Assembly: GCA_963774865.1 (NCBI GenBank)
Contig: CAVZGU010000013.1
Location: 11,894 to 75,893, forward strand
Source of the DNA: an uncultured Gammaproteobacteria bacterium
GTDB lineage: Bacteria > Pseudomonadota > Gammaproteobacteria > Steroidobacterales > Steroidobacteraceae
Direction: 5' to 3'
DNA: 64,000 nucleotides
Of the stretch, positions 1 through 64,000 are shown one piece after another. Under the pieces are notes generated by a model. It had not been told where the DNA came from. It worked only from the letters and a program-made list of their open reading frames with translations, and ran no database searches. Numbering within the stretch: position 1 is the stretch's first letter; the number at the start of each line of letters is the position of its first letter. Both the position numbers and the translations under genes were made by a program.

Positions 1-1926
1 GCCCCGGCATTCGCTATGAATTGGAAGCCGCAGGACAGCAGGATTTCCTGCTGGATGTCCTTCCAGCGGATGTAGAACCCGGCTGCATCGACGGTCAGGC
101 GGTGATCGAGCCATGCCGTCTTGGTGCCGAGCTCGTAGTTCCACAGCGAGTCGGACTGATAGCTGCGCGTCTGCTGGACGGTGACATTGGGGTCTATCGC
201 CTTGAGTGCCGCGGCGCAGTCGGTCGGCGTATTCGGCTCGCCCGCCGGCACGATGGGCACCAGGCCGCCCGGCCGGTAGCCCTTGGCCACATTGACGTAC
301 ACCATCTGGTCCGGCGTGACGTGGTAGTCCGCCTCGAACTTCGGATTGACGCCGTTTTCGGTCTGCTCGTCGTACGGGCTGACGATGACCGGGCCGCCGC
401 CGGTGGCCAGACCCGCCTCATAGCCTTGCGAGGAGGTCTTGACCTGGTACCAGCGCAGGCCCGCCGTCAGCTTCAAGGGGTCGATCGGCTGGTAGGACAC
501 CTCGCCGAATACCGCCGGCTCCTTGACTTCGGTGTGAAAGTCCGACGCGAAGATCAGGTTCGGGTAGCCCGGGGTGAGCTCAACCCCGGGCGTGCCGGTG
601 AGCGTCAGATCGAGCCCCGGTACCGTCGCCGGCGGATAATAGGCGGAGAATGGCACACGGCCGTGGGTGTCCGAATAAAAGCCGCCGGTGACGAATTGCA
701 TCGGCCCCTGCAGTGCGGAGACGAAGCGCACTTCCTGCACGAAACTCTGGTAGTCCTTCTCTTCGCTGATGCCGCCCGGCTGCGGCGAGCCGCCGGCGCC
801 CGAGGTGATCCCCGCATACACGAAGTCGCTCTCGTCTTCCGTCTCGTCCACCTTGCGGGAGAAATAGGAGCTCGAAGAGACCAGTTCGCCGAGATGGGTT
901 TTCCAGTGCACAGTCAACGAGGACAATCCCCAGTCGTCCCATCCGCCTTCCGGAACGTTGAACCAGCGCGCCTGCGTGAAGTCGCTCGGGATCATCCGGT
1001 TCGGCGTGGGGGCCCCGGTGGCGGGCGTCGGTACCGGATAGCCGATGCCGTTGCTGGGAACCGTGGGGTAGTCCGCCATCGGAAAGCCGTTGTAGCCGGT
1101 TCGTTGCAGCATGAAGCGCGGCGTGATGGTGAGCGACTCGTTGAGCTTGAAGGTGAGGCTCGCGGCGAAGCCCGAGGTGTCGATCGCGCCGACGTTGTCG
1201 ACCGTGGTGATGCCGGGGCCGGCGAGCGGCAAGCAGGTGAGGTTCATCGCAGCGGCGGGATTGGTGCAGTAGGTGCGCTTGAAGTAGCCGGCCTCATAGT
1301 CGTCGAAGCCGCTCAATCGCAGCGCCAGCTTGTCTTGGATCAATGGGATATTGAAGACCCCGTCGCCCGTATAGTTCCCGGTCGACGTGCGGGCGGTGTC
1401 CGAGGCGCCGCCATGCAGGGTCGCGCTGAACTCGTTGAGATCGGGCTCCTTGGTGACGGTGCGCACCAGGCCGCCCATCGAGCGCGCGCCGTACAGGGTG
1501 CCCTGCGGCCCGCGCAGCACTTCGATGTGGTCGATGTCGAGAATCCGCGGATCGATCGAGTCCGGCAGCGGCGTGTCGTCGATGTAGTAGCTGGTGACGT
1601 TGTTGCCGGAGACGCCGCGGATCGAGATGGTGCGCGCGGTGCCGACGCCGTCGCCGGTGGGCGCGAAGGCGAGATTCGGCACCTTGGTGGCGTAGTCGAA
1701 GAAGTCATAGATCGCCTTCTCCTGCAGCGCCACGGTGCCGAAGGTGGTCATGGACATCGGCACGTTCTGCTGGCTCTCGGCGCGCTTCTCGGCGGTGACC
1801 GTGATCTCCTGCAGCTCGCCCGCCGGCGCCGCCGTCGCGGTTGTATCGGCCGCGAACACGTGCAGCGGTCCCATCAGCGCTGCGGCGCACACCCACGCTA
1901 GGCAACCCTTGGATATCCCCATCATT
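1..1926 (-). CDS. TonB-dependent outer-membrane receptor (N-terminal ~640 codons; C-terminus lies beyond window start)
   Basis: The minus frame is open from ~1919 down to nt 1. It has no stop in the window, so it is absent from the ORF track. Plug-domain motifs: ELQEITVTAEKRAESQQNVPMSMTTF, ISIRGVSGNNVTSYYIDDTPL, IEVLRGPQGTLYGARSMGG. The signal peptide MMGISKGCLAWVCAAALMGPLHVFA starts at ATGATG (1926) but is in frame only if the C5 run at 1917-1921 were C4. Confidence 0.8.
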
Positions 1927-2001
1927 TTTCTCCCTTCAAAAGGCTTCTTGTGACATTCCCGGCCGGTACGCCAAACCCTCCGGCCGCTCGTGGCTATGTT
2001 A

Positions 2002-3087
2002 TCAGTGCGCCGCGGCCGATGCGGCAACTAATCCCGCCTCGCCGGCCGCCGCATCGCGCTCCTCGGCGATGGCCTTCTTGAGCAGCGCGCGAAAACTCGC
2101 CAGCGCCGTGTCCATGCGCAGCGCGAGCATCGGCGCATCCGGATCGAGATCGAGGATGCGCTGCTGCGCCAGGATGATGTCCTTGTCCTCCAAAAAGCCG
2201 GCGCGCACGCTGGCGGTCAAGTTCTCAGTGACGCTCGGATCGTCGAGCGCGAAGCCGTGGCATTGCTGGAAGAAATAATGCGAGGTGCGCTCGGTCTCCG
2301 GCGTCACCGCCTGACAGCCGAAGAACTGCGCCGCATCGACGCGCCGGCCCTCCGGCGCACCGGTGCCGGTCGGTGCGCTGCCGGAGTCCATCAGCAGCAC
2401 GCCGGGCAGCACCACGTCGTAGATGTTCCAGCGGTCGACGTTTCCCGGCCAGCTCTTGATTTTCCTGAGGAAGGGCGCGGGCTCGTCGTCGATCAGCCAG
2501 CGCTCCACCCGCACGCCGCGCGCGCCGCGGGTCACCTTGGGGCGTGCGGAGGCGTACTTGGCCGAGCCGCCGAGCGTGGTCTCGTGCACGTACGAGAGGT
2601 GCGAAAAATCGAGCAGGTTGTCGGTGATCAGCAGATAGTTGGCGTCGTAGTGCAGATAGCCCGGCACGCCGCGCCATGCCGGATCGTGCAAGTAATGCGT
2701 GTCGGGGATCAAGGACTCGTCGGCTCTGCTCGGATCCCCCATCCACACCCAGATCCACTTGAAGCGCTCGACCACCGGGAAGGCGCGCACCCGGGCCGCG
2801 GGAGGAATGAAGTCCTGTGAGGGGATCTCCACGCAGCGCCCGGCGGCGTCGAACAGCAGTCCGTGATACATGCAGCGAATGCGGTCGCCCTCGCGCCGCC
2901 CCTTGGAGAGGGGTGCCGCGCGATGACAGCAGCGATCTTCGAGCGCGATCACGCGGCCCGCCTGATCGCGCCACAGGAGCAAAGGCACGCGGGTGACGGT
3001 GCGCGCCAGCAGCGCATCGCCGCCGAGCTCGTGCGACCAGCCCGCGACGTACCAGGTATTCTTGAGGAAGGCCTCGTCGGTGCCCAT
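2002..3087 (-). CDS. Rieske [2Fe-2S] aromatic-ring oxygenase/demethylase alpha subunit (VanA-like, phthalate family)
   Basis: Intact 361-aa ORF. Rieske motif CCHRAAPLSKGRREGDRIRCMYHG (C-x-H ... C-x-x-H). N-terminus TWYVAGWSHEL is typical of this family. Confidence 0.85.
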   Translation of the reverse strand: MGTDEAFLKNTWYVAGWSHELGGDALLARTVTRVPLLLWRDQAGRVIALEDRCCHRAAPLSKGRREGDRIRCMYHGLLFDAAGRCVEIPSQDFIPPAARVRAFPVVERFKWIWVWMGDPSRADESLIPDTHYLHDPAWRGVPGYLHYDANYLLITDNLLDFSHLSYVHETTLGGSAKYASARPKVTRGARGVRVERWLIDDEPAPFLRKIKSWPGNVDRWNIYDVVLPGVLLMDSGSAPTGTGAPEGRRVDAAQFFGCQAVTPETERTSHYFFQQCHGFALDDPSVTENLTASVRAGFLEDKDIILAQQRILDLDPDAPMLALRMDTALASFRALLKKAIAEERDAAAGEAGLVAASAAAH

Positions 3088-3189
3088 GGCCGTATTCTTT
3101 ATAGAACTCTGTTGGATGATGCTTCCCGGCGGTCATCATAGCCACAATCGCGGCTTTCGTGCAGCCGGCGCATACCCTAACATTCCGCA

Positions 3190-5319
3190 GTGCGTTCGAG
3201 CCGCTTCGCCTGCCGCATGATCATCGCTGCCGCGATCGCGGGCGGGTTCGGCGCGGCCGGCTTGCGCGCCGCCGGCGGCGCGCAAGCCGCCGACGATTGG
3301 CGCAGCAACGGGCGCGACGCCGACGGCACCTACCACTCGCCGCTCGCAGACATCGATCGCAGTTCGGTGAGCCGCCTAGGATACGCGTGGGACTATCGGC
3401 TGGGTTCGTCGCGGGGCCTGGAGGCGACGCCGCTGGTCGTGGGCGGCGTGATGTATGCGGTCGGCAATTTCGGCCGCGTGTACAGCATGGATGCCGCCAC
3501 CGGCAAGGAGCGCTGGCGCTACGACCCCGGGGTGGACGGACAGTGGGGACGCTACGCCTGCTGCGACGCCGTGAATCGCGGACTGGCGATGTCCGAGGGC
3601 ACGCTGTACGTCGGAGCGCTGGACGGGTATCTGCACGCCATCGACGCCCGCGATGGCCGGCGCAGGTGGAAAGTCGATACGCTCATCGGTCGCGCACGGC
3701 GCGTTCCCTATACGATCACCGGCGCTCCGCTCATTGCCGGCGAGCGCGTGGTCATCGGCAATTCGGGCGGCGACTTCAAGGGGGTGCGGGGTTATGTCTC
3801 CGCGTACGACCTCAAGAGCGGCGCGCTGCAGTGGCGCTTCTTCACGGTGCCGCGCGATCCAAGGCGGGGCCCTCAGGACCAGCCGCATCTGGTGAGAGCC
3901 GTGAAAACATGGGATCCGAGACATCGCTGGGATTACGGCGGCGGCGGCACGGTGTGGGACGGGCTTTCGTACGATGCGGATTTGAACCTGATCTACCTCG
4001 GCACGGGCAACGCATCGCCGTACACGATCAAGGGGAGCGGGCGGCGCGGCGGCGACGACCTGTACAGCGCCTGCATCGTGGCGATCCACGCCGACACGGG
4101 GCGCCTGGCCTGGTATTACCAGATCGTGCCGGGCGACGAGTGGGACTACGACAGCACGCAAAAGATGATTCTGGCGGACCTGACCGTGGGCGGCAGGGTG
4201 CGCAAGGTGCTGATGCAGGCGTCGAAGGACGGATATTTCTACGTGCTCGACCGCGCCACCGGCGAATTCATTTCGGCGCAGAACTTCGTCTACGTCAATT
4301 GGACGCGCGGGCTGGATCCGAGGACCGGCAGGCCGGATCCGAATCCGAATGCGGAGTACCTCGGCGGGCCCAAGCTCATCTTTCCCTCGATGGCCGGCGC
4401 CCACAGCTGGCAGCCCATGTCGTTCGATCCGGCCACGGGGCTCGTCTACATCCCGGCGCTCGAGGCGCCGATGGTGTACATCGAAACGTCCCATCTTCCG
4501 GCCGGGCTGATCGAAGGCAACTTCACCGTCGCCGGCTTGTTTCCCGAGGATTTCGATCCGCAGTCGCTGCGCTCCCTGTTCGGAACGCTGCCGTCCCTTA
4601 AGGAGCTGTCGCGCAGCGCGCCGAGCGGCGCCGTGCGTTCGATCGGAGTGCTCAAGGCGTGGAACCCGGCGCAGCAGCGGCTGGTGTGGCAGAGGCCCTC
4701 GAGCGGATTCTGGAACGGCGGCGTGCTGTCCACCGCCGGGGGCATCGTCGTGCAAGGCGACGTCGAGGGACGGCTCAACGTCTACGATGCCGCCTCGGGG
4801 CAGCTGCTCAAGTCCCTCGATCTGGGAACCAGCGTGATGGCGGCGCCGATGACGTATCGGGCGGCCGGCAGGCAATTCATAGCGGTGATGGCGGGCTATG
4901 GGGGCGGCCCGGGCCTGTATGATCCGTTTCCGAAAGCGAGCGCCGCCTACCGCTTCGGCAACGCGGGCCGGATCATCGCACTCACCCTCGATGGGGGCGC
5001 GCCGCCGCTGCCGCCGCCCGTGGCCGAGGCGCCTCTCGAGCAGCCGCCGCAGCGCGAGGCAAACGCGCAAGCCGTCGCGCACGGTGAAGTGCTGTACAAC
5101 CGATTCTGCGCGCGCTGCCACGTGTTCGGACGCGGCGAGCTGCCGGACCTGCGGCGATTGACGCCGGCCACCCAAGCGATTTTCTACGACATCGTACTGC
5201 GCGGGGTATACCGCGCGCGCGGCATGGGCAGCTTCGATGATGTGCTATCGCGCCCGGATGCCGCGGACCTGCATGCCTACCTGGTGGATCGGGCCTGGGA
5301 AGCCTATGCGCACCAGTAG
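3190..5319 (+). CDS. Quinohaemoprotein PQQ-dependent alcohol dehydrogenase (type II ADH-like)
   Basis: Intact 709-aa ORF with a signal peptide. Beta-propeller PQQ-dehydrogenase N-terminus (LEATPLVVGGVMYAVG, vicinal Cys in RYACCDAVNRG). C-terminal cytochrome c domain with CARCH. Confidence 0.9.
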   Translation: MRSSRFACRMIIAAAIAGGFGAAGLRAAGGAQAADDWRSNGRDADGTYHSPLADIDRSSVSRLGYAWDYRLGSSRGLEATPLVVGGVMYAVGNFGRVYSMDAATGKERWRYDPGVDGQWGRYACCDAVNRGLAMSEGTLYVGALDGYLHAIDARDGRRRWKVDTLIGRARRVPYTITGAPLIAGERVVIGNSGGDFKGVRGYVSAYDLKSGALQWRFFTVPRDPRRGPQDQPHLVRAVKTWDPRHRWDYGGGGTVWDGLSYDADLNLIYLGTGNASPYTIKGSGRRGGDDLYSACIVAIHADTGRLAWYYQIVPGDEWDYDSTQKMILADLTVGGRVRKVLMQASKDGYFYVLDRATGEFISAQNFVYVNWTRGLDPRTGRPDPNPNAEYLGGPKLIFPSMAGAHSWQPMSFDPATGLVYIPALEAPMVYIETSHLPAGLIEGNFTVAGLFPEDFDPQSLRSLFGTLPSLKELSRSAPSGAVRSIGVLKAWNPAQQRLVWQRPSSGFWNGGVLSTAGGIVVQGDVEGRLNVYDAASGQLLKSLDLGTSVMAAPMTYRAAGRQFIAVMAGYGGGPGLYDPFPKASAAYRFGNAGRIIALTLDGGAPPLPPPVAEAPLEQPPQREANAQAVAHGEVLYNRFCARCHVFGRGELPDLRRLTPATQAIFYDIVLRGVYRARGMGSFDDVLSRPDAADLHAYLVDRAWEAYAHQ

Positions 5320-5341
5320 CTCGAGCATTGCAGGGCGTTAA

Positions 5342-5364
5342 TGAAACGGTACCGTTGCGTTTCA
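5342..5364. promoter_or_regulatory. Inverted repeat TGAAACG-N9-CGTTTCA, containing the perfect 12-bp palindrome AACGGTACCGTT at 5345-5356
   Basis: Read directly from the ADH / Pro-Tyr-protein intergenic spacer. It could be an operator or a stem-loop; function is unknown. Confidence 0.3.
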
Positions 5365-5425
5365 ATAGCAACCGCGCTATGCTCCGATGCACGGTGTCGT
5401 TTGATATTAACGGGAGCGAAACGCC

Positions 5426-5906
5426 ATGCCGCGACTCAAACAGGCAATTTTCGCAGCCGCCGCCGCAGCGGTGATCGCCGTGAGCCCGACCGCACCCGCG
5501 GCGGCCGGCGTGCATGGCTACTACGGGCATCCCCATGCGTGGGGATGGGGGCACGGCCTGTTCGGTGCGCTCGCCGCGCTGGCCACGCTGCCCATCGCCA
5601 TCGCTTCCGCCGTGGTTTCCGCCGGAGTGCAGGCGGCACCCGTGCCGGCGCCTGCGTACGGCGCGGGCGGCTACGGCTATCGCGCCGCCGCCGGTGACAT
5701 ATGCGCCACCGCCCGTATACTATGCGCCGCCGCCGGTGGGCTATGCTCCGCCGCCGGCCTACTATGCACCCGCGTATTACCCGCGAGCTTCTTATTATCC
5801 GGTGCCGCGCCCGTACTATGCGCCGCGGCCGGTGTACTCCGGCGGCTATGGCTACGGCTACGCACACGGCGGGTATCGCGGAGGCGGCTTCTACCCCCGT
5901 CGCTAG
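5426..5906 (+). pseudogene. Secreted Gly/Tyr/Pro-rich low-complexity repeat protein; needs one frame change near 5685
   Basis: The frame from 5426 gives a signal peptide MPRLKQAIFAAAAAAVIAVSPTAPAAAG followed by GYYGHPHAWGWGHG...GAGGYGY. The frame ending at 5906 gives APPPVTYAPPPVYYAPPPVGYAPPPAYYAPAYYP...GGYGYGYAHGGYRGGGFYPRR. Neither frame alone makes a sensible protein. Confidence 0.5.
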
Positions 5907-5921
5907 GAGCCTGTCCGAGTA

Positions 5922-6578
5922 ATGGCGCGCAAGGCGACTAAGGCCCTCGCGCGCGGCGGCCGACCTTCCCGCGCCGATGCATTGCGCCTGCGCGAGCGCA
6001 TCCTGGTGGCCGGCACCGAACTGTTTCTCGCCGAAGGCTATGGCTCGACCACCATCGAGGCGGTGGCGAGGCGCGCGCGCGTGTCGAAGCGCACCTTCTA
6101 CGATCGGTTCGACGACAAGGCGGCGCTGTTCGCCGCGGTGGTCCATCGCATCATCGAGCACATCCGGCCTCCCCCGGAAGTGCCCCTGCTCGCGGGCGCG
6201 ACGCTGCCGGACGTGCTGTGCCGCCTGGCCGGATTCATCCTGCGCGCGGCGCTGTCTCCGCAGGCCATCGCGCTGCACCGGCTGGTGCACGCGGAGTCCG
6301 GCCGCTTTCCCGAACTCGTGCGCGCGGTGGCGAGCGACGGCAGCACCAGCGAGGGCATCGCGCTCATCAGCAGCCTGCTCGAGCGCGAACTGCGCGGCTC
6401 GAAGCTCAGCGAGGAGGCGCGCGGTTTTGCCGCGCAGCAGTTCATATTCATGGTGGTCACTCTGCCGCAGCGCCGCGCGTTGGGATTCGGCACGCCCATG
6501 ACGGAGCGCGAGCTCGAGGCCTGGGCCGACAAGGTGGTCGGTCTGTTCCTGGACGGCTGCCGCGGCCTGAGCGCGTGA
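5922..6578 (+). CDS. TetR/AcrR family transcriptional regulator
   Basis: Intact 218-aa ORF. N-terminal HTH RILVAGTELFLAEGYGSTTIEAVARRARVSKRTFYDRF. Confidence 0.9.
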   Translation: MARKATKALARGGRPSRADALRLRERILVAGTELFLAEGYGSTTIEAVARRARVSKRTFYDRFDDKAALFAAVVHRIIEHIRPPPEVPLLAGATLPDVLCRLAGFILRAALSPQAIALHRLVHAESGRFPELVRAVASDGSTSEGIALISSLLERELRGSKLSEEARGFAAQQFIFMVVTLPQRRALGFGTPMTERELEAWADKVVGLFLDGCRGLSA

Positions 6579-7486
6579 GGGGCTCGAGCACGCTCTGCGC
6601 GGCCGCAGTCTGCGCCGCGGCTCTTTGCCTGCCCTGCGCTCGGGCGTTCGCCTGGGGCGATGAAGGCCACGAGGTGATCGGGCTGATCGCGGACCACTAC
6701 CTCAGGCCGGCGGTTCGCCGGCGGGTGCAGGCCCTGCTCGAGGGCGACGAGTCGGGGCTCACGGCCAAGGACATCGCGCACGAGGCGACCTGGGCGGACA
6801 AGTACCGCGATTCGGACCGCAACTCCGCCGGGGTCCGCTACGCGCAAACGCGCGGCTGGCATTTCGTGGATCTCGAACTGGCGGGAGCCGACATCCGCCG
6901 CGCCTGCTTCGGCCGGCCTGCACTGGCGCCCGGGACCGACGCGTCCGCGGGCCCCTCGCAGGACTGCGTGATCGACAAGATCGACGAATTCACCGCCGAG
7001 CTTAAGGATCCCGGCACCGACGAGCGGGAGCGCCGTCTCGCGCTGCAGTTTTTGCTGCATTTCGTCGGCGATGTGCACCAGCCGCTGCACGCGAGCGACG
7101 ATCACGACCAGGGCGGAAACCGCAAGATCGCGAGCGCGCCCGGAATCGGCGCCGACAATCTGCACCATGACTGGGACACCGAATTCGTCGCGCGCCTGGG
7201 AAAGGACGCAGCCGACATCGCGGCGCGGCTGATCGCCCGCATCACCGCCGCAGAGCGCGCGCGCTGGTCCGCCGGCACGCCCGCGGAGTGGGCCATGGAA
7301 ACCTACGATGTGGCAAAATCGCACGCCTATGGCCTGCTGCCGCCGGCGGATTCGTGGAATCGCTACGCGCTTTCCGCTGCCTATGTGGCCGATGCGACCG
7401 CGGTGACGGCCGAGCAGCTCAGCAAGGCCGGCGTGCGCCTTGCGTTCGTGTTGAATCAGTCGCTGCGCCAGGAGCCCGCCCGATGA
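6575..7486 (+). CDS. S1/P1-family zinc nuclease, secreted
   Basis: GTG at 6575 overlaps the TetR stop (GTGA). Signal peptide, then the mature N-terminus WGDEGHEVIGLIADHYL. Motifs HFVGDVHQPLH and NLHHDWDT match remembered S1/P1 zinc-ligand motifs. Confidence 0.8.
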   Translation: MRGSSTLCAAAVCAAALCLPCARAFAWGDEGHEVIGLIADHYLRPAVRRRVQALLEGDESGLTAKDIAHEATWADKYRDSDRNSAGVRYAQTRGWHFVDLELAGADIRRACFGRPALAPGTDASAGPSQDCVIDKIDEFTAELKDPGTDERERRLALQFLLHFVGDVHQPLHASDDHDQGGNRKIASAPGIGADNLHHDWDTEFVARLGKDAADIAARLIARITAAERARWSAGTPAEWAMETYDVAKSHAYGLLPPADSWNRYALSAAYVADATAVTAEQLSKAGVRLAFVLNQSLRQEPAR

Positions 7487-7596
7487 CGGTCACGCCAAAA
7501 GTCACTCCGTGCCTGTGCGGCAAGATCGACATCGCTCGCCTGCTCAAGACCTACGCGCGGCACGCCTGAGACCGCACATCAGGTTAGAATGCGAGC

Positions 7597-7764
7597 ATGG
7601 AATCCAGGATCGGCACAGAAGCTCAGGCAGCGCAGCTGCTCGCCACGTTGCGGCTAACGCCCGAGGCGCGACTGGATGCGTTCCTGGAACACTGTCGACT
7701 CATGATGGCGCTCTTTCAGGAAGGCCAGCGCCTGCAAGACCGCGCGCGGCGCCGAAGCGAGTGA
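7597..7764 (+). CDS. 55-aa ORF, possible antitoxin-like partner of the downstream nucleotidyltransferase-fold protein
   Basis: ATG at 7597 to TGA at 7762-7764, translating MESRIGTEAQAAQLLATLRLTPEARLDAFLEHCRLMMALFQEGQRLQDRARRRSE. It is below the ORF-track size cut-off. Its stop overlaps the next start (GTGA). Confidence 0.4.
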   Translation: MESRIGTEAQAAQLLATLRLTPEARLDAFLEHCRLMMALFQEGQRLQDRARRRSE

Positions 7765-8318
7765 GAACGCAGCGAGCCGGCGAATCGGCGCTCCTGTTGC
7801 TCGATGCAGTTGCCGTACTGGCTGCTGAAGGCATCGAGTACGCCGTGATAGGTGCAATGGCCGCGTCGGTACATGGAGTCGTGCGCGCAAGTCTAGATGC
7901 GGATGTGGTCATGTCGTTGGCGTCGCATCGGCTGAGCGATTTGGCGCAGCGTTTTGTTGCCGCCGGTTTCGATACGCAGAGCCGGTACGGAGACGCGGAT
8001 GATCCCATTGCTGCAATGCTTGTTTTGACGGATCGGCATGCAAATCGAGTTGACCTCCTGGTCGGCATACGGGGGCTGGAATTTGAGGCATTCGCCCGGA
8101 CCATCGAGGTCCCGTTTCACGGTCAGTTACTCAAAGTAGTCGGCCGCGAGGACTTCATTGCCATGAAGATCTTCGCCGGCGGTCCGCAAGATCTGTTGGA
8201 CGCGCGCAATGTGCTCGCGGCTGCCGGCGAAGACTTGGATATGTCTCTGCTCCGACGATTGAGTTCGCGCTACGGTCAGCATGCAATCAAGTCCTTGGAC
8301 TCGATTCTTTCGAAATAG
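7761..8318 (+). CDS. Nucleotidyltransferase-fold protein of unknown function
   Basis: GTG at 7761 is in the frame of ORF 7509..8318. LLLLDAVAVLAAEGIEYAVIGAMAASVHGVVRASLDADVV resembles small MNT/AbiEii-like nucleotidyltransferases. Confidence 0.55.
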   Translation: MRTQRAGESALLLLDAVAVLAAEGIEYAVIGAMAASVHGVVRASLDADVVMSLASHRLSDLAQRFVAAGFDTQSRYGDADDPIAAMLVLTDRHANRVDLLVGIRGLEFEAFARTIEVPFHGQLLKVVGREDFIAMKIFAGGPQDLLDARNVLAAAGEDLDMSLLRRLSSRYGQHAIKSLDSILSK

Positions 8319-8324
8319 CATTTC

Positions 8325-10409
8325 ATGAGCGCGACTTCGCACGGCCTGTGGCTCGGCCTGGACACCGGCGGCACGTATACCGACGCGGTGCTGCTCGCCG
8401 ACGGCGCGGCGCGTCATCGCGAGCGCAAAGGCGCTGACCACCCCCTGGGATCTTGCGATCGGCATCGGTCAGGCGATCCGCGCGGTGCTCGGCATTCTGG
8501 CGGGCGGCGCGCACGGCGCCAGCCGCGCAGAGGTGAGCCTCGTGTCCGTGTCGACCACGCTCGCCACCAATGCCGTGGTCGAACACCGCTTCAGCCCCGT
8601 GTGCACGCTCGTGATCGGTTTCGACGAGGCCATGGTCGAGCGCTCGGGTCTCAAGCGCCACCGCGACGGCATGGTGGCGCGCATTCCGGGCGGCCACACC
8701 GCGACCGGCGAGGAATCCGAGGCGCTGGACGAGGCCGCCGTCGAGCGCGCGGTGCGCGAGTACGGGGCCCGCGTCGAAGCGTTCGCGGTCGCCGCCAATT
8801 TCTCGGTGCGCAATCCGTCGCATGAGCTGCGGGCGCGCCGCATCATCCGCGCACTGTCGCCGAAGCCGGTGACCTGCGCGCACGAATTGAGCTCGAAGCT
8901 CGATGCGCCGCGCCGCGCGCTCACCGCCGCGTTGAACGCGCGGCTCACGCCGCAGATCCGCCATCTCATCGAGGCGCTCGGCCGAGTGCTGGTCGAGGAG
9001 TCGATCGATGCGCCGCTGATGATCGTCAAGGGCGACGGTTCGCTGATGAAGGCCGAGGTGGCGCTCGAGTATCCGGTCGAGACCATCCTGTCGGGTCCGG
9101 CGGCGAGCGTCGTGGGCGCGGGATTTCTCACCGGGCTCGAGGACTTCGTGGTCTCCGACATGGGCGGCACCACCACCGATATCGCGGTGGTCGCCGGCGG
9201 CCGGCCCGCTGATCCGCGCCGAGGGCGCGCTGGTCGGCGGCTGGCGCACCATGGTCGAGGCGGTCGACGTGCGCACCAGCGGTCTCGGCGGCGACAGCGA
9301 GGTGCATTTCGACCGGCAGCACCGCCTGCGCGTCGGTCCGCGCAAGGCCATGCCGCTGAGCCTGCTCGCGCAGCGCTTCCCGTCGACGCTCGCGCAGCTG
9401 CGCTCGATCGCAGAGCTCGAGCGCCTGCCGGACCATGCGCGACGCAATTTGCCTTCCGCAATCCCGATCGCGCACCGCCCGAGCATCTGTCGGCGCTCGA
9501 GCGCCGGGTGTGGGACGCCCTGGACCTCGAGCCCAAGCCACGTATCGACCGTGGTGCGCAACGCGTCGGGTCTCGAGGCGCTGCGGCGCCTCGCCGATGC
9601 CGGGCTCGCCACGCTCGCGGCCTTTACGCCGAGCGATGCCATGCACGTGCTCGAGCGGCAGCAGGGATGGTGCGCGCGAGGCGGCCGAGTGCGGTGCGCG
9701 GATTCTCGCCACCGAGGAGCGCAACGCGCGCGCGGCATCCGCGGCCGCCTCGCGCGCGGGAGATCTGCGAACGCACCTATGAACACGTGGTGCGCGAGAC
9801 GCGGCGCGGGTGCTGCTCGCCGCGGCCTTGGCGCACGATCCCGGACTCGAGGCGCGCGCGGGCCGCTGGGGCGTGCTCGGCGACCGGCTCATCGAGGAGG
9901 TCGTGGCCGGCCAGCCGCTTCTCGACTCTGCTGCATGCCACGCTCGGGCTCGCGCGGCCGCTGGTCGCCATCGGCGCGCCGGTCGGGGCCTATTATCCCG
10001 AGGTGGCGCGCCGGCTCGGCGCGCAGCTGTCGATTCCGGAGCACGCGGCGGTGTGCAACGCCGTCGGTGCGGTCGCGGGCGTGGTCTCGCAGACGGTCGA
10101 GATCCTGGTCAACCAGCCGACCTTCAAGGTTTTCCGAGTGCACGATCCGGCGGGCAGCCGAGGATTATCCGGATCCCGAGCCCGCGCTCGAGCATGCGCG
10201 AGCGCGTGTCGCGCGAACTCGCGCTCGCGGCGGCGCGCCGCGCCGGCGCGGCCGATCCGCACGTCGAGACGAGCGTGAGCGAAAAGCTCGCGCACGTCGG
10301 GCGCGGGCAGCTGATTATCTGGCCGAAGCGGTGGCGCGCTCGACCGCGACCGGCCGCCCGTTCGCCGGCCACATCGGCGCGTGCGCGACGCCGAGCGCGC
10401 ATCGGATAA
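8325..10409 (+). pseudogene. Hydantoinase/oxoprolinase-family protein, multiply frameshifted
   Basis: The N-terminus is MSATSHGLWLGLDTGGTYTDAVLLADG. Later segments appear in all three frames (VSVSTTLATNAVVE, SDMGGTTTDIAVVAGGRP, MVEAVDVRTSGLGGDSEVHF, LVAIGAPVGAYYPEVARRLGAQLSIPEHAAVCNAVGA). I count at least 8 frame changes. The first is at about 8408. The 3' end is approximate. Confidence 0.7.
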
Positions 10410-10517
10410 AGGCATACCGCGCTCGGCGGCATATCGAAAAGGCATACGACTGTCGCTGCGGAAATCGCGCGGGCACGCGAGCCGCGGCGCGCGCGATGCT
10501 TCCCTATAATCGGCTGC

Positions 10518-12084
10518 ATGAAACAACCCGACGAGACGCTCGGCCGCCGCAGCCGGCGCCGCCCCGGAGCCGCCGAGGTCAGCCATGCGGTGTTCGACCG
10601 CACGCGGCCCTACCGCCATCTGCGCAATCCGTTCGAGCCGCTGAAGGTGTTCTCGGACGATCAGGTCGCCGCCATCCACGAGGCGGCGCTCATCGATGCT
10701 CGAGACGCAGGGCATGAAGGTGCTGTCGGCGGATGCGCGCGTGCGCTACGCCGCAACGCCGGCGCAGCGGTCGACGAGGCGACGCAGATCGTGCGCCTCG
10801 ACCGCGGGCTCGTCGGCCGCCTCGCTCGCGACCGCGCCGCACGACATCACGCTGCACGCCGTCGACCCGGAGCGCAACGTGCCGCTCGTCGAAGGGCTGC
10901 GTCGCCTTCGCGCCGACCTCCGGTCCGCCGAACATCATGGATACGGCGCGCGGCCGGCGCGCCGGAACGTTCGAGGACTTCTGCAACCTGATGAAGCTGT
11001 GCCAGAGCTTCGAGGTGATCCACGTGCTCGGCGGCGCGACCGAGCCGCAGGACGTTCCGGTGCACGTCCGCCATCTGGAGGTGACGCGCGCGCAGCTCAT
11101 GCTGTGCGACAAGATGCCGTTCATCTTCTCGCGCGGCCACGGGCAGGTCGCCGACAACTTCGAGCTGATCCGCCTCGCGCACGGCATCTCGCCCGAGGAG
11201 TTCCGCTCGCGTCCCTACACCTACACCATCATCAACACCAACTCGCCGCTGCAGCTCGACATTCCGATGGCGGACGGCATCATCGATTTCGCCGCCGCCG
11301 GCCAGGTGCTCGATCATCACGCCGTTCACGCTGGCCGGCGCGATGGCGCCGGTGACGATCGCGGGCGCGCTGACCCTGGCGCACGCCGAGGCGCTCGCCG
11401 GCCTCACGCTCGCGCAGATCGTGCGGCCCGGCGCGCCGATCGTGTACGGCAGCTTCACCTCGAACGTCGACATGAAATCCGGATCGCCGGCCTTCGGCAC
11501 GCCGGAATACGTCAAGGCGGCGTTCGGCGCCGGCCAGCTGGCGCGCTTCCTCGGGCTGCCGTGGCGCTCATCGAACGCCACCGCCTCGAACATCCCCGAC
11601 GCGCAGTCCGCCTACGAATCGCAGATGAGCCTGTGGGGCGCGCTGTTCGGCGGCTGCAATTTCGTGCTGCACGCGGCCGGCTGGCTCGAGAGCGGGCTGA
11701 CCACCTCGTACGAGAAGTTCATCCTCGACATCGAGATGCTGCAGATGTTCGCCGAGGTGTTCCAGCCGGTCGGCGCCGCGCCCGCCGATCTCGCGCTCGA
11801 GGCGGTTGCCGAGGTCGGCGCCGGGCGGGCATTTCTTCGGCTGCGCGCACACGATGGAGCGCTATCGCAGCGCCTTCTACGCGCCGCTGGTCTCCGACTG
11901 GCGCAATTCCGGCAGCTGGGCCGACGACGGCGCGCAAGACCGCGACCGAGCGCGCCAGCGGCATCTGGCAGGGCACGCTTGCAGCGTTATGTCGCGCCGA
12001 CGCGCGATCCGGCCGTCGTCGAGGCGCTCGATGCGTATGTCGCGCGGCGCAAGGCCGAAGGGCGGCGCGCCGCCCGTGACCTGA
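10518..12084 (+). pseudogene. MttB-superfamily (trimethylamine methyltransferase family, non-Pyl type) methyltransferase, copy 1, multiply frameshifted
   Basis: Family-typical segments are spread over three frames: YRHLRNPFEPLKVFSDDQVAAIHEAAL, FEDFCNLMKLCQSFEVIHVLGG, TIINTNSPLQLDIPMADGIIDFAAAGQ, MAPVTIAGALTLAHAEALAGLTLAQIVRPGAPIVYGSF, GGHFFGCAHTMERYRSAFY. At least 9 frame changes. Confidence 0.85.
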
Positions 12085-12218
12085 GCATGTCGCATCTGGG
12101 CATGCCGCCGTCGCGATATCACAAGTCCCCGGGCCGGTGCGGACTTACCATGGCGTGCTGATGCGAGGACTGCGTAAGCTACGGTGGCTGCTCGCAAAAA
12201 TAACCCCTGGAGAGCTAG

Positions 12219-12928
<710 letters not shown>

Positions 12929-12935
12929 AGCGCAG

Positions 12936-13556
12936 GTGCGCGACGCCGTGGCCAGACCGGCCGAGGCCGGTGCTGGTCATCGCCTGCGGCGCGCTGGCGC
13001 ACGAGATCACGGCGCTGAGGCGCGCCAACGGCTGGGATCGAGCTCGACGTGCGCTGCCTGCCGCGCCGAGCTGCACAACCGGCCCGAGCAGCATCCCCGC
13101 CGCCGTGCGCGCGCTGATCCGATCGCTCGCGCTGCCACTACCGGTCGATCTTCGTCGCCTACGCCGACTGCGGCACCGGCGGGCTGCTCGACGCGGTGCT
13201 CGCGGAGGAGGGCGTCGAGCGCATCCCGGGCGCGCACTGCTATGAGTTCTTCGCCACCGGGCCCGGTGTTCGCGGCGCTGGCCGAGGCCGAGCCCGGCAC
13301 GTTCTATCTCACCGATTTCCTGCTGCGGCATTTCGAGCGCCTGGTGATCCGCGGGCTCGGGCTCGATCGGCATCCGGAGCTGTTCGCGAGCTACTTCGGC
13401 AATTACCGCAAGCTCGTGTATCTGGCGCAGGCGCCGAGCGCCGGCGCGCTGCGAGCAGGCGCGCGCGATCGCCGCGCGCATGGGGCTCGACGTTCGAGTA
13501 CCGCGACGACCGGCTACGGCACGCTGGCGACGAGCCTCGAGCGGCGCGCGGCGTGA
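12936..13556 (+). pseudogene. DUF1638-like protein, multiply frameshifted
   Basis: Segments PVLVIACGALAHEITALRRANGW, EEGVERIPGAHCYEFFATGP and GTFYLTDFLLRHFERLVIRGLGLDRHPELFASYFGNYRKLVYLAQ lie in different frames. This matches my memory of the DUF1638 proteins that accompany MttB/corrinoid clusters. Confidence 0.6.
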
Positions 13557-13599
13557 ACGCGATGCGCGGTCGAGGCGCAGCGCATGCGGAGGCCGTCGC

Positions 13600-13945
13600 A
13601 TGGCGTCGCTGATCGTCATTTCCTGGCGCGACATCCCGGCGCAGGTCATCGTCAAGCGCGGCCGCGAGACGGCGAAGGTGCAGCTCTCGCAGCGCTTTCA
13701 GGAGGCGGTCGATCGCGCCGCGATGCGCGCCGGCAAGGGCAGCTCGGATGCCTATCTCGCCGACTGGCAGCGCAGCGCGCCGCGCCCGTGCGGCGATGAC
13801 CTGCAGGCCGAGGCCGACGCCGAGGCGGCGCGCCTCGAGGCGCAGTTACACGCGACGAGGACCTCGAGCGGCTGATCCGCGCCAAGGGCCTGGACGCGAC
13901 TCGCGGCGCGTCCGATTCCGGCCGCCGCGCCGCCGAGTCTCCTGA
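13600..13945 (+). pseudogene. Small conserved protein (family usually annotated 'virulence factor') of MttB/corrinoid clusters; C-terminal part frameshifted
   Basis: ATG at 13600 gives MASLIVISWRDIPAQVIVKRGRETAKVQLSQRFQEAVDRAAMRAGKGSSDAYLADW. The continuation DEDLERLIRAKGLD is in another frame. The 3' end is uncertain. Confidence 0.5.
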
Positions 13946-14454
13946 TGTACTCGCGTCAGCCTCTGGTCGGTGCGCCATGCGCGCGGCCTGAACGCATTCT
14001 ATCGCGGCTTCGAGCGCGTGCTGGTGCGCATGCACGGCGCTGTTCCGCGCGCTCGGCTACGAGCGCATCGAGCGGCCGGTGGCGGCGGTCGAGCAAGGCC
14101 GTCAAGGGCGCTGCTGTTCGACTGCCGCATGTGCGGCCAGTGCGTGCTCAGCTCGACCGGCATGTCCTGCCCGATGAACTGCCCGAAGACCCTGCGCAAC
14201 GGCCCCTGCGGCGGCGTGCGCGCCGACGGCAACTGCGAGGTCAAGCCGGAGATGCGCTGCGTCTGGGTCGAGGCCTATCGCGGCAGCCGAGCGCATTCCC
14301 GGCGGCATCGAGGCGATGCGCCAGGTGCAGTCGCCGGTCGACCAGCGCCTGCAGGGCCGCTCCTCGTGGCTGCGGGTGGTGCGCGAGCGCACCCGAAGCC
14401 GCCGGCCGCGCGGCGCGCGCCCGCGAAGGCGGCAGCCCGAAGGCGGCGCCATGA
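13945..14454 (+). pseudogene. Methylenetetrahydrofolate reductase C-terminal-domain (Cys-rich) protein, frameshifted
   Basis: LFDCRMCGQCVLSSTGMSCPMNCPKTLRNGPCGGVRADGNCEVKPEMRCVWVEAYRGS sits in one frame and SPVDQRLQGRSSWLRVVRER in another. The terminal TGA (14452-14454) overlaps the next ATG (ATGA). At least 4 frame changes. Confidence 0.7.
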
Positions 14455-15476
14455 GATTCGAGGACGAGCCGGTGCCCGGCTATCCGCTGCCGATCCTGCC
14501 CGGGCACACCTCGCCGGGCCGCTTCGAGCGCGTGCTGCGCGCCGGCGGCTTCGCGGTCACCACCGAGCTGGCGCCGCCGGATTCGGCCGACCCGGAGGAT
14601 GTGTACAAGCGCGCGCGGGTGTTCGACGGCTACGTCGATGCGATCAACGCGACCGACGGCAGCGGCGCCAACTGCCACATGTCGAGCCTCGCGGTGTGCG
14701 CGCTGCTGACGCGCGTCGGCTATGCGCCGATCATGCAGATCTCCTGCCGCGACAAGAACCGCATCGCGATCCAGGGCGACATTCTCGGCGGCGCCGCGAT
14801 GGGCGTGTGCAACATGCTGTGCCTGACCGGCGACGGCGTGCAGGCGGGCGATCATCCGCAGGCGAAGCCGGTGTTCGATCTGGATTGCGTGTCGCTGCTC
14901 GAGATCGCGCGCACGCTGCGCGACGAGCACCGCTTTCAGAGCGGCCGCAAGATCAGCTTCGCGCCGCGCGTGTTTTTCGGCGCCGCCGAGAATCCCTCGG
15001 CGCTGCCGCACGAGTGGCGCGCGCTGCGCCTGGCCAAGAAGGTCGCCGCCGGCGCGCAGTTCATCCAGACGCAGTACTGCTACGACCTGCCGCTGCTGCG
15101 CGCCTTCATGGACGCAGGTCGAGGCGCTCGGGCTGCTCGGCAAGGTCTTCATCCTCGTCGGCGTCGGTCCGCTGCGCTCGGCGAAGACGGCCGAATGGAT
15201 GCGCAAGAACGTGCCCGGCATGCACGTCCCCGATGCCGTCATCGAGCGCCTCGCCGGCGCGCAGGATCAGGCGCGCGAAGGCCGCAACATCTGCGTCGAG
15301 CTCGATTCAGGAGATCCGCGAGATCCGCGGCATCAGCGGCGTGCACATCATGGCCTACCGGCAGGAAGAGTCGGTGGCCGAGATCGTCGACCGCTCCGGC
15401 GTGCTCCGAGGCCGCGCTCCCTGGTATCCCGGGCGCGACGATGCCCGAACCCGCTTCTCAAAGGACAGCATCATGA
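14451..15476 (+). pseudogene. Methylenetetrahydrofolate reductase (MetF-like), frameshifted
   Basis: A long good segment runs MRFEDEPVPGYPL...FAVTTELAPPDSADPEDVYKRARVFDGYVDAINATDGSGANCHMSSLAVCALL...IQTQYCYDLPLLRAFMDA. It then changes frame (MRKNVPGMHVPDAVIERLAGAQDQAREGRNICVEL; EIRGISGVHIMAYRQEESVAEIVDRSGVL). At least 3 frame changes. Confidence 0.75.
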
Positions 15477-16432
15477 CCGATACCGTCATCAGTTCCGCCA
15501 CCAAGGAGGTCGTCATCGGCTTCGATCGGCCGTTCGTCATCATCGGCGAGCGCATCAATCCGACGGGGCGCAAGATCCTGGCCGCCGAAATGGCCGCCGG
15601 CGACTTCAGCCGCGTCGAGGCCGATGCGCGCGCCCAGGTCGAGGCCGGGCGCGCACATGCTCGACGTCAATGCCGGCATTCCGCTGGCCGACGAGCCGGC
15701 GATCCTCGCGCGCGCCGTCCAGCTGGTGCAGTCGATCACCGACGTGCCGCTGTCGATCGATTCGTCGATCGTCGCCGCGCTGCGAGGCCGGGCTCGCGGT
15801 CTACAAGGGCAAGGCGCTGGTCAATTCCGTGACCGGCGAGGAGGAGCGGCTCGAGATCGGTGCTGCCGCTGGTCAAGAAATACGGCGCGGCGGTGATCGC
15901 GATCTCGAACGACGAGACCGGCATCTCGGAGGATCCGGACGTGCGCTTCGCGGTGGCGAAGAAGATCGTCGAGCGCGCGATGGATCACGGCATTCCCGCC
16001 GTGCGACGTCGTGGTCGATCCGCTGGTGATGCCGATCGGCGCCATCAATCAGGCGGGCGTGCAGGTGCATGCGCCTGGTGCACCGGCTGCGCACCGAGCT
16101 CAAGGTCAACACCTCCTGCGGCGCCTCGAACGTCAGCTTCGGGCTGCCGAATCGCAACGGCATCAACAGCGCGTTTCTGACCATGGCGATCGGCGCGGGA
16201 CTGACCTCCGCCATCACCAATCCGCTGCACGTCGAGGTGGTGCAAGGCGTGCATGGGCGCCGACGTCATGATGGGCCACGATCCGGATTGCGCGCGCTGG
16301 ATCCGGCGCTTCCGCGAGGCGCCGCCGGCTGCCGCCGCCCGGCACGGCCGGCGCCGGCAGAGGCGCCGCGCGGCCGCCGCGAAGGCGGTCATCGCCGGCG
16401 GCCGGCCTGAGCGCGCGGTCGAATGCACATGA
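15473..16432 (+). pseudogene. Methyl-H4folate:corrinoid methyltransferase (pterin-binding, MtrH/AcsE-like), frameshifted
   Basis: Segments MTDTVISSATKEVVIGFDRPFVIIGERINPTGRKILAAEMAAGDF; MLDVNAGIPLADEPAILARAVQLVQSITDVPLSIDSS; LVKKYGAAVIAISNDETGISEDPDVRFAVAKKIVERAMDHGIP; LKVNTSCGASNVSFGLPNRNGINSAFLTMAIGAGLTSAITNP lie in alternating frames. At least 5 frame changes. Confidence 0.75.
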
Positions 16433-18465
16433 CGACTCGCGATCCGCTCGTCGTCTTCATGCCTTCCGGCAAGCGCGGACGCTTTGCCGGTGGGCACGCC
16501 GCTGCTGCAGGCGGCGCGCAGCCTGGGCGTGGACATCGATTCGGTCTGCGGCGGCCGCGGCGCTGTGCGGGCGCTGCCAGGTGCTGGTCGCGGAGGGCGA
16601 GTTCGCCAAGCACGGCGTGCACCTCCTCGAGCGCGAGCCTGTCGCCGTTCAGCGAGCCGGAGATGCGCTTCTCGCGCCGCGCGCCGCTCGCGGCAGGGCG
16701 GCGCCTGTCGTGCTCGGCGCGCGTCGCAGGCCGACGTGGTCATCGACGTGCCCGCGAGCAGCCAGGTGCATCGCCAGGTGGTGCGCAAGGAGGCCGATGC
16801 GCGCGCGATCGAGCTCAATCCGGTGGTGCGTCTGCACTACGTGCAGGTGAAGCAGCCGGACATGCACGATCCGTCCGGCGACCTGCGCCGGCTGTTCGAG
16901 GCGCTGGAAGCGCGAATGGAGCCTGAAGGATCTCACCTGCGATCTGTCCGTGCTGCAGGGGCTGCAGCCGGCGCTGCGCGCGGGCGGCTGGCAGGTCACG
17001 GTGGCGGTGCACGCCGAGAAGCAGATCATCGGCGTCTGGCCGGGGCTGCACGAGCGGGCCTTCGGCCTCGCGGTCGACGTCGGCTCCACCACGATCGCCG
17101 CGCATCTGTGCGACCTGCGAGCGGCGAAGTGGTCGCCTCCGCGGGCGTCATGAATCCGCAGATCCGCTTCGGCGAGGACCTGATGAGCCGCGTCTCCTAT
17201 TCGATGATGAATCCCGGCGGCGCCGCGCTGATGACCGCAGCGGTGCGCGAAGCGCTCTGCGAGCTCGCGGCGGACGTGGCGCGCAGCGCCGGCGTCATCG
17301 CACGAGGACATCCTCGAGGCGACGCTGGTCGGCAATCCGATCATGCATCACCTGCTGCTCGGCATCGATCCGGTGGAACTCGGCGGCGCGCCGTTCGCGC
17401 TCGCCGTCGATCACTCGCTCACGCTGCGGGCGAATGTCATCGACTTCAAGCTGCACCGCAACGCGCGCATCTACGTGCTGCCGTGCATCGCCGGCCACGT
17501 CGGCGCCGATGCCGCGGGCATGGTGCTCGCCGAGCGTCCGGACCTTGCCGACGAGATGACGCTGCTGGTCGATGTCGGCACGAACGCCGAAATCGTGCTC
17601 GGCAACCGCCAGCGGCTGCGTCGCCTGCTCGAGCCCGACCGGCCCCGCGTTCGAGGGCGCGCAGATCAGCTGCGGCCAGCGCGCGGCGCCCGGCGCGATC
17701 GAGCGCGTGCGCATCGACCGCGAGACGCTCGAGCCGCGCTTCAAGGTCATCGGCTCCGACCTGTGGTCGGACGAGCCCGGCTTCGAGGAGGCGACCGCGG
17801 CGAACCGGCATCACCGGCGTATGCGGCTCGGGCATCATCGAGGTGATCGCCGAGATGTACCTTGCCGGCATCATCAATCAGGACGGCGTGCTCGACGGCC
17901 GCCTGGCCGCGCGCACGCCCGCGCATCGTCGCGAACGGCAGGACGTTCGCCGTATGTGCTGCATCGGCGGCGAACGGTCGAGATGAAGATCACGCAGAAC
18001 GACGTGCGCGCGATTCAGCTGGCGAAGGCGGCGCTGTACGCCGGCGTCGCGCTGCTGATGGAGCGGCTCGGCATCGATCACGTCGATCGCATCCGCCTCG
18101 CCGGCGCCTTCGGCAGCCACATCGACGTCAAGTACGCGATGATTCTCGGCATGGTTCCCGACTGCGATCTGAAGCAGGTGCGCTCGGCCGGCAATGCGGC
18201 CGGAACCGGCGCGCGCATCGCGCTGCTCGATGCGACTTCACGCGGCGTGATCGAGACCCTGGTGCGGCGCATCGAGAAGGTGGAGACGGCGATCGAGCCG
18301 CGCTTTCAGCAGCACTTCGTCGAGGCGATGGCGATTCCGCACAAGACCGCGGCGTACCCGAACTTGCGCAAGGTAGTCGATTTGCCCGCGCCCAAGGAAT
18401 CCACCAGCCAGAGCGAAACGCGGGGCCGCCGGCCGCGCAGGCCGGAGGCGGCGAAAACGGAGTGA
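16429..18465 (+). pseudogene. Corrinoid reductive-activation protein (2Fe-2S ferredoxin domain plus ASKHA/DUF4445; RACo/RamA-like), multiply frameshifted
   Basis: The ATG overlaps the upstream stop (ATGA). The whole protein can be rebuilt by frame-hopping: VVFMPSGKRGRF / VGTPLLQAARSLGVDIDSVCGGRG / CQVLVAEGEFAKHGV / FGLAVDVGSTTIAAHLCDL / NPIMHHLLLGIDPVELGGAPF / LLVDVGTNAEIVLGN / TGITGVCGSGIIEVIAEMYLAGII. The intact C-terminus is KITQNDVRAIQLAKAALYAG... At least 10 frame changes; the last is near 17960. Confidence 0.8.
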
Positions 18466-18785
18466 GAAGCGGCTGCATCATCGTCGTCGGGTTGGCTTTG
18501 GCGTGCGCGGCCGGGTCGCCGGCGCGCGCCGCCGACGACCTGTCGGACCATTTGAAAGAGGCCGCGGCGGACGTCAAACGGGAGGCCAAAGCCGTGGCAG
18601 CGGACATCAAGGAAGGCGCTAAGAAAGTCGGTGCGGAGACGAAAAAAGCGGCGCACGCAGTGGCCGATACCGCGAAGAAGGGCGCGCACGAGGTCAAGGC
18701 CGCCGCCAAGAATGTCGCCGCGAAGAGCAAGGCGGCGGGTCACAGTGAGCCCGCGCACCGGCGGCCTGCCGAGAACCGATCATGA
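18462..18785 (+). CDS. Secreted Ala/Lys-rich protein built of 11-residue amphipathic repeats (LEA/apolipoprotein-like periodicity)
   Basis: GTG at 18462 overlaps the RACo stop (GTGA). Signal peptide VRSGCIIVVGLALACAAGSPARA. Repeats: AKAVAADIKEG / AKKVGAETKKA / AHAVADTAKKG / AHEVKAAAKNV / AAKSKAAGHSE. Confidence 0.55.
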   Translation: MRSGCIIVVGLALACAAGSPARAADDLSDHLKEAAADVKREAKAVAADIKEGAKKVGAETKKAAHAVADTAKKGAHEVKAAAKNVAAKSKAAGHSEPAHRRPAENRS

Positions 18786-19150
18786 AAAAGACGAAAATCA
18801 AGTGGCTGCGCAAACCGCAGGAGCACGACTATCCCGCTGCGCAATCGTATTTGAGTCTGCTCTTCCCGCCGCGGGTCGCGAAGGCGCTGGTCCAGAGATT
18901 GGAGCGTGCCGGGCTCGCCGAGTTTGCGGCGAAGGACATCTTCAGGGCGTCGGGTCTGGCGCTGCTCGGCAGCGGCAACAGCCACGTGGATCGGTACCGG
19001 ATCCTCATCATCCACAAGCAGCCGATCTCTCCGATCCTGCTGTGCCGGGACGCCGAACACGGCAAGGTGATCATAGCGGACGGATATCATCGGCTATGCG
19101 CCGTTTACACCTTCGATGAAGACGCGATGATTCCCTGCCAGATCATCTGA
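18782..19150 (+). CDS. ParB/sulfiredoxin-fold domain protein, function unknown
   Basis: The ATG overlaps the upstream stop (ATGA). The C-terminal ISPILLCRDAEHGKVIIADGYHRLCAVYTFDEDAMIPCQII resembles the ParB N-terminal domain core (..DGhHRl.A..). Confidence 0.5.
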   Translation: MKKTKIKWLRKPQEHDYPAAQSYLSLLFPPRVAKALVQRLERAGLAEFAAKDIFRASGLALLGSGNSHVDRYRILIIHKQPISPILLCRDAEHGKVIIADGYHRLCAVYTFDEDAMIPCQII

Positions 19151-19299
19151 GGAGAACGGCGCGGGCTCCGGTGCCGCCGCCTGCCGGCCTCCCGGCTGCT
19201 CTGGATATCCCTGGCCGACTCTTCGATTGTCACGCGCAAGCAATATTTGCGCTCATAAGGCACATACGAGTACTTTGTCTGGCAAAGTAACTTGGCGTC

Positions 19300-20395
19300 A
19301 TGCGAGCACATGCTGGGACGAATTTTGTGCACCCGATCGTGATCCGATTTGGCCGGCTCGGCGACATGGTTTTGCTGAGCCCTCTTTTGCATCTGCTGCA
19401 TCGCCGCTATCGCAATCCGTGCTGGCTGATCGGCTCGGGCCCATGGTCGATTCAGCTATATCGCGGACATCAAGACGTGGCGCGAATCTGGTCCTTGTTC
19501 GGGCGCCATACGCCACTTTTGCTCGGTCCTACCTGGTGGAGTGCGCTGTGGGCGCTGCGCCATAGCGGGAAGTCCCCGATCTACGTATGCGAAACTGCCG
19601 CATTCCGTCAATTGAACAGGATCAAGGGCCTGCTGGCCGTTGCCGGTGTCGCGCCGGAACGCTGTGTCTTCCTGCCGGAAGAGGATTTGACCGAAGCCAG
19701 CGGGCATCGGGTCGACCGTCTGCTGTGCTTCGGTAGACAAACGCCTTCCGCGCTGCAAGCGGCTCATTACCCCTCGCCAGAGGTCGACCCTGCACCACGA
19801 CTCAAGGTGCCGGAAGCGGATCGGCTGGAGTGCGACGCCTGGATCAGAGCCCGGGGTTGGTCGGGCCGGCCGATTGTCCTGGTGCAGCCCGGCAACCGGC
19901 GAAGCATGCGACGATATCGATGGCATCGAGACCGCATCGACGACAAAGCCTGGGCACTGTCGAAATGGTCCGAGCTGCTCCATTGCATTCACGAAACGTT
20001 GCCAAAGGCGCAAATTGTGCTCTGTGGATCGCGGCAGGAGCAGGCATTGACGCGTCGGATCCGCGATGCCACCGGGATTGACGCAGTGGTTGCATTGCCC
20101 TTGACCTTGTGCCGGCTGCTCGCGCTGTGTGAAGTTGCACACAGCATGAATATCGGTGGATACCGGGCCGGCCCACGTCGCGGCAGCGATGGGCTCACCG
20201 CTAGTCGTGCTATTTGGTAATAGCTCGCCGCGTCATTGGTTGCCGCGTAGTTTCTGCCGGGCACCGGTAATCGGACTGGGTGGAGCCCCGGGAGTTCGTC
20301 ACGTCGATCAAATTCCGGTGCACGCCGTATTCGACGCTTGGCGCTCGCTGCCTGCCGGTGGGCTGTGTTTCACGGCTGCGTCGTCTGGGCGATGA
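19300..20395 (+). pseudogene. Glycosyltransferase family 9 (heptosyltransferase-like), one frame change near 20155
   Basis: N-terminus IVIRFGRLGDMVLLSPLLHLL. The conserved C-terminal VDTGPAHVAAAMGSPLVVLFG continues in the frame of ORF 20156..20395. Confidence 0.7.
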
Positions 20396-21011
20396 CGACG
20401 TTGTCCACCACGGTTCTCAAGAGCTGGCGTCTTGATTCGAGCCACTGCGGATTGTCCTGGATGTCCGCCGAATAATAGCCGACGACGCTGAATACGGTCG
20501 TGCTGTCGACCATGGTGTAAAACGCATCGCTGCCGTGCGAGTCGACGCGCATCCACTCTCTCGCCCCGCTTTGCTCCCGAGTCGGCTTCCCGTCCTCGCT
20601 GAGCCGCTGTTGTCCCGACGCGGCGCTCAGTGCGCGATACAAAGCCGCCGCATCCAGAGGTGACGGCGAAAGCGGCGCGGCCAGGCGCACGAATCTCGCC
20701 TTGATATCAAACCCGGGCAATTCGGCGCTCGAGGATCTGCCGAAGTCGTATTGCGCATCCAGCAATAGGCGCTGCGACCATTGATCGTAGGTCGCTTCGG
20801 GCAGGCGGTTGGTCTTGATGATCCGGAAGCCGGGGGGCACCCTGATCGTGACGCTGACGGCGTTCGCCGAAAAGAAATAGGGGCTCCAGTGGGCCACCTC
20901 CGGGTCGATCGTTCGGGGCTTGGGCGCCGGCTTCGCGCCCGGAGAGGTCGAGCATGCGGCCAAGCCGACGAGGAGCAGGGCGGCGGCCGATGTGAGTCGA
21001 GATGTTGTCAT
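20370..21011 (-). CDS. Lipoprotein of unknown function
   Basis: The internal ATG at 21011 gives MTTSRLTSAAALLLVGLAACSTSPG, with the lipobox LAAC. The longer ORF-track N-terminus is not protein-like. Confidence 0.6.
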   Translation of the reverse strand: MTTSRLTSAAALLLVGLAACSTSPGAKPAPKPRTIDPEVAHWSPYFFSANAVSVTIRVPPGFRIIKTNRLPEATYDQWSQRLLLDAQYDFGRSSSAELPGFDIKARFVRLAAPLSPSPLDAAALYRALSAASGQQRLSEDGKPTREQSGAREWMRVDSHGSDAFYTMVDSTTVFSVVGYYSADIQDNPQWLESRRQLLRTVVDNVVIAQTTQP

Positions 21012-21039
21012 GTGGGCGTCGGCATTGTAGTGCGACCGG

Positions 21040-22011
21040 CTACGGCAGCACCACGACATTCCCGATGTACCGGCCGCTTTCGACCGCTTCGTGCGCAAGA
21101 GCGATTTGATCCAAGGAAAAGCGCGCGGCGATCCGATGGATGAGCCGGTCCCGTTCGAGCCATTGAGTGATATCCGCGACCGCACGCGCGCGCACCTCAT
21201 CGCTCAGTTCGTAGACGATGAAGAACGATGCCGTCACCCCATGGACAAGCCAATTGCGCAGCGGCAGCGTGGCGGCCCAATCGCCGGAACCGTAAACGAT
21301 CACGCAACCTTCGTGTTTGAGATAGCCGGTGTAGCCCGCGGCGTTCGCCGCCAAATCGACTTCCAGCACCCGGTCGACCCCCTTTTGGCCCGCGATTTGA
21401 TGAACGCGGTCGGCGATCGAATCCTGCCGATAGTTGATGACGTGAGCAGCACCGGCTTCCAGGGCTTGAGCGGCCTTGACGTCCGATGACACCGTGGCGA
21501 TGACCGTGGCGCCTGCGGCGGCCGCCATCTGGCAGGCGTAATGGCCGACGGCGCCTGCGCCGCCTGCCACGAGCAGGACGATACCGCGGACGTCGCCGGA
21601 GAAGTGCACGGCTCGGTAGGCCGTCAGCGCCGGAATCCCCAGGCACGCGCCCGCCTCGAAGGACGTGTTATCCGGCAATCGAACCGCCTGCCGGGACGGC
21701 ACGGCGACATATTCTGCCGCCGTGCCGTTCGCGCGCCTCCATGCGGCATTCCAGATCCATACGCGCTCGCCGATGCGGCGCGAATCGACATCGCGTCCAA
21801 CCGCCTCGATGACGCCCGCACCGTCGCTGTGTGGGATGATTTGCGGAAACGCCAATGGCCCGGATCTTCGAGTCTTGACATCGGAAGGGTTGACGCCCGA
21901 TGCGTGCACGCGCACGAGCACCTCGTGCGGGAGCGGCACCGGAGTCGGCCTCTGCGCTATCTGGAGGACCCCGCGGGCCGCCCCGGGCGCCGAGTAATAG
22001 GCAACTCGCAT
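21040..22011 (-). CDS. NADPH:quinone oxidoreductase / zinc-independent MDR-family oxidoreductase
   Basis: Intact 323-aa ORF. VRVHASGVNPSDVKTR, and the nucleotide-binding stretch VLLVAGGAGAVGHYACQMAAAAGATVIA. Confidence 0.85.
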   Translation of the reverse strand: MRVAYYSAPGAARGVLQIAQRPTPVPLPHEVLVRVHASGVNPSDVKTRRSGPLAFPQIIPHSDGAGVIEAVGRDVDSRRIGERVWIWNAAWRRANGTAAEYVAVPSRQAVRLPDNTSFEAGACLGIPALTAYRAVHFSGDVRGIVLLVAGGAGAVGHYACQMAAAAGATVIATVSSDVKAAQALEAGAAHVINYRQDSIADRVHQIAGQKGVDRVLEVDLAANAAGYTGYLKHEGCVIVYGSGDWAATLPLRNWLVHGVTASFFIVYELSDEVRARAVADITQWLERDRLIHRIAARFSLDQIALAHEAVESGRYIGNVVVLP

Positions 22012-22035
22012 GTTTGCGCACCCGTTAAGGGCGGC

Positions 22036-23608
22036 TCACACGTTCGAGTCCGGCGACGCGGCCTTGCGCCTCGCCATGTACTCGAGCAGCGCCTCGTCGA
22101 TCGCGGGATCCATCGGCGGCGGCACGTACTCCGCGAGCATCTTCTTCCACAGGGTGTTGGCGCGCTTCGACATGTCGGTCGCGCCCTCGGCCTCCCACTG
22201 CTCGTAGCTGTTGTTGTCGGCGAGCGGCGAGCGGTAGAACGCATTCTCGAAATTGGCCTGAGTGTGGGCGCAGCCCAGAAAGTGCTTGCCGGGCCCCACT
22301 TCGCGCATGGCGTCGAGCGCTTGGCCGTTGGGCGACAGGTCCACGCCGGCGAGCAGCGTGTGCATCATGCCCGCCTGATCGGCGTCCATGACGAATTTTT
22401 CGTAGCCCATGGCGAGGCCGCCCTCGAGCCAGCCGGCGGTGTGCAGCACGAAATTGACGCCGGCAAGGCAGGTGGGCAGCAGCGTATTCGCGGACTCGAA
22501 CGCCGCCTGCGCATCGGGAATCTTCGACGCGCACAGGCTGCCGCCCGAGCGGAACGGTATGCCGAGGCGCCGGGCGAGCGCGGCCATGGAGTAGAGCACC
22601 AGCGCCGGCTCCGGCGTGCCGAACGTCGGCGCGCCCGACTGCATCGAGATCGAGGAGGCGAAGCTGCCGAGCACCACCGGCGCGCCCGGATTGACCAATT
22701 GCACGAACGCCAGCCCCGCCAACGCTTCGGCGAGGGTCTGGGCGACGGTGCCGGCGACGGTGACGGGCGACATCGCGCCGGCGAGGATGAACGGGCGTGA
22801 TGATCAACGCCTGGTTGGCGCGCGCGTACACCTTGGCGGCGCCCAGCATGGTCGCGTCGTAGGTCATCGGGGAGTTGACGTTGATCAGATTGATGATGGT
22901 CGTCTTCGGCCGACCCGTGGCGGGGTCGTCGAGCTCGGACCCGAACACGATGTTCGCCATGGCCACCGAGTCGCTTGCGCGCTCGGGCGCGGTCACCGAG
23001 CCCATGAATGCCTTGTCGCTGAATTTCAGATGGCTGTACACCATGTCGAGGTGGCGCTTGTTGACCGGCAGATCGACGGGTTCGCAGATCGTGCCGCCCG
23101 AATGGTGCAGCGAGTTGGACATGTACGCGAGCTTGACGAAATTGCGGAAGTCCTCGATGCGCGCATAGCGGCGCCCTTCGTCGAGGCTGCGCATGAACGG
23201 CGAGCCGTACGCCGGAGCGAACACCGTGTTCTTGCCGCCGATCACGACGCTGCGGGCGGGATTGCGGGCGTGCTGAACGAACTCGCGCGGCGCCGTGCGC
23301 TGCACCAGCGCGCGGCACATGCCGCGGGGAAAATGCACGCGCTCGCCCTTGACGTCGGCGCCGGCCGCCTTCCAGATCGCAAGCGCCTCGGCATCGTCGC
23401 GAAAATCGATGCCGATCTCCTCGAGAATGGTGTCGGCGTTGTGCTCCATCAGTGCGAGGCCATCCTCGGCGAGCACTTCGTAGTAGGGAATCTTGCGCGT
23501 GATGTAGGGGATCGAGGTCGCGGCACGAGCGGCGCGCGAGGCGCGCTTCGCATCGCGGCCGCTGGGACGCCGTGCGTGAGGAGTTGAAAGCGTTTGCTGC
23601 TCGTCCAT
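22036..23608 (-). pseudogene. MttB-superfamily methyltransferase, copy 2, single frame change at ~22793
   Basis: The N-terminal two-thirds (IPYYEVLAEDGLALMEHNADTILEEIGIDF ... ANQALIITP) and the C-terminal third (MSPVTVAGTVAQTLAEALAGLAFVQLVNPGAPVVLGSF ... GKHFLGCAHTQANFENAFY) are in adjacent frames. The junction is at a G3 run (C3 on the coding strand) at 22793-22795. One base fewer would restore ..ITPFILAGAMSPV.. Confidence 0.85.
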
Positions 23609-23808
23609 GGTCGAACTCCCGATTTGTCCGAGGGTCGTCATTTTTGCGCCTGAGGCGCATTGCTTTGTGGATCAGTCCTGGCAGTATGGTCACTGTCGAT
23701 TCCAGCAGCTGATCAATTTGCGTCATGGACTTGTCATGACGCGCCATTTCAGGGCCGGGCCCAAGGGGCCACCGCCCAGGGGCGCTGCCCCAACGCGGCC
23801 GCCGCCCG

Positions 23809-25309
23809 TCATTCGGCAAAGGACATGAGCGTCGCTTGGCGCAAAGTGCGCGTCGACGAAATCGGCAAGGCCGTTCAAGGTGTCGTCGAGCGTGGGCGTC
23901 TGTCGCGCCGAAGAGCGGCGCGCATCACCGCCGAGCTCCTCGAACAGCCCGTGCGGATAGAGCGCGAGCGTCTGCCCGTGCTGCCAGCCGCAGATTGCTC
24001 GGGCAGCGCGCTGCCGCAGGCGCCGCGCGCGACTCGTGCGGGCGAGGCCGGCCGCGTCTTCCCCATGCCGGATCTCGTAGCCGTCGAAGGCGACGCCGCT
24101 CAGGGGCGCCCAGAAGCCCGTGAGCGGCAGCGAGTGTATGGCTGCGGTGCCGATAGCGCTTGTCGCCGCTGAAACTGCGTCGCGTACGGCAGCAAGACCC
24201 AGGCCGTGCGCCGCGCCCTCGACGCCGTGCGGATCGGTGAGGTCGCCTGCCCAGCATCTGCAGGCCGCCGCAGATCGCCGAGCGTCGGCTTGCCCGCCGC
24301 CGCGTGCGCGCGCGATCGCGGCGTCGAGCCCGGCTCGCGCAGCCAGGCGAGGTCCGCCGCCGACGTGCTTGGAGCCCGGGCAGGATCGATCAGGTCGGCG
24401 CCGTGCAATCTCGCCGGCTCGCGCGCCCAGCGCAGCTGCACGCCGCGGGACCTGCCGCAAGGGGCTGAACTCGTCGAGGTTGCTGATGTGCGGGTAGGCG
24501 ACGATCGCGGCGGTCGAGGCGCGCCGCCGGCGCACCGCGCGCCGGTGCGCCGGGCGTCGAAGACGCCGTCCTCCTCGGGCAGGCCGTGCTCGCGCCACAT
24601 CGGCAGCACGCGCGAGCGTGGGCACGCCGGTGAGCGTCTCGCAGCATCTGCGGGCCCGGGCGCCAGCAGCGCGGCGTCGCCGCGGAACTTGTTGAGCACG
24701 AAGCCGCGCACCAGCGCGCGGTGCTCGGCGGTCAGCAGCACCGATGGTGCCGTAGAGGTGGGCGAACGCGCCGCCGCGGTCGATGTCGGAGACGAGCAGG
24801 CGTCGCTGCGCTCGCGCGCTTCGCGCCACGCGCATGTTGACGATAGTCGGTGGCTGCAGGTTGATCTCGGCCGGCGAGCCCGCGCCCTCGATGACGACCA
24901 CGTCGTGCTCGGCCACGAGCTCGTCGAGCGCAGCGCGCGCACGGCCGGCCACAAGCTGCCGCGCTGCGCTCGCGCCACGGCCATGCGCGACAGGTCGTCG
25001 CGTCGACGCCGCCGAGCACGACCACCTGGCTGCGCGGTGTCGCGCTCGGGCTTGAGCAGCACCGGGTTCATGTCGCACGTCGGGCATCGCGCGCGCGCGG
25101 CGAGCGCCTGGAAGTACTGCGCGCTGCCGATCTCACCGCCCGGCCGCCGACGACGACGCGGCGTTGTTGCTCATGTTCTGCGCCTTGAACGGCGCGACCT
25201 TCAACCGTGGCGCGCATACCAGCGGCCAGCGCGGTGGCGAGCAAGCTCTTGCCGGCGCCGCTGGTCGTGCCGCAACCATGACGCGCGGGCTGGCCTGGAC
25301 GCCGCTCAT
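23809..25309 (-). pseudogene. cobQ: Cobyric acid synthase CobQ, multiply frameshifted
   Basis: ATG at 25309 is 1 nt after the btuD stop. The P-loop GTTSGAGKSLLATALA, then [49 protein letters not shown] and PYxxISNLDEF-type segments ([11 protein letters not shown]) occur in alternating frames. At least 8 frame changes, three of them in the first ~100 nt. The 3' end is approximate. Confidence 0.75.
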
Positions 25310-25310
25310 A

Positions 25311-26126
25311 TCACTCGAGCGACTCGAGCCGCGGCCTCCACAGGTGCACGCCCTCATGCTCGACGATGTTCACGCGCGTGCGGAATGCCTCGGACAGCCA
25401 GTCGCCGTCCAAGGCCTCGCGCACGCTGCCGTGGCCGACCACGCCTCGAGCGCCGAGCACGATCAGGCGATCGGCGGTCAGCGCCAGCGACAAGTCGTGG
25501 ATCGCGCTCACCACGCTGACGCCGCAGCGGTGCGCCTGTTCGCGCAGCAGCCGCGCGACGTCCTCTTGATGCGGCGGGTCCAGGTGGGTGGTGGGCTCAT
25601 CGAGCAGCAGCACCGGCGCCTCCACGGCGAGCACCCGCGCGAGGTGCACTCGCTGCCGTTCGCCGCCGGACAGGGTCGAGAGCCGCCGATGCGCCCAGGA
25701 GAGCGATCCGGTCGCGAGCATGGCGCGGTGCATGGCCGCATCGTCGTCGGCCTTGCGATGCGCGAGCCACCCCGAGTGCGCGAAGCGGCCGAGGGCGATC
25801 ACCTCGGCGGCGGTCAAATCCGCCGCCGCGGCGGTCTGCGCGAGCCACGCGAGGCGGCGCGCGCGCTCGCGCCGCGGCCATGCCGACAAGCGCCGGCCCT
25901 GCAGATGGATCGTGCCTGCGTGCGGCTGGATGAGGCCGGCGAGCGTGCGGAGCAGGGTCGATTTGCCCGAGCCGTTCGGGCCGACCACCGCGGTCCACTG
26001 CCCGGCGGTAATGTCGAGCGAGACGCGCTCGAGCACAATGTGCGTGCCGTAGGCCACGCACAGATCCCGGCAGGACAGGATCGATGCCGCCGGCGCCGGG
26101 GCGGGATTTCTGAGCGCGTCAGCCAT
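25311..26126 (-). CDS. btuD: ABC transporter ATP-binding protein, BtuD/FecE type (cobalamin/siderophore class)
   Basis: Intact 271-aa ORF. Walker A GPNGSGKST, signature LSGGERQR, Walker B LLLDEPTTHLD. It lies in an operon with a FecCD-type permease and a BtuF-like binding protein, downstream of a cobalamin riboswitch. Confidence 0.85.
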   Translation of the reverse strand: MADALRNPAPAPAASILSCRDLCVAYGTHIVLERVSLDITAGQWTAVVGPNGSGKSTLLRTLAGLIQPHAGTIHLQGRRLSAWPRRERARRLAWLAQTAAAADLTAAEVIALGRFAHSGWLAHRKADDDAAMHRAMLATGSLSWAHRRLSTLSGGERQRVHLARVLAVEAPVLLLDEPTTHLDPPHQEDVARLLREQAHRCGVSVVSAIHDLSLALTADRLIVLGARGVVGHGSVREALDGDWLSEAFRTRVNIVEHEGVHLWRPRLESLE

Positions 26127-27192
26127 CGCGGTTCCGCCGCCACAGCAGGAACACCAGGTACGCGCCGCCGACGCAGGCAGTGACGGCGCCGACCGGCAGC
26201 TCCGCCGGCCGAATGATCCAGCGGCTCACCAGATCCGCCGCCTGCAGGAGCGCGCCGCCGCACAGCGGCGCCGCGATCAACAGCTGGCGGTGATTGACGG
26301 TGAGCGTCTCGCGCACCAGGTGCGGCGCGACCAGGCCGACGAATCCCACGATGCCGACCTGTCCCACCGAGGTCGAGGTCGAGAGCGCCACCACGCCGAG
26401 CAGCGTCAAACGCAGCCAGGGCAGCGAAAGCCCCAGCGACTGCGCGGTGTCCTCGCCCAAGGTCAGCGCGTCGAGCCCGCGCGAGAGCAAAATCGCCGGC
26501 ACCAGGCAGATGCAGAACACGACGGCGAGCAGGCTCGTGGAGGTCCAGCTGATGAAGGCAGTGCTGCCCAGGAGAAAGGTCTGCATCTCACGGTAGATCT
26601 CCGGCTTGGCGAGCAGCAGGAGCGACGTGACGGCGCTCAGCAGGAAGGCCGTCACGATGCCCGAGAGCAACAGGCTCGCGGTCTGCAACACGCCGCGCGA
26701 GAGCGTGATCGTGAGCATCGTGGCGGCGCAAGCGCCAAAGCAGGCGGCGGCGGTGATGCCCAGATTGCCGACCCAGGCAAGCCCGCCGACGGCGGCATCC
26801 GCGCCCATCAGGCAGATCGTCACGCCGAGCGCGGCGCCCGAGGCGGTGCCCAGCAGGTAGGGCTCGGCCAGCGGATTGCGGAACACGCCCTGCGCGACGG
26901 CGCCCGCGAGCCCGAGCAGGGCGCCCGCGCACCACGCGCCCACCGTACGCGGCAGACGGATCTGCCAGAGCACCACCGAGGACTGCGCGTCGGGCGTGAG
27001 CAGCCAGTGCAGCGAGGTGTCGATGCTGGTGGTGCCGATGACCAGACCGGCGAAGCTGAGCAGCAGCGTGATCGCGACGAAGCACAGAAGCCACGCCCCG
27101 AAGCGCCGCGCAGCAGCGGCCTCCCAGCGCGCGGTGGCGGACTCTGCCAGCACCGGCCGCAGCGCGTTCACGGCGATACCCGCGCCAGACAA
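26119..27192 (-). CDS. btuC: FecCD-family ABC permease (BtuC-like)
   Basis: Intact 357-aa polytopic ORF with family-typical LLGLAGAVAQGVFRNPLAEPYLLGTASGAALG. It overlaps both neighbouring genes. Confidence 0.85.
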   Translation of the reverse strand: MSGAGIAVNALRPVLAESATARWEAAAARRFGAWLLCFVAITLLLSFAGLVIGTTSIDTSLHWLLTPDAQSSVVLWQIRLPRTVGAWCAGALLGLAGAVAQGVFRNPLAEPYLLGTASGAALGVTICLMGADAAVGGLAWVGNLGITAAACFGACAATMLTITLSRGVLQTASLLLSGIVTAFLLSAVTSLLLLAKPEIYREMQTFLLGSTAFISWTSTSLLAVVFCICLVPAILLSRGLDALTLGEDTAQSLGLSLPWLRLTLLGVVALSTSTSVGQVGIVGFVGLVAPHLVRETLTVNHRQLLIAAPLCGGALLQAADLVSRWIIRPAELPVGAVTACVGGAYLVFLLWRRNRDG

Positions 27193-28046
27193 TCGGCGAT
27201 CGCGCGCATTCCATCAGCGACCCGCGGTCCGGGCCGTACGATGGAATCGCGCACCGCGGGTGCGAACGCGCACACGCGCTGCTCGCGCACGGCGCGGATC
27301 CGGTCCCAGCCGGGGCGCTCGGCGAGATGTGCGGCCTCTGCGGGAGAGACGAAGATGACGTCCGGATCGTGGCGCACGACGTACTCCGGATTGAGCTGCG
27401 GAAACGCACCCATATCCGGCGTCACGATATTGCGCGTACCGAGCCGCGTCAGCAGTTCGCCGATGTACGAGGAGGGGCCGGCGGCATAGGGCGGTCCGTC
27501 CACCTCGAAATACACGCTCGGCCCATCGCCGCGGCGCCGCGCCATAGCCTGCGCGCCGATCTCATGCACTGCCGCGGTGAGGCTCACGTTGAGGCGCTGC
27601 GCGCGCTCGGGAACGCCGAGAATATCGCCGATGGTGCGCACGGTGTGGCCGATGTCCGAAAAGCGGTCGGTGTTGAGCGCGAAGCTCACGAGTTCCAAAG
27701 CGCGCAGCCGGTCGGTGATGCGCTGCGAGCTCGACAGCAGCACCAAGTCCGGCCGCAGGCTCACGATCAATTCGATCTGCGCGTCATCGATGCCGCCCGC
27801 TTTCGGCAGCGATTTCACCTGCGCAGGCCAGTCCGAGTAGCGGTCGGTCGCAACCAGGCGGTCGCAGGCGCCGAGCGCGCATACGGTTTCGGTGAGCGAG
27901 GGCAGCAGGCTCACGATCCGCTGCGGCGGATGCGCGAAGTCGACCGCGCGCTTCAGATCGTCGTGCAGCACCAGACTCAGCGCGGGCGCTGCAGCGCCGA
28001 GCAAGAGCGCGACTCCGGCGGCGGTCTTGCCAATTGTCCGCAGCAT
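27168..28046 (-). CDS. btuF: Periplasmic cobalamin-binding protein (BtuF-like, class III SBP)
   Basis: ATG at 28046 gives the signal peptide MLRTIGKTAAGVALLLGAAAPALS, then PQRIVSLLPSLTETVCALGACDRLVATDRYSDWP. The ORF-track N-terminal extension covers the riboswitch and is rejected. Confidence 0.8.
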   Translation of the reverse strand: MLRTIGKTAAGVALLLGAAAPALSLVLHDDLKRAVDFAHPPQRIVSLLPSLTETVCALGACDRLVATDRYSDWPAQVKSLPKAGGIDDAQIELIVSLRPDLVLLSSSQRITDRLRALELVSFALNTDRFSDIGHTVRTIGDILGVPERAQRLNVSLTAAVHEIGAQAMARRRGDGPSVYFEVDGPPYAAGPSSYIGELLTRLGTRNIVTPDMGAFPQLNPEYVVRHDPDVIFVSPAEAAHLAERPGWDRIRAVREQRVCAFAPAVRDSIVRPGPRVADGMRAIADCLARVSP

Positions 28047-28179
28047 AAACGCCAACCCTCTGCGCACCCGCCGTGCACGCGCCGGAAACGTAGGCAAGGT
28101 CGAGGGGGGAGGCGATGCAGGAGCTGGCGGCGTAGCGCCGGTCATTCCGCACCGTCGTTGCCCGCCGCAACACGTGCCG

Positions 28180-28380
28180 CCGCGCTGCAGGTCGGTATAC
28201 GGGCTCGTGAGTGGGGCTCTCCCGGCCGAGTCGCCTTCCCACGCCGATGCGCAGTGGCACGATGACTCGCCTGATTCACTTACCGTTGCGGGGGCAGCGC
28301 CGGACTTTCCCCTCGGGGCGTCACCGGCTTCCCGTTTCACCCGCCGGCCGCGCGGCCGGCGGACTCCTGAACGCGCAGCC
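28180..28380 (-). promoter_or_regulatory. Cobalamin (B12) riboswitch, leader of the btuF-btuC-btuD-cobQ operon
   Basis: The reverse complement reads GGTGAAACGGGAAGCCGGTGA...AGTCCGGCGCTGCCCCCGCAACGGTAAG...GCCACTG...GGGAAGGCG...GAGCCCGTATACCGACCTGC (B12-box-like). The boundaries are approximate. Confidence 0.75.
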
Positions 28381-28444
28381 AGTCTGCCCGCGATCGCCGT
28401 TACGGTCAACGGCGCCGTCGAAAACGGCGCGGTCGGTTGACCGG

Positions 28445-28660
28445 GTCATGGTTTTGCGGCACCGTAAGAGCACGCGACAAGTTCCCCTCACGGGGATTCA
28501 AAGGGAACTCGGGTTCAAATGCCCGGGCTGCCCCCGCAACTGTAGGCGGCGTGCCCCACATCGAAGGCCACTGGATCTTGAACATCCGGGAAGGCGATGC
28601 GGGGACTCAAAACCGCAAGCCAGGAGACCTGCTCGTCGCGGTCGCCCATCGACCAGCCGG
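28445..28660 (+). promoter_or_regulatory. Cobalamin (B12) riboswitch, leader of btuB
   Basis: TTCAAAGGGAACTCGGGTTCAAATGCCCGGGCTGCCCCCGCAACTGTAGGCG...GCCACTG (28567-28573)...GGGAAGGCG...B12 box AAGCCAGGAGACCTGC (28618-28633). The boundaries are approximate. Confidence 0.8.
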
Positions 28661-28688
28661 GGTGTGCTGAGCGAGCGGAGTTTCCCGA

Positions 28689-30740
28689 GTGGCGACGAGG
28701 GGACCGCGCTTGGATGTTCGACGCGGTCCGTGCAGCGTCGTCATCGGGGGTGCCGTCGTGAATCATCATCGTCTGGGTCGTGCCTGCGCCGTCGCCTGCT
28801 GCGCGCCATTCACCATTCACATCGCCGGTGCGCAGGTGGCGCCGCCCGCAGCGCCGGGCGACGAATCCTTGAACGAGATCGTGGTCGTGGCCAATCGCGC
28901 ACCGGAGCCGCTCTCCCGCATCGGCAACTCGGTCACGGTTCTCGACCAGCGGGCCATCACAGCGAGCCAGCTCACCATCGCCTCCGATCTGCTGCAGACG
29001 ACCCCGGGCCTGACCGTGTCGCGCAACGGCGGCGTCGGTGAGTTCACGTCGGTGTTCATTCGCGGCGCCGAGAGCGACCAGACGATGGTGGTGATCGACG
29101 GCGTGCCGATGAACGATCCCTCCGCACCGGGGGCCGGCTACAACTTCGCGAACCTGTTGACCAGCGACGTCGCGCGCATCGAAATCCTGCGCGGCGCGCA
29201 ATCGACGCTGTACGGCAGCCAGGCGATTGGCGGTGTGATCAACATCGTGACCGCCGAGCCGACGGACCCCTTGGGCGGCGGCGTCACCGCCGAAGGCGGA
29301 TCCCACAACACGGGCTACCTCACGACCAATGCGGGCGGCAAGAGCGAGGACTGGATGTGGCGCATGTCGGGCTTCTGGAACGGCACCAGCGGCATTCCTG
29401 CGTTCGACGAGCAGTACGGCGGAACGCGCTTGTGTGCGAGCCAGATCGGCGGCGGCACCTTGCTGCTGCGCTATGATTTCACGCAGGATCTGCAATTGGA
29501 TCTGCGCGGCTACTACACGCAGGCGCGCACCGACTTCGACGGTTTCGACACGCCGGAGGGCAACTTCGGGGACGACAACGAGTACGCCAAGAACGACCAG
29601 ATATTGGGCTACGCCGGTCTCACGCTGCATTCGCCGGACCATGCGCTCACCAATCGGCTCGCGTTCCAGTACACGTACACGAATACGCGCAATTACGATC
29701 CGAACGCGCCGGCGAACTACGGCAGCCCCAGCACCGAGACCTTCTACGGAATCGGCGGCAATCAGCGCGAAGAGTACCAGGGCACGTGGGAGCCGACGCC
29801 GCAGGTGCAGGCCGTATTCGGCGCGCAGCACGAGCGCTCCACCATCGACACCCTGTCCCCCGAATTCCCGCCCGTGCCGCCGCCGCTCGAGAACGAGGTG
29901 ACCATCGACTCGGGCTACGTGCAGCTGCAGGCGCAGGCCGCCGCCGGGCTCACGCTCACCGCCGGTGAGCGCTATGACCACCACAGCGTGTACGGCGGTC
30001 ATTCGGACAGCCAGCTCGCCGCCGCATGGGTCTTGAACGACGGCCGGACGGTTCTGCGCGCGAGCTTCGGTCAGGGCTTCAAGGCGCCCTCGCTCTACCA
30101 GCTCTACAGCGACTACGGCAATCCGGCGCTGCGGCCCGAGCTCGCGCAAAGCTGGGATGCAGGCATCGAACAGCACGCATGGGATGGGCGCTTGCAGTTG
30201 TCCGCCACGTACTTTCAGTCCAACAGCCGCGATCTCATCGAATTCTTCGACTGCACGACGACGGCCGGACTGTGTGCGACCGACCCGTACGGGTACTACG
30301 CGAACATCGCGCGGGCGCTGGCCCGCGGCATGGAGCTGCAGGGCGCGCTCCAGGCGGGCGATCAGCTGAGTTTTGCGCTCAATTACACCTATACCTACAC
30401 CGCGGATCGGTCGCCGGGCTCGCCGACCTACGATGAGGAACTGTTGCGGCGGCCGGAGGATGCGGCGAATGCGTCGGTGACCTATCGCCGGTCTTCGAAG
30501 TGGAGCGCGAACGCGGCGTTGCGCTACGCGGGACCGAGCTTCGATGACAATTCGAACACGGGTGCCCAGGTCAAGCTCGGCGGCTACGTGCTTTTCGACC
30601 TGCGCACCTCCTATCAGCTGCGCGACAGGATCGAATTGTATGCCCGCGTCGAGAACGCGGCCGGCAGGCATTACGAGACGGCGTATCAGTACGGCACGCT
30701 CGGCCGGGTCGCCTATGCGGGGCTGCGCGCGAGTTTCTGA
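28689..30740 (+). CDS. btuB: TonB-dependent vitamin B12 receptor
   Basis: Intact ORF directly downstream of a cobalamin riboswitch. Plug motifs EIVVVANRAPEPLSRIGNSVTVL, FIRGAESDQTMVVIDGVPMND and IEILRGAQSTLYGSQAIGGVINI. C-terminal ...YAGLRASF. The exact start codon is uncertain. Confidence 0.85.
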   Translation: MATRGPRLDVRRGPCSVVIGGAVVNHHRLGRACAVACCAPFTIHIAGAQVAPPAAPGDESLNEIVVVANRAPEPLSRIGNSVTVLDQRAITASQLTIASDLLQTTPGLTVSRNGGVGEFTSVFIRGAESDQTMVVIDGVPMNDPSAPGAGYNFANLLTSDVARIEILRGAQSTLYGSQAIGGVINIVTAEPTDPLGGGVTAEGGSHNTGYLTTNAGGKSEDWMWRMSGFWNGTSGIPAFDEQYGGTRLCASQIGGGTLLLRYDFTQDLQLDLRGYYTQARTDFDGFDTPEGNFGDDNEYAKNDQILGYAGLTLHSPDHALTNRLAFQYTYTNTRNYDPNAPANYGSPSTETFYGIGGNQREEYQGTWEPTPQVQAVFGAQHERSTIDTLSPEFPPVPPPLENEVTIDSGYVQLQAQAAAGLTLTAGERYDHHSVYGGHSDSQLAAAWVLNDGRTVLRASFGQGFKAPSLYQLYSDYGNPALRPELAQSWDAGIEQHAWDGRLQLSATYFQSNSRDLIEFFDCTTTAGLCATDPYGYYANIARALARGMELQGALQAGDQLSFALNYTYTYTADRSPGSPTYDEELLRRPEDAANASVTYRRSSKWSANAALRYAGPSFDDNSNTGAQVKLGGYVLFDLRTSYQLRDRIELYARVENAAGRHYETAYQYGTLGRVAYAGLRASF

Positions 30741-30993
30741 GGGGAACCGTCACCGCACTTATCGAAGCGGCTCGGCTTCCGTTATTCAGAAGCAAAGAAT
30801 CTTGAAAGACCGCTTTACCGGCGCGGGCCCGCATGGTGGCATCGTCTTCCCCCGGATCAGGAGTGCCCGCCGCGCCTGCGCTGCGGCGCGAATTGACGGA
30901 ACTACTGCCGCTCTGGGGCTCGCGTTGGCGTGCCGCTTGCCGAAACCCTCCGATACGGAGCATCCTGCCGTTTTGATCCAGCGAGGATTTCCA

Positions 30994-32570
30994 ATGGGTG
31001 AAGTCGAATCCAAGGTCGCGCGCGGCGGCGCGCGCGCCGCACGGCGGGCGGCCCGCTCGGCCCCGTTGCCCGACAGCTTGCGCCCGGTGCGCCCGGGAAT
31101 GCCCGGCGGCCGCTACAAGCCGCTCTCCGATGCCGACGTGCTGCGCATCCATCACGCTGCGCTCGACGTGCTCGAGAACATCGGCCTCGCGGATGCGACG
31201 CCCGGCGGCATCGAATACATGACCCGGGCGGGCGCCAAGCTGACGCCCGAAGGCCGGCTGATTTTCCCGCGCGCGCTGGTCGAGGACACGGTGGCGCGGG
31301 CGGCGCGGCATTTCGTGCTCTACGGACAGGAGCCGAAGCACGATCTGGAGCCCTGGGGTTCGAACGTGTATTTCGGCACCGCCGGGGCCGCGGTGCACAT
31401 CGTCAATGCCATGACCGGCGAATATCGCGACTCGACCACCAAGGATCTCTACGACATCGCGCGCGTGGTCGACACGCTCGAGCATCTGCACTTCTTTCAG
31501 CGCTCGGTGGTGTGCCGCGAGGTCGCGACGCCGCTCGAGATGGACATCAACACTGCTATGCCAGCGTGGCCGGCACCACCAAGCACGTGGGCACGAGCTG
31601 GGTGCAGCCGCAGCACGTCGAGGCAAGCCTGGAGATGTTCCATTTGATCGCCGGCGGCGAGGAACAGTGGCGCGCGCGGCCGTTCGTCAGCCAATCGAAC
31701 TGCTTCGTGGTGCCGCCGCTCAAATTCGCCTATGACGCGTGCCTGTGCCTGGAGACGGCGGTGCGCGGCGGGATGCCGGTGCTGCTGCTGTCGGCAGGCC
31801 AGGCGGGCGCCACGGCGCCCGCCGCGCTCGCCTCCGCGCTGGTTCAGGAAATAGCCGAGTGCCTCGCGGGGCTGGTCTACGTCAATGCCGTCAAGCGGGG
31901 TGCGCCGGCGATTTTCGGCACCTGGTGCTTCGTCTCGGACCTGCGCACCGGCGCGATGTCGGGCGGCAGTCCGGAGCAGGCGCTGTTGTCCGCCGCGAGC
32001 GCACAGCTGTCGAGGTACTACGACTTGACCGGCGGAACGGCCTCCGGCATGTGCGATGCCAAGCTCCCGGACATGCAGGCGGGCTACGAGAAGGCCTACA
32101 ACCATGCGCTCGTCGGCAACGCGGGCGCGAACCTGATCTACGAGTCGGCCGGGATGCTCGCGAGCCTGCTCGGCTTCTCGCTGGAGAGCCTGATCATCGA
32201 CAACGACGTGATCGGCGCCGTGCAGCGCACGATCAAGGGCATCGAGGTCAGCGACGAGTCGCTGTCGCTCGAGACCATCCGCAAGGTGTGCCTGGAAGGG
32301 CCGGGCCACTATCTCGGCTCGGATCAGACGCTGCAGCTGATGCAGCGGGAGTACATCTATCCCAGCGTCGGCGATCGCACCAGCCCGAATGAATGGGTCG
32401 AGGAGGGCCGCCCGTCGGTGATCGAGCGCGCGGCGCGCAAGCTGCAGGCGATTCTCTCGAACCACTACCCGAGTCATATTCCGGATTCGGTCGATGCGGC
32501 GATCCGCGAGCGCCTGCCGATCCGGCTGGCGCGCGAGGCGATGCGCCCACAGAGAGGCGCGGCGGCTTAG
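30994..32570 (+). pseudogene. MttB-superfamily methyltransferase, copy 3, single frame change at ~31553
   Basis: ATG at 30994 gives MGEVESK...YKPLSDADVLRIHHAALDVLENIGLADA...PLEMDINT. It then continues in the frame of ORF 31512..32570 (CYASVAGTTKHVG...GPGHYLGSDQTLQLMQREYIYPS). One extra base at aacac-tgc would restore DINTCYASVAG. Confidence 0.85.
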
Positions 32571-32729
32571 GCATTCGCCTCCATCAGGCGAGTCGCGTGA
32601 AGCCGATTGCAATTGAATGCAATAGCCATCTTCTCTTCACTGGATGTGCTCCGTGATGGCAGTGGCGATATAGTGGCTCCATCCATCCGGCAAGTCACGC
32701 CGGACGGCCGCTGTGCGAGGAGTCGGGCC

Positions 32730-33461
32730 ATGCCTTATGAGCTCTATTACTGGCCGACGATCCAGGGTCGCGGCGAGTTCTTGCGATTGGCGTTGGAGGC
32801 GGCGGGGGCCCGCTATCGGGACGTGGCGCGTGAAGGCGGCAAGGGCGCAGGGGTCGCCGCACTGCTGCGGCTCATGAATGACCGCAATGCGGCGAGGCCG
32901 CCGTTTGCGCCGCCGTTCTTGAAATCCGGGCGGCTGGTCATCGGCCAGACGGCGAATATCCTGCGGTTCCTCGGGCCCCGCCACGGCCTCGTGCCCAAGG
33001 ACGAGGCCGGCCGCATCTGGACGCACCAGCTGCAGCTCACCATGGCGGATTTTCTGGTGGAAATACACGACACGCATCACCCGGTGTCGGGCAATCTGTA
33101 TTTCGAGGAACAGAAGAAAGAGGCGCGCCGCCGCACCGCGGATTTTTTGAAGACTCGGGCGCCGAAGTTCCTCGGCTATTTCGAGCGCGTGCTGACGCGC
33201 AATCCGCGGGGAGATCGCTACCTGGTCGGCGCGGCGCTGAGCTATGCGGACCTGTCGATGTTTCAGATCATCTCGGGCTTGAGCTACGCGTTCCCGCGCG
33301 CGATGGCGAAGACGCCGCGCGCCTACCCGCGGCTGTTCGCGCTGCACGCACGAGTGCAGGAGCGGCCGCGGATCAGCGCGTATCTCGGCTCCCCGCGGCG
33401 CGTCCCGTTCAGCAACCAAGGGATCTTCCGGCACTATGCCGAGCTCGATGGGCCGTCATGA
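32730..33461 (+). CDS. Glutathione S-transferase family protein
   Basis: ATG at 32730 gives MPYELYYWPTIQGRGEFLRLALEAAGARYRDV. The C-terminal alpha domain has YLVGAALSYADLSMFQ. Confidence 0.7.
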   Translation: MPYELYYWPTIQGRGEFLRLALEAAGARYRDVAREGGKGAGVAALLRLMNDRNAARPPFAPPFLKSGRLVIGQTANILRFLGPRHGLVPKDEAGRIWTHQLQLTMADFLVEIHDTHHPVSGNLYFEEQKKEARRRTADFLKTRAPKFLGYFERVLTRNPRGDRYLVGAALSYADLSMFQIISGLSYAFPRAMAKTPRAYPRLFALHARVQERPRISAYLGSPRRVPFSNQGIFRHYAELDGPS

Positions 33462-34888
33462 CGGCTGCGCCGGAGTATCCCGACGGCTTTCTCGCCGCGC
33501 TCACGGCGATCGTCGGCGAGCCGGGACGGCGCCTCGGCGAGCAGATGAGCGCGGTCGATCCCGGCATGCATGCCAACAATTTGCGCGCCACCTTGATGGC
33601 GCGGCCGGCGAATACCGCGCAGGTCGCGGCAGTGCTCGCGCTGTGCGCGCAAACAGGCGTCGGAGTCGTGCCGCAAGGCGGCCGCACGGGGCTTTCCGGC
33701 GGTGCGTGGACGCAGCCCGGCGAGCTCATCCTGTCGCTCGACCGGATGAATCGCATCGAGAGCGTGGACGCGGCGTCGCGCACGGCGACCGTCGAAGCCG
33801 GCGTCACGCTGGCGCGGCTGGAGGAGGCGCTGGCGCCGCATGCACTCGCGGCGGGCATCGATCTCGGCGCGCGCGGCAGCGCCACGATCGGCGGCATGGT
33901 GTCGACCAACGCGGGCGGCATCGAGGCGTTCCGCTACGGCACCATGCGCGAGCGCGTGCTGGGGCTGGAAGTCGCGCTCACCTCCGGCGAGGTGCTGCGC
34001 GAGCTCAGTCGGATCCGTAAAGACAACGCGGGTCTCGCGCTTCGGCAGCTGTTCATCGGCTCTGAGGGCACGCTCGGGGTCATCACGCGCATCGTGCTGA
34101 ATCTGGTGCCGATGTCCGGTGCGCGACACACTGCACTCGCATTGCTGCCCGACCTGGACGCGGCGATCACGCTCATGCGCGCGGTGGAGGCCGAGGCCGG
34201 GGTCTCGCTCGCCGCGGCGGAGCTCATGTCCGGCAACCACATCGCACTCAGCGCCGAATCCTTGAATATCGCGCCGCTCGCGCGCATGCCGCCGGCGGCC
34301 TTCGGTCTGCTGATCGCGGTCACCGGCGCGAGCAGCGCGGCGGCGCAGGCGGCGCTGGAGGCAGTCCTGGCGCACGCGGCGGATGCGGGCCTCATCGTCG
34401 ATGCCATGCTGCCGAAGAATGCCGCCGAGGAGCGCGACCTGTGGCGCGTGCGCGAGGACTGGGCGGTCGACCGCAGGTATCCGGGGGGCCTGTGGTACGA
34501 CGTGTCCGTGCCTATCGACGGGCTGGCGAAGTATCTCGCCGATGTCGAGTCGCGACTGTCGCTCCACGACGCAGCCCTGCGCATCTACATCGTCGGGCAT
34601 CTCGCGGACGGCAACGTGCACTTCACCATCAACGCCGCGGCGCCGATCACCGAGCGCTACGCCGAGATCGCACCGTTGATCTACCAGGGGCTGCGGGAGC
34701 TCGGCGGCAGCTTCTCCGCCGAGCACGGCATCGGTCTCGAGAAGCGCGCCTCGCTCGAGTGCTTGGCGGGCGGCACGCGCCTGCGGCTGATGCTGGCGGT
34801 CAAAGCCCTGTTCGATCCGAACGGCGTGATGAACCCGGGCAAGGTGTTGAAGCGCGGCGCGGCCCGGCGCCTCAAGCTGGAGCGCTGA
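33458..34888 (+). CDS. FAD-linked oxidase (GlcD / D-2-hydroxyacid dehydrogenase-like)
   Basis: Intact 476-aa ORF whose ATG overlaps the GST stop. VVPQGGRTGLSGGA, GGMVSTNAGGIEAFRYGTMRERVLGLEVAL, and the C-terminal GGSFSAEHGIGLEKR. Confidence 0.8.
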   Translation: MTAAPEYPDGFLAALTAIVGEPGRRLGEQMSAVDPGMHANNLRATLMARPANTAQVAAVLALCAQTGVGVVPQGGRTGLSGGAWTQPGELILSLDRMNRIESVDAASRTATVEAGVTLARLEEALAPHALAAGIDLGARGSATIGGMVSTNAGGIEAFRYGTMRERVLGLEVALTSGEVLRELSRIRKDNAGLALRQLFIGSEGTLGVITRIVLNLVPMSGARHTALALLPDLDAAITLMRAVEAEAGVSLAAAELMSGNHIALSAESLNIAPLARMPPAAFGLLIAVTGASSAAAQAALEAVLAHAADAGLIVDAMLPKNAAEERDLWRVREDWAVDRRYPGGLWYDVSVPIDGLAKYLADVESRLSLHDAALRIYIVGHLADGNVHFTINAAAPITERYAEIAPLIYQGLRELGGSFSAEHGIGLEKRASLECLAGGTRLRLMLAVKALFDPNGVMNPGKVLKRGAARRLKLER

Positions 34889-36464
34889 TCAGGTCGGCGA
34901 GCCTCTCCGCGATCATGATGGTGGGCGCATTGGTGTTGCCCCCGATCAGCCGCGGCATGACCGATGCGTCGGCGATGCGCAGTCCTTCCACCCCGCGCAC
35001 CCGCAGCCGGCAATCGACGACGGCGGACGAGTCGCCTCCCATGCGGCACGTTCCCACCGGGTGATAAATCGTCTCCGCCTTGCGCCTGAGCACGTCCTTG
35101 AGACCAGTCCGCGTCGTGACCGTCTCGCCCGGAAAGATCTCTGCGCCGCGAAACGGCGAGAATGCGGGCGCACGCAGAATTTCGCGCGACCAGCGCATGC
35201 CTTCCAGCATGACCTCAAGGTCGTTCGGATCCGTCAGGTAGGAGGCGAAGATGCGCGGCGGATCGTCCGGCCGTGCGGATCTGAGCGAGAGGTGCCCGCG
35301 GCTCGAAGGGCGCAGCGCGCAGGCGTGCACCGTGTAGCCGTGCCCGCTCAACCGATTGCGCCCATGGTCGTCGAGCTGCGCCGGCACGAAATGGAATTGA
35401 ATGTCGGGACGCAGGTCCGGCGCCAGATGGCTGCGCACGAAGCCTCCCGCTTCGGCAATGTTGCTGACCCCGGGACCCGAACGCGTCAGCAGGTAGCGCA
35501 CCGCGACGGCCAGCTCCTGATATGCGTTGAAATCGTAGGTGATTTTTTGCGTGCACTTGCTCAAGGTGCAAAAATCCAGATGATCCTGCAGATTGCGCCC
35601 CACCTGGAGGCTTTCGGCCACCATCGGGATGCCGAGCGCGCGAAGCTCCTCCGGCGGTCCCACGCCCGAGAGCATGAGCAGCTGCGGCGAGCCGATCGTG
35701 CCGGCCGTCAGAATCACCTCGCTCTGCGCGGGCGCGCGCTGCAGAGCGCTGCCGGACCGGTATTCGACTCCCACGGCGCGCCGGCCTTCGAACAGCACGC
35801 GCGTCGATAGGCAGCGGGTCAGGACCTCGAGATTGGCGCGCTGTGCTGCCGGCCGCAGATACGCGACGGCCGCGCTGCAGCGCCGGCCGCCTCGCTGGGT
35901 GACCTGGTAGAAGCCGGCGCCGTCCTGCACGTCGCCGTTGAAGTCCGGGTTGCGGCGCAGTCCGCACTGTACGGCGGCTTCGACGAACGTCGCGCTCAAC
36001 GGATTGCGGAATCTCAGGTCTTCGACCGAGAGCGGTCCGCCGACGCCGTGATGCTCGCTCGGGCCGCGAGCCTGGTCTTCGGCCCTGCGAAAATACGGGA
36101 GCACGCTCGCGTACTCCCAGCCCTCGGCACCCAGCGCCGCCCATTCGTCATAGTCGAGGCGGTGGCCGCGCGTGTAGCACATGGCGTTGATCGAGCTCGA
36201 GCCGCCGAGCACGCGGCCGCGCGGCCAGTACAGCCTTCGGCCATTGAGTCCGGGTTCGGGCTCCGTGTGGTAGCGCCAGTCGATGCGAGCGTCGTCGACC
36301 AGGCGGGCAAGGCCCGCCGGCATGTGGATGAAGGGACTGGAATCCGCGCCGCCGGCCTCCAGCAGCAGGACTCGGCAGGCGGAATTCGCCGAGAGCCGAT
36401 TGGCGAGCGCACAGCCGGCCGAGCCGGCGCCCACGATGATGTAATCGTACGCTCGGCTGCTCAT
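34872..36464 (-). CDS. GMC-family FAD oxidoreductase, choline-dehydrogenase-like
   Basis: Intact 530-aa ORF. YDYIIVGAGSAGCALANRLS, GGSSSINAMCYTRG, and the C-terminal IYHPVGTCRMG...ADASVMP. Confidence 0.85.
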   Translation of the reverse strand: MSSRAYDYIIVGAGSAGCALANRLSANSACRVLLLEAGGADSSPFIHMPAGLARLVDDARIDWRYHTEPEPGLNGRRLYWPRGRVLGGSSSINAMCYTRGHRLDYDEWAALGAEGWEYASVLPYFRRAEDQARGPSEHHGVGGPLSVEDLRFRNPLSATFVEAAVQCGLRRNPDFNGDVQDGAGFYQVTQRGGRRCSAAVAYLRPAAQRANLEVLTRCLSTRVLFEGRRAVGVEYRSGSALQRAPAQSEVILTAGTIGSPQLLMLSGVGPPEELRALGIPMVAESLQVGRNLQDHLDFCTLSKCTQKITYDFNAYQELAVAVRYLLTRSGPGVSNIAEAGGFVRSHLAPDLRPDIQFHFVPAQLDDHGRNRLSGHGYTVHACALRPSSRGHLSLRSARPDDPPRIFASYLTDPNDLEVMLEGMRWSREILRAPAFSPFRGAEIFPGETVTTRTGLKDVLRRKAETIYHPVGTCRMGGDSSAVVDCRLRVRGVEGLRIADASVMPRLIGGNTNAPTIMIAERLADLISAPA

Positions 36465-36472
36465 GCGCTTTG

Positions 36473-37171
36473 CTACCGGACGCCCGCGCGCGGGAGCTCA
36501 ATGGGGTCGAGCATCGCCTGCATGAAGCGCGATTCGCGCTCGCGGATGGCGCTCAGCAGACCTTGAGCGCCTTGCATCCGGCGAAAAGCGGTGTACCCGC
36601 GCTCGAGGAAGTCCTGCAGGTCGCCGAATCCCGCCGCATGGGCCGGCAGGTGCGCCGCGTGCAGCAGCGCCCCGAGCCATGCCCGGCTCACGATACGATC
36701 GAGATCCCCGCCGATGCCCACGATGAGATCGATCTGCCGAATGCGCGCGGCCCGATCGCCCACCGCGCGATACGCGGCCGCATAGAGGGCGTCGGTCACC
36801 TGCACCGCGCCGAGCGCGCGGACCATGGCATGGTCGAGCTCGAGCGTGAGCACCTCGAGTTCGACGGAGTGTCCGAGCACGTTCATCGCGGCGGAGGGCA
36901 GCGCCCGCCTCAGCCGCCGCCACGCGCGCCGCAGATCCTGATTGCGGTCGGTGAACTCCTGTGGTCCATACAGATCGGTCAGGAAGAACTCCACGGCCAG
37001 CGAATAACGCGGAACGGCGCGAAAATCCTGGTAGGTTCTCGCCAGACGGGCGCTCTGCCAGGCGCGCAGCTCGCGCAGGGTAGCGATGAAATCGGTCGCT
37101 TGGCATTGCGGCGATTCGAGCAGTCGACTCCGGGCGAGCAGCTCGTCGAAGCTGTCCGTGGCGGCCTTCAC
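36473..37171 (-). CDS. Hypothetical all-alpha protein, third gene of the phasin-patatin operon
   Basis: An open frame with good GC3 coding character downstream of the patatin gene. The start is set at GTG 37171 to avoid overlapping patatin. No recognisable motif. Confidence 0.45.
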   Translation of the reverse strand: MKAATDSFDELLARSRLLESPQCQATDFIATLRELRAWQSARLARTYQDFRAVPRYSLAVEFFLTDLYGPQEFTDRNQDLRRAWRRLRRALPSAAMNVLGHSVELEVLTLELDHAMVRALGAVQVTDALYAAAYRAVGDRAARIRQIDLIVGIGGDLDRIVSRAWLGALLHAAHLPAHAAGFGDLQDFLERGYTAFRRMQGAQGLLSAIRERESRFMQAMLDPIELPRAGVR

Positions 37172-37214
37172 GTTGAAGATTCCTGCGACAACGATTGCGC
37201 GGCCATGATTCGGG

Positions 37215-38441
37215 TCAGCCTGCGGTGCCGGGCGCTTGCAGCATGTGCTCGAGCCGCTCCAAGGCCTGGTCCAGGCGGCGTGCGGTGTGCCGCAAACGGG
37301 GCGGTCTGCCCGACTTGGTCGGCAGCGAGCGGTTCGGATCGCGCAGAACCCGCACATTGAGCCGCAGGCCCCGCCGCTCGAGCAGCGGCGCGAGCAGCGG
37401 GGCTTGCGCGAGCAGGTCGCGGCGGGTGCGCCGGTAGGCGTGGTCAGCGAGGCTCAGGCGCTCTCTGTAGCGAAACACATTGGCAAAGAACAGCCGCTTG
37501 TCGTGGCGGTCGGGCTCGAGCAGCAGCGTGTCGGCGGTCGGGAAGCGAGCGCCGTAGGTGGCCATCCCGACCTTCATGCGCGAATAGATGAGCGCCCGGA
37601 ACGTCTGCCCGAGGATCGCCGGTAATCCTTCCTCCACCAGGTTGATCGGCGGCTGAGTCTGCGGCTGTGAGGCGTCGAAGGGGACGATGGGATTGATGCA
37701 GATCACGAAATTGCAGTGCTCCTGCAGCGCGAGCGAAGCATGCATCGTGCGGATCAGCGCGCCGTCGACGAAGTGCTCGCCGTCGATCTCGACCGCGGGA
37801 TACAGCCCGGGGAGCGCACTGCTCGCGAGCAGCGCGCGGGAGATCGGCACGTGCCGGCGCCCCGTGCCGCCGAAGGACACCGACGCGCCGGTGTTCAAGT
37901 TCGTCGCCACGACGTACAGTCGCGCCCGCAAGCGGCGAAAGTCGTCCGTATGGCCCTCAGAATTGAACAGCAGCCGCAAATAATCCTGCAGCGGTCCGTT
38001 GTCGAACAGCGCCGTGGGCAGCAGGCGTCCCAATTTTCCGATTCCCGTCCCCCACGCGCCGTTGCCGGGGTCGCGCGCGTAGCGCTGCACGATCTGCGCC
38101 AGCACCTTGGGCAGGCGCATCAGGCCGCGCGCATATTCGGCGAACGCCGGGCGCATCAGGATGGCGGGCGAGAATGGAAACAGCACCGACTCATCGTACA
38201 AGAACATTCCGCACATGGCGGCGGTGTCGAATCCGCTGGCGAGCGCCGCAGCAATGAGGGAGCCGGAGCTGACGCCCACATAGACGTCGAAATCCGTCAG
38301 CTCGCGGCCCTCGATGGCCTCGCTCAATGCATGCAGCGCACCGAGCTCGTAGAAGAAGCCCAGAGGCCCTCCACCCGCCAAGGCGATCGCCAGCTTGGCG
38401 CGGCCCGCCCGGCGGTGCAGGGCGGGTTCGATGGTCAACAT
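37215..38441 (-). CDS. Patatin-like phospholipase/lipase
   Basis: Intact 408-aa ORF. Oxyanion GGGPLGFF, nucleophile elbow GVSSG (GxSxG), catalytic Asp in FVDGAL. Confidence 0.85.
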   Translation of the reverse strand: MLTIEPALHRRAGRAKLAIALAGGGPLGFFYELGALHALSEAIEGRELTDFDVYVGVSSGSLIAAALASGFDTAAMCGMFLYDESVLFPFSPAILMRPAFAEYARGLMRLPKVLAQIVQRYARDPGNGAWGTGIGKLGRLLPTALFDNGPLQDYLRLLFNSEGHTDDFRRLRARLYVVATNLNTGASVSFGGTGRRHVPISRALLASSALPGLYPAVEIDGEHFVDGALIRTMHASLALQEHCNFVICINPIVPFDASQPQTQPPINLVEEGLPAILGQTFRALIYSRMKVGMATYGARFPTADTLLLEPDRHDKRLFFANVFRYRERLSLADHAYRRTRRDLLAQAPLLAPLLERRGLRLNVRVLRDPNRSLPTKSGRPPRLRHTARRLDQALERLEHMLQAPGTAG

Positions 38442-38447
38442 CGGCCG

Positions 38448-38963
38448 CTAGGGCGTCGGCGAATGCGCAGATCCGTTCTTGCGCGCCGTGCGCATCCGCG
38501 CCACCGGCTTGCGCGCGCGCGCGAGCTTGTCGATATGGGCATTGAGCGCATCGACCCGCTTGCTGAGCGATTGCACTTCACCCGCGCTCGGCACGCCGAG
38601 CTGCGTCAGCGCACTGTTCACACGGGCGCGAAAGATTTTCTCGAGATTCTCGAACGCGTCGGTCGCATCGCCGCGAACCTTGCTCATGCGCGCATTGAGC
38701 GTCTCCTGCATGCCGGTGATGGCGCCGCGCAAGGCCTTTTCCGCCGCTGCCTGGGTGTCCGCCTGAACGCGCGCGCCCTCGGCAATCAATTCCTCCATCA
38801 GCTTCGGCGCCCCTTGCTGAGCTCGCGATGCCGCGCCGAGACCCGCCAACCACACCTGGTGCAGCATGGTGAGCAGTTGTGCCTGCGTGTTCGCTGCGCC
38901 GCCGCGAGCGCCGCGGCGCGCGACTGCGCGTGCGCGCTTCGATGAAGTTTTTTTCGTGGCCAT
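38448..38963 (-). CDS. Phasin-family (PHA/lipid-granule-associated) protein
   Basis: ATG at 38963 gives MATKKTSSKRARAV...QLLTMLHQVWLAGLGAASRAQQGAPKLMEELIAEG...VPSAGEVQSLSKRVDALNAHIDKL. This is typical of the PhaF/TIGR01837-type phasins as I remember them. Confidence 0.7.
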   Translation of the reverse strand: MATKKTSSKRARAVARRGARGGAANTQAQLLTMLHQVWLAGLGAASRAQQGAPKLMEELIAEGARVQADTQAAAEKALRGAITGMQETLNARMSKVRGDATDAFENLEKIFRARVNSALTQLGVPSAGEVQSLSKRVDALNAHIDKLARARKPVARMRTARKNGSAHSPTP

Positions 38964-39095
38964 GTTCTTCTCCAATTGCGCGGCCGATGCCGCATATGAG
39001 TAGTTGCCCTTAATGGGTTTTCCGATCGACGCGGCTAATATAGATGCGAAGAGAGGCATTCGGCGATTCGTAGTTCCCGCAGTAGGAGTGTACAA

Positions 39096-39950
39096 ATGCG
39101 TGCCGCCACGACCAGAAGCTCCCCCAAAAATCCTTTCGCGAAGTGCTTTGCCGGCAGCGGCCTCGAGGATCGCTGGGCGGCGCTGCACAAGGGCGATCGC
39201 GAGCCCTTCCCGAGCGCGGCGCGGGTGGCGGCTCTGGCGAAGAAGAACCGTGCGTTCGGCGAGTGGGCCGACGGCCACGGGGGCGCCAAGGACATCGCCG
39301 CGGGCTTGCAGGAGGCATGGAGGCGGTTTCATACCGGCGATTTCACCGGCGCGATCGCGGCGGGCAGCAAGCTCGGGGCATTGGGCGCCTCGGCCGCCAA
39401 CAAGGCCGCCGGGATTTATTCGCTGCAGGCTGCGGGGGAGGAGCCCGACCGCCTGCTGCAGGCGGCCATCGCACGCGGCGAGGCGGCCGTCCAGGCGCTG
39501 CCCGACGACGCCAATGCGCATTACATGCTGGCACTGGTTCTGGGCCGATACAGTCAGCGGATCTCGATCTTGAAGGCTCTCGCGAACGGCATGGCGACCC
39601 GGGTGCACAGTCACCTCGAGACGGCGCTGAAACTCGAGCCGAAACATGCCGATGCCCACATTGCACTGGGTCTGTATCACGCGGAAATCGTCGCCAAGAT
39701 GGGCTCGCTGCTCGCGGGCGTTACCTATCAGGCATCGGGCGATGCGGCCCTGGAACACTTTCGGCGCGCGCTCAAGCTGGCCCCGGCATCGCCGATTGCG
39801 AAGATCGAATACGCGAACGGTCTTCTGCTGCTCGATGCAAGGAGGCACCGCGAACAGGCGGATGAGCTGTACACAGCCGCGGCCGCCTGCGATCCGGCCG
39901 ATGCGATGGAGCAGCTCGACGTCGAGCGCGCGCGGCGCTACCTGCAGTGA
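39096..39950 (+). CDS. Hypothetical helical-repeat (TPR-like) protein
   Basis: Intact 284-aa ORF. Repeated Ala-rich helical pairs (ANAHYMLALVLGRY, ADAHIALGLYHAEI, ALEHFRRALKLAP). Confidence 0.5.
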   Translation: MRAATTRSSPKNPFAKCFAGSGLEDRWAALHKGDREPFPSAARVAALAKKNRAFGEWADGHGGAKDIAAGLQEAWRRFHTGDFTGAIAAGSKLGALGASAANKAAGIYSLQAAGEEPDRLLQAAIARGEAAVQALPDDANAHYMLALVLGRYSQRISILKALANGMATRVHSHLETALKLEPKHADAHIALGLYHAEIVAKMGSLLAGVTYQASGDAALEHFRRALKLAPASPIAKIEYANGLLLLDARRHREQADELYTAAAACDPADAMEQLDVERARRYLQ

Positions 39951-39983
39951 CCGGCCGTGCGGGAAGCCGCGCTGCGGCAGCCT

Positions 39984-41369
39984 TCAGTGGCCCAGCGAGC
40001 TGCCGCCGAGCAGCACCAGGAGGACCAGCCGGTCGAATTCCTGTTGGATGATCGATACGAGCTCGGTCGGCTCCGGGATCAAGCGCCGATCCGCGATCAC
40101 TCCGAGCTGCACTTCGTCGCGGTAGGTGAACATGCTCACGCCCGTGCCGATGCTGCCGGATTGCGGCACCCAGAACAGCAGCTGCGTGATCGGCGCGCCG
40201 CCCAGATGCAGTGCGCTGGCCGGTCCGCGAAGATTCGAGGCGACCAAACTCGCCTTGGCGCTGAAAAATGCGATCGCCGGATCCTCCACCGCGGCGGGCA
40301 ATGCGCCGATCGCGGCCAGCAGCCCGAACGTGACCAGGGCTTCCGGCGAGCCCTTCAGCGCCTGCATGCTGGAGTGGACCGCATACAGCCTTTCAAGAGG
40401 ATGCCGGATGCCGATCGGCAATTCGGCGAACGCGAGACCGAAGCGGTTTCCCATTTCGAAAGATGCTCCGTCGGAACGCAGATTGACGGGAACCGCGGCG
40501 CGGATCGTCACGCCGGCGGTGGCTTCCCCCTGAGCGTCCAGATAGCGGCCGAGGGCGCCGGCGAGCGTGGCGATCAAAACGTCGTTGATCGTGCAGCCGA
40601 GCACGCGGCCGACGGTTCGAACCTCTTCGAGCGCCAGCGGTTCGCCCCACGCGACACGCTTGACGCCGCTGAGCGGCCGCTTCAACCGGGTCGCCGGGTC
40701 GTCCGCCATGCCGACGCCGAGACGCGCGAGCTCACCGGCAAGACCGAGCGCTTCGCGCGATGCCGCCGCGGCCTCGAGCGGATGCAGCGTGAAGTGCAGG
40801 CCCTTCTCCAGCAGATCGGAATACTTGCTGAACGCCTGGGCGAGCATTCCCGGAATGGTCGGTGCCGGGCCGCCGCCCGCATCGGGCGCGGCGGCTGCAA
40901 ATGTTCCCGGCATGTCTTCGTCAGCCAGACTGGCGAGCACGTGCATCAGCGCTATGCCGTCCGCGTAGCAATGATGAATGCGCACGATCAATGCGCTGCC
41001 GCCCTGGTAGCGCTCGATGAGGTGGAATGTCCACAGCGGCCGACCGGTGTTGAACGGCGCGCTCGCAAGCTCGCCCGCCAAGGCCTCCAGCTGCACCTTG
41101 CCGGCCGGCGCCGGCAGGGCGACCCGCAGCACATGGTCGTCGAGGTCGAAGGCTTGGGCGCGCACCCACTGTCCGCTGAGCGTGTCCATGACCGGCACAC
41201 AGCGGAAGCGCTCGAACTGGAGGAACCGCTCGCTCACGATCTCGCGCAGCGCAGCGCGGCGCAGCGGCCGGCTCGTGATCAGCAAGCCCATCACGACCAT
41301 GGGATTGGTCGGCCGCTCCATACGCAGCCAGGCCCGGTCCACCGCAGTCATGCTCTCGCCCATGGTCAT
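39984..41369 (-). CDS. Wax ester synthase / diacylglycerol acyltransferase (WS/DGAT)
   Basis: The start at 41369 (MTMGESMTAVDRAWLRMERPTNPMVV) fits the family N-terminus. Catalytic motif HHCYADG. The ORF-track N-terminal extension is rejected. Confidence 0.85.
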   Translation of the reverse strand: MTMGESMTAVDRAWLRMERPTNPMVVMGLLITSRPLRRAALREIVSERFLQFERFRCVPVMDTLSGQWVRAQAFDLDDHVLRVALPAPAGKVQLEALAGELASAPFNTGRPLWTFHLIERYQGGSALIVRIHHCYADGIALMHVLASLADEDMPGTFAAAAPDAGGGPAPTIPGMLAQAFSKYSDLLEKGLHFTLHPLEAAAASREALGLAGELARLGVGMADDPATRLKRPLSGVKRVAWGEPLALEEVRTVGRVLGCTINDVLIATLAGALGRYLDAQGEATAGVTIRAAVPVNLRSDGASFEMGNRFGLAFAELPIGIRHPLERLYAVHSSMQALKGSPEALVTFGLLAAIGALPAAVEDPAIAFFSAKASLVASNLRGPASALHLGGAPITQLLFWVPQSGSIGTGVSMFTYRDEVQLGVIADRRLIPEPTELVSIIQQEFDRLVLLVLLGGSSLGH

Positions 41370-41457
41370 GAGGCGTACTGTGGCCCTTTTCGCGCGCTTT
41401 TGGACCCCTCGGGTTACCACGATATGGACCGTGGCATTTACGGTGTAGGGTCGCACC

Positions 41458-43440
41458 ATGGGATATTTCATCACCGGAGCCACCGGCTTCATCGGCCGGC
41501 ATCTGGTCGCCGAACTGCTGATGCGCGGCGAGCCGATCCGGATCCTGCTCCGGGCGGGATCACGCGCCAGATTCGAGCGGCTGGCGCAGGAGTGCGGCCC
41601 GGGCGGAAAGCTGCTGGTTCCCGTCGTCGGCGATCTCGAGCAGCCCCTGCTCGGCGTATCAGAGTCCGATCGGCGCGAGCTCGCCGGCCGCATCGATCAT
41701 TTCTTCCATCTCGGCGCCTTGTACGATTTGAACGCCGCCGACGAGGACCTGGTCCGCGCGAACGTGCTCGGAACCCGCCATGCGCTGGATCTCGCCCACG
41801 ATTGCCGGGCCGGGTGCTTTCATCTCGTCAGCTCGATTGCGGTCGCGGGCCGCTATCGCGGCAGGTTCACCGAAGGCATGTTCGATGAAGCCGAAGGCCT
41901 GGACCTGCCGTACTTCCGCACCAAGCACGAGTCCGAGGGACTGGTGCGCGGCAGCTGCCGGATTCCGTGGCGCGTCTATCGGCCCGGCATGGTCGTCGGC
42001 CATTCGCGCTCCGGGGTCATCGACAAGATCGACGGCCCGTATTATCTGTTCAAGGCGATCCAGAAGTTACGCGACTGCCTTCCGCGCTGGGTGCCGCTGG
42101 TGGGCATGGAAGGCGGGCACATCAACCTGGTGCCGGTGGACTTCGTTGCCGCCGCGCTGGCGCACCTCGCGCACGTGCCGGGTCACGACGGCGAGTGCTT
42201 TCATCTCACGGATCCCAAGGATCGTCGCATGGGCGACGTGCTGAACCTGTTCGCGCGGGCGGCCCATGCGCCGACAATGATGCTGCGATTCGACGCCGGC
42301 ATCGGGCACTCTTCATCGAAGCTCGTGCGGCCGCCGGCCGAACTGCTCCCGTCGGTGCAGCGCATCGCCAGGCAGTTGTGCGGCGATCTCGGCATTCCCA
42401 TATCGCTCGTCGGGCTGCTCAATCATCCGACCACATTCGATGCAGCGCAGGCGCAGGCGCTGCTGGCAACGGCAGGCATTCAACTGCCTTCCTTGGAATC
42501 GTACGCCTGGCGCCTGTGGGACTATTGGGAACGCTGCCTCGATCCGGGTTTGCACACGGCCGCCCGCTTGAGCCAGATCGTCAAGGGCAAGACGGTACTG
42601 GTGACGGGCGGGTCATCGGGAATCGGGCGAGCCACCGCACTGCGCCTTGCGGAGGCCGGCGCGCGGCTGCTCATCGTGGCGCGCGAAGAGGAGAAGTTGG
42701 CGCACGTGCGCACGGAAATCGCGGCCCGCGGCGGCGAGGTCACCACGTACAGCTGCGACATCGGCGACAGTCAAGCGTGCGATCGGTTGATCGAACGGCT
42801 GTCGGCCGAGCATGAGCACGTGGATATTCTGATCAACAACGCCGGCCGATCGATCCGGCGCGCCATCGACAAGACCTACGAGCGATTCCACGATTATGAG
42901 CGGTTGATGCTAATCAATTACTTTTCGGCCGTGCGGATGACGCTCGGGCTGCTGCCCGCGATGGTTCGACACGGCGCCGGACACGTCATCAACATCTCCT
43001 CGATCAGTGTTTTGACGAACGAACCTCACTTTGCGGCCTATAACGCGTCGAAGGCCGCTCTCGAAGCGTTTTCACGCTGTGCTGCGGCCGAATATGCCGC
43101 GCGTGGCGTGCGCTTCACCGTGGTCAACATGCCGCTGGTGCGCACACCGATGGTGGCGCCGACGAAAATGTATGAGCACTTCGAATTGATGCAGCCGGAA
43201 CAGGCGGCTGACGGAGTCTGTGCCGCGATCATCGATCATCCTGAGCGCCTGGCAACCCCCTTGGGCACAGTCGCGCAGCTGGTGGAGCTGTTCGCGCCCG
43301 AGTTCGGCCGAGCCGTCAGGAGCGAGAGCTATAGGATGTTTCCGGACTCGGAGGCGGCCGGCGGAGCACCCGGGCCGGGCGCTAAAGGGTCCCGCGAAGC
43401 CGGCGCCTTTGCCGCGCTCACGCACGGCATTCACTGGTAG
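41458..43440 (+). CDS. Two-domain fatty acyl-CoA/aldehyde reductase (N-terminal thioester-reductase-like domain plus C-terminal SDR; Marinobacter Maqu_2507-type)
   Basis: Intact 660-aa ORF. N-terminal ITGATGFIGRHL. The C-terminal SDR has VTGGSSGIGRA and YNASKAA (YxxxK). It is transcribed divergently from WS/DGAT. Confidence 0.8.
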   Translation: MGYFITGATGFIGRHLVAELLMRGEPIRILLRAGSRARFERLAQECGPGGKLLVPVVGDLEQPLLGVSESDRRELAGRIDHFFHLGALYDLNAADEDLVRANVLGTRHALDLAHDCRAGCFHLVSSIAVAGRYRGRFTEGMFDEAEGLDLPYFRTKHESEGLVRGSCRIPWRVYRPGMVVGHSRSGVIDKIDGPYYLFKAIQKLRDCLPRWVPLVGMEGGHINLVPVDFVAAALAHLAHVPGHDGECFHLTDPKDRRMGDVLNLFARAAHAPTMMLRFDAGIGHSSSKLVRPPAELLPSVQRIARQLCGDLGIPISLVGLLNHPTTFDAAQAQALLATAGIQLPSLESYAWRLWDYWERCLDPGLHTAARLSQIVKGKTVLVTGGSSGIGRATALRLAEAGARLLIVAREEEKLAHVRTEIAARGGEVTTYSCDIGDSQACDRLIERLSAEHEHVDILINNAGRSIRRAIDKTYERFHDYERLMLINYFSAVRMTLGLLPAMVRHGAGHVINISSISVLTNEPHFAAYNASKAALEAFSRCAAAEYAARGVRFTVVNMPLVRTPMVAPTKMYEHFELMQPEQAADGVCAAIIDHPERLATPLGTVAQLVELFAPEFGRAVRSESYRMFPDSEAAGGAPGPGAKGSREAGAFAALTHGIHW

Positions 43441-43789
43441 GCCGATCGCTCGACGGGCGCCGCGAGCGCGCCGATTACGACCGGATTGGCGAAGTCGCTG
43501 TCGACCAGCACAAGGTTCGAGCCGCTGGTTGCGAGGAAACACAAAATGCCGCCGAGTGCGCCTGTGACGGTCGCCACCGGCATCGCCGGCCCGGCGCTCG
43601 CCGTCTCGGCCGGCGCACCGGCCGTGCCCCCGCTCGTGGGTGACAGGAATCCCGCCATGGCCGCGCCGAGCGCAGGAACGAAAAGCAGGTGCCGATGGAG
43701 CTTCATGTGTATACCGAGAACGCCGAAGCGGCGTCATGGTTGACAGCCCGCGGATAGCGGCTGTCAATCGGCCAGGGTGCTCTGCTGTC

Positions 43790-43981
43790 CCAGATTCGCT
43801 GCGTGCCCCAGGGTCCCGGCTGTACAGCGGCTCGGCGTCACCCAATCGGCGGTCAGCCATCTGCTCAACAAACTGCGCCTCATCACCGGGGATGCGCGCC
43901 CGCGATCAGCGGGACCCGGCGCACGCCTGGGTGCGCGAGCAACTGCTGTCGTGTGTGCCGCCCGCGCTGGGCGAGGTCTAG
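43790..43981 (+). pseudogene. LysR-family regulator remnant (HTH fragment fused to a C-terminal tail)
   Basis: [23 protein letters not shown] (a LysR HTH recognition helix) is followed in another frame by [25 protein letters not shown]-stop. The ~250 codons of effector domain are missing. Confidence 0.5.
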
Positions 43982-43985
43982 GCTC

Positions 43986-44351
43986 CTAGGGTCCGCGCAG
44001 ACTGAGGATGTAGGTCACGACGTCGGCGATCTGGGAATCGGTCAACGCCGGATTGGGCATCGTCAGAGGCAGAGTCTTCTCGTCCCAGTGGGTGGCCGCG
44101 ACGAAATGCCGCAGCGCTTCGCGCGTCGATTCCGGCCGGTTGGCGATGTCGGCGAACGGCGCAGCCGCAGGATTGAGCAGCGGCGGGAACTCCTGGTCCG
44201 AAGCGACCACGTGGCAGGCGGAGCAGATGCCAAGAGCGAGCTTGCGCCCGTGCGCCGCCCGCCGATCGGAGGCTTTATCGGCAGCCGCAGCGGCGGCGCT
44301 CAGGGCGATGAGGCCCGGCAGCAGCATCAGGTTGCGGATCCGATCGGACAT
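43986..44351 (-). CDS. Small periplasmic monohaem c-type cytochrome
   Basis: Intact 121-aa ORF with a signal peptide and CSACH. Confidence 0.75.
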
Positions 44352-44447
44352 CGTGTGAAATACTATAAGCGAGATTCCACGCCCACCGGGCGGGGTTCCG
44401 GCCGGCGCGTTATGCTTCGTCCCCCACAGTCTCCAGACCAGGCCGCT

Positions 44448-45651
44448 ATGCGTCTATCGTCCATTCCTGCTGCGCGGTGGCTTTGCAGGGCGTCGCGGCT
44501 CGCGGTACTCGCGTCGCTCGCCGCGGCGGCGGCCTGCGGGGGCAAGGCCGCCGGGCCGCCGGCACCGCAGACGGTGGCGACGCTGACCATGCGGCCTCAA
44601 CCCACGTCGCTGACGCAGGAGTACCCGGCGCAGCTCGAGGCCTCGAACACCGTCGAGATCCGCCCGCAGGTCGTCTGGAATTCTCTACCGGCAGGCGGCG
44701 CTCGAGGGCGCGCCGGTCAAGCACGGCGAAGTGCTGTTCGAGATCGATCCGCAGCCTTACGCCGCCGCACTCGCCCAGGCGCAGGCGGGGCTCGCCCAGG
44801 CGCACGCGGCAGAAGCGCAGGCCACGCGCGATTTGGCCCGTGCGCGCCCGCTGACGGCGATCGACGCGTTGAGCCAGAGGGAGCTCGATGCGGCGATCGC
44901 CGCCAATGCCTCGGCGCAGGGCCTGGTGAAGGCCGCGGAGGCGGCGGTGAAGACGGCGGAGCTCAACCTCAATTACACCCAGGTCCGCTCGCCCATCGAC
45001 GGTGTGATGAGCCGGGCGCTGATCCGCATCGGCGGAGTGGTCACCGCGTACACAACGCTGCTGACCACCGTCTACCAGACCGATCCGATGTATGCGAACT
45101 TCAGCGTCGGGGAGCAGCGCCTGCTGCAGGTGCAGCGCGAGCTGGGCCGTCCGCTCGACCAGCACAATCCCAGCCAGCGCGAGTTCCGGATCCTGCTTGC
45201 CGACGGCAGCGAGTACGAGCTTCCCGGAAAGATGAATTTCATCGACGCCGCCGTCGACCTGCGCACCGACACGCTGCGCGCTGCGCCTCACGGTGCCGAA
45301 CCCGAAGCAGTTCCTGCACGCCGGACAGTACGTCAAGGTGGTCGGTCGCGACGCGCGAGCGCCCAAACGCGCTGCTCGTTCCGCAGCGCGCGGTGCAGGT
45401 GCTGCAGGACAAGCACTTCGTCTGGATCGTGGACCAGCTCCGGCAAGGCGACAGCAGCGCGACGTCAAGATGGGCCAGCAGCAGGGCAGCGACTGGGTGG
45501 TCGAGGGGGCCTCGCGCCGGGCGACGTGGTGGTCGTGGACGGCACGCAGAAGCTCAAACCCGGCACGCCGGTGCGGGCGGAACCCCTGCGCGAGACGCCG
45601 GTGCGGGCGGCGCCGACCGGCCCGCCCGCGGCGGGGCCGCGCGCCTCATGA
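44448..45651 (+). pseudogene. RND efflux periplasmic adaptor (MexA/AcrA family), multiply frameshifted
   Basis: Lipoprotein N-terminus [30 protein letters not shown]. Segments [23 protein letters not shown]...[51 protein letters not shown] and [18 protein letters not shown] are in different frames. At least 5 frame changes. Confidence 0.8.
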
Positions 45652-48600
45652 GCAATTTCTTCATCGACCGGCCGATCTTCGCGACGGTGCTGGCGATCGT
45701 CATCACGCTCGCGGGCACCATCGCGTTTCTGCTGCTGCCGGTGGCGCGCTTCCCGCAGATCACGCCGCCGATCGGTAGTCGTCGCGGCGACCTTCCCCGG
45801 CGCCGATGCCTCGACCATCGAGCAGTCGGTGGCGGCGCCGATCGAGACGCAGGTGAACGGCGTTCCGAACATGATCTACATGGACTCGAAGAGCTCCAAC
45901 GACGGCTCCTACACGCTCAACGTCACCTTCGAGGTCGGCACCGACCAGGACATCGCCGCGGTCGACGTGCAGAATCAGGTCGCCATCGCCCAGCGGCAGC
46001 TGCCTGCCGGACGTGCTGCGCCAGGGCGTGTCCATCACCAAGCGCCAGCCGCAGCCGCTGATGTTCATGCGCCATCGAGGCGACCGATCCGCGCTACGAC
46101 TACCTGTTCCTCAGCAACTTCGCGACGCTGCAGGTGTACGACTCGCTGGCGCGCGTCCGCGGCGTCGGCCAGGTGCAGCAGTTCGGCGCGCGCGACTACG
46201 GCATGCGCATCTGGCTCGACCCGGGCAAGATGGCGCGCCTCGGCGTCACCACCCAGCGACATCACGCAACGCCATCAACGAGCAGAACGTGGTCGCGCCG
46301 GCCGGCATCGTCGGCGCCGAGCCGGCGCCGCCCGGCCAGCAGATGACCTACACGGTGACCGTGCACGGGCGCCTGAGCAAGCGTGGAGGAGTTCGAGAAC
46401 ATGGTGCTGCGCGCCGGCCCCAACGGCGCGATCGTGCGGCTGCGCGACGTCGCCCGCATCGAGCTCGCCGCCACCGACTACACGCGCTCGAGCCGGCTGA
46501 ACGGCCAGGCCGGTGGCGCTGCTCGGCATCTATCAGCTGCCGGACGCGAATGCGCTCGAGGTCGAGCAAGCAGGTGCGCGCCGACGCTCGAGACAGCTGT
46601 CGCACCGCTTCCCGCCCGGCATTCGCTACGACCATCCCGCTCGACACCTCGGAGTTCGTCCGCGAGTCGATCAAGGAAGTCGAGATCACGCTGTTCATCG
46701 CCGCGGCGCTGGTGCTGCTGGTCGTGTTCCTGTTCCTGGAGAGCTGGCGCGCGACGCTGATTCCGATGCTGGCGGTGCCGGTGTCGCTGCTCGGCACCTT
46801 CACGCATCTTCGTCGGCCCTCGGCTTCTCGATCAACACGCTGACGCTGTTCGCGCTGGTGCTCGCGATCGGCATCGTGGTCGACGATGCGATCGTCGTGG
46901 TCGAGGCGGTGACCGAGAAGATGGAGGAGCAAGGGCCTCGATCCGCGCGCAGCCACGCGCGCGGCGATGGCGGACGTGTCGAGCCCGGTGATCGCGATCG
47001 CGCTGGTGCTGGCCGCGGTGTTCGTGCCGGTGGCGTTCCTCGGCGGCCTGACCGGCCAGTTCTACAAGCAGTTCGCGCTGACGCTGTCGGTGTCGGTGCT
47101 GATCTCGGCGCTCATCGCGCTGACCTTCACGCCGGCGATGTGCGCGCTGCTGCTTGAAGCCGCGCTCGGAGACCGAGCCGCCGCGCGGCCTGCTCGGGCG
47201 CGGTTTCGCCGCCTTCAATCGTGGTTTCGCGCGAGCCACCAAGCAGTACACGGGCACCGTGCGCCGCGCGATTCGCCGCTCGGCGATCGCGCTCGGCGTG
47301 TTCGGCGCGATCATCGTCGCCGCTGGCGCTGCTGGTGTGGCAGCGGCCCGGCGGGTTCCTGCCCGAGGACGACCAGGGCTACCTGCTCTGGTTACGCAGC
47401 TGCCGCCCGGCGCATCGCTCCAGCGCACCGAGGCGGTGCTCGAGAAGATCGCGCGACGATCGTCAGCAAGCAGCCGGAGGTGCACGAGCATGCTCGCCAT
47501 CACGCGGGCTCAACCTGCTCGCTCAGGTCAACGACGCCGTACACCGGCTCCGGATTCATCCCGTTGAAGCCCTGGTCGCAGCGGCCGGGCGCGGCAGAGC
47601 TCGGCGCAGGCGCTGATCCGAGCGGCTGTACAAGCTGCTCGGCCGATCAAGGAGGCCAATGTCGTGGTCGTCGCGCCGCCGGCGATCCCCGGCATCGGCC
47701 AGGCGGGCGGCTTCGAGTTCATGCTCGCGGACACCTCCGGCGGCAGCCTCGAGAACTTCCCGCGGCAGATCCAGGATTTCCTCGCCGCAGGCCAACAAGC
47801 GCCAGGAGCTCGCGCGCGTCTCGACCCAGTTCAACGACTCGCGTGCCGCAGATCGAGTACGTGGTCGACCGCGACCGGGCCAGTGCGCTCGGCATCCCGA
47901 TCTCGGACATCTTCTTCGCGCTGCAGACCTTCCTCGGCGGCAACTACATCAACGACTTCAATCTGTTCGGGCGCACATTCCGCGTCACCGCCGAGGCCGA
48001 GGGTTCGGCGCGCACGCTGCCCGATGCGGTCAACGCGCTCTACGTGCGCACGCAGGCCGGCGACATGGTGCCGCTGTCCTCGCTGGTGTCGATCAAGCCG
48101 ACGCCGCGGCCCGGCCTACATCGAGCGCTACAACGTGTACCGGGCGGCGACCATCAACGGCGCGCCGGCTCCCGGGTACAGCCAGGGCGAGGCGATCGAT
48201 GCGATGGAGGATCGCTCGCCAAGGCGCTGCCCGGCAACCTCACCTACGACTGGACCGGGTCGGTGTTCCAGGAGAAGCGCGCGGGCAGCCAGGCGCCTTA
48301 TATCTTTGCGATGGCGCTGGTGTTCGTGTTTCTGGTGCTCGCCGCGCAGTACGAGAGCTGGGTCGTGCCGTTCGCGGTCATCCTGTGCATCCCGTTCGCC
48401 GTGTTCGGCGCGTTCCTCGGCCTGTCGCTGCGCGGCATGGCGAACAACATCTACGCGCAGGTCGGGCTGGTGATGCTGATCGGACTGGCGGCCAAGAACG
48501 CGATCCTGATCGTCGAGTTCGCGAGCCTGTCGCACGAGCGCGGCATGCCGATCATCGAGGCCGCGATCGACGGCGCGCGGCTGCGCCTGCGGCCGATCCT

Positions 48601-48860
48601 GATGACCTCGTTCGCGTTCATCCTGGGCGCGCTGCCGCTTGCGATCGCCACCGGCGCCGGCGCCAGGTCGCGCGCAGGTGCTCGGCACGACGGTGGTGTT
48701 CGGCATGATGGCCGCGACCATGATCGGCATCTTCATCGTGCCGGTTTTCTACGTCGTTCTGCAGGGCCTCGTCGACCGCTTCTCCAAATCGCACGGCCGC
48801 GCGACGCCCGCGCCCGCGGCCGGCACCGCGCCCGCGGCGGGCACTGAGCCCGAGGCATGA
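45648..48860 (+). pseudogene. RND inner-membrane transporter (AcrB/MexB family), multiply frameshifted
   Basis: Starts [41 protein letters not shown] and ends VLGTTVVFGMMAATMIGIFIVPVFYVVLQGLV. Dozens of family-typical segments alternate among the three frames. At least 15 frame changes. Confidence 0.85.
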
Positions 48861-50308
48861 AGACGTGGCTGTGCACGTGCGCGCTGCTCGCCGGCTGCGC
48901 CGTCGGGCCGGACTATCATCGGCCGCCGCTCGACGTGCCGGCGCACTACCGCGATGCCGCCCCGGCGGCGGCCGGTGGCGCCGGCGATGCGGCTTCATTC
49001 GGCGACAGCGGCTGGTGGGAGGTCTATTCGGACCCGGACCTGCAGGCGCTGCTCGCTACGGCGATCAAGAACAATTACGACGTGCGGATCGCGGTGGCGC
49101 GGATCGACGAGGCGCGCGCGCAGCTCGGCTCGACAGCGCATGAACTACCTGCCGCAGGTATCGGTCGATGCGGCGGGCCGGACGCACCAAGACCTCGCAG
49201 TACGCAGCTCCTGCCCGGCGTCCCGCGAATCAACAACGAGGCTCAGGTGCAGGTCCTGGCGTCCTACCAGATCGACCTGTGGGGGCAGCTGCGGCGCGCG
49301 ACCGAGGCGGCGCGCGCCAATCTGCTCGCGTCGCAGTACGCCAAGCGCGCCGTGACCGTGACCCTGGTGGCGTCGCGTCGCCAACGCCTATTTCGCGCTG
49401 ATCTCGCTCGACAGTCAGCTCGAGATCACGCGGCGCACGGTGGTCGAGCGCGAGAAGTTCCTGGAGCTCACTCACGCCCAGCACGAGCGCGGCTACGCGA
49501 CCGGACTCGACGTCGCCACCGCCGAAGCGGATCTGGCGGCCGCCCGCGCAACCGTCCCCGACCTCGAGCGCCGGATTGCGCAGACCGAGGACGAGATCAG
49601 CGTGCTGATCGGCAGCAATCCCGGGCCGGTCACTCGCGCGCACTATGGGGAAGCCGTGCCGGAAGCGCCGCCGCGGCCGCCGCCCGGCCTGCCGTCGCGA
49701 TTGCTGGAGCGGCGGCCGGACGTGGCGCAGGCCGAGCAGGCACTGGTGGCGGCCAACGCCGAAATCGGCGTGGCCAAGGCCGCGCTGTTTCCGAACATCT
49801 CGCTCACCGGCAGCGCCGGCTCGTTGTCGGTGCCGTTCGGCAATCTGTTCACCGCGCCGGCCGCCGAATGGAGCGCCGGCGTGGGCCTGATCCAGCCGCT
49901 GCTCAGCGTGCAGTCAAACCTCTATCAGGTCGAGCTCGCCGACGCGCGGCAAGCGCGAGGCGCTGTATCAGTACGAGAAGACATGTGCAGAGCGCCTTCC
50001 AGGATGTGGCCGATGCGCTGGTCGCCTACCAGAAATACGGCGAGCAGGAGCGCGAACAAGCGAGCCAGGTCGATGCGCTGCGGCGGGCGCGCGAGATCGC
50101 GCTGGCGCGATACCGGATCGGCTATGCCTCCTACTTCGATGTGATTCAGGCCGATCGCGACCTGTTCGCGGCGGAACTGGCGCTCGCCCAGGCGTATGCG
50201 GACAACCTGAGCGCACTGGTGCAGCTGTACTCGGCGCTTGGAGGCGGATGGCAGGAGCGTCCGGCCGTGACTGCCGCGCCGCCGCCGCCGGCGCGCCCGA
50301 CGCCGTGA
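48857..50308 (+). pseudogene. RND outer-membrane factor lipoprotein (NodT/OprM family), multiply frameshifted
   Basis: MKTWLCTCALLAGCAVGPDYHRPPLDVP (lipobox LAGC). Segments ASYQIDLWGQLRRATEAARA, GYATGLDVATAEADLA, PDVAQAEQALVAANAEIGVAKAALFPNISLTGSAG and YRIGYASYFDVIQADRDLF are in different frames. At least 6 frame changes. Confidence 0.8.
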
Positions 50309-50330
50309 AAGCGGATCAGCGCACGTGCAT

Positions 50331-50597
50331 TCAGCGCAGCTGACTGTCCTTGCTGCCGCGCCGGTTGTAGCCGGCAAATTTGGCCGCCTCGCGATCGAGA
50401 ACGTCCTGGCAGGAAACGCACAGACGAACACCGCCGAACGCGGCTCTGCGCGCCTGCGGAATCTCGCTTCCGCATTCGGCGCAGTGAGTCAACGACGGCC
50501 CGCGGGGCAATCGGCTTTGCACCCGCCGGATGCCGTCCTTTACGGTCGCGTCGATTTGATCCTGCACCGCACCGTCGCCCGCCCAACCGGTCGCCAC
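50331..50597 (-). CDS. DksA/TraR-family C4 zinc-finger protein
   Basis: Intact 88-aa ORF. CAECGSEIPQARRAAFGGVRLCVSCQ (CxxC-N17-CxxC). Confidence 0.75.
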   Translation of the reverse strand: MATGWAGDGAVQDQIDATVKDGIRRVQSRLPRGPSLTHCAECGSEIPQARRAAFGGVRLCVSCQDVLDREAAKFAGYNRRGSKDSQLR

Positions 50598-50729
50598 GTT
50601 CCTGCTCCTAATTGCCGGTTATGTCACCGGCTGCCGGCTCATATTATTCAATAGCTTATCACGTTGCTGCAAGTTGGAAGTCGGCCGTAGACGCTAGAAC
50701 TACCTCGCGCGGGATGATAGTTTCAGTTT

Positions 50730-50924
50730 GTGGATAAGACTATCAGACGCTTCAGCAGCGTGGGCGGAATGAAAGCCGACGAATACGCCGCGTGGCATCG
50801 TGTCTCAGCAAGTGAGCGTGTGCGCGCGGTCATGGACCTCAATATTGCTCTTTACGGATTGAAGGGACAGGCACCGCATGTTCGACGACTTCAAAGATCT
50901 CTTGTCCGCGTTCAACGCCGGTAA
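50730..50924 (+). CDS. Small ORF, probable partner of the downstream nucleotidyltransferase-fold gene
   Basis: GTG start, 64 aa, overlapping the next ATG by 47 nt. It sits in a locally lower-GC stretch. Confidence 0.35.
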   Translation: MDKTIRRFSSVGGMKADEYAAWHRVSASERVRAVMDLNIALYGLKGQAPHVRRLQRSLVRVQRR

Positions 50925-51110
50925 TGTCAGATATCTGATTGTCGGTGGGTATGCCGTGTCACTTCATGCTCAGCCGCGAGCAACCAAAGATCTCGATATT
51001 CTGATCAGCCCAGATGCCGCGAACAGCGCGGCTGTGTACCTGGCGCTGACAAAATTCGGCGCGCCGGTGGAAGGGCTCAGCGCCAAGGACTTTACGGAGC
51101 CCGATAACTT
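50878..51110 (+). pseudogene. Nucleotidyltransferase-fold protein, 3'-truncated
   Basis: MFDDFKDLLSAFNAGNVRYLIVGGYAVSLHAQPRATKDLDILISPDAANSAAVYLALTKFGAPVEGLSAKDFTEPDNF is family-like. Beyond ~51108 the frame is simply the antisense of the cbbR fragment. Confidence 0.55.
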
Positions 51111-51249
51111 CCACTTCCGCCTCGAACTCCTTGATTTGCATGGAAACCGCAGGCGCGGTGAGGTTCAGCTCCTCGGCCGCGCGCGTGAAGCTCGAATGCC
51201 GCGCGGCAGAGGCAAAGACCCGCAGCTGGCGGAGGCTGACATTCTTCAT
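51105..51249 (-). pseudogene. cbbR: LysR-family regulator (CbbR-like) remnant: N-terminal HTH only (~48 codons)
   Basis: MKNVSLRQLRVFASAARHSSFTRAAEELNLTAPAVSMQIKEFEAEVEV is a typical LysR HTH. It is divergent from the cbb operon. The rest of the ORF-track frame is antisense to the truncated NTase gene. Confidence 0.65.
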
Positions 51250-51267
51250 TTAAGAAGAAATACTTAA
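51250..51267. promoter_or_regulatory. Inverted repeat TTAAG-N8-CTTAA in the cbbR-remnant / rpe divergent promoter region (LysR-type box candidate)
   Basis: Read directly. It lies in an AT-rich 90-bp island immediately upstream of the cbbR ATG. Confidence 0.35.
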
Positions 51268-51406
51268 GCCTATAGTAATAATATCTGACTGTACATAAAC
51301 GACGGATGTCCTACCCTGTCCGTACTAACCCGACTGAACAACCATACCGGGGTCCCAAAATGGCAAAAGCGATCGAAAAAACCGAACGCGGCACGCGATA
51401 ACGGCC

Positions 51407-52105
51407 ATGTACCGCATTGCACCCTCCATTTTATCGGCTGACTTCGCCCGCCTGGGCGAAGAGGTGAAGAGCGTCATCGCGGCCGGCGCGGACTGGATCC
51501 ACTTCGACGTGATGGACAACCACTACGTGCCGAATCTGACCATCGGTCCGCTGGTGGCGAAGGCGCTGAAGCCTTATTGCGTGCGGCCCGAGGGTGCGGC
51601 CGTGCCCCTGGATGTGCATTTGATGGTCCAGCCCGTCGATGAGTTGGCCGGTGCCTTCGTCGAAGCCGGCGCCGATCTCGTGTGTTTTCACCCCGAAGCA
51701 TCCAATCACATCGACAGGACCTTGCAGCTCATCCGCAGCGGCGGATGCAAGGCGGGGCTTGCGTTCAATCCGGCCACGCCGCTCGGCGCGCTCGAGTACG
51801 TGATCGACAAGGTCGATCTGGTGCTCATCATGAGCGTCAACCCGGGATTCGGCGGCCAAAGCTTCATCGACTCGGCACTGCGCAAAGTCGAGAGCGCCCG
51901 CAAATTGATCGACGCCACCGGCCGAGACATCAGGCTCGAGGTCGACGGGGGCATCAAGGCGGAGAACATCCGCCGCGTCGCCGAAGCAGGGGCCGATACG
52001 TTTGTCGCCGGCAGCGCCATCTTCGGCAAGCCGGATTACAAAGGCGTGATCAACGCCATGCGCATCGAGTTGAGCCGCGTCTCGCCCGCGTCCCGGGTCG
52101 CCTGA
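51407..52105 (+). CDS. rpe: Ribulose-phosphate 3-epimerase
   Basis: Intact 232-aa [47 protein letters not shown]. Confidence 0.95.
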
Positions 52106-52106
52106 C

Positions 52107-52340
52107 GTGGCCGCGCCGATGTACTCGATTCCCGGCGCACCTGCTCCTGCGTCGCCGGCCGATCAGCCGGCCGCTGCCGTGCAGAACGCATCGGACGCGC
52201 GCACCGTGAACGGCATACTGGCGCAGAGCCAGGTCGGTGCGGTCAGGGATGGGCTCGATCGCGATCTCATCGGGCTCGCGCCGGTCAAGAGCCGTATCCG
52301 CGCGAGCCGGGTTTTCGAGCTCGCCGCGGCTCAGAAGTAG
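52107..52340 (+). pseudogene. cbbX: CbbX (red-type RuBisCO activase) remnant: N-terminal ~60 aa joined in frame to a C-terminal tail; AAA+ module absent
   Basis: The 77-aa ORF contains [16 protein letters not shown] (remembered CbbX N-terminal motif LDRxLIGLxPVKxRIR) followed directly by [12 protein letters not shown], which resembles the remembered CbbX C-terminus ..IRASRVF... There is no Walker A or B. Confidence 0.5.
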
Positions 52341-52359
52341 ACCTGAAGGAGGCCAGACC

Positions 52360-53439
52360 ATGCACCTTGGACGCACGACGCTCTCGAAATTTCTGATCCA
52401 GCAGCTCAACGGCATCGAGGGCGCCACTGACTTGGGCGCGTTGCTCGTCGATGTGGCCGCAGCCGTCAAGGCGATTTCGGCGATGACCGCCAAAGGGGCG
52501 CTCGGCGACTTCCTCGGCGCGCAGGGCTCAAAGAACGTGCAGGGCGAGACCCAGCAAAAGCTCGATGTACTGGCGGATGAAGTGATGATTCACAGCTGCG
52601 ACTGGGGCGGGCTGGTCGCCGGTATGGCCACCGAGGAGCGCGATGATCCTTATCCGATCCCGAGCGAGTACACCCGCGGGCGCTATTTGCTGGTCTTCGA
52701 TCCGCTCGACGGTTCGTCGAACATCGACGTCAATGTCTCGGTCGGCACCATCTTCTCGGTGATGCGCCACAACAAGTCCGAGCCGCCCACCGTGGCCGAT
52801 TACCTGCAGCCCGGGCGGCAGCAAGTGGCCGCGGGCTATGCCCTGTACGGTCCCGCCACGATGCTGGTGATCACCGTCGGCAAAGGTACGCACGGCTTCA
52901 CGCTCGATCGGGAAATCGGCAACTTCATCCTGACACATGAGAATCTGCAGATCCCCGCCGAGACCAGCGAGTTTGCCATCAACACCAGCAACGCCCGGTT
53001 CTGGGAGCCGCCCGTGCACCGGTACGTGACCGAGTGCCAGGCCGGCAAGACCGGCGATCGCGGGCGCGATTTCAACATGCGTTGGATCGCCTCGATGGTC
53101 GCGGAGGTGCACCGGATTCTGATGCGCGGCGGCGTGTTCATGTACCCGAAGGACACGAAGGATAAGACCAAGCCGGGACGGCTGCGCCTGCTGTACGAAG
53201 CGAGCCCGGTCAGCATGCTCGTGGAGCAGGCCGGAGGCCGCGCCACGACGGGAAACCAGCGGGTGCTCGAGATCATGCCTGAGAGCCTGCATCAGCGCGT
53301 TCCGCTGATTCTGGGCTCGCGCAACGAAGTCGAGCGCATCGAGCGCTACCACGACGAGCATGCCAAGGGCACCGACCGTCCGTTTACCTCGCCGCTCTTC
53401 AACGAGCGCTCACTGTTCCGACCCGACACGCGAAACTGA
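52360..53439 (+). CDS. fbp: Fructose-1,6-/sedoheptulose-1,7-bisphosphatase, class 1 (CbbF-type)
   Basis: ATG at 52360 follows [61 protein letters not shown]. Confidence 0.9.
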
Positions 53440-53451
53440 GCGGGATATCTC

Positions 53452-54327
53452 ATGTCCACCAAGCACCCTGTAATTGCAGTGACCGGATCTTCCGGGGCCG
53501 GAACCACGACCGTGATGAAGGCCTTCGCGCACATCTTCCGGCGTGAAAACATCAAAGCCCAGGTGATCGAGGGCGATTCTTTCCACCGCTACAACCGCGT
53601 CGAGATGCGCGAGCGCGTGAAGGCGGCCGACAGCGGCGCGAGCCCACCGATCAGTCACTTCGGGCCCGAGGCGAATCTGCTGGGCGAGCTGGCCGACACC
53701 TTTGCGGAATACGGCGCGACCGGCCGCGGCAAGGTGCGCCGCTACGTCCACGACATCGCCGAGTCCAAAGAGCTCGGCAGCGAACCGGGAACATTCACGG
53801 ACTGGCAGGCCATGCGGACGGACAGCGATCTGCTGTTCTACGAAGGCCTGCACGGCGGGTATACCGGTGACGGGGCCGATGTGGCGCGCCACGTGGATCT
53901 GCTCGTCGGAGTCGTTCCCATCATCAATCTCGAGTGGATTCAGAAACTGCATCGCGACCGCAATCTGCGCGGCTACACCCAGGAAGCGGTGGTGGACACC
54001 ATTCTGCGGCGCATGCCCGACTACGTGAACCACATCTGCCCGCAATTCAGCCGCACGCACGTCAACTTCCAGCGCGTGCCCACGGTGGACACCAGCAACC
54101 CGTTCATCGCCAAGGATATCCCGAGCGCCGACGAGTCGATGGTCGTGATCCGCTTCGCGAATCCCAAGGGCATCGATTTTCCATATCTGCTGTCCATGCT
54201 GCGCAACTCGTGGATGAGCCGGCCCAACAACATCATCGTGCCCGGCGGTCAGATGGGCCTCGCGATGCAATTCATGTTCACGCCGATGATCCTGCGGCTG
54301 ATGGATCTGAAGAGGCGCGCGCAGTGA
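53452..54327 (+). CDS. prk: Phosphoribulokinase
   Basis: Intact 291-aa [41 protein letters not shown]. Confidence 0.9.
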
Positions 54328-54355
54328 GGGGCTCCCAGGTAAGAGTGCATCCACG

Positions 54356-56387
54356 ATGAATGCCATAATCAAGCCCCTCCCCGTCGAGCGCAGCAAGCTG
54401 GCCAATGCGCTGCGCTTCCTGGCGATCGACGCCGTCGAGGCCGCGAAGAGCGGCCATCCCGGCATGCCCATGGGCATGGCCGAAATTGCCGAGGTGCTCT
54501 GGCGCCGATTTCTCAAGCACAATCCGGCGGACCCGCACTGGCCCGATCGCGATCGCTTCATGCTGTCCAATGGTCACGGCTCGATGCTGCTGTATGCGCT
54601 GCTGCACCTCACGGGCTACGCGCTGCCGCTGGAGGAGCTGAAGCGCTTTCGTCAGCTGCACAGCAAAACCCCCGGTCATCCCGAAGTGGACGTGACGCCG
54701 GGCGTGGAAACCACCACGGGCCCGCTCGGCCAGGGATTGGCGAATGCGGTCGGCATGGCTCTGTCCGAGCAATTGCTGGCGGCCCACTTCAACCGGCCCG
54801 AGCACACCATCGTCGATCATCGCACCTGGGTATTCGTCGGCGATGGATGCCTGATGGAGGGCATCAGCCACGAGGCCTGTTCACTGGCCGGCACGCTGGG
54901 GACTGTCGAAGCTGATTGCCGTCTACGACGACAACGGCATCAGCATCGATGGGCACGTGGAGCATTGGTTCACCGACGATACGCCCAAGCGCTTCGAGGC
55001 GTACGGCTGGCGCGTCATCCGCAACGTCGATGGCCACGACACGGCGGCCGTCGAGGCCGCTTTGAAGAAGGCGTGCAAGCCGGGCGGCCAGCCGACCCTG
55101 GTGTGCTGCAAGACCGTCATCGGCAAGGGAAGCCCGAACAAGGCCGGCACGCACGATGTGCACGGTGCCGCGCTGGGCGCTGCCGAGGCCGCCGCGACCC
55201 GCGCGGCGCTCGGCTGGACGGCCGGGCCATTCGAGATCCCGGAGGAGATTCGCGACGCATGGGATGGCCGCGCGATTGGCGCCAAGCGGCAAGCCGACTG
55301 GCAGCGCCGCTTCGCGGCTTACGCGCAGGCGCACCCCGGTCTCGCCGCCGAGTTCGAACGTCGCGTGTCGTCGCGCCAGTTGCCTGCCGGCTGGCCGACT
55401 GCGACCACAGAAGCGCTCGCCAAGGTGGTCGCGAGCCGCGCCGGCGTGGCATCACGCAAGGCCTCGCAGAACGCGCTCGAGGCCCTGCAGCCGCTGCTGC
55501 CCGAGCTGCTGGGCGGCTCGGCTGACTTGGGCGGGTCGAATCTCACCGAAGTCAAGGGCAGCGTTCCGGTGCGCGGCGATCATTGGGGCAACTACATCAA
55601 CTACGGTGTGCGCGAGTTCGGCATGAGTGCCGTGATGAACGGGATCGCATTGCACGGGGGGTTCATCCCCTACGGCGGAACCTTTCTCACGTTTTCCGAT
55701 TACAGCCGCAACGCCGTGCGCATGTCCGCGCTGATGCGCAAGCGCGTCATCTATGTGTTCACCCACGACAGTATCGGGCTCGGCGAAGACGGTCCGACGC
55801 ATCAGCCGATCGAGCATGTTTCCAGCCTGCGATTGATCCCCCACAACGCCGTGTGGCGGCCTTGCGATGCCGCGGAGACCATGATTGCGTGGATTGCGGC
55901 CATCGAACGGCGCGACGGCCCGACGTGCCTGATCCTGTCGCGGCAAAACCTGCCGCACTTCGATCGTCAAGCGCAGCAGATCAGCGATATCCGCAAAGGC
56001 GGGTATGTGTTGGCCGACGGTGAGGGCGCCGCCGTGACGCTGCTCGCCACCGGTTCGGAAGTGGCGCTGGCCATGCAGGCACGCGATGCGCTGGCCGCGG
56101 AGGGAATATCCGCCCGTGTCGTCTCGATGCCGAGCTGCGATGAGTTTGACCGGCAGAGCGCCGAGTACCGGGCGAGCGTGCTGCCGCGCGCAGTGCCGGT
56201 GCTCGCCATCGAGGCGGGCGTCACAGCGCCTTGGCGCGCCTATACCGGCTTCGACGGCGACGTAATCGGCATCGATCGATTTGGCGAATCCGCGCCGGCC
56301 GCACACGTTGCCGAGGCGCTCGGCTTGACAGTGCAGGCGGTTACCGCGCGTGCGCGACGGCTCGCGCAAAGCGCGCGGCGGCAATGA
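54356..56387 (+). pseudogene. tkt: Transketolase, single frame change at the G4 run 54898-54901
   Basis: N-terminal part ...[20 protein letters not shown]...[21 protein letters not shown]. It continues as [23 protein letters not shown] in the frame of ORF 54957..56387. G3 instead of G4 would restore [16 protein letters not shown]. Confidence 0.9.
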
Positions 56388-56416
56388 TTCAATAGACGAC
56401 CCATCAGGAGCATCCA

Positions 56417-57454
56417 ATGGCCCTCATATCCCTACGCCAACTGCTGGATCACGCCGCTGAACACAGCTATGGCGTGCCCGCATTCAACGTGAACAACCTC
56501 GAGCAGATCCAAGCCATCATGGAAGCGGCGGAAGAGGCCCGCAGCCCGGTGATCCTGCAGGCCTCGGCCGGAGCCCGCAAGTACGCGGGGGAGCCCTACC
56601 TGCGCCACATGGTGCTGGCGGCGGTCGAATCCTGTCCAAGCATCCCGGTGGTCCTGCACCAGGACCATGGCGCCAGCCCGGCCGTGTGCATGCAGTCCCT
56701 TCGCTCCGGATTCACGAGCGTCATGATGGACGGGTCGCTGAAGGAAGATGCGAAGACGCCGGCCAGCTACGAGTACAACGTCGATGTGACGCGCCGCGTA
56801 TGCGAGATGTCGCATTGCATCGGGGTCTCGGTCGAGGGAGAACTGGGCTGCCTCGGATCGCTGGAAACCGGCGAGGCCGGCGAGGAGGACGGCGTGGGAG
56901 CGGTAGGCAAGCTCACGCATGACATGATGCTCACCGATCCGGCCCAGGCCAAGGACTTCGTGGCGCGCACCGCGGTCGATGCGCTGGCGATCGCCATCGG
57001 CACGAGCCACGGCGCCTACAAGTTCACGCGCCAACCCTCGGGCGACATCCTGGACATCGACCGGATCGCGAAGATCCATAAAGCGGTGCCCAACACCCAT
57101 CTGGTGATGCACGGCTCCTCGAGCGTGCCGCAGGAATGGCTGGCCATCATTCGCGAACACGGCGGCGACATCAAGGAGACTTACGGGGTACCGGTGGAGG
57201 AGATCCAGCGCGGCATCCGCAGCGGCGTGCGCAAGGTGAACATCGATACCGACATCCGCCTTGCGATGACCGGCGCGATGCGCCAGGCGTTCGACAAAGA
57301 CCCCAGCGAGTTCGATCCGCGCAAGTCGCTGATTGCGGCCAAAAAGGCCGCGCGCGCGGTGGTCAAAGCGCGCTTCGAGGCCTTCGGGTGTGCCGGGCAG
57401 GCCGACCGCATCCAGCCCGTCCCGCTCGAGATGATGGTCAAGCGCTACAACTGA
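56417..57454 (+). CDS. fba: Fructose-bisphosphate aldolase, class II (Calvin-cycle subtype)
   Basis: Intact 345-aa [57 protein letters not shown]. Confidence 0.9.
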
Positions 57455-57462
57455 AGCGGCGC

Positions 57463-58224
57463 TTGCTCAGGGCGATTCTTTGGGACGTCGACGGCACTCT
57501 GGCGGAGACGGAGCGCGATGGTCATCTGGTTGCCTTCAACCAGGCTTTCGCGGCACTGAATGTGCCGTGGCGCTGGAGCGAGGAGCGGTATGGAGAACTG
57601 TTGGCCGTGACGGGCGGCCGTGAGCGCCTGCTGCACGACATGCAAAGTCAGGACCGTGCGCCCGCCGATCTTGAGGAGCGCCGGAGTTTGGCCGAGCGGG
57701 TGCATCGCCTCAAAAACGAGCTTTACGCCCGAATCGTTGCCAGCGGCGAGCTGCCGCTGCGCGAAGGGGTTCGAGACTTGCTGGCGGACTGCGAACGCGC
57801 GGGGGTTCCAATGGGTATCGTGACGACCACGAGCCGCTCGAACGTGGAGGCGCTGCTCGAGACCCATCTCGGCAAGGACTGGGAATCGGCGTTCGCGACG
57901 GTCGTGTGTGCCGAAGAGGCGCCGAGAAAAAAGCCCGATCCGCAAGCGTACCATCTCGCCCTCGAAGCGCTGCAGGTGCCCTCGCAGCGGGCCGTGGCGA
58001 TGGAGGATTCGCCGGCGGGCGCGTCCGCCGCGCAGGCCGCCCGCGTGCCTGTGATCGTTTCCCGCAGCTATTACTTCGCCGCGGCCGAGTGCCGCAGCGC
58101 GCTCGCCGTCGGCCCGTCGCTGGGCCGAACGGAGGGCTGGAATCCGCCAGCGGACGCGTACTCCAAGCGCATCGGTCTGGATCAAATCAGCCGCTGGTAC
58201 GCGCGAAGCGCGTGGGTGCAGTGA
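57463..58224 (+). CDS. cbbY: HAD-superfamily phosphatase, CbbY-like
   Basis: AILWDVDGTLAETERDGHLVAFNQAFAALNVPWRWSEERYGELLAVTGGRERL is typical of CbbY. The start is uncertain: TTG 57463 or CTG 57451, with no ATG in frame. Confidence 0.7.
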   Translation: MLRAILWDVDGTLAETERDGHLVAFNQAFAALNVPWRWSEERYGELLAVTGGRERLLHDMQSQDRAPADLEERRSLAERVHRLKNELYARIVASGELPLREGVRDLLADCERAGVPMGIVTTTSRSNVEALLETHLGKDWESAFATVVCAEEAPRKKPDPQAYHLALEALQVPSQRAVAMEDSPAGASAAQAARVPVIVSRSYYFAAAECRSALAVGPSLGRTEGWNPPADAYSKRIGLDQISRWYARSAWVQ

Positions 58225-58236
58225 GCGGCCCCGTGC

Positions 58237-58407
58237 TCAACCGGGATCGTCCGGTGCTCGAGGCGGGCTCGGCGGAGGATCAGCGGGCTTGGCGGGTTGC
58301 TGCGGCACAAGATCCTCTTTCTTTTTCTTGTCGGCAGGCTTTGGAGCGGCCAGGGCAACGAAGAGGATGGCCAGTACAAACAGTATGACACTGATCGTTT
58401 CAATCAT
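58237..58407 (-). CDS. 56-aa single-pass membrane micro-protein with a Pro/Lys-rich tail
   Basis: ATG at 58407 is preceded by AAAGGA 7 nt upstream. Translation MIETISVILFVLAILFVALAAPKPADKKKKEDLVPQQPAKPADPPPSPPRAPDDPG. It is below the ORF-track cut-off. It lies divergent from the cytochrome cluster. Confidence 0.4.
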   Translation of the reverse strand: MIETISVILFVLAILFVALAAPKPADKKKKEDLVPQQPAKPADPPPSPPRAPDDPG

Positions 58408-58695
58408 GCGTATCCTTTCTCATTCGCAACACTGCGAGGAGTTCGCGGCGCGATGAGGGCGCGCTCTGGATATGAGCGTTCATCCGTAGTAGAGTTCCTG
58501 AGCTTTTGAAGGTGCGAACATTTGCGGCAATTGGGTACGTCGGCCTTGTTGCCATGTGGCCACTTCGCTCATCTCCTCTGAGGTGACGTTGGACGCCCTA
58601 GTTATAATGGCGATGGCGGCGCTGCGAGGCAAGGTGTGAGCGGTAACGTTGGATCGCAGCCACGTTGCCTCAAAAAGGAAGGGGGGTCTTTATTT

Positions 58696-59445
58696 ATGCG
58701 TTCATTCCTCGGTGGGTCCATCGTCGCTTCGCTGCTGGCGGGCGTCGCAGTGCTGTTTTCCTTCAATGCGCTTGCCATGGAGATGCCCGGCTTGCCCGAC
58801 GCGAACATTGCCAATGGCAAGAAGATTTTCAATGAGGGCAAGGGCGACACGGTACCCGCCTGCATGACCTGTCATGGAGCCGGCGGCTGGGGTATGGACG
58901 CCATGGGGGCCCCCCGTCTGGCGGGTATCGGCTATCCTTACGTGGTCAAGCAATTGTCCGATCTGGCGAGCGGCAAGCGCACGCCTGCGGGGGCCGGCGC
59001 CGTCATGGTGGTATTTGCCGGTGGGTTGACCGAGCAGGAGCGGCGCGATGTGGCCGGCTATGTCGACACGCTGGGCGGCCCGCCGGATTTGTCCGATCTC
59101 AAAGCACTGAAGGAGTCCGGGACGGCAATCGGCGAGAGATACCTTGGTGAGGCCATTGTAAAATATGGGGTTTATGGCAAGGTGTCGGCCTGCTCTTCGT
59201 GCCATGGCTTTAACGGTCGCGGAGCGGCGCCGCTGTTTCCGGTGATCGGGGAGCAGAAGTACACGTATCTCGTGACGCAGCTGAACTCCTGGCGCGACGA
59301 AAGCCGCACCAATGATCCCTACGCCATGATGCGCAAGATGGCGCATAATTTGACTGATGCGGATATCGCCAACGTCGCCACCTTTCTGGCATCGGCGCCG
59401 CCCACTACGAGCGGGAATACCATGATTCCGGTAACTGATGAATGA
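58696..59445 (+). CDS. Dihaem c-type cytochrome (c4-like), secreted
   Basis: ATG at 58696 follows AAGGAAGGGGGG. A signal peptide and two haem motifs, CMTCH and CSSCH, in two similar halves. Confidence 0.8.
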   Translation: MRSFLGGSIVASLLAGVAVLFSFNALAMEMPGLPDANIANGKKIFNEGKGDTVPACMTCHGAGGWGMDAMGAPRLAGIGYPYVVKQLSDLASGKRTPAGAGAVMVVFAGGLTEQERRDVAGYVDTLGGPPDLSDLKALKESGTAIGERYLGEAIVKYGVYGKVSACSSCHGFNGRGAAPLFPVIGEQKYTYLVTQLNSWRDESRTNDPYAMMRKMAHNLTDADIANVATFLASAPPTTSGNTMIPVTDE

Positions 59446-59517
59446 TCGATCGCTTGCACTTCACCGCAGCGTCCGACATCGGGAGAATCATCGGGTAGCG
59501 ACCGCGGACGATCGTCC

Positions 59518-60096
59518 ATGAAGAACAGCGGCCTGCGATTGGGCGAAAAGGTGCTGTTCGGCATTGCCGCGGCTTTCGTGCTGGTTGCGGTCATGAGCTT
59601 CATTGCCATGGAGGTCTACCGCGTGCACTCCGGCAAGAAGATGTATGCGTCGAGCACGCATTTCGACTTTTCGCAGGAAGGGCTCGTTGGGTCGGAGCGC
59701 TTCCGCGATCTGGGCTGCACCAGCTGTCATCGCGCGGTGCGCAACGGCACCAACAACGGGGTGAACCTGGACGGCATCGGTTCCAAGCGCAGTCTGGATT
59801 ATCTGATCGCCTTCCTGCATAAGCCGGAGGCCACCTACGGGTCCCCAACGATGGACCATGGCCCCGACAAGGGCGCGGCCTATGTCGCAAGTTTGCCGGA
59901 GCAGGACCTGCATTCCCTGGCCGTTTTTCTCTCGGAGTTGAAGGCGACCCAAGGATCGCCCGATGCGCGCCTGCCGTCGGAGGGGCGCTCCGGCTTCATC
60001 GATGAAATGGTGAAGATTTGGGCGCCGTCCACATGGAAGTCGCAATACCATGATGTGCGAGAGGAAGGTAAACCCGGGAGCAGCGCAAATCGATAG
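59518..60096 (+). CDS. Membrane-anchored monohaem c-type cytochrome (FixO/CcoO- or NorC-like layout)
   Basis: One N-terminal TM helix (VLFGIAAAFVLVAVMSFIAM), then GCTSCH about 45 aa later, then NLDGIGSKRSLDYLIAFLHKPEATYGSPTMD. This resembles the remembered CcoO pattern (CxxCH ... L..vG.r.s..w...hl.nP......S.MP). Confidence 0.65.
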   Translation: MKNSGLRLGEKVLFGIAAAFVLVAVMSFIAMEVYRVHSGKKMYASSTHFDFSQEGLVGSERFRDLGCTSCHRAVRNGTNNGVNLDGIGSKRSLDYLIAFLHKPEATYGSPTMDHGPDKGAAYVASLPEQDLHSLAVFLSELKATQGSPDARLPSEGRSGFIDEMVKIWAPSTWKSQYHDVREEGKPGSSANR

Positions 60097-60097
60097 C

Positions 60098-60607
60098 GTG
60101 ACCGAAACACCCGCATCCCCGCCCGGGATCGACGACCGCGAATACACGCGCATGACACTGCTGTTCGTTTATGCATGCATCGTGTACTCCATCATCGGCT
60201 TTTCATGGGGGGCCGTGATGGGAGGCGTCCCGGTGCTGCGCATGTTCGTCGATACGGCGCCCCACGGGCACTTGATCTTGCTGGCGCATGGACACATCAA
60301 CCTCCTGGGCTGGGTTGAAATGGCCATTTTCGGCTCAATTTATTATTTCATTCCGCGCCTTGTGAAGCGTCCGATCTACAGCCTGCGCCTGGTCAAGGTT
60401 CACTTCTGGATGCACAACATCGGGCTCGTCTCGATGGTTGTTCTGTTCACACTGGCAGGCGTCATCGGCGGCTATGATCCGGGTCCGCAGGTTGAGCGCA
60501 CCGTTTCACACCTGATGGCCGCGGTCGGCTCCTTCGGTATGCTCGTGCTGCTGGCGAATATCATTTGGGGATACAACATCTACATGACGAGCCGAGGGAA
60601 TACGTGA
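60098..60607 (+). CDS. 4-TM membrane protein resembling one third of a cbb3-type haem-copper oxidase subunit I (paralogue 1)
   Basis: ORF 60050..60607. Likely starts are GTG 60098 (2 nt after the upstream TAG) or ATG 60152. Four hydrophobic helices. Core LAHGHINLLGWVEMAIFGSIYYFIPRLVKRPIYSLRLVKVHFW (60281-60409). The stop overlaps the next start (GTGA). Confidence 0.6.
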   Translation: MTETPASPPGIDDREYTRMTLLFVYACIVYSIIGFSWGAVMGGVPVLRMFVDTAPHGHLILLAHGHINLLGWVEMAIFGSIYYFIPRLVKRPIYSLRLVKVHFWMHNIGLVSMVVLFTLAGVIGGYDPGPQVERTVSHLMAAVGSFGMLVLLANIIWGYNIYMTSRGNT

Positions 60608-61119
60608 GACCCTTGCAGGCCGCACGGGTACTGGCGGCGGTCCTGACGCTGATGGCGCTGAGCGCCTGCGACAGTCGCGCGCAGCAGTCCCACAATGCTT
60701 CGCTCGCCCTGCAGATCGGCGAGCCGGCACCGCGGGTGCACACGAAGACTCTGAACGATGTCGGCGGGGATGTTTCCCGCATTACCACGTATCGCCAGCC
60801 GGACGAGCGGATGTATCAATATTCCGTGGACCAGGCGCTCGTCAGCGGCAAGCCGGTCTTGCTTGAATTCGCCACGCCGGCGCACTGCACTCCCTGTGAT
60901 CGGCAGCTGCAGATGATCAAGTCGCTGTTGCAGAAGTACCAGGGGAAGATGATTTTCATCCACATGGATCAATACGACAATCCGGAAGCCTACAAGGCGT
61001 ACCATGTGCCCGGCGACCCGTGGACATTCGTCATCGACCGCCGGGGCGTCGTACGCTTTGAGCAAGCCGGCTCGATGCTGTACGGCGAGATCGAAGATGC
61101 CATCCAGAGTGCGCTCTAG
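60604..61119 (+). CDS. Thioredoxin-fold lipoprotein (TlpA/ResA-like thiol:disulfide oxidoreductase)
   Basis: GTG at 60604 gives VRPLQAARVLAAVLTLMALSACDS (lipobox LSAC). Active-site-like VLLEFATPAHCTPCDRQ (CxxC). Confidence 0.65.
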   Translation: MRPLQAARVLAAVLTLMALSACDSRAQQSHNASLALQIGEPAPRVHTKTLNDVGGDVSRITTYRQPDERMYQYSVDQALVSGKPVLLEFATPAHCTPCDRQLQMIKSLLQKYQGKMIFIHMDQYDNPEAYKAYHVPGDPWTFVIDRRGVVRFEQAGSMLYGEIEDAIQSAL

Positions 61120-61136
61120 CCCTTAGGTGCCGGCGC

Positions 61137-61622
61137 ATGAGCGTTGGAAGACCCTTGAGCGTTGGAACACGCTACACGCTGAGCCGTGATTATCGGGGGA
61201 TGTACTGGGATGCGCTGCTGTATGTGCCCACCGTTTCGGCGCTGGCGGTTTTTGCCACCAGCAGCTGGTACGACGGCAAGACCCCGGTGGCGTACTTGCT
61301 CGGCTTCCTGGCGTGTTTCTTTCTAATCGCGGGAGCCAATCGCATCCTGACGACGCGTCTGATGTGGCTGCCCTCCGCACCGGTCGCCATCGAGACGCGG
61401 GCCAACGCCGCCGACTTGATCCTGAAGAGCGGTGAGGTCATAAAATTGCAGCGCGACGTGAAATTGTACCGGGATCGAGCGGGCCGATCGTTCGGCCTGA
61501 CGGGAGTGAGCGAGGACGGGACGCGCCGCCAGTTCGTTTTCCATCGCGGGCAATTCAAACAGGACAGCGATTTTCAAGCGGTGATGAATTGCTACGACCG
61601 CGCTCAAGCTGGCAAGGCATAG
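61137..61622 (+). CDS. Hypothetical membrane protein (2 TM plus a soluble C-terminal domain)
   Basis: Intact 161-aa ORF. Hydrophobic stretches LLYVPTVSALAVFATSSW and VAYLLGFLACFFLIAGA. No known motif. Confidence 0.45.
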   Translation: MSVGRPLSVGTRYTLSRDYRGMYWDALLYVPTVSALAVFATSSWYDGKTPVAYLLGFLACFFLIAGANRILTTRLMWLPSAPVAIETRANAADLILKSGEVIKLQRDVKLYRDRAGRSFGLTGVSEDGTRRQFVFHRGQFKQDSDFQAVMNCYDRAQAGKA

Positions 61623-61691
61623 ATCATTAAACTGCGCGCACTGCTTTTCAACTCCCGCGGCGGCCTGCTGCTGCTGCTGCCGTGGGCCATT

Positions 61692-63131
61692 TTGGTTGGA
61701 CTCATTTTGCGCACGGGCCCCTACGGGCTCAGCGAGGAAGGGGCCAAAGCGTTGCTGGTCGCGTGGTCCGTCGGCGATGCGGTGGCGAGCGCCGCTTTCA
61801 CCCTGGGGGCGCCTGACATCCGCGCGATATTTTTCCTGCCGCTGGGCTTTTTGCTGCCCGGCCGGGTGATTGCCGCCAAGGTGCTGACGCTGCTGATCAC
61901 GGCGGGAGCGGGAGTCGCTCTGTATCGCTGGCGCCGCCGCGACGACCAGGTCGAAGCCGCATTGCTGGCGACCGGACTGCTGCTGATCGCACCGCTGAGC
62001 ATTGACAGCATAAACTCGCTATCCGCAGCGCCTTTTTTGCTTGCGATTTTCGGAGCGGCCGCCTGGCTGAACCGCATGCTGCTGGGCGAGCGCGCAACAT
62101 TCGGCGGCTCGTTCTTCGCCCAACTGCTTGCTTGTGCGGCTGCGGTCTCTTTGCATCCTGCGGGCATCGCTTATCCGGCAGTTCTCTTTGTCACCTGGTG
62201 GCGCCACCCGCCGGACCAGCGGCACCGCGGACATTTTTTGGCGGGCATTCCGCTGGTGGTGCTGCTCGTGCTGACGATGCGACTCGGCTGGAGCGGCATG
62301 GTCTGGTGGCAGAATCCGCTGCCCGCCGCCGCGGCCGTTTTTCTCGGCAGCCGCGCCGAGGATGCGCTGTCCAGCGTGGAGTGGCTCGGTGGCCTTGCGC
62401 TGATCGCCTTGACCGCGGCGGTGGCGCTGCACGAGGGCGGGCGCCTGCTGGCAGATCTGACCGGCGGCGCGCTGCTTCTCGGCGTGCTGTGCGGGGCCGT
62501 GGCCGCCGATCGAACCTGGGGGATGCTGATGCTTGCCCTGCTGCTCTACGGAGGGATGCCGTGGCTGCTGCGCTCGTGTGCGCCGCTCGCCGGGCGCGGC
62601 CTGCTCGTCGAGAGGGGATGGCTCTGGCTGCTGCTGCTGCTGATCTGTACCGCGTTCATGCGCAGGGACCGGAGCGACTATGAGGCGGGACACCGCCATC
62701 TCCTGTCCGCCGAGGACCAGTTGATCAGCGACTTTGCAGAAGGCCTAAGCAGTATTCGGAGCGGCAACGGCGCGGGACAGGGACATTCTGCGGCGCCGAT
62801 CCTCGTGGCGAGCTCGTGGCCCGCACGTACCTCGATCGCCTGTCGATGCGACGGACTGCCGCTGCCTCCGGCGGCGAAGGATCCGGAAAGCCAGCTGGCC
62901 ATGATGCGCGGCGTATCGTACGTGATACTTGCCGGCAACACGGACAATCTCGCCCTGGCGAGAAATTTTGCGCAGCTTGGGCAGCGGATCGAGGTCCTTT
63001 CCCGGCAGCCTGGCGGCGTCATCCTGCACTTCAGGGCGCCGGCAGCGCAGCCGCCGGTAGTGCAGCCGCCCGTAGTGCAGCCGCCGGTAGTGCAGCCGCT
63101 GGCAGTGCAGCCGACCGCAGTGCAGCTCTGA
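61692..63131 (+). CDS. Large polytopic membrane protein (>=9 TM) with a C-terminal periplasmic-type domain and a (QPPVV)n tail; GT-C/ArnT-like topology, function unknown
   Basis: Intact ORF in the same frame as, and immediately after, the upstream stop (61620-61622). The true start may be upstream of TTG 61692 (ATC/ATT/CTG codons only). Many Leu/Ala-rich helices, and charged loops (WWRHPPDQRHRGH). Confidence 0.5.
   Translation: MVGLILRTGPYGLSEEGAKALLVAWSVGDAVASAAFTLGAPDIRAIFFLPLGFLLPGRVIAAKVLTLLITAGAGVALYRWRRRDDQVEAALLATGLLLIAPLSIDSINSLSAAPFLLAIFGAAAWLNRMLLGERATFGGSFFAQLLACAAAVSLHPAGIAYPAVLFVTWWRHPPDQRHRGHFLAGIPLVVLLVLTMRLGWSGMVWWQNPLPAAAAVFLGSRAEDALSSVEWLGGLALIALTAAVALHEGGRLLADLTGGALLLGVLCGAVAADRTWGMLMLALLLYGGMPWLLRSCAPLAGRGLLVERGWLWLLLLLICTAFMRRDRSDYEAGHRHLLSAEDQLISDFAEGLSSIRSGNGAGQGHSAAPILVASSWPARTSIACRCDGLPLPPAAKDPESQLAMMRGVSYVILAGNTDNLALARNFAQLGQRIEVLSRQPGGVILHFRAPAAQPPVVQPPVVQPPVVQPLAVQPTAVQL
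63048..63122 (+). repeat. Five tandem 15-bp units (consensus CAGCCGCCGGTAGTG) encoding QPPVV QPPVV QPPVV QPLAV QPTAV
   Basis: Read directly. The units start at 63048, 63063, 63078, 63093 and 63108. The last two have diverged. Confidence 0.9.
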
Positions 63132-63205
63132 CGCGGCGGGTCTTTGCCCTGCATTCGCTGCCGTGCTAATGTTGGATGAGCGTATCGGGAATAGGAGCGA
63201 GCGAC

Positions 63206-63313
63206 ATGATGGACGTGGGTTATATGTTGATTCCGGTGGTGCTTTTCGTGGGCGGTATTTTGGTGTCTAGTGCTCTGTTCAAGCTCGCCATGACGCGGGT
63301 CGAGGAAAAATAG
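63206..63313 (+). CDS. 35-aa single-TM micro-protein
   Basis: ATG at 63206 has AGGAG 8 nt upstream. Translation MMDVGYMLIPVVLFVGGILVSSALFKLAMTRVEEK. It is below the ORF-track cut-off. It recalls the small CcoQ/CcoS-type peptides of oxidase operons by size and topology only. Confidence 0.45.
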   Translation: MMDVGYMLIPVVLFVGGILVSSALFKLAMTRVEEK

Positions 63314-63342
63314 GCAAGCGCTAACCGCTGTCGAATCGTCCG

Positions 63343-63370
63343 CCGCGGTTCTCAGGCTGCTGAACCGCGG
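63343..63370 (+). other. Stem-loop CCGCGGTTC-N10-GAACCGCGG (9-bp stem), followed by a second hairpin CCGGCC-gta-GGCCGG at 63393-63407
   Basis: Read directly in the 118-bp spacer between the micro-ORF and paralogue 2. There is no U-tract, so this is not a canonical intrinsic terminator. Confidence 0.3.
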
Positions 63371-63431
63371 TAAGCGTGGGGTTCTTAGGATACCGGCCGT
63401 AGGCCGGGGGAATCCGACGATTTTCATATCT

Positions 63432-63968
63432 ATGTCCAATGTAACTCCGGCCGATGGCACCTTCCATCGCAGCTTGATCAAATTCTTGGCTGTCTCCGCG
63501 CTCTCGCTGCTCATCGGTACGATTCACGGCATGCTGCAGGTCCTGCCGCCGATCAGGGCCTGGCTCGACTCGATTGGCAGCCCCTATGGTGGACCGGGGC
63601 ACATGATCGATCCGCTGGCCCATGCCCACATCAATCTCGTCGGTGGCGTCGTCATGTTGGTCATGGGCGTCACCTACTACCTCCTGCCGATTCTCAGCGG
63701 ACGGTCCATCTACTCCGTGCGGCTGGTACAGCACTCCTTCTGGTTGATGACGGTGGGGGTTTTCAGCTTTTATGCCGTGCAGATGCTATTCGGCGTTTGG
63801 GAGGGACACTTGATGTTCCGCGATCCCGCGGCGTGGCACGCCGTCCACCATTGGTACGGTCGGTTGGTTGCAGTCGCAGCGACGGTCATGGCAGCCGGAT
63901 TCGTGGCCTACTTCGCCAACGTCGCGCTCACCATGCTGTCCCGCGCCCCTGCCGATGCGGCAGGTTGA
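63432..63968 (+). CDS. 4-TM membrane protein resembling one third of a cbb3-type haem-copper oxidase subunit I (paralogue 2)
   Basis: Intact 178-aa ORF with four hydrophobic helices. Core LAHAHINLVGGVVMLVMGVTYYLLPILSGRSIYSVRLVQHSFW (63615-63743) is 24/43 identical to paralogue 1. Confidence 0.6.
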   Translation: MSNVTPADGTFHRSLIKFLAVSALSLLIGTIHGMLQVLPPIRAWLDSIGSPYGGPGHMIDPLAHAHINLVGGVVMLVMGVTYYLLPILSGRSIYSVRLVQHSFWLMTVGVFSFYAVQMLFGVWEGHLMFRDPAAWHAVHHWYGRLVAVAATVMAAGFVAYFANVALTMLSRAPADAAG

Positions 63969-64000
63969 ACAGCGAGCGGAATCCGCAGCACCGTCTCGGT

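Follow-up and report, generated by a model that had tools for sequence, protein, structure and literature searches.

The frame breaks that run through a nine-gene corrinoid-methyltransferase operon at 8325-18465 of the window, as we call the whole 64,000-nucleotide stretch of DNA analyzed here, are very probably consensus errors of this metagenome-assembled genome rather than changes in the organism's own DNA, and the living cell most likely carries the operon intact. A preliminary description of this region had left two readings side by side, an assembly artifact and a real, recent pseudogenization. The first of these is borne out, since the indels are private to the assembly and missing from public contigs, essential genes show the same kind of damage, and selection on the operon is intact.

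The identities of the nine genes, which are all co-directional, were established with Pfam on the intact operon of a relative (L004), which is collinear with the window. In the case of gene 1, the domains were assigned on the intact orthologue (L004:1417-3528) and then mapped to the window. Given with the number of frame-changing indels private to the window, the genes are as follows:

Gene 1, 8325..10400 (3' end approximate), + strand: hydantoinase/oxoprolinase-like ASKHA protein (PF05378 + PF01968); 13 indels
Gene 2, 10518..12084, + strand: substrate:corrinoid methyltransferase of the MttB superfamily (PF06253), non-pyrrolysine type; 8 indels
Gene 3, 12219..12928, + strand: corrinoid protein (PF02607 + PF02310, B12-binding); 2 indels
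Gene 4, 12948..13603 (start approximate), + strand: DUF1638 protein (PF07796); 8 indels
Gene 5, 13600..13945, + strand: small PF13769 protein; 1 indel
Gene 6, 13945..14454, + strand: DUF5981 protein (PF12225, MTHFR C-terminal-like); 5 indels
Gene 7, 14451..15476, + strand: methylenetetrahydrofolate reductase, MTHFR (PF02219); 2 indels
Gene 8, 15473..16432, + strand: pterin-binding methyltransferase (PF00809; methyl-corrinoid:tetrahydrofolate type); 6 indels
Gene 9, 16429..18465, + strand: RACo-type reductive activase of corrinoid proteins (PF00111, PF17650, PF17651, PF14574); 11 indels, the last at ~17973

The intact L004 operon thus holds, in one cluster, a PF06253 methyltransferase without an in-frame TAG together with a B12-binding corrinoid protein, a pterin-binding methyltransferase and a reductive activase, that is, the parts by which an MttB-superfamily system is recognized. 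The nearest solved structures to the product of gene 2 are 4YYC and the MtgB entries 2QNE and 9YCE (E ~1e-91), and it is homology to these proteins that points to glycine betaine or another quaternary amine as the substrate. Judged from its sequence, the operon most likely mediates corrinoid-dependent methyl transfer from a quaternary amine (e.g. glycine betaine) to tetrahydrofolate, with MTHFR and the RACo activase alongside. Glycine betaine systems of this kind, MtgBCD with MetF2, RamA/RACo and DUF1638, have been described in Ruegeria pomeroyi and Desulfitobacterium hafniense (PMC12478193). They share with the present operon the MttB-family methyltransferase, the B12-binding corrinoid protein, the pterin-binding methyltransferase, an MTHFR paralogue, the reductive activase and DUF1638. 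By contrast, all parts are gathered here in a single nine-gene operon, in a Steroidobacteraceae-like gammaproteobacterium and in the company of a hydantoinase-like ASKHA gene, and the roseobacter homologs are only ~52% identical.

None of the nine genes is spared. When the indels of a MAFFT alignment are mapped to the genes, 56 private frame-changing indels fall inside gene bounds, so that the earlier count of at least 45 frame changes in nine consecutive genes was right, if slightly low. Over the entire aligned region of this five-way alignment of the window with its relatives, the window carries 64 private indels (50 of +1, 5 of +2, 3 of -1 and 2 of -2, the remainder being multiples of three), compared with 9 and 13 in the intact relatives L004 and L006. 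Sixty of these change the frame, about 56 of them within the genes, and the events of 1-2 bp comprise 55 insertions and 5 deletions. Consequently, the lesions are not well characterized as ±1 changes at very short runs: they are nearly all +1 insertions (50, against 3 of -1), of which 12 extend a run and 38 are solitary. Eight of the nine genes lie in 2-4 pieces; the coding phase in a GC3 phase plot switches at intervals of 100-800 bp from 8.4 to 18.0 kb, and a codon HMM cuts the zone into ~45 segments whose borders coincide with the indels derived from the alignment. The gene junctions are unharmed, as had been noted, with the 4-nt overlaps ATGA (14451, 15473 and 16429) and GTGA (18462) all present. 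Likewise, the observation that no nonsense codons appear after frame correction holds, as there are no in-frame stops once the private indels are removed; two apparent stops in gene 1 were dismissed, both lying upstream of the ATG at 8325.

Compared pairwise with its syntenic sister genome, G023 (93% DNA identity), the window shows its damage in three hot zones, for none of which a strand applies:

Hot zone 1, 8404..17973: the operon; 76 positions with 1-2 bases more in the window than in G023, and 56 private frame-changing indels within genes
Hot zone 2, 23795..25159: putative cobQ; 44 extra bases in 1.36 kb, the same artifact
Hot zone 3, 44672..49985: putative RND efflux operon; ~40 extra bases, the same artifact

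Only two such extra-base positions occur between 26 and 44 kb. The stretches that had been named as clean hold up: 25311-28046 and 32730-43440 have no extra-base positions relative to G023, and 28689-30740 has at most one indel of 1-2 bp, around kb 30, where the window lacks a base. In 2002-5319 there are two extra-base positions at ~3 kb, yet the ORF at 3190-5319 is open.

Each of the nine genes runs in one frame in G023 as well as in four further relatives (L004, L006, L007 and L008). The window also differs structurally from G023 near the first zone, at 7561-8340 and 19156-20366, and we consider these differences genuine. Public contigs from four peat or soil runs (Logan) lack the extra base at every insertion site listed, at least 11 in number (9205, 10160, 10200, 11312, 15998, 16069, 16489, 16562, 16619, 16727 and 16912), and insert a T at 17118, the one private deletion listed. 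These contigs are built from short reads and are 95-99% alike to the window, and thus represent related populations and not the same strain. Among the public runs, none was found to hold the strain itself; the best 31-mer shares, both from one peat run, were 0.17 for the hot zone and 0.30 for the clean zone.

The substitutions that can be polarized to the window's own branch (n=148) are distributed 25/15/108 over the three codon positions, and 95 synonymous changes stand against 21 non-synonymous ones. With this ratio and without a single stop after removal of the private indels, relaxed selection was not found on the window lineage, which answers the proposal to look for it in an alignment with orthologues. 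This weighs heavily on the view that the operon, the putative cobQ and the putative RND operon have recently become pseudogenes while their flanks remained under selection. Such a process would explain why the damage is confined to gene or operon units with clean neighbors, and the genuine structural differences to G023 nearby would sit well with it, but it would have to produce 56 frameshifts and no nonsense codon. It would also require ~0.4 private frame-changing indels per substitution (60 to 148) and a 50:3 excess of insertions, whereas bacterial pseudogenes show the opposite, a deletion bias. Furthermore, the same ladder of +1 steps disrupts the only valS gene and dnaE, the near relatives in four metagenomes are free of every insertion tested, and the inserted bases replicate neighboring alleles. 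We therefore regard pseudogenization as highly improbable. Still more remote, to the point of being barely conceivable, is the idea that the extra bases are real and bypassed by programmed frameshifting, transcriptional slippage or deletion-type RNA editing. The frames do read through perfectly when the extra bases are left out, as a decoding mechanism would need; however, the sites have no common slippery or homopolymer context (38 of the 50 inserted bases are solitary), they number ~60 in 10 kb and thousands in the genome, and they are missing from G023 and other relatives. No such bypass system is known in bacteria.

The damage extends over the whole genome, in which we count 3,462 frameshift-like transitions (2,647 insertion-like and 815 deletion-like), or 8.7 per 10 kb, versus roughly 1-2.3 per 10 kb at the loci of the intact relatives L004, L006, L007 and L008. 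They are unevenly spread, with 39% of the 5-kb bins containing 81% of them. The valS gene, present in one copy, takes 11 frame steps across at least seven pieces; dnaE, too, is split, while rpoB and rpoC are whole. With 17 contigs but only 63% of the markers, the assembly looks like a long-read assembly. Broken marker genes probably make its completeness appear lower than it is; relatives reach 90% or more.

What kind of consensus error is at work is suggested by the inserted bases themselves. Only 24% of the +1 insertions (12 of 50) duplicate the neighboring base, where 56% would be expected by chance. In 32 of the remaining 38, the inserted base equals the base of another lineage at the adjacent alignment column, a number that none of 2000 shuffles reached (null mean 10.9, sd 2.8); the same test in zone 2 gave 16 of 20, against a null mean of 8.2 (P = 0.0005). 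The inserted bases are G/C-biased and match the alleles of more distant relatives, never those of G023. This repetition of alleles from neighboring columns is the mark of a consensus drawn from two merged haplotypes and, accepting that the breaks are an artifact, we consider such an origin probable. Reads of a second, more diverged haplotype, either of a co-occurring relative or of a strain with an imported allele, would have been pooled with those of the genome itself along some stretches the length of a gene or operon; at some of the differing sites, the consensus step would then write both alleles in succession, each time leaving a +1 insertion. A merger of this kind would account for four traits: insertions are in excess, they lie outside homopolymers, the inserted bases lean toward G/C, and the zones end at gene boundaries. 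It would also explain the restriction to particular operons, which had been put forward for pseudogenization and does not support it if the second haplotype was merged over these segments only.

Plain platform noise in a single haplotype, through low depth or failed polishing (e.g. high-GC short-read drop-out), would yield an artifact as well, and low-coverage long-read bins are known to retain frameshift indels (PMC9262707). Event density indeed climbs steadily with GC content across the genome (Spearman 0.54): there are 0.8 events per 5 kb where GC lies below 58% and 14 where it lies at 70-72%. The three hot zones of the window are GC-rich. Yet composition is insufficient as the sole cause, and GC-driven drop-out was rejected in this role, because the stretch at 25.5-27.5 kb (GC 0.70-0.74) is free of events and that at 33-36 kb (GC ~0.68) is clean. 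Moreover, random errors would neither copy a neighboring alternative allele so often nor shun the extension of runs, and the zones have sharp borders near gene ends. Noise by itself is thus an unlikely explanation, although the rise with GC makes a composition-dependent error component possible beside the main cause. The preliminary description had suggested uncorrected or low-coverage reads; it was right about the artifact, but a mixed-haplotype consensus fits better, because most insertions extend no run and repeat the neighboring alternative allele.

It counts against the main reading that conservation across the genus predicts the zones poorly and inconsistently. The stretch at 30.9-32.6 kb is clean despite 80-81% identity in two relatives, and the putative cobQ of zone 2, only 73-74% identical in three relatives, has the densest errors. 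We rejected a near-identical paralogue within the genome as a source of the second haplotype, since no additional match to the operon there exceeds 71%. Alternatively, protein-guided frameshift correction may have repaired some genes only, but the clean zone is almost indel-free even between genes, which argues weakly against this. Returning to merged haplotypes, we may tentatively see in the hot zones a footprint of population structure, in which two diverged alleles coexist in the sampled peat community at these loci, the remaining genome being near-clonal; this seems to us a possibility somewhat short of even. The second allele would then branch outside the pair formed by the window and G023, because the inserted bases match distant relatives and never G023. 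If true, this would imply that Steroidobacteraceae-like species occurring together share alleles, or undergo gene-specific introgression, at the MttB system, the putative cobQ and the putative RND pump.

The significance of these findings lies in annotation and data quality, not in biology. Taken at face value, the annotation of this species-representative genome would report the false loss of a quaternary-amine demethylation operon, a putative cobQ, a putative RND pump, valS and dnaE. The error has a recognizable signature, with +1 insertions next to variable sites that echo the alternative allele and crowd into zones the size of a gene. This signature lends itself to flagging and repairing such regions and helps to avoid false pseudogene calls in genomes from long-read metagenomes.

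According to the literature, indels in a consensus give rise to frameshifts, and bins of low coverage call for polishing (PMC9262707). Such indels belong to long-read and metagenome-assembled genomes, above all where a single consensus collapses strains or related species. The present case shares with them that the indels are private to one assembly, that genes are fragmented genome-wide and that few marker genes are found (63%) although there are only 17 contigs. Likewise, two other relatives assembled into few contigs (G021 and G013) have 5-6 frame breaks in this operon, and many-contig relatives have none. The classic account of long-read consensus error stresses homopolymer deletions; here, by contrast, nearly all events are +1 insertions outside homopolymers, which stand next to variable sites, repeat the alternative allele and crowd into zones the size of genes or operons. 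With the decay of bacterial pseudogenes, the operon has in common its many frame breaks and their confinement to dispensable-looking operons, but it differs in having no stops, unrelaxed selection, a bias toward insertions, hits in essential genes elsewhere and lesions that are missing in near relatives.

The corrinoid-dependent methyltransferase operon on the + strand at 8325-18465 has orthologous regions in many genomes of the genus (81-92% DNA identity), and the relatives that bear it are mostly soil and peat MAGs labelled Steroidobacteraceae or Gammaproteobacteria. Its gene content was read by Pfam on the intact orthologous locus L004, as nine co-directional genes:

Gene 1: hydantoinase/oxoprolinase-like ASKHA protein
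Gene 2: MttB-family methyltransferase (PF06253, E = 1.7e-194)
Gene 3: corrinoid protein with both B12-binding domains
Gene 4: DUF1638 protein
Gene 5: PF13769 protein
Gene 6: DUF5981 protein
Gene 7: MTHFR
Gene 8: pterin-binding methyltransferase
Gene 9: RACo reductive activase

In the window, the reading frame hops throughout this operon, as the preliminary description had reported; this hopping is confirmed in the sequence, yet it is not a real biological feature. In a GC3 phase plot, the coding phase switches every 100-800 bp between 8.4 and 18.0 kb, and a codon-usage HMM trained on the source genome splits hot zone 1 (8404-17973) into about 45 segments, whose boundaries match the indel positions obtained by alignment. 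With the nine intact proteins as tblastn queries, eight of the nine genes are found in 2-4 pieces in the window; each of the nine proteins lies in one frame in the orthologous loci L006, L007 and L008 and in the syntenic sister genome G023. A five-way MAFFT alignment yields 64 private indels, found in the window but not in the aligned relatives (50 of +1, 5 of +2, 3 of -1, 2 of -2, the remainder multiples of three), compared with 9 in L004 and 13 in L006. Frame-changing private indels within the operon genes number 56 and spare no gene. The start/stop overlaps quoted in the same description are all found in the sequence.

Relative to G023, the window has one or two extra bases at 76 places in hot zone 1, at 44 in hot zone 2 (23795-25159) and at about 40 in hot zone 3 (44672-49985), and at only two between 26 and 44 kb. 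In the deposited sequence these zones are real, and so is the sharpness of their edges; divergence from G023 is 5-9% within them versus 2-4% in clean stretches. Genome-wide, event density correlates with GC (Spearman 0.54); GC is insufficient to explain the zones, given that 25.5-27.5 kb is free of events despite a GC of 0.70-0.74. The overlapping stretch 26001-28000 has an unusually high AT skew (0.22) at a GC of 0.70, and no indel errors.

G023 is collinear with the window and 93% identical, with all nine operon genes whole. The indel sites were compared with Logan contigs, 95-99% alike to the window, of four runs from peat or soil: these contigs have exactly one base fewer at 9205, 10160, 10200, 11312, 15998, 16069, 16489, 16562, 16619, 16727 and 16912, and restore the T at 17118, the site of a called private deletion. 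This is strong but not final evidence for an artefact, because the contigs represent related populations rather than the same strain. The same operon has five frame breaks in G021 (locus L003; mttB, DUF1638, pterin-binding and RACo genes) and six in G013 (L005; mttB, MTHFR, pterin-binding and RACo genes), both few-contig assemblies, and zero in many-contig relatives and G023. Frameshift-causing consensus indels are well described in long-read assemblies and low-coverage bins (PMC9262707).

The damage extends across the source genome G000 (17 contigs, 3.97 Mb, 62.95% of marker genes found), in which the window occupies C13:11894-75893 and the HMM counts 3,462 frameshift-like transitions (2,647 insertion-like, 815 deletion-like), or 8.7 per 10 kb; intact relatives' loci have roughly 1-2.3. 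They are strongly clumped (mean 4.4, variance 19 per 5-kb bin), 39% of the bins holding 81% of them. The only valS gene (G000:C2:394886-397544) lies in at least seven pieces, with an 11-step frame ladder of mostly +1, and dnaE (G000:C9:58580-61483) in at least three, with two TGA codons within one match; rpoB and rpoC (G000:C9:442679-450838) are whole, in a clean stretch. Since both valS and dnaE are indispensable to a cell, their broken state counts for an artefact.

The preliminary description had offered pseudogenisation as the alternative, to be checked by relaxed selection on frame-corrected genes. Selection is intact: no in-frame stops are left in the operon genes once private indels are removed, and the window's 148 polarised private substitutions fall 25/15/108 by codon position, with 95 synonymous versus 21 non-synonymous. 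Neutral decay cannot yield 60 frame-changing private indels in the alignment per 148 substitutions with such a selective pattern. Moreover, private indels of 1-2 bp comprise 55 insertions versus 5 deletions, whereas pseudogenes in bacteria are biased toward deletion, which argues for artefact rather than decay. We therefore reject pseudogenisation and retain the artefact half of that description, to which five lines of evidence point: the lesions are private, missing in independent data, accompanied by intact selection, biased toward insertion and part of genome-wide damage.

The insertions themselves suggest how the artefact arose. Only 12 of the 50 +1 insertions extend a run, against a chance expectation of 56%. 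In 32 of the 38 others, the inserted base equals another lineage's base at the adjacent column (null mean 10.9, sd 2.8; 0 of 2000 shuffles reach 32), and zone 2 has 16 of 20 such matches versus 8.2 expected (P = 0.0005). Inserted bases are G or C in 42 of 50 cases and match alleles of more distant relatives. Because they repeat the neighbouring alternative allele and the flanking bases always follow G023, the window holds both alleles in tandem at such sites. The simplest inference from the assembled sequence is that, along the hot-zone segments, the consensus blends in reads from a second haplotype that is more diverged, and that the consensus step sometimes retained both alleles. Merged haplotypes would account for why insertions are in excess, why they lack homopolymer context, why G and C prevail among the inserted bases and why the zones are gene-sized, and are consistent with the higher in-zone divergence from G023 and with the 328 sites where the window shares the outgroup allele versus 148 where it stands alone. 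The zones may mark operons with two diverged alleles coexisting in the sampled community, which is the sole biological interest left in them.

Other differences lie beside the operon. About 780 bp at 7561-8340, adjoining its upstream edge, are missing from G023, and a contig of the public metagenome run X1 skips this segment (joint 7474 to 8324); the difference is genuine. The ORF in this segment, at 7509-8318, weakly matches DUF6036, a nucleotidyltransferase family, with an E-value of 7.5e-4 that misses the Pfam cut-off. A 1.2-kb low-GC segment (0.58-0.63) at 19156-20366 may be a strain-specific insertion; it is missing from G023 and nearly uncovered by contigs at least 95% alike in four metagenomes (depth 0-2.4), and for its ORF at 19300-20220 the only match, to glycosyltransferase-9, is weak. 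In the S1/P1-nuclease gene (6218-7486), a 968-bp contig of run X5 covers 6509-7469 with six gaps; this flank nevertheless appears frame-intact, and the gaps may be multiples of three or genuine differences.

The earlier naming of the operon was right, because its parts list fits known systems and, among solved structures, 4YYC and the MtgB entries 2QNE and 9YCE come nearest. Corrinoid-dependent demethylation of glycine betaine, a quaternary amine, is described in Desulfitobacterium hafniense and Ruegeria pomeroyi (PMC12478193), and the operon's predicted parts list is the same as that of these systems.

Follow-up and report, generated by a model that had tools for sequence, protein, structure and literature searches.

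The window, a 64,000-nucleotide stretch of DNA, carries four genes on the forward (+) strand, here called A, B, P1, and D, with all the motifs and both junctions that the first-pass annotation had described. A (58696–59445, +) encodes a periplasmic dihaem cytochrome c4 of the Cyc1 type (249 aa) with an N-terminal hydrophobic signal and the motifs CMTCH and CSSCH, and B (59518–60096, +) encodes a monohaem cytochrome c of 192 aa that is anchored in the membrane, with a TM segment at its N-terminus and a CTSCH motif. P1 (60098–60607, +) is a 4-TM, single-module relative of HCO subunit I that matches COX1 (169 aa), and D (60604–61119, +) is a periplasmic thioredoxin-fold lipoprotein (171 aa) with the lipobox LSAC and the motif HCTPCD. 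Three more genes on the same strand extend the region: E (61137–61622, +), a small membrane protein of 161 aa, with no assigned family, that usually follows D; F (61692–63131, +), a polytopic membrane protein of 474–479 aa for which Foldseek predicts a GT-C glycosyltransferase-like fold; and P2 (63432–63968, +), a second 4-TM single-module HCO relative (178 aa) that likewise matches COX1.

The TAG that ends B at 60094–60096 is followed by GTG at 60098–60100, and in GTGA at 60604–60607 the stop of P1 overlaps the GTG start of D, 5 nt upstream of which lies GAGGGA. An alternative P1 start, the ATG at 60050, overlaps B by 47 nt and is the one called in a sister contig (L087, 98% identical); the B/P1 junction is tight with either start. 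Scanning 58.2–64 kb for promoters and terminators yielded nothing exceeding shuffled controls. Across genomes, A-B-P1-D was colinear in 72/72 species-representative loci with enough flank, carried by Steroidobacteraceae-like gammaproteobacteria, Ferrovaceae, and Gallionellaceae, and in 41 loci the P1 stop and the D start again overlap by 4 nt. This arrangement is far beyond chance. The synteny comparison suggested by the first-pass annotation thus bore out its view of the four genes as co-conserved, and its proposal of co-translation agrees with the overlapping or near-abutting junctions that recur across loci, as in a conserved, translationally compact operon. All four genes are under purifying selection (dN/dS 0.05–0.24). 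P1 has the lowest range in the cassette (0.08–0.12) and, as its most constrained gene, is not a decayed fragment; its 747 homologues are uniform in length, with 33 alignment columns invariant across lineages. The corresponding values are 0.11–0.18 for P2 and 0.15–0.32 for E.

The dihaem cytochrome A, first described as c4-like, is a genuine cytochrome c4. It scored 71 bits against Pfam Cytochrom_C and matched solved c4 structures in the PDB (6q2u_A, E 4e-22; 1h1o_A, the A. ferrooxidans c4, E 4e-20; 1etp_A, E 1e-19), each over two stretches, in keeping with the two class-I domains of a c4. Both CxxCH motifs are kept in 79 orthologues. A is not CcoP, as it reached 40 bits against a cut-off of 180 for TIGR00782. 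B was claimed to have a FixO/NorC-like layout, and this stands as far as architecture goes: a hydrophobic segment at residues 12–33 forms the anchor, and the single periplasmic CxxCH lies at residues 67–71 (CTSCH). C67, C70, H71, and H114 never vary among 80 orthologues, in which M164 shows 97% conservation. Homology to FixO or NorC was not detectable. The only Pfam match of B was the generic Cytochrom_C (PF00034, 27.8 bits), with none to FixO (PF02433); no relative below E 0.4 was found in the PDB, although it includes CcoO and NorC chains; and BLASTP against a syntenic distal CcoO gave E 0.13. A paralogous relationship of B to CcoO is thus unsupported by Pfam, PDB, and BLASTP.

P1 had been called HCO-fragment-like, and its relationship to HCO subunit I is genuine by three lines of evidence. 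It matched Pfam COX1 (PF00115) with 56.2 bits (cut-off 34.8), over only profile positions 310–405 of 436; it aligned to CcoN 3mk7_A (E 6e-13) with H64 and H66 falling on H345 and H347; and its AF2 monomer model, with four long helices and one short (pLDDT 79), had CcoN, NorB, and ba3 as its best structural matches in Foldseek. The score against TIGR00780 was 47 bits, compared with an equivalog cut-off of 583. When the P1 profile was aligned by hhalign to a syntenic full-length CcoN, it matched three non-overlapping regions (probabilities 97.8, 78.8, and 77.8). Judged from these alignments, P1 is one free-standing copy of a 4-helix unit present in triplicate in HCO subunit I: the match is to a single repeat, homologous to CcoN helices 9–12, rather than to the twelve TM helices (three 4-helix repeats) of CcoN.

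We then compared the metal ligands, using the numbering of P. stutzeri CcoN, in which we take CuB to be bound by a His in helix 6 and the HH pair in helix 7 (H257/H258), together with a cross-linked Tyr. In real oxidases, H60 and H347 together make the haem b site, and H345 and H207 that of haem b3/CuB. The invariant His residues of P1 are H56, H64, H66, H102, and H106, and its H64xH66 corresponds to the haem-ligand HxH of helix 10. The P1 chain holds no helix-2 His partner, so such a partner could come only from another subunit. Neither P1 nor P2 has an HH pair at the position equivalent to helix 7, and P1 has no equivalent of the cross-linked Tyr. The counterpart of P1 H102 in the alignment is H243, in the HFW motif, and not H257/H258; H102 and H106 both lie at the cytoplasmic end of the third helix, off the haem level. 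Lacking the CuB ligand set, P1 is no oxidase on its own.

P2 is 34% identical to P1, scored 36.6 bits against COX1, above the cut-off, and has invariant His residues at H32, H57, and H64xH66. Of 1345 representative relatives, the 150 best include ~65 proteins with a single module, both His being retained in 54 of them, and many of the others have three modules. Loss of His in multi-module relatives is correlated: pairing the second His of module n with the first of module n+1 leaves only 20% of sites without a partner, compared with 57–62% under other pairing rules. Such correlated loss in relatives with three tandem modules points to haem sites between modules, and P1 and P2 are by extension probably trimers with bis-His b haems. 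The Chloroflexia examples (P0248, P0445, and P0471; 650–730 aa, annotated as cbb3 subunit I) share the P2/P1-like 4-helix module with its HxH and are encoded with C-family oxidase genes; unlike P1, they carry three modules in one chain plus a C-terminal extension. Their His pattern, xH|HH|Hx, equals two complete sites. The fused protein is encoded last in a ccoN-ccoO operon and has no cytochrome c partner of its own, and no c4, monohaem c, or thioredoxin gene is adjacent at these loci. The papers searched contained nothing relevant on sequence-level triplication of subunit I or on DUF2871.

D is exported, membrane-tethered, and of thioredoxin fold with a CxxC: it matched Pfam AhpC-TSA (29.2 bits) and Thioredoxin (28.1 bits), both above cut-off, its HCxxCD is invariant in 81 orthologues, and the lipobox Cys is present in 71/78 orthologues. 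The description of D as a TlpA-like lipoprotein therefore survives as a conserved periplasmic thioredoxin lipoprotein, while the TlpA label fits less well, since generic thioredoxins match better than TlpA, ResA, or DsbE. Its closest PDB matches are classical thioredoxins, and it scored 25.8 bits against ResA (cut-off 170) and 18–21 bits against DsbE models (cut-offs 123–359). E follows D in 71 loci and is missing from a subset of gamma-lineage loci; it matched nothing in Pfam or NCBIfam. F had no match in Pfam, NCBIfam, or PDB sequences, and its AF2 model (pLDDT 77) gave STT3, AftA, ALG12, and ArnT as top Foldseek matches (probability 1.0, TMq 0.4–0.48). F lies near the cassette in 73 loci, on the opposite strand in most Ferrovaceae and Gallionellaceae loci; in the comparison of assemblies, a 94% identical relative stands in for the window's own F.

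The cassette is not a stand-alone miniature: it opens a larger conserved region, a respiratory super-cluster of iron oxidizers that goes on with E, F, P2, a CcoG-like protein, HiPIP, and ACIII and, in some lineages, a distal ccoNO. In relatives, genes for two small proteins and the CcoG-like protein come after P2 on the opposite strand; the CcoG-like gene also follows P2 in L087. This CcoG-family, cupric-reductase-like protein (TIGR02745, E 4e-37) is conserved beside P2. A 139-aa protein beside the CcoG-like gene was considered as a paralogue of the protein that follows the distal CcoO, and rejected: the two share only a short FPxWGxRP motif (E 0.006 in a single comparison). ACIII and HiPIP adjoin the cassette in Ferrovum and the gamma lineage, and in Ferrovaceae neither P2 nor the CcoG-like gene is near it. 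As the first-pass annotation had reported, no HCO subunit I of full length lies within 58696–64000, and the window contains no full-length catalytic subunit; a canonical ccoN directly downstream, which would have spoken against its reading, is likewise absent from the 10 kb downstream in L087. Ferrovaceae and the gamma lineage have no full-length ccoN within 10 kb of the cassette. A distal ccoN-ccoO of full length is found 1–4 kb from it in Tenderia and in some Gallionellaceae.

Published work mentions the operon in Tenderia and Ferrovum without characterizing it, and it has been mis-annotated as a full cbb3 oxidase. In "Ca. Tenderia electrophaga", the region Tel_00405–Tel_00520 was described as "Cyc1 / Complex IV(1) / truncated CcoN", said to be conserved in freshwater iron oxidizers, and put forward as "a sort of alternative complex IV" (Eddie et al. 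2017, PMC5371394; 2022 preprint, 10.1101/2022.05.06.490989). Its gene order is that found here: dihaem cytochrome, monohaem cytochrome, truncated CcoN, thioredoxin, unknowns, CcoG, and second truncated CcoN. The defining order, second truncated CcoN, and nearby CcoG are found in the window together with L087. Product sizes are also close (247/190/174/164/151 + 172 aa in Tenderia, 249/192/169/171/161 + 178 aa here), and A corresponds to Tel_00405 "Cyc1" by order and size; the equivalence, including ALP51722–ALP51725, is one of order, size, and annotation. Unlike the window's lineage, Tenderia has a full-length distal CcoN (468 aa) and CcoO separating the second truncated CcoN from the cassette. 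The Tenderia homologues are expressed, the A homologue "Cyc1" very highly: logCPM values are 9.3 for B and 8.7 for P1, compared with 12.4 for Cyc1 and 13.7 for the distal CcoN, a ~30-fold lower level. The Cyc1 homologue of S. lithotrophicus, Slit_2657, is at the 98th–99th expression percentile. For Ferrovum JA12, the genome paper lists only ccoN FERRO_02570 and ccoO FERRO_02560 as cbb3 genes, and the strain has a 195-aa P1 homologue named cbb3 subunit I in cassette context.

The comparison with a miniature cco operon holds as analogy only. Like ccoNOQP of the C-family HCO (P. stutzeri 3MK7), the cassette sets an anchored monohaem c and a dihaem c alongside the membrane protein, with a CcoG-like gene nearby. 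It differs in that P1 has 4 helices instead of 12 and no CuB ligands, CcoQ is absent, and the gene order is another; A is a soluble c4 where CcoP is anchored, B lacks a match to FixO, D is a thioredoxin of generic type, and the whole is part of a larger region. The irc cluster of Gallionellaceae (Slit_1321–1324; cytochrome b561, hypothetical, monohaem c, dihaem c) resembles the cassette in joining a dihaem c, a monohaem c, and a membrane haem protein in the same organisms, and its expression is Fe(II)-responsive. The two clusters are separate: irc has cytochrome b561 instead of a COX1-like module and no thioredoxin. The marker genes CDS17–20 of Kato et al. 2015 are unrelated to the cassette.

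We propose, with a probability of roughly 0.45, that this conserved operon encodes a small electron-transfer module, bound to the membrane, that would serve the respiratory chain of Fe(II)- and electrode-oxidizing autotrophs. A periplasm-facing module with P1 as its membrane partner, as the first-pass annotation had suggested, is the best reading, although unproven. The analysis shows the conservation of the operon, the homologies, the conserved ligands, and purifying selection; we infer haem binding, trimer formation, the direction of electron flow, and the final acceptor. In such a scheme, the soluble Cyc1-type c4 A would take up electrons in the periplasm and hand them to the anchored monohaem cytochrome B, which may dock on a P1 oligomer, a contact suggested by gene adjacency alone. 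By analogy with the 12-helix enzymes and the three-module fusions, P1 and P2 would most likely be trimers, with b-type haems clamped at the interfaces between one module's second His and the first His of its neighbor. The likely task of D is to hold periplasmic cysteines in the reduced state as maturation proceeds, be it for metal delivery or haem c attachment. The module may work with the neighboring ACIII, HiPIP, and CcoG-like genes and, where present, the distal cbb3 genes. Several observations count against such a relay: B shows no detectable homology to CcoO or NorC; the transcript level of B and P1 in Tenderia fits an accessory role as well; the thioredoxin, CcoG-like, and GT-C-like neighbors are gene types of biogenesis clusters; and the Chloroflexia fusion sits at the end of a ccoN-ccoO operon with no cytochrome c of its own. 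More tentatively, and at odds that leave it doubtful, P1 and P2 could be free single modules of the unit whose triplication gave HCO subunit I, forming homo- or heterotrimers with up to three interface bis-His b haems, in a geometry shared with the haem b and haem b3/CuB sites of real oxidases, and, with an anchored cytochrome c, a minimal cytochrome-c-oxidizing complex of ancestral type; in Ferrovum, this may be the "cbb3 oxidase" of the literature.

Other accounts of the same genes were weighed against this electron-transfer module. P1 and P2 might be assembly or maturation factors of C-family oxidases, mimics of helices 9–12 that hold haem b/b3 or copper for insertion, with D, the CcoG-like protein, and the GT-C-like protein as further biogenesis helpers and only A and B as true electron carriers. 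The CcoG-family protein conserved beside P2, the thioredoxin built into the operon, the occurrence in Tenderia, some Gallionellaceae, and Chloroflexia of P1-/P2-type modules next to a ccoN-ccoO pair of full length, and module transcripts in Tenderia ~30-fold below the distal CcoN all speak for it. We nevertheless consider it unlikely, because Ferrovaceae and the gamma lineage have no full-length ccoN within 10 kb, because P1 is invariably paired with a dedicated membrane cytochrome c and has five invariant His, which exceeds assembly factors of the CcoS/CcoH type, and because three-module fusions with paired His resemble stable haem proteins, not chaperones.

An improbable view, proposed by Eddie et al., takes the extended cluster (B, P1, P2, and partners) for a self-contained terminal O2 or NO reductase, the "alternative complex IV" of Tenderia and, in Ferrovum, the sole cytochrome c oxidase. 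The cbb3 genes listed for JA12 are confined to FERRO_02570 and FERRO_02560, its 195-aa P1 homologue bears the name cbb3 subunit I, the extra invariant His residues of P1 (H56, H102, and H106) could bind metal, and close by is a CcoG-like protein with a link to copper handling. Against this, P1 has no counterpart of the CuB set (helix-7 HH pair and cross-linked Tyr), H102 and H106 sit off the haem level, and Ferrovaceae have neither P2 nor the CcoG-like gene near the cassette. Least credible is that P1 and P2 are decaying pieces of a duplicated ccoN in a chance neighborhood, an idea encouraged by the automatic annotation as cbb3 subunit I despite a length of only ~170 aa. The conservation data already refute it: synteny is kept in 72/72 loci, the dN/dS of ~0.1 is that of genes under strong purifying selection, a description that covers both P1 and P2, and 33 columns are invariant across lineages among 747 homologues of uniform length.

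The electron-transfer reading bears on how neutrophilic and acidophilic iron oxidizers hand electrons over from periplasmic cytochromes to the inner membrane. The cassette encodes the Cyc1-type c4 that is placed in every pathway model, together with dedicated, unstudied membrane partners. Since P1-type proteins are annotated as cbb3 subunit I, metabolic reconstructions may credit organisms with an oxidase that they lack; Ferrovum is a case in point, as are environmental MAG surveys. Finally, the single- and three-module relatives with their correlated His patterns offer a testable picture in which the haem and copper sites of HCOs would have arisen from a symmetric trimer.

Four plus-strand genes occupy positions 58696-61119. 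Gene A (58696-59445; 249 aa) encodes a dihaem cytochrome with CMTCH and CSSCH motifs behind a signal-like N-terminus, gene B (59518-60096; 192 aa) a monohaem cytochrome with CTSCH and a hydrophobic anchor at its N-terminus, P1 (60098-60607; 169 aa) a four-helix membrane protein, and D (60604-61119; 171 aa) a lipoprotein with the signal LSAC and CTPC. The TAG stop of B at 60094-60096 is followed by a GTG start for P1 at 60098, and GTGA at 60604-60607 combines the P1 stop with the D start, a Shine-Dalgarno sequence (GAGGGA) lying 5 nt upstream. P1 could alternatively start at an in-frame ATG (60050; 47-nt overlap with B), the start called in the sister contig; most homologues start near the GTG, and the B/P1 junction is tight either way. 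All of these ORFs, motifs and junctions are present exactly as the first-pass annotation described, as is the lack of a full-length catalytic subunit after the cassette: downstream of D the window contains E (61137-61622), the polytopic protein F (61692-63131) and the P1 paralogue P2 (63432-63968), none of which is a full-length oxidase subunit. Between the upstream cbb operon and A, a 56-aa minus-strand ORF (58237-58407) encodes one hydrophobic helix with a proline-/lysine-rich tail; it is a called gene in the sister contig L087, and other lineages have unrelated tiny ORFs there. Transketolase and an AcrB-type RND pump (54356-56387 and 43803-48847) each fall into two ORFs that overlap or stand apart, while in the 98% identical locus L001 it is B and D that are split; these look like long-read assembly frameshift errors, not pseudogenes.

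Against solved structures, A returned cytochrome c4 matches at E 4e-22 to 1e-19, A. ferrooxidans c4 among them, and on its sequence A is a cytochrome c4. The sole profile match of B is the generic class-I cytochrome c; B hits neither FixO nor a solved relative and shows no resemblance to a syntenic distal CcoO, and the FixO/NorC-like layout proposed for it therefore holds in topology but not in homology. D scores above the cut-offs of the Thioredoxin and AhpC-TSA models and far under those of the ResA, DsbE and TlpA-type models, its best solved matches being classical thioredoxins, so its description as TlpA-like is not supported. The idea of an electron-transfer module stands, but the accompanying analogy with a cco operon breaks down on the family membership of B, A and D.

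When each species is represented by a single genome, relatives are encoded at 395 places, of which the best 80 were fetched. A-B-P1-D is colinear in every one of the 72 fetched loci with enough flank; the gap from B stop to P1 start is -23 to +22 nt in nearly all 72, and the 4-nt P1/D overlap was found again in 41. Across about 80 orthologues, A conserves its CxxCH pair; CxxCH in B and HCxxCD in D never vary, and D keeps its lipobox Cys in 71 of 78. The 747 P1 homologues have a uniform length of about 170 aa. Against five relatives, P1 had the lowest dN/dS range of the cassette, 0.08-0.12, and P2 one of 0.11-0.18: both are working genes, not remnants. The genes are thus co-conserved and P1 and P2 are not degenerate, the points on which the original proposal had been staked.

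The window lineage is Steroidobacteraceae-like gammaproteobacterial, its nearest locus being L001. The cassette is preceded upstream by a Calvin-cycle operon (RPE, FBPase, PRK, TKT, FBA, HAD phosphatase). Past the window end, the sister contig carries two small proteins and a CcoG-like gene in the opposite orientation, and after them HiPIP and an ACIII operon; in L087 (12165-21386) and L085 (13303-20528) alike, P2 is followed by a pair of small membrane proteins, a divergent polyferredoxin resembling CcoG/FixG, HiPIP and a complete ACIII operon. The CcoG-like orthologues of L085 and L086 carry Fer4_5 and Fer4_18 and match TIGR02745 (E 4e-37, 128 bits) under the equivalog cut-off. The HiPIP of the sister contigs weakly matches the Iro iron oxidase model NF041615 (E 3e-6). 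In Ferrovum, HiPIP and ACIII are divergent and directly upstream of A; downstream of the cassette come E, a 67-aa protein, F and another dihaem cytochrome. Most Gallionellaceae loci consist of A-B-P1-D-E with h67 and F behind them on the other strand, and many of these loci go on to P2, a pair of small proteins and the CcoG-like gene. Eleven Gallionellaceae or Nitrosomonadales loci (L045, L057, L062, L067, L068, L070, L073, L076, L077, L078 and L080) have a full-length, divergent 468-aa CcoN-like gene located 1-4 kb away from the cassette (COX1 255 bits; TIGR00780 224 bits, under the equivalog cut-off), followed, where checked, by a 318-aa CcoO-like gene. The cassette is only part of this larger conserved region and not a stand-alone miniature operon, as had been supposed.

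F belongs to no sequence family. Fold comparison gave GT-C glycosyltransferases (top matches STT3, AftA, ALG12 and ArnT; probability 1.0), and F is predicted to have this fold. An invariant WSxGD lies near its N-terminus, and 73 loci conserve it alongside the cytochrome cassette, which places a predicted GT-C-type protein in a respiratory cluster. Its C-terminus (63060-63131) is a proline/valine/glutamine repeat, QPPVV three times followed by QPLAV and QPTAV, a tail not kept in the orthologue alignment.

P1 passes the Pfam COX1 threshold (56 bits) over profile positions 310-405 only. Among solved structures it matches the CcoN subunits of cbb3 enzymes best (E about 5e-13), H64/H66 aligning with H345/H347 and H56 with H337. 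Its AF2 model (pLDDT 79) is closest to CcoN, NorB and ba3 subunit I (TMq 0.6-0.68). P2, 34% identical to P1, also passes the COX1 threshold. The P1 family profile matched the syntenic full-length CcoN in three non-overlapping regions, at residues 322-451 (probability 97.8, E 1e-12), 18-126 (78.8, E 2e-5) and 167-294 (77.8, E 2e-5), and P. stutzeri CcoN gave the same three-fold match. P1 scores 89, 94 and 168 against the CcoN repeats, whereas the repeats score 52-68 against one another, so that each repeat is matched better by P1 than by any other repeat. The C-terminal helix of the 468-aa CcoN, NIIWLYNMWMTAR, closely resembles that of P1, NIIWGYNIYMTSR.

Opposite H64 and H66 of P1 stand H60 and N62 in CcoN repeat 1, Y205 and H207 in repeat 2, and H345 and H347 in repeat 3. 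Together with the known P. stutzeri CcoN ligands, which are H60 and H347 for haem b, H345 for haem b3, and H207, H257 and H258 for CuB, this alignment gives a rule: repeats n and n+1 share a cofactor site, to which the former contributes its second His and the latter its first. Searching 1.84 billion representative proteins with a profile gave 1345 relatives; the best 150 comprise about 65 single-module proteins, 54 of them with both His, as well as many of 400-1100 aa with three modules. Within these best 150, 14 three-module proteins show the pattern HH/HH/HH, 18 xH/HH/Hx (mostly NH/HH/HQ) and 3 HH/HH/HQ, and the remainder the canonical oxidase pattern Hx/xH/HH, from which HH/HH/HH and xH/HH/Hx differ. 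In both asymmetric patterns the lost His pair is exactly the one the rule joins. Among 43 informative representatives, unpaired-His sites amount to 20% under this pairing and 57-62% under two alternatives, which, the representatives being phylogenetically non-independent, is supporting evidence and not a probability. The xH/HH/Hx family is from Chloroflexia, is annotated as cbb3 subunit I and forms the terminal gene of COX1-FixO operons. Three tandem P1/P2-like modules in proteins of 420-1100 aa, mostly from Chloroflexia, occur in P0248, P0252, P0256, P0274 and P0265 and at L090 7001-8974 and L091 7001-9190; these too carry the cbb3 subunit I annotation and come last in COX1-FixO operons. Given such fused chains and the pairing rule, we propose by analogy that single-module P1 and P2 may trimerise, with bis-His haems between the subunits. 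In the literature searched, neither the reading of P1 as a single module nor the evidence for histidine pairing seems to have been reported before.

A counterpart of the region is published for Ca. Tenderia electrophaga, listed as di-heme c, monoheme c, "truncated CcoN", thioredoxin, unknowns, CcoN, CcoO, CcoG and a second "truncated CcoN"; its authors remark that freshwater iron oxidisers conserve it, and put forward "a sort of alternative complex IV" (PMC5371394; 10.1101/2022.05.06.490989). Gene sizes in the Tenderia transcriptome table match the window cassette, and Tel_00440 equals the 468-aa CcoN-like protein in length. In that table the dihaem protein is Cyc1 (logCPM 12.4), the full CcoN reaches 13.7, and the monohaem and truncated CcoN pair is "Complex IV (1)" (9.3 and 8.7). 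The S. lithotrophicus Cyc1 homologue, Slit_2657, lies in the 98th-99th expression percentile. The Fe(II)-responsive irc cluster was rejected as an instance of the cassette, having a different gene set.

Our best reading, held at a probability of about 0.45, is an electron relay in which cytochrome c4 (A) would pass electrons to the anchored cytochrome c (B) and on to a haem-bearing P1 oligomer, D acting as periplasmic reductant for maturation; the module would stand where the pool of periplasmic cytochromes meets ACIII or the distal cbb3. The CcoG-like, thioredoxin and GT-C-like neighbours, and a roughly 30-fold lower transcript level in Tenderia, would also suit P1 and P2 as assembly factors for a C-family oxidase, the main rival, which we consider rather unlikely. 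Still less probable is a self-contained oxidase, since P1 lacks a CuB-type set of ligands, its H102/H106 mapping at the cytoplasmic end of helix 3. Decay or chance is excluded by the 72/72 synteny and the low dN/dS of P1 and P2.

The cassette also bears on published work in Ferrovum. The JA12 genome paper reports a single ccoN (FERRO_02570) beside a single ccoO (FERRO_02560), with subunit III said to be missing; these sole 'cbb3 oxidase' genes appear to be a 190-aa cytochrome c and a 195-aa P1 homologue. The same two proteins occur in the Ferrovum PN-J185 / JA12-type contigs L081, L088 and L089. Because the 195-aa P1 homologue of JA12 is named cbb3 subunit I and JA12-type contigs have the cassette context, the published Ferrovum "cbb3 oxidase" is very probably this cassette. 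Published Ferrovum respiratory models may therefore rest on mis-annotation. As the cassette is already in print but was never characterised, what the window contributes is a new lineage of a known, unexplained kind.

Follow-up and report, generated by a model that had tools for sequence, protein, structure and literature searches.

Two predicted four-helix members of the haem-copper oxidase subunit I superfamily encoded beside c-type cytochromes in a Steroidobacteraceae genome

Results

Genes at the locus

The window, a stretch of 64,000 nucleotides from an uncultured gammaproteobacterium of the Steroidobacteraceae, carries near its end two small genes for four-helix proteins, which we call mini-HCO A (P1) and mini-HCO B (P2) after the haem-copper oxidases (HCOs). 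They lie among genes for c-type cytochromes and other membrane or periplasmic proteins:

58636..59445, + strand: dihaem cytochrome c, c4/Cyc1 family, with a signal peptide or membrane anchor
59518..60096, + strand: monohaem cytochrome c, anchored by an N-terminal transmembrane (TM) segment; a single base separates its stop from the start of P1
60098..60607, + strand: mini-HCO A (P1), 169 aa, four TM helices, H64-x-H66 on TM2
60604..61119, + strand: TlpA/ResA/DsbE-type periplasmic lipoprotein with a thioredoxin fold, a CTPC motif and the lipobox LSAC
61137..61622, + strand: conserved protein of 150-160 aa with two predicted TM helices; its C-terminal domain is soluble
61692..63131, + strand: polytopic membrane protein, 479 aa, with a C-terminal PPVVQ tandem repeat
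63206..63313, + strand: single-TM micropeptide, 35 aa, encoded shortly before mini-HCO B
63432..63968, + strand: mini-HCO B (P2), 178 aa, four TM helices, paralogue of P1, H64-x-H66 on TM2

Both mini-HCO reading frames had been reported in a first-pass annotation of this DNA, and we found them at the same coordinates, on the + strand and with products of 169 and 178 aa (510 and 537 nt). P2 starts at ATG 63432. For P1 we used GTG 60098, one base past the upstream stop; the choice between this codon and ATG 60050/60053 is uncertain. The start must lie upstream of residue 19, as shown by those homologues that lack a Met there. BLASTP aligns P1 and P2 with 36% identity over 120 aa (E = 8e-16), and our recount of their common core confirmed 24 identical residues out of 43. 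Judged by their sequences, they are genuine paralogues. P2 is 100% identical to the database cluster P0121.

For the neighbouring genes, synteny was counted in 86 sequences, i.e., 85 loci and the window.

Dihaem cytochrome c: The protein carries two CxxCH motifs (CMTCH and CSSCH) and matches Pfam Cytochrom_C twice. Its relatives in the PDB are a cytochrome c4 (6q2u, E = 6e-22) and the c4/c-552 of A. ferrooxidans (1h1o, E = 4.9e-20). The true start is likely ATG 58696, which is preceded by the ribosome-binding site AAGGAAGGGGGG. The gene lies directly upstream in 81 of the 86 sequences, and the syntenic Tenderia gene Tel_00405 bears the label 'Cyc1' (PMC5371394).

Monohaem cytochrome c: A single CTSCH motif follows a hydrophobic N-terminus, and Pfam Cytochrom_C is matched with 27.8 bits. 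The topology resembles that of CcoO and NorC, but the protein falls outside both families; the Pfam search gave no FixO match and the PDB search no sequence relative. The gene precedes mini-HCO A in 83/86 sequences.

Thioredoxin-fold lipoprotein: The gene begins with a GTG that overlaps the stop codon of P1 (GTGA). The protein matches AhpC-TSA, Thioredoxin and Redoxin in Pfam, ResA and DsbE (weakly) in NCBIfam, and thioredoxins in the PDB. The gene was found in 82/86 sequences.

Two-TM protein: Searches of Pfam and NCBIfam gave no match. The gene directly follows the thioredoxin gene in most sequences (72/86).

479-aa membrane protein: This protein possibly has a GT-C/PMT_2-like glycosyltransferase fold, as the homologue in the relative L004 weakly matches PMT_2 (E = 6e-4, below the cutoff). 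A sequence search of the PDB found no relative. The gene occurs near the operon, on either strand, in 62/86 sequences.

Micropeptide: The ATG is preceded by GGAG. By tblastn, the peptide is encoded at the equivalent position in 19 sequences (18 loci and the window), with 43-94% identity in the loci. We regard it as a candidate small subunit.

The sequence past the end of the window is inferred from the close relatives L004-L016. There, the genes that come after mini-HCO B lie on the opposite strand and encode a 124-aa lipoprotein, a 136-aa two-TM protein and a CcoG-like polyferredoxin (the latter seen in L004 and L006). Next come a HiPIP-like protein and actAB1B2CDEF; in this lineage, all of these genes fall beyond the window's end. 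A third mini paralogue, which would have pointed to a fixed heterotrimer, was considered and dismissed: what looked like third copies proved to be full-length CcoN genes, leaving families A and B only. Between 58 and 64 kb, a scan for promoters and terminators performed no better than on shuffled sequence.

Relationship to haem-copper oxidase subunit I

According to the first-pass annotation, each protein resembles one third of HCO subunit I, with likeness to three regions of the cbb3 oxidase subunit CcoN. Profile searches bear this out. Pfam COX1 (PF00115, gathering score 34.8) is matched by P1 with 56.2 bits and by P2 with 36.6 bits, both matches being confined to profile positions ~308-407 of 436. 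In a phmmer search of the PDB, P1 matches cbb3 CcoN (3mk7_A) with E = 5.6e-13, and stretches of it align separately with CcoN residues 16-107, 205-246 and 331-407, which fall on all three of the regions named. When a profile of 20 single-unit sequences is aligned with the CcoN repeats R1, R2 and R3 by HHalign, the scores are 107, 94 and 206, each with the histidines in correct register, whereas the CcoN repeats reach only 52-69 against one another. HMMER and HHalign agree in matching P1 to each of the three pseudo-repeats.

The AlphaFold2 model of P1 (pLDDT 90.6) shows the four long helices that had been expected, plus one short loop helix. It overlays one third of cbb3 CcoN with a query-normalised TM-score of 0.77-0.80, and every confident Foldseek match is an HCO subunit I or NorB. 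On the basis of these sequence and model comparisons, we assign P1 and P2 to the HCO subunit I superfamily, each being one four-helix pseudo-repeat of the three. At 169 and 178 aa, neither contains twelve core TM helices in one polypeptide, and both score far below the cutoff of the NCBIfam ccoN equivalog (TIGR00780; 47.3 bits for P1 and 35.7 bits for P2, cutoff 583). Since matches to DUF2871 (see below) are sub-threshold as well, the proteins stand outside any characterised family. With the mini-HCO units, a known superfamily gains a novel architecture.

Conserved histidines and topology

H64 and H66 are invariant within families A and B; among 20 diverse single-unit families, H66 is found in all and H64 in 18. 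The pair aligns with H345/H347 of CcoN (3mk7_A) and with H355/H357 of P0318. In terms of the three repeats, the H-x-H of TM2 aligns with the haem ligand of CcoN helix II, the CuB ligand of helix VI and the H-x-H of helix X, H66 being aligned with the helix VI His. Drawn as a helical wheel, the alignment of TM2 has conserved stripes on opposite faces (H64-N68-G71-M75-Y82 and L62-H66-L69-V73). The TM2-TM3 loop is rich in basic residues, and therefore the His pair is predicted from sequence and model to lie ~7-9 residues beneath the periplasmic surface, as in HCOs.

A CuB or FeB site would consist of the helix VI His and an HH pair on helix VII. The earlier statement that there are no adjacent histidines of this type is correct for P1, which has no HH pair, but not for P2, which has H139-H140. 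This pair lies elsewhere than the helix VII-equivalent position that provides CuB ligands, and H139 alone is conserved in family B. Because a single unit has no CuB-type three-His site, canonical O2 reduction chemistry is not expected.

Further conserved residues are H56, H102 and H106 in family A, and H32, H57, M58, D60, E124 and H139 in family B. In family A, H102, H106, N107, N154, N160 and T164 form a polar column in the cytoplasmic half of the bundle, and H102 aligns with H243 of the CcoN 'VHFW' motif, which we take to be part of the proton-uptake pathway of cbb3 oxidase. These residues could belong to a cofactor-free structural or proton/ion-conducting subunit of an alternative complex III (ACIII) or cbb3 supercomplex, in which H-x-H would serve proton transfer or metal-ion sensing; the single-TM peptide and the two-TM protein of the cluster are also typical of supercomplex accessory subunits. 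We consider such a role very unlikely, as the most conserved residues are the two histidines that serve every HCO as ligands of haems and CuB, and dedicated cytochromes c are encoded directly upstream. To our knowledge, HCO biology offers no hint of a lone repeat unit that conducts ions.

Distribution and integrity of the genes

Relatives of 166-195 aa (up to ~222 aa in family B) are present in at least 521 species genomes, with 747 cluster matches for P1 and 1047 for P2. The named lineages among the 80 best-matching genome loci are Gallionellaceae, Ferrovum, Steroidobacteraceae, Chromatiales, Thiotrichales and Burkholderiales.

Short CcoN-like frames might be remnants of ccoN or norB, pseudogene fragments or products of assembly errors. 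Other genes of the window, namely acrB and a transketolase gene at ~54.9 kb, seem frameshifted, and the assembly therefore does carry indels; moreover, relatives of P1 and P2 are named 'cbb3-type cytochrome c oxidase subunit I' in the databases. Yet the relatives are consistently short, separate genes which keep their length and their neighbours in hundreds of species of Beta- and Gammaproteobacteria. The adjoining genes abut both ends, leaving no space for missing helices; conservation is strong throughout the alignment; and P1 matches CcoN repeats 1, 2 and 3 rather than a piece of one. Comparative sequence data already refute the fragment explanation, and we give it practically no credence. 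The database name probably inflates ccoN counts in metagenomic surveys.

Genomic context and a possible role in oxidase assembly

The cluster is adjoined by ACIII and a HiPIP-like gene in 30/85 loci; in 23/85, the operon is closely followed by a full-length CcoN gene. ACIII is the neighbour in this lineage and in Ferrovum, cbb3 oxidase in Gallionellaceae. A CcoG-like homologue, divergent and nearly full length, accompanies mini-HCO B in 29/36 loci.

Part of this context would suit a biogenesis factor, i.e., a scaffold or chaperone that mimics one CcoN repeat during assembly of a cbb3-type or other oxidase. The units would then hold haem b or copper, or dock on nascent CcoN, together with the thioredoxin-like reductant and the CcoG-like protein as cupric reductase. 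The translational coupling of the TlpA/ResA-like lipoprotein to P1, the CcoG homologue and the nearby CcoN genes are all in favour, and from its sequence the periplasmic H57-M58-x-D60 motif of family B could bind copper. However, the operon is headed by two dedicated c-type cytochromes, which is unusual for a chaperone, and ACIII rather than ccoNO is the neighbour in this lineage and Ferrovum. The CcoG-like protein matches TIGR02745 (E = 2.4e-37) with 129 bits only, far under the cutoff of 317, and is similar to the NapH/MauN quinol-dehydrogenase ferredoxins as well. The lineages named among the 80 best genome loci (see above) may also speak against a biogenesis factor, and well-studied cbb3 assembly (ccoGHIS) requires, as far as we know, no mini-HCO-like protein. 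We therefore judge a biogenesis role to be unlikely.

Fused three-unit relatives

Chloroflexia proteins of 625-730 aa (e.g., P0241 and P0420) contain three tandem mini-HCO units, and compact three-unit proteins of 390-420 aa also occur (e.g., P0261). In the six best-scoring proteins, the repeats match the mini-HCO profile over its full length with 49-125 bits per repeat. The AlphaFold2 model of a fused Chloroflexia protein (pLDDT 88.7) adopts the whole 12-helix oxidase fold and aligns with whole CcoN over ~535 columns (target-normalised TM-score 0.72-0.76). As in the mini-HCOs, the His motif is on helix 2 of every repeat: the conserved histidines are position 2 in R1, positions 1 and 2 in R2, and position 1 in R3, where position 2 is Gln.

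The predicted fold supports a trimeric assembly of the single units. This Rosetta-stone argument is indirect because the fused Chloroflexia proteins are family B relatives, not orthologues.

Discussion

Proposed assembly and electron transfer

From sequence and models, we lean slightly towards the view that the mini-HCOs are the haem b-binding, oligomeric core of a small, cytochrome c-fed respiratory complex with an HCO-like assembly. A haem-binding oligomer had been put forward as speculation in the first-pass annotation, and it gains indirect support from the near-invariant H-x-H of diverse single-unit families, from the conservation on both faces of TM2 and from the predicted fold of the fused three-unit relatives. 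In this model, the units, most likely three of them, would come together in a core of 12 helices like that of an HCO, with the TM2 helices in the centre. Adjacent TM2 helices would hold a b-type haem between them, one unit contributing His64 and its neighbour His66, repeating the CcoN arrangement in which haem b lies between helices II and X. Electrons would enter from the periplasm, passing from the c4-like cytochrome to the anchored cytochrome c and on to haem b. The complex would operate in the respiratory chain beside ACIII and HiPIP (this lineage and Ferrovum) or beside cbb3 oxidase (Gallionellaceae), as an electron relay or a small terminal reductase.

Since bis-His ligation leaves no coordination site of a haem free, a homotrimer with three such haems would lack both an obvious catalytic site and a known acceptor. 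Three further observations speak against a respiratory role: the thioredoxin-like and CcoG-like neighbours are of the classic oxidase-biogenesis types and fit assembly at least as well, ACIII adjacency extends to 30 of the 85 loci and no more, and in Ca. Tenderia the truncated CcoN genes are moderately expressed and unresponsive to electrode potential (see below).

Origin of haem-copper oxidases

The pseudo-threefold symmetry of oxidase subunit I has long been taken to hint at triplication of a four-helix haem protein. We know of no free-standing HCO unit that has been studied as a test of this origin. The mini-HCO units are abundant, conserved and placed in respiratory operons, and separate lineages fuse three of them in one chain. 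Together with the transcription of the Tenderia counterparts (see below), this makes the origin question accessible to experiment, via oligomeric state, haem sites and ancestral-like symmetry.

In a bolder reading of the sequences, which we regard as improbable, the mini-HCOs are little-changed descendants of the pre-triplication HCO ancestor, and their symmetric homo- or hetero-trimers with interfacial haems would form, with the two cytochromes c, a minimal reductase or 'alternative complex IV' of iron-oxidising and electroautotrophic bacteria. The single-unit profile is closer to each CcoN repeat than the repeats are to one another, and the His register puts the low-spin haem and binuclear sites on two of the three trimer interfaces. 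Mini-HCOs may also have a secondary origin by truncation of repeat 3 of a C-family oxidase; profile scores are no substitute for a phylogeny.

Whatever their origin, the clusters are candidates for an as yet unassigned step in neutrophilic iron oxidation or electron uptake, because they lie beside ACIII, HiPIP or cbb3 oxidase, include a Cyc1-like cytochrome and occur in iron-oxidiser-like autotrophs.

Comparison with known systems

DUF2871: This 4-TM family of unknown function (PF11070) is similar in size and has four helices. P1 scores 13.7 bits (E = 0.078) and its relatives at most 21.2 bits, below the gathering threshold of 27.4 bits; the sub-threshold matches (13.7-21.2 bits) are full-length and recur for P1 and several single-unit relatives.

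NorC-NorB: In cNOR, a gene for a membrane-anchored monohaem cytochrome c is immediately upstream of that for the HCO-type membrane subunit, as in our cluster, and neither system uses copper in the oxidase fashion. NorB (4xyd_A) is among the structure matches of P1 (TMq 0.74), with a weak sequence match (E = 4e-4). NorB differs in its 12 helices and in its FeB site of three His and Glu; a single mini-HCO unit shows no site of this kind.

Fused three-unit proteins: They share the misleading database name, and in Chloroflexia their context is also respiratory, comprising a bc complex and a COX1+FixO oxidase. They differ in that their units are diverged and joined in one chain, with an extra C-terminal membrane domain, and belong to a different phylum.

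CcoN: The best match in both sequence and structure is CcoN (PDB 3MK7, 8SMR, 6XKW). The mini-HCOs share with it the helix X H-x-H, the 'YYF.P+..RP.YS.RL...HFW' motif of helices VI-VII and the 'LGWV' of helix X, and their His pair is at equal depth near the periplasmic side. As in cbb3 systems, c4-type and membrane-anchored c-type cytochromes are co-encoded as the predicted electron supply, but these partners fall outside the CcoO and CcoP families. The mini-HCOs have four helices instead of 12 and no conserved CuB HH pair.

Slit_1321-1324: This cassette of Gallionellaceae, described as cytochrome b, an extracellular hypothetical protein, and monohaem and dihaem cytochromes, was considered as the same cluster and set apart by its description, as the order differs. 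The expression supplement for Sideroxydans ES-1 contains no annotation that matches our cluster.

Ca. Tenderia electrophaga: In the literature accessible without subscription, our searches on a four-helix or triplication origin of HCOs, free-standing units, DUF2871, and alternative complex IV or partial cbb3 found only the Tenderia papers to be relevant. The 'cbb3-1/cbb3-2' region of this organism contains two 'truncated CcoN' genes, ALP51724.1 and ALP51744.1 (bioRxiv 10.1101/2022.05.06.490989; PMC5371394, mSystems 2017). The first-pass annotation had not recognised the proteins as a described family; this is right in so far as no characterised family includes them, but the cluster had already received this label. 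The module's gene order is found in the window and the 85 loci, Tenderia being compared by order and size: dihaem cytochrome, monohaem cytochrome, truncated CcoN, thioredoxin and hypothetical proteins, and later a CcoG-like protein beside the second truncated CcoN. For the lineage of the window, the CcoG-like part is known from the relatives L004 and L006. With 525 and 519 nt, the two Tenderia genes match those of the window (510 and 537 nt) in size. The two modules of Tenderia are separated by a full ccoNO, whereas here ACIII follows, as judged from close relatives. The counterpart genes are transcribed (PMC5371394 supplement), the truncated CcoN genes at a moderate level and without response to electrode potential (PMC5371394). 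Both papers annotate the genes only and do not deal with a single HCO repeat, oligomers, conserved ligands or characterisation; their authors put forward the idea of a complex in the membrane, described as 'a sort of alternative complex IV' (bioRxiv 10.1101/2022.05.06.490989; PMC5371394).

Similarity of P1 and P2 to oxidase subunit I

Two open reading frames, which the first-pass annotation had read as single repeats (one third) of subunit I of a haem-copper oxidoreductase (HCO), are present as described:

60098-60607, + strand: P1 (mini-HCO A), 169 aa; its GTG start lies one base past the upstream stop
63432-63968, + strand: P2 (mini-HCO B), 178 aa

P1 and P2 are paralogous (BLASTP, 36% identity across 120 residues, E = 8e-16) and share a 43-residue core that is identical at 24/43 positions, as had been noted. 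Pfam COX1 matches P1 with 56.2 bits and P2 with 36.6 bits (gathering score 34.8), in both cases over profile positions ~308-407 of 436. With the NCBIfam ccoN, CtaD and related models, P1 and P2 give domain-level matches only, far under the cutoffs. In phmmer against the PDB, P1 matches CcoN, the 12-helix catalytic subunit of cbb3 oxidase (3mk7_A, E = 5.6e-13), and CcoN residues 16-107, 205-246, and 331-407 each align separately to P1. These are the three CcoN regions named in the first-pass annotation, whose observation of a paralogous 4-TM pair is confirmed. The similarity of both proteins to oxidase subunit I has firm statistical support.

The AlphaFold2 model of P1, built from a 23-sequence alignment, has a mean pLDDT of 90.6 and consists of four long helices (14-43, 57-88, 96-126, and 130-166) and an additional short one within the first loop. 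All high-probability Foldseek matches of this model in the PDB are HCO subunit I or NorB. The top matches are cbb3 CcoN chains, with a query-normalised TM-score of 0.77-0.80 and an rmsd of ~3.2 Å over ~170 columns. Arg and Lys abound in the TM2-TM3 loop (PRLVKRPIYSLRLVK); therefore, this loop and both termini are predicted to be cytoplasmic, which would place the His pair of TM2 7-9 residues below its periplasmic end. Judged from sequence and model, this is likely the depth of the HCO haem ligands.

For comparison with the oxidase repeats, 13 canonical CcoN-length proteins were cut into R1 (helices I-IV), R2 (V-VIII), and R3 (IX-XII), and the profiles were compared with HHalign. The single-unit profile scored 107 with R1, 94 with R2, and 206 with R3, and the repeats scored 52 (R1-R2), 69 (R1-R3), and 61 (R2-R3) among themselves. 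As profile scores are no phylogeny and the single units may alternatively have arisen by truncation of an R3, an ancestral-like unit is unproven. Within the limits of sequence and structure prediction, phmmer, HHalign, and Foldseek support the reading of P1 and P2 as one third of an HCO.

Family size and conserved residues

Roughly 750-1050 clusters were retrieved for each of P1 and P2. The relatives measure 166-195 aa for P1 and up to ~222 aa for P2, all carry PF00115, and their usual name in the source databases is “cbb3-type cytochrome c oxidase subunit I.” When each species was represented by a single genome, the scan yielded at least 521 loci encoding a mini-HCO relative. Among the matches listed, the closest is from a Steroidobacteraceae MAG (96% identity), and other hosts are Ferrovum, Gallionella, Sideroxydans, Nitrosomonadales, Burkholderiales, Chromatiales, and Thiotrichales. 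P1 and P2 are members of a large family and not gene fragments; that they are gene remnants is extremely improbable.

H64 and H66: Families A (P1-like) and B (P2-like) share 25 invariant positions, including A63-H64-x-H66-x-N68-L69-x-G71. Among 20 diverse single-unit families drawn from the exhaustive HMMER search, H66 occurs in 20/20 and H64 in 18/20. A cofactor-free structural or proton-conducting subunit is an unlikely role for the mini-HCOs.

Other His residues: H56, H102, and H106 are additionally conserved in family A, and H32, H57, and H139 in family B. The H139-H140 pair of P2 is not conserved as such in family B.

Fused three-unit relatives

The exhaustive search gave 1567 representatives at E < 1e-3. 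The best are proteins of 625-1122 aa in which the whole single-unit profile is matched three times. The group of 625-730 aa is from Chloroflexia; its helix 2 motifs in the successive repeats are x-T-H, H-A-H, and H-A-Q, with H81, H250, H252, H417, and Q419 invariant. An AF2 model of one fused protein (pLDDT 88.7, pTM 0.85) matches entire CcoN chains with a target-normalised TM-score of 0.72-0.76 over ~535 columns; therefore, the 12-helix architecture of the oxidase can be formed by three such units. A bc complex and a COX1+FixO oxidase adjoin the fused gene in one Chloroflexia genome. Compact three-unit proteins of 390-420 aa also exist, for example, the database protein P0261 with HAH, HFH, and HAH.

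Three-repeat HCO-like examples:
Database proteins: P0241-P0246, P0253, P0259, P0261, P0277
Locus L086: 8001-9974

The compact forms have H-x-H in all three repeats, and other three-repeat proteins (860-1120 aa) carry long C-terminal extensions. There are thus-far uncharacterised families of 12-TM HCO-like proteins that consist of three near-equal repeats and lack the CuB HH pair. The single-repeat and independently fused forms vary the architecture of a known superfamily in a new way.

Gene neighbourhood

Synteny was assessed by tblastn of the window proteins against 85 loci and the window itself (86 sequences). A core of dihaem cytochrome c (81/86), anchored monohaem cytochrome c (83/86), mini-HCO A, thioredoxin-like lipoprotein (82/86), and a 2-TM protein of 150-160 aa (72/86) is nearly universal. 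The window's dihaem protein is a member of the cytochrome c4 family, as is A. ferrooxidans c4 (1h1o, E = 4.9e-20), and the stop codon of P1 shares bases with the start codon of the thioredoxin gene (GTGA). A weakly PMT_2-like membrane protein of 470-495 aa is usually close by (62/86). In the window, a 15-nt DNA repeat at ~63040-63128 codes for the tandem PPVVQ PPVVQ PPVVQ PLAVQ PTAVQ at the C-terminus of this protein (479 aa).

Mini-HCO B lies within 10 kb in 36 loci, in 29 of which a divergent CcoG/NapH-like polyferredoxin (TIGR02745, E = 2.4e-37, under cutoff) and two small proteins accompany it on the opposite strand. A conserved single-TM peptide of 34-35 aa precedes mini-HCO B in 19 sequences (18 loci and the window); it may have the role of a small subunit, comparable to CcoQ or CcoS. 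Adjacent to the cluster, 30 loci from Steroidobacteraceae and Ferrovum carry a HiPIP/Iro-like gene and actAB1B2CDEF (alternative complex III, ACIII); a full-length CcoN follows instead in 23 loci, mostly Gallionellaceae.

63206-63313: micropeptide, 35 aa, single-TM (MMDVGYMLIPVVLFVGGILVSSALFKLAMTRVEEK), directly 5' of mini-HCO B
L004 (locus of a relative, region past the window 3' end) 12908-13261: HiPIP-like protein with Tat signal, between the CcoG-like gene and actA

The L004 protein weakly matches the model of the A. ferrooxidans iron oxidase Iro (NF041615, E = 3.8e-5), which links the neighbourhood to electron carriers of the iron-oxidation type.

The thioredoxin-like and CcoG-like neighbours and the adjoining ccoN would suit a biogenesis scaffold, the main rival explanation; the dedicated cytochromes and the ACIII context speak against it, and we regard it as possible but rather improbable.

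Directly upstream of the cytochrome/mini-HCO cluster lies a Calvin-Benson cycle operon with rpe, fbp, prk, tkt, fba (class II aldolase), and a HAD phosphatase gene, which suggests an autotrophic lifestyle of this Steroidobacteraceae-like organism. The transketolase gene of this operon (54356-56387) is interrupted by a frameshift or an assembly indel near 54.9 kb, so that it reads as two ORFs that overlap in different frames. An AcrB/AcrD-type efflux pump gene (43803-48847) is apparently broken as well, which hints at further assembly indel errors.

51407-58224: Calvin-Benson cycle operon
54356-55525: transketolase ORF 1, Transketolase_N positions 3-172
54957-56387: transketolase ORF 2, rest of transketolase
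43803-46061 and 46967-48847: ORFs of the AcrB/AcrD-type pump
48857-50308: outer-membrane efflux protein gene, after the broken ORFs

Previous reports

A comparative-genomics preprint on Tenderiales lists the order [quoted passage not shown] reports conservation of this region among some freshwater iron oxidisers, and proposes “a sort of alternative complex IV” (10.1101/2022.05.06.490989). A metatranscriptome paper from 2017 gives read counts for the cluster genes, among them Tel_00415 (525 nt) and Tel_00520 (519 nt), and labels the highly expressed Tenderia dihaem gene Cyc1 (PMC5371394). In neither are the proteins characterised or identified as a single HCO repeat, and beyond these Tenderia papers, full-text literature searches turned up nothing on free-standing HCO units. 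Zetaproteobacteria genome bins are reported to contain 3-6 “ccoN” and only 1-4 “ccoO” genes (PMC5520029, Table 2); the surplus may be mis-annotated mini-HCO genes. Publications mention the mini-HCO family in passing without characterising it, and its names in databases are systematically wrong.

Proposed function and comparison with HCOs

The data above establish the homology, fold, conservation, and synteny of the mini-HCOs; for the binding of haem, the oligomeric state, the path of the electrons, and the end reaction, we infer the following. The units would assemble, with trimers as the most likely form, into an HCO-like core that holds haem b between neighbouring TM2 helices via H64 and H66. 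Electrons would pass from the c4/Cyc1-like cytochrome to the anchored cytochrome c and on to this core, which would act in a chain beside ACIII/HiPIP or cbb3. This is the best supported explanation, and we consider it somewhat better than evenly probable.

In HHalign, H64 aligns with the helix II His (low-spin haem ligand), H66 with the helix VI His (CuB ligand), and both jointly with the helix X H-x-H. In a symmetric trimer, the position-1 His of one unit would meet the position-2 His of the next at each interface. One interface would then correspond to the low-spin haem site of HCOs (helix II position 1 and helix X position 2), a second of the three to the binuclear site (helix X position 1 and helix VI position 2). 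Such an assignment fits an ancestral-like unit without proving it. The conserved TM2 positions form two stripes on opposite helix faces, H64-N68-G71-M75-Y82 and L62-H66-L69-V73, as expected for a helix that, like helix X of HCOs, is buried between partners or cofactors on either side.
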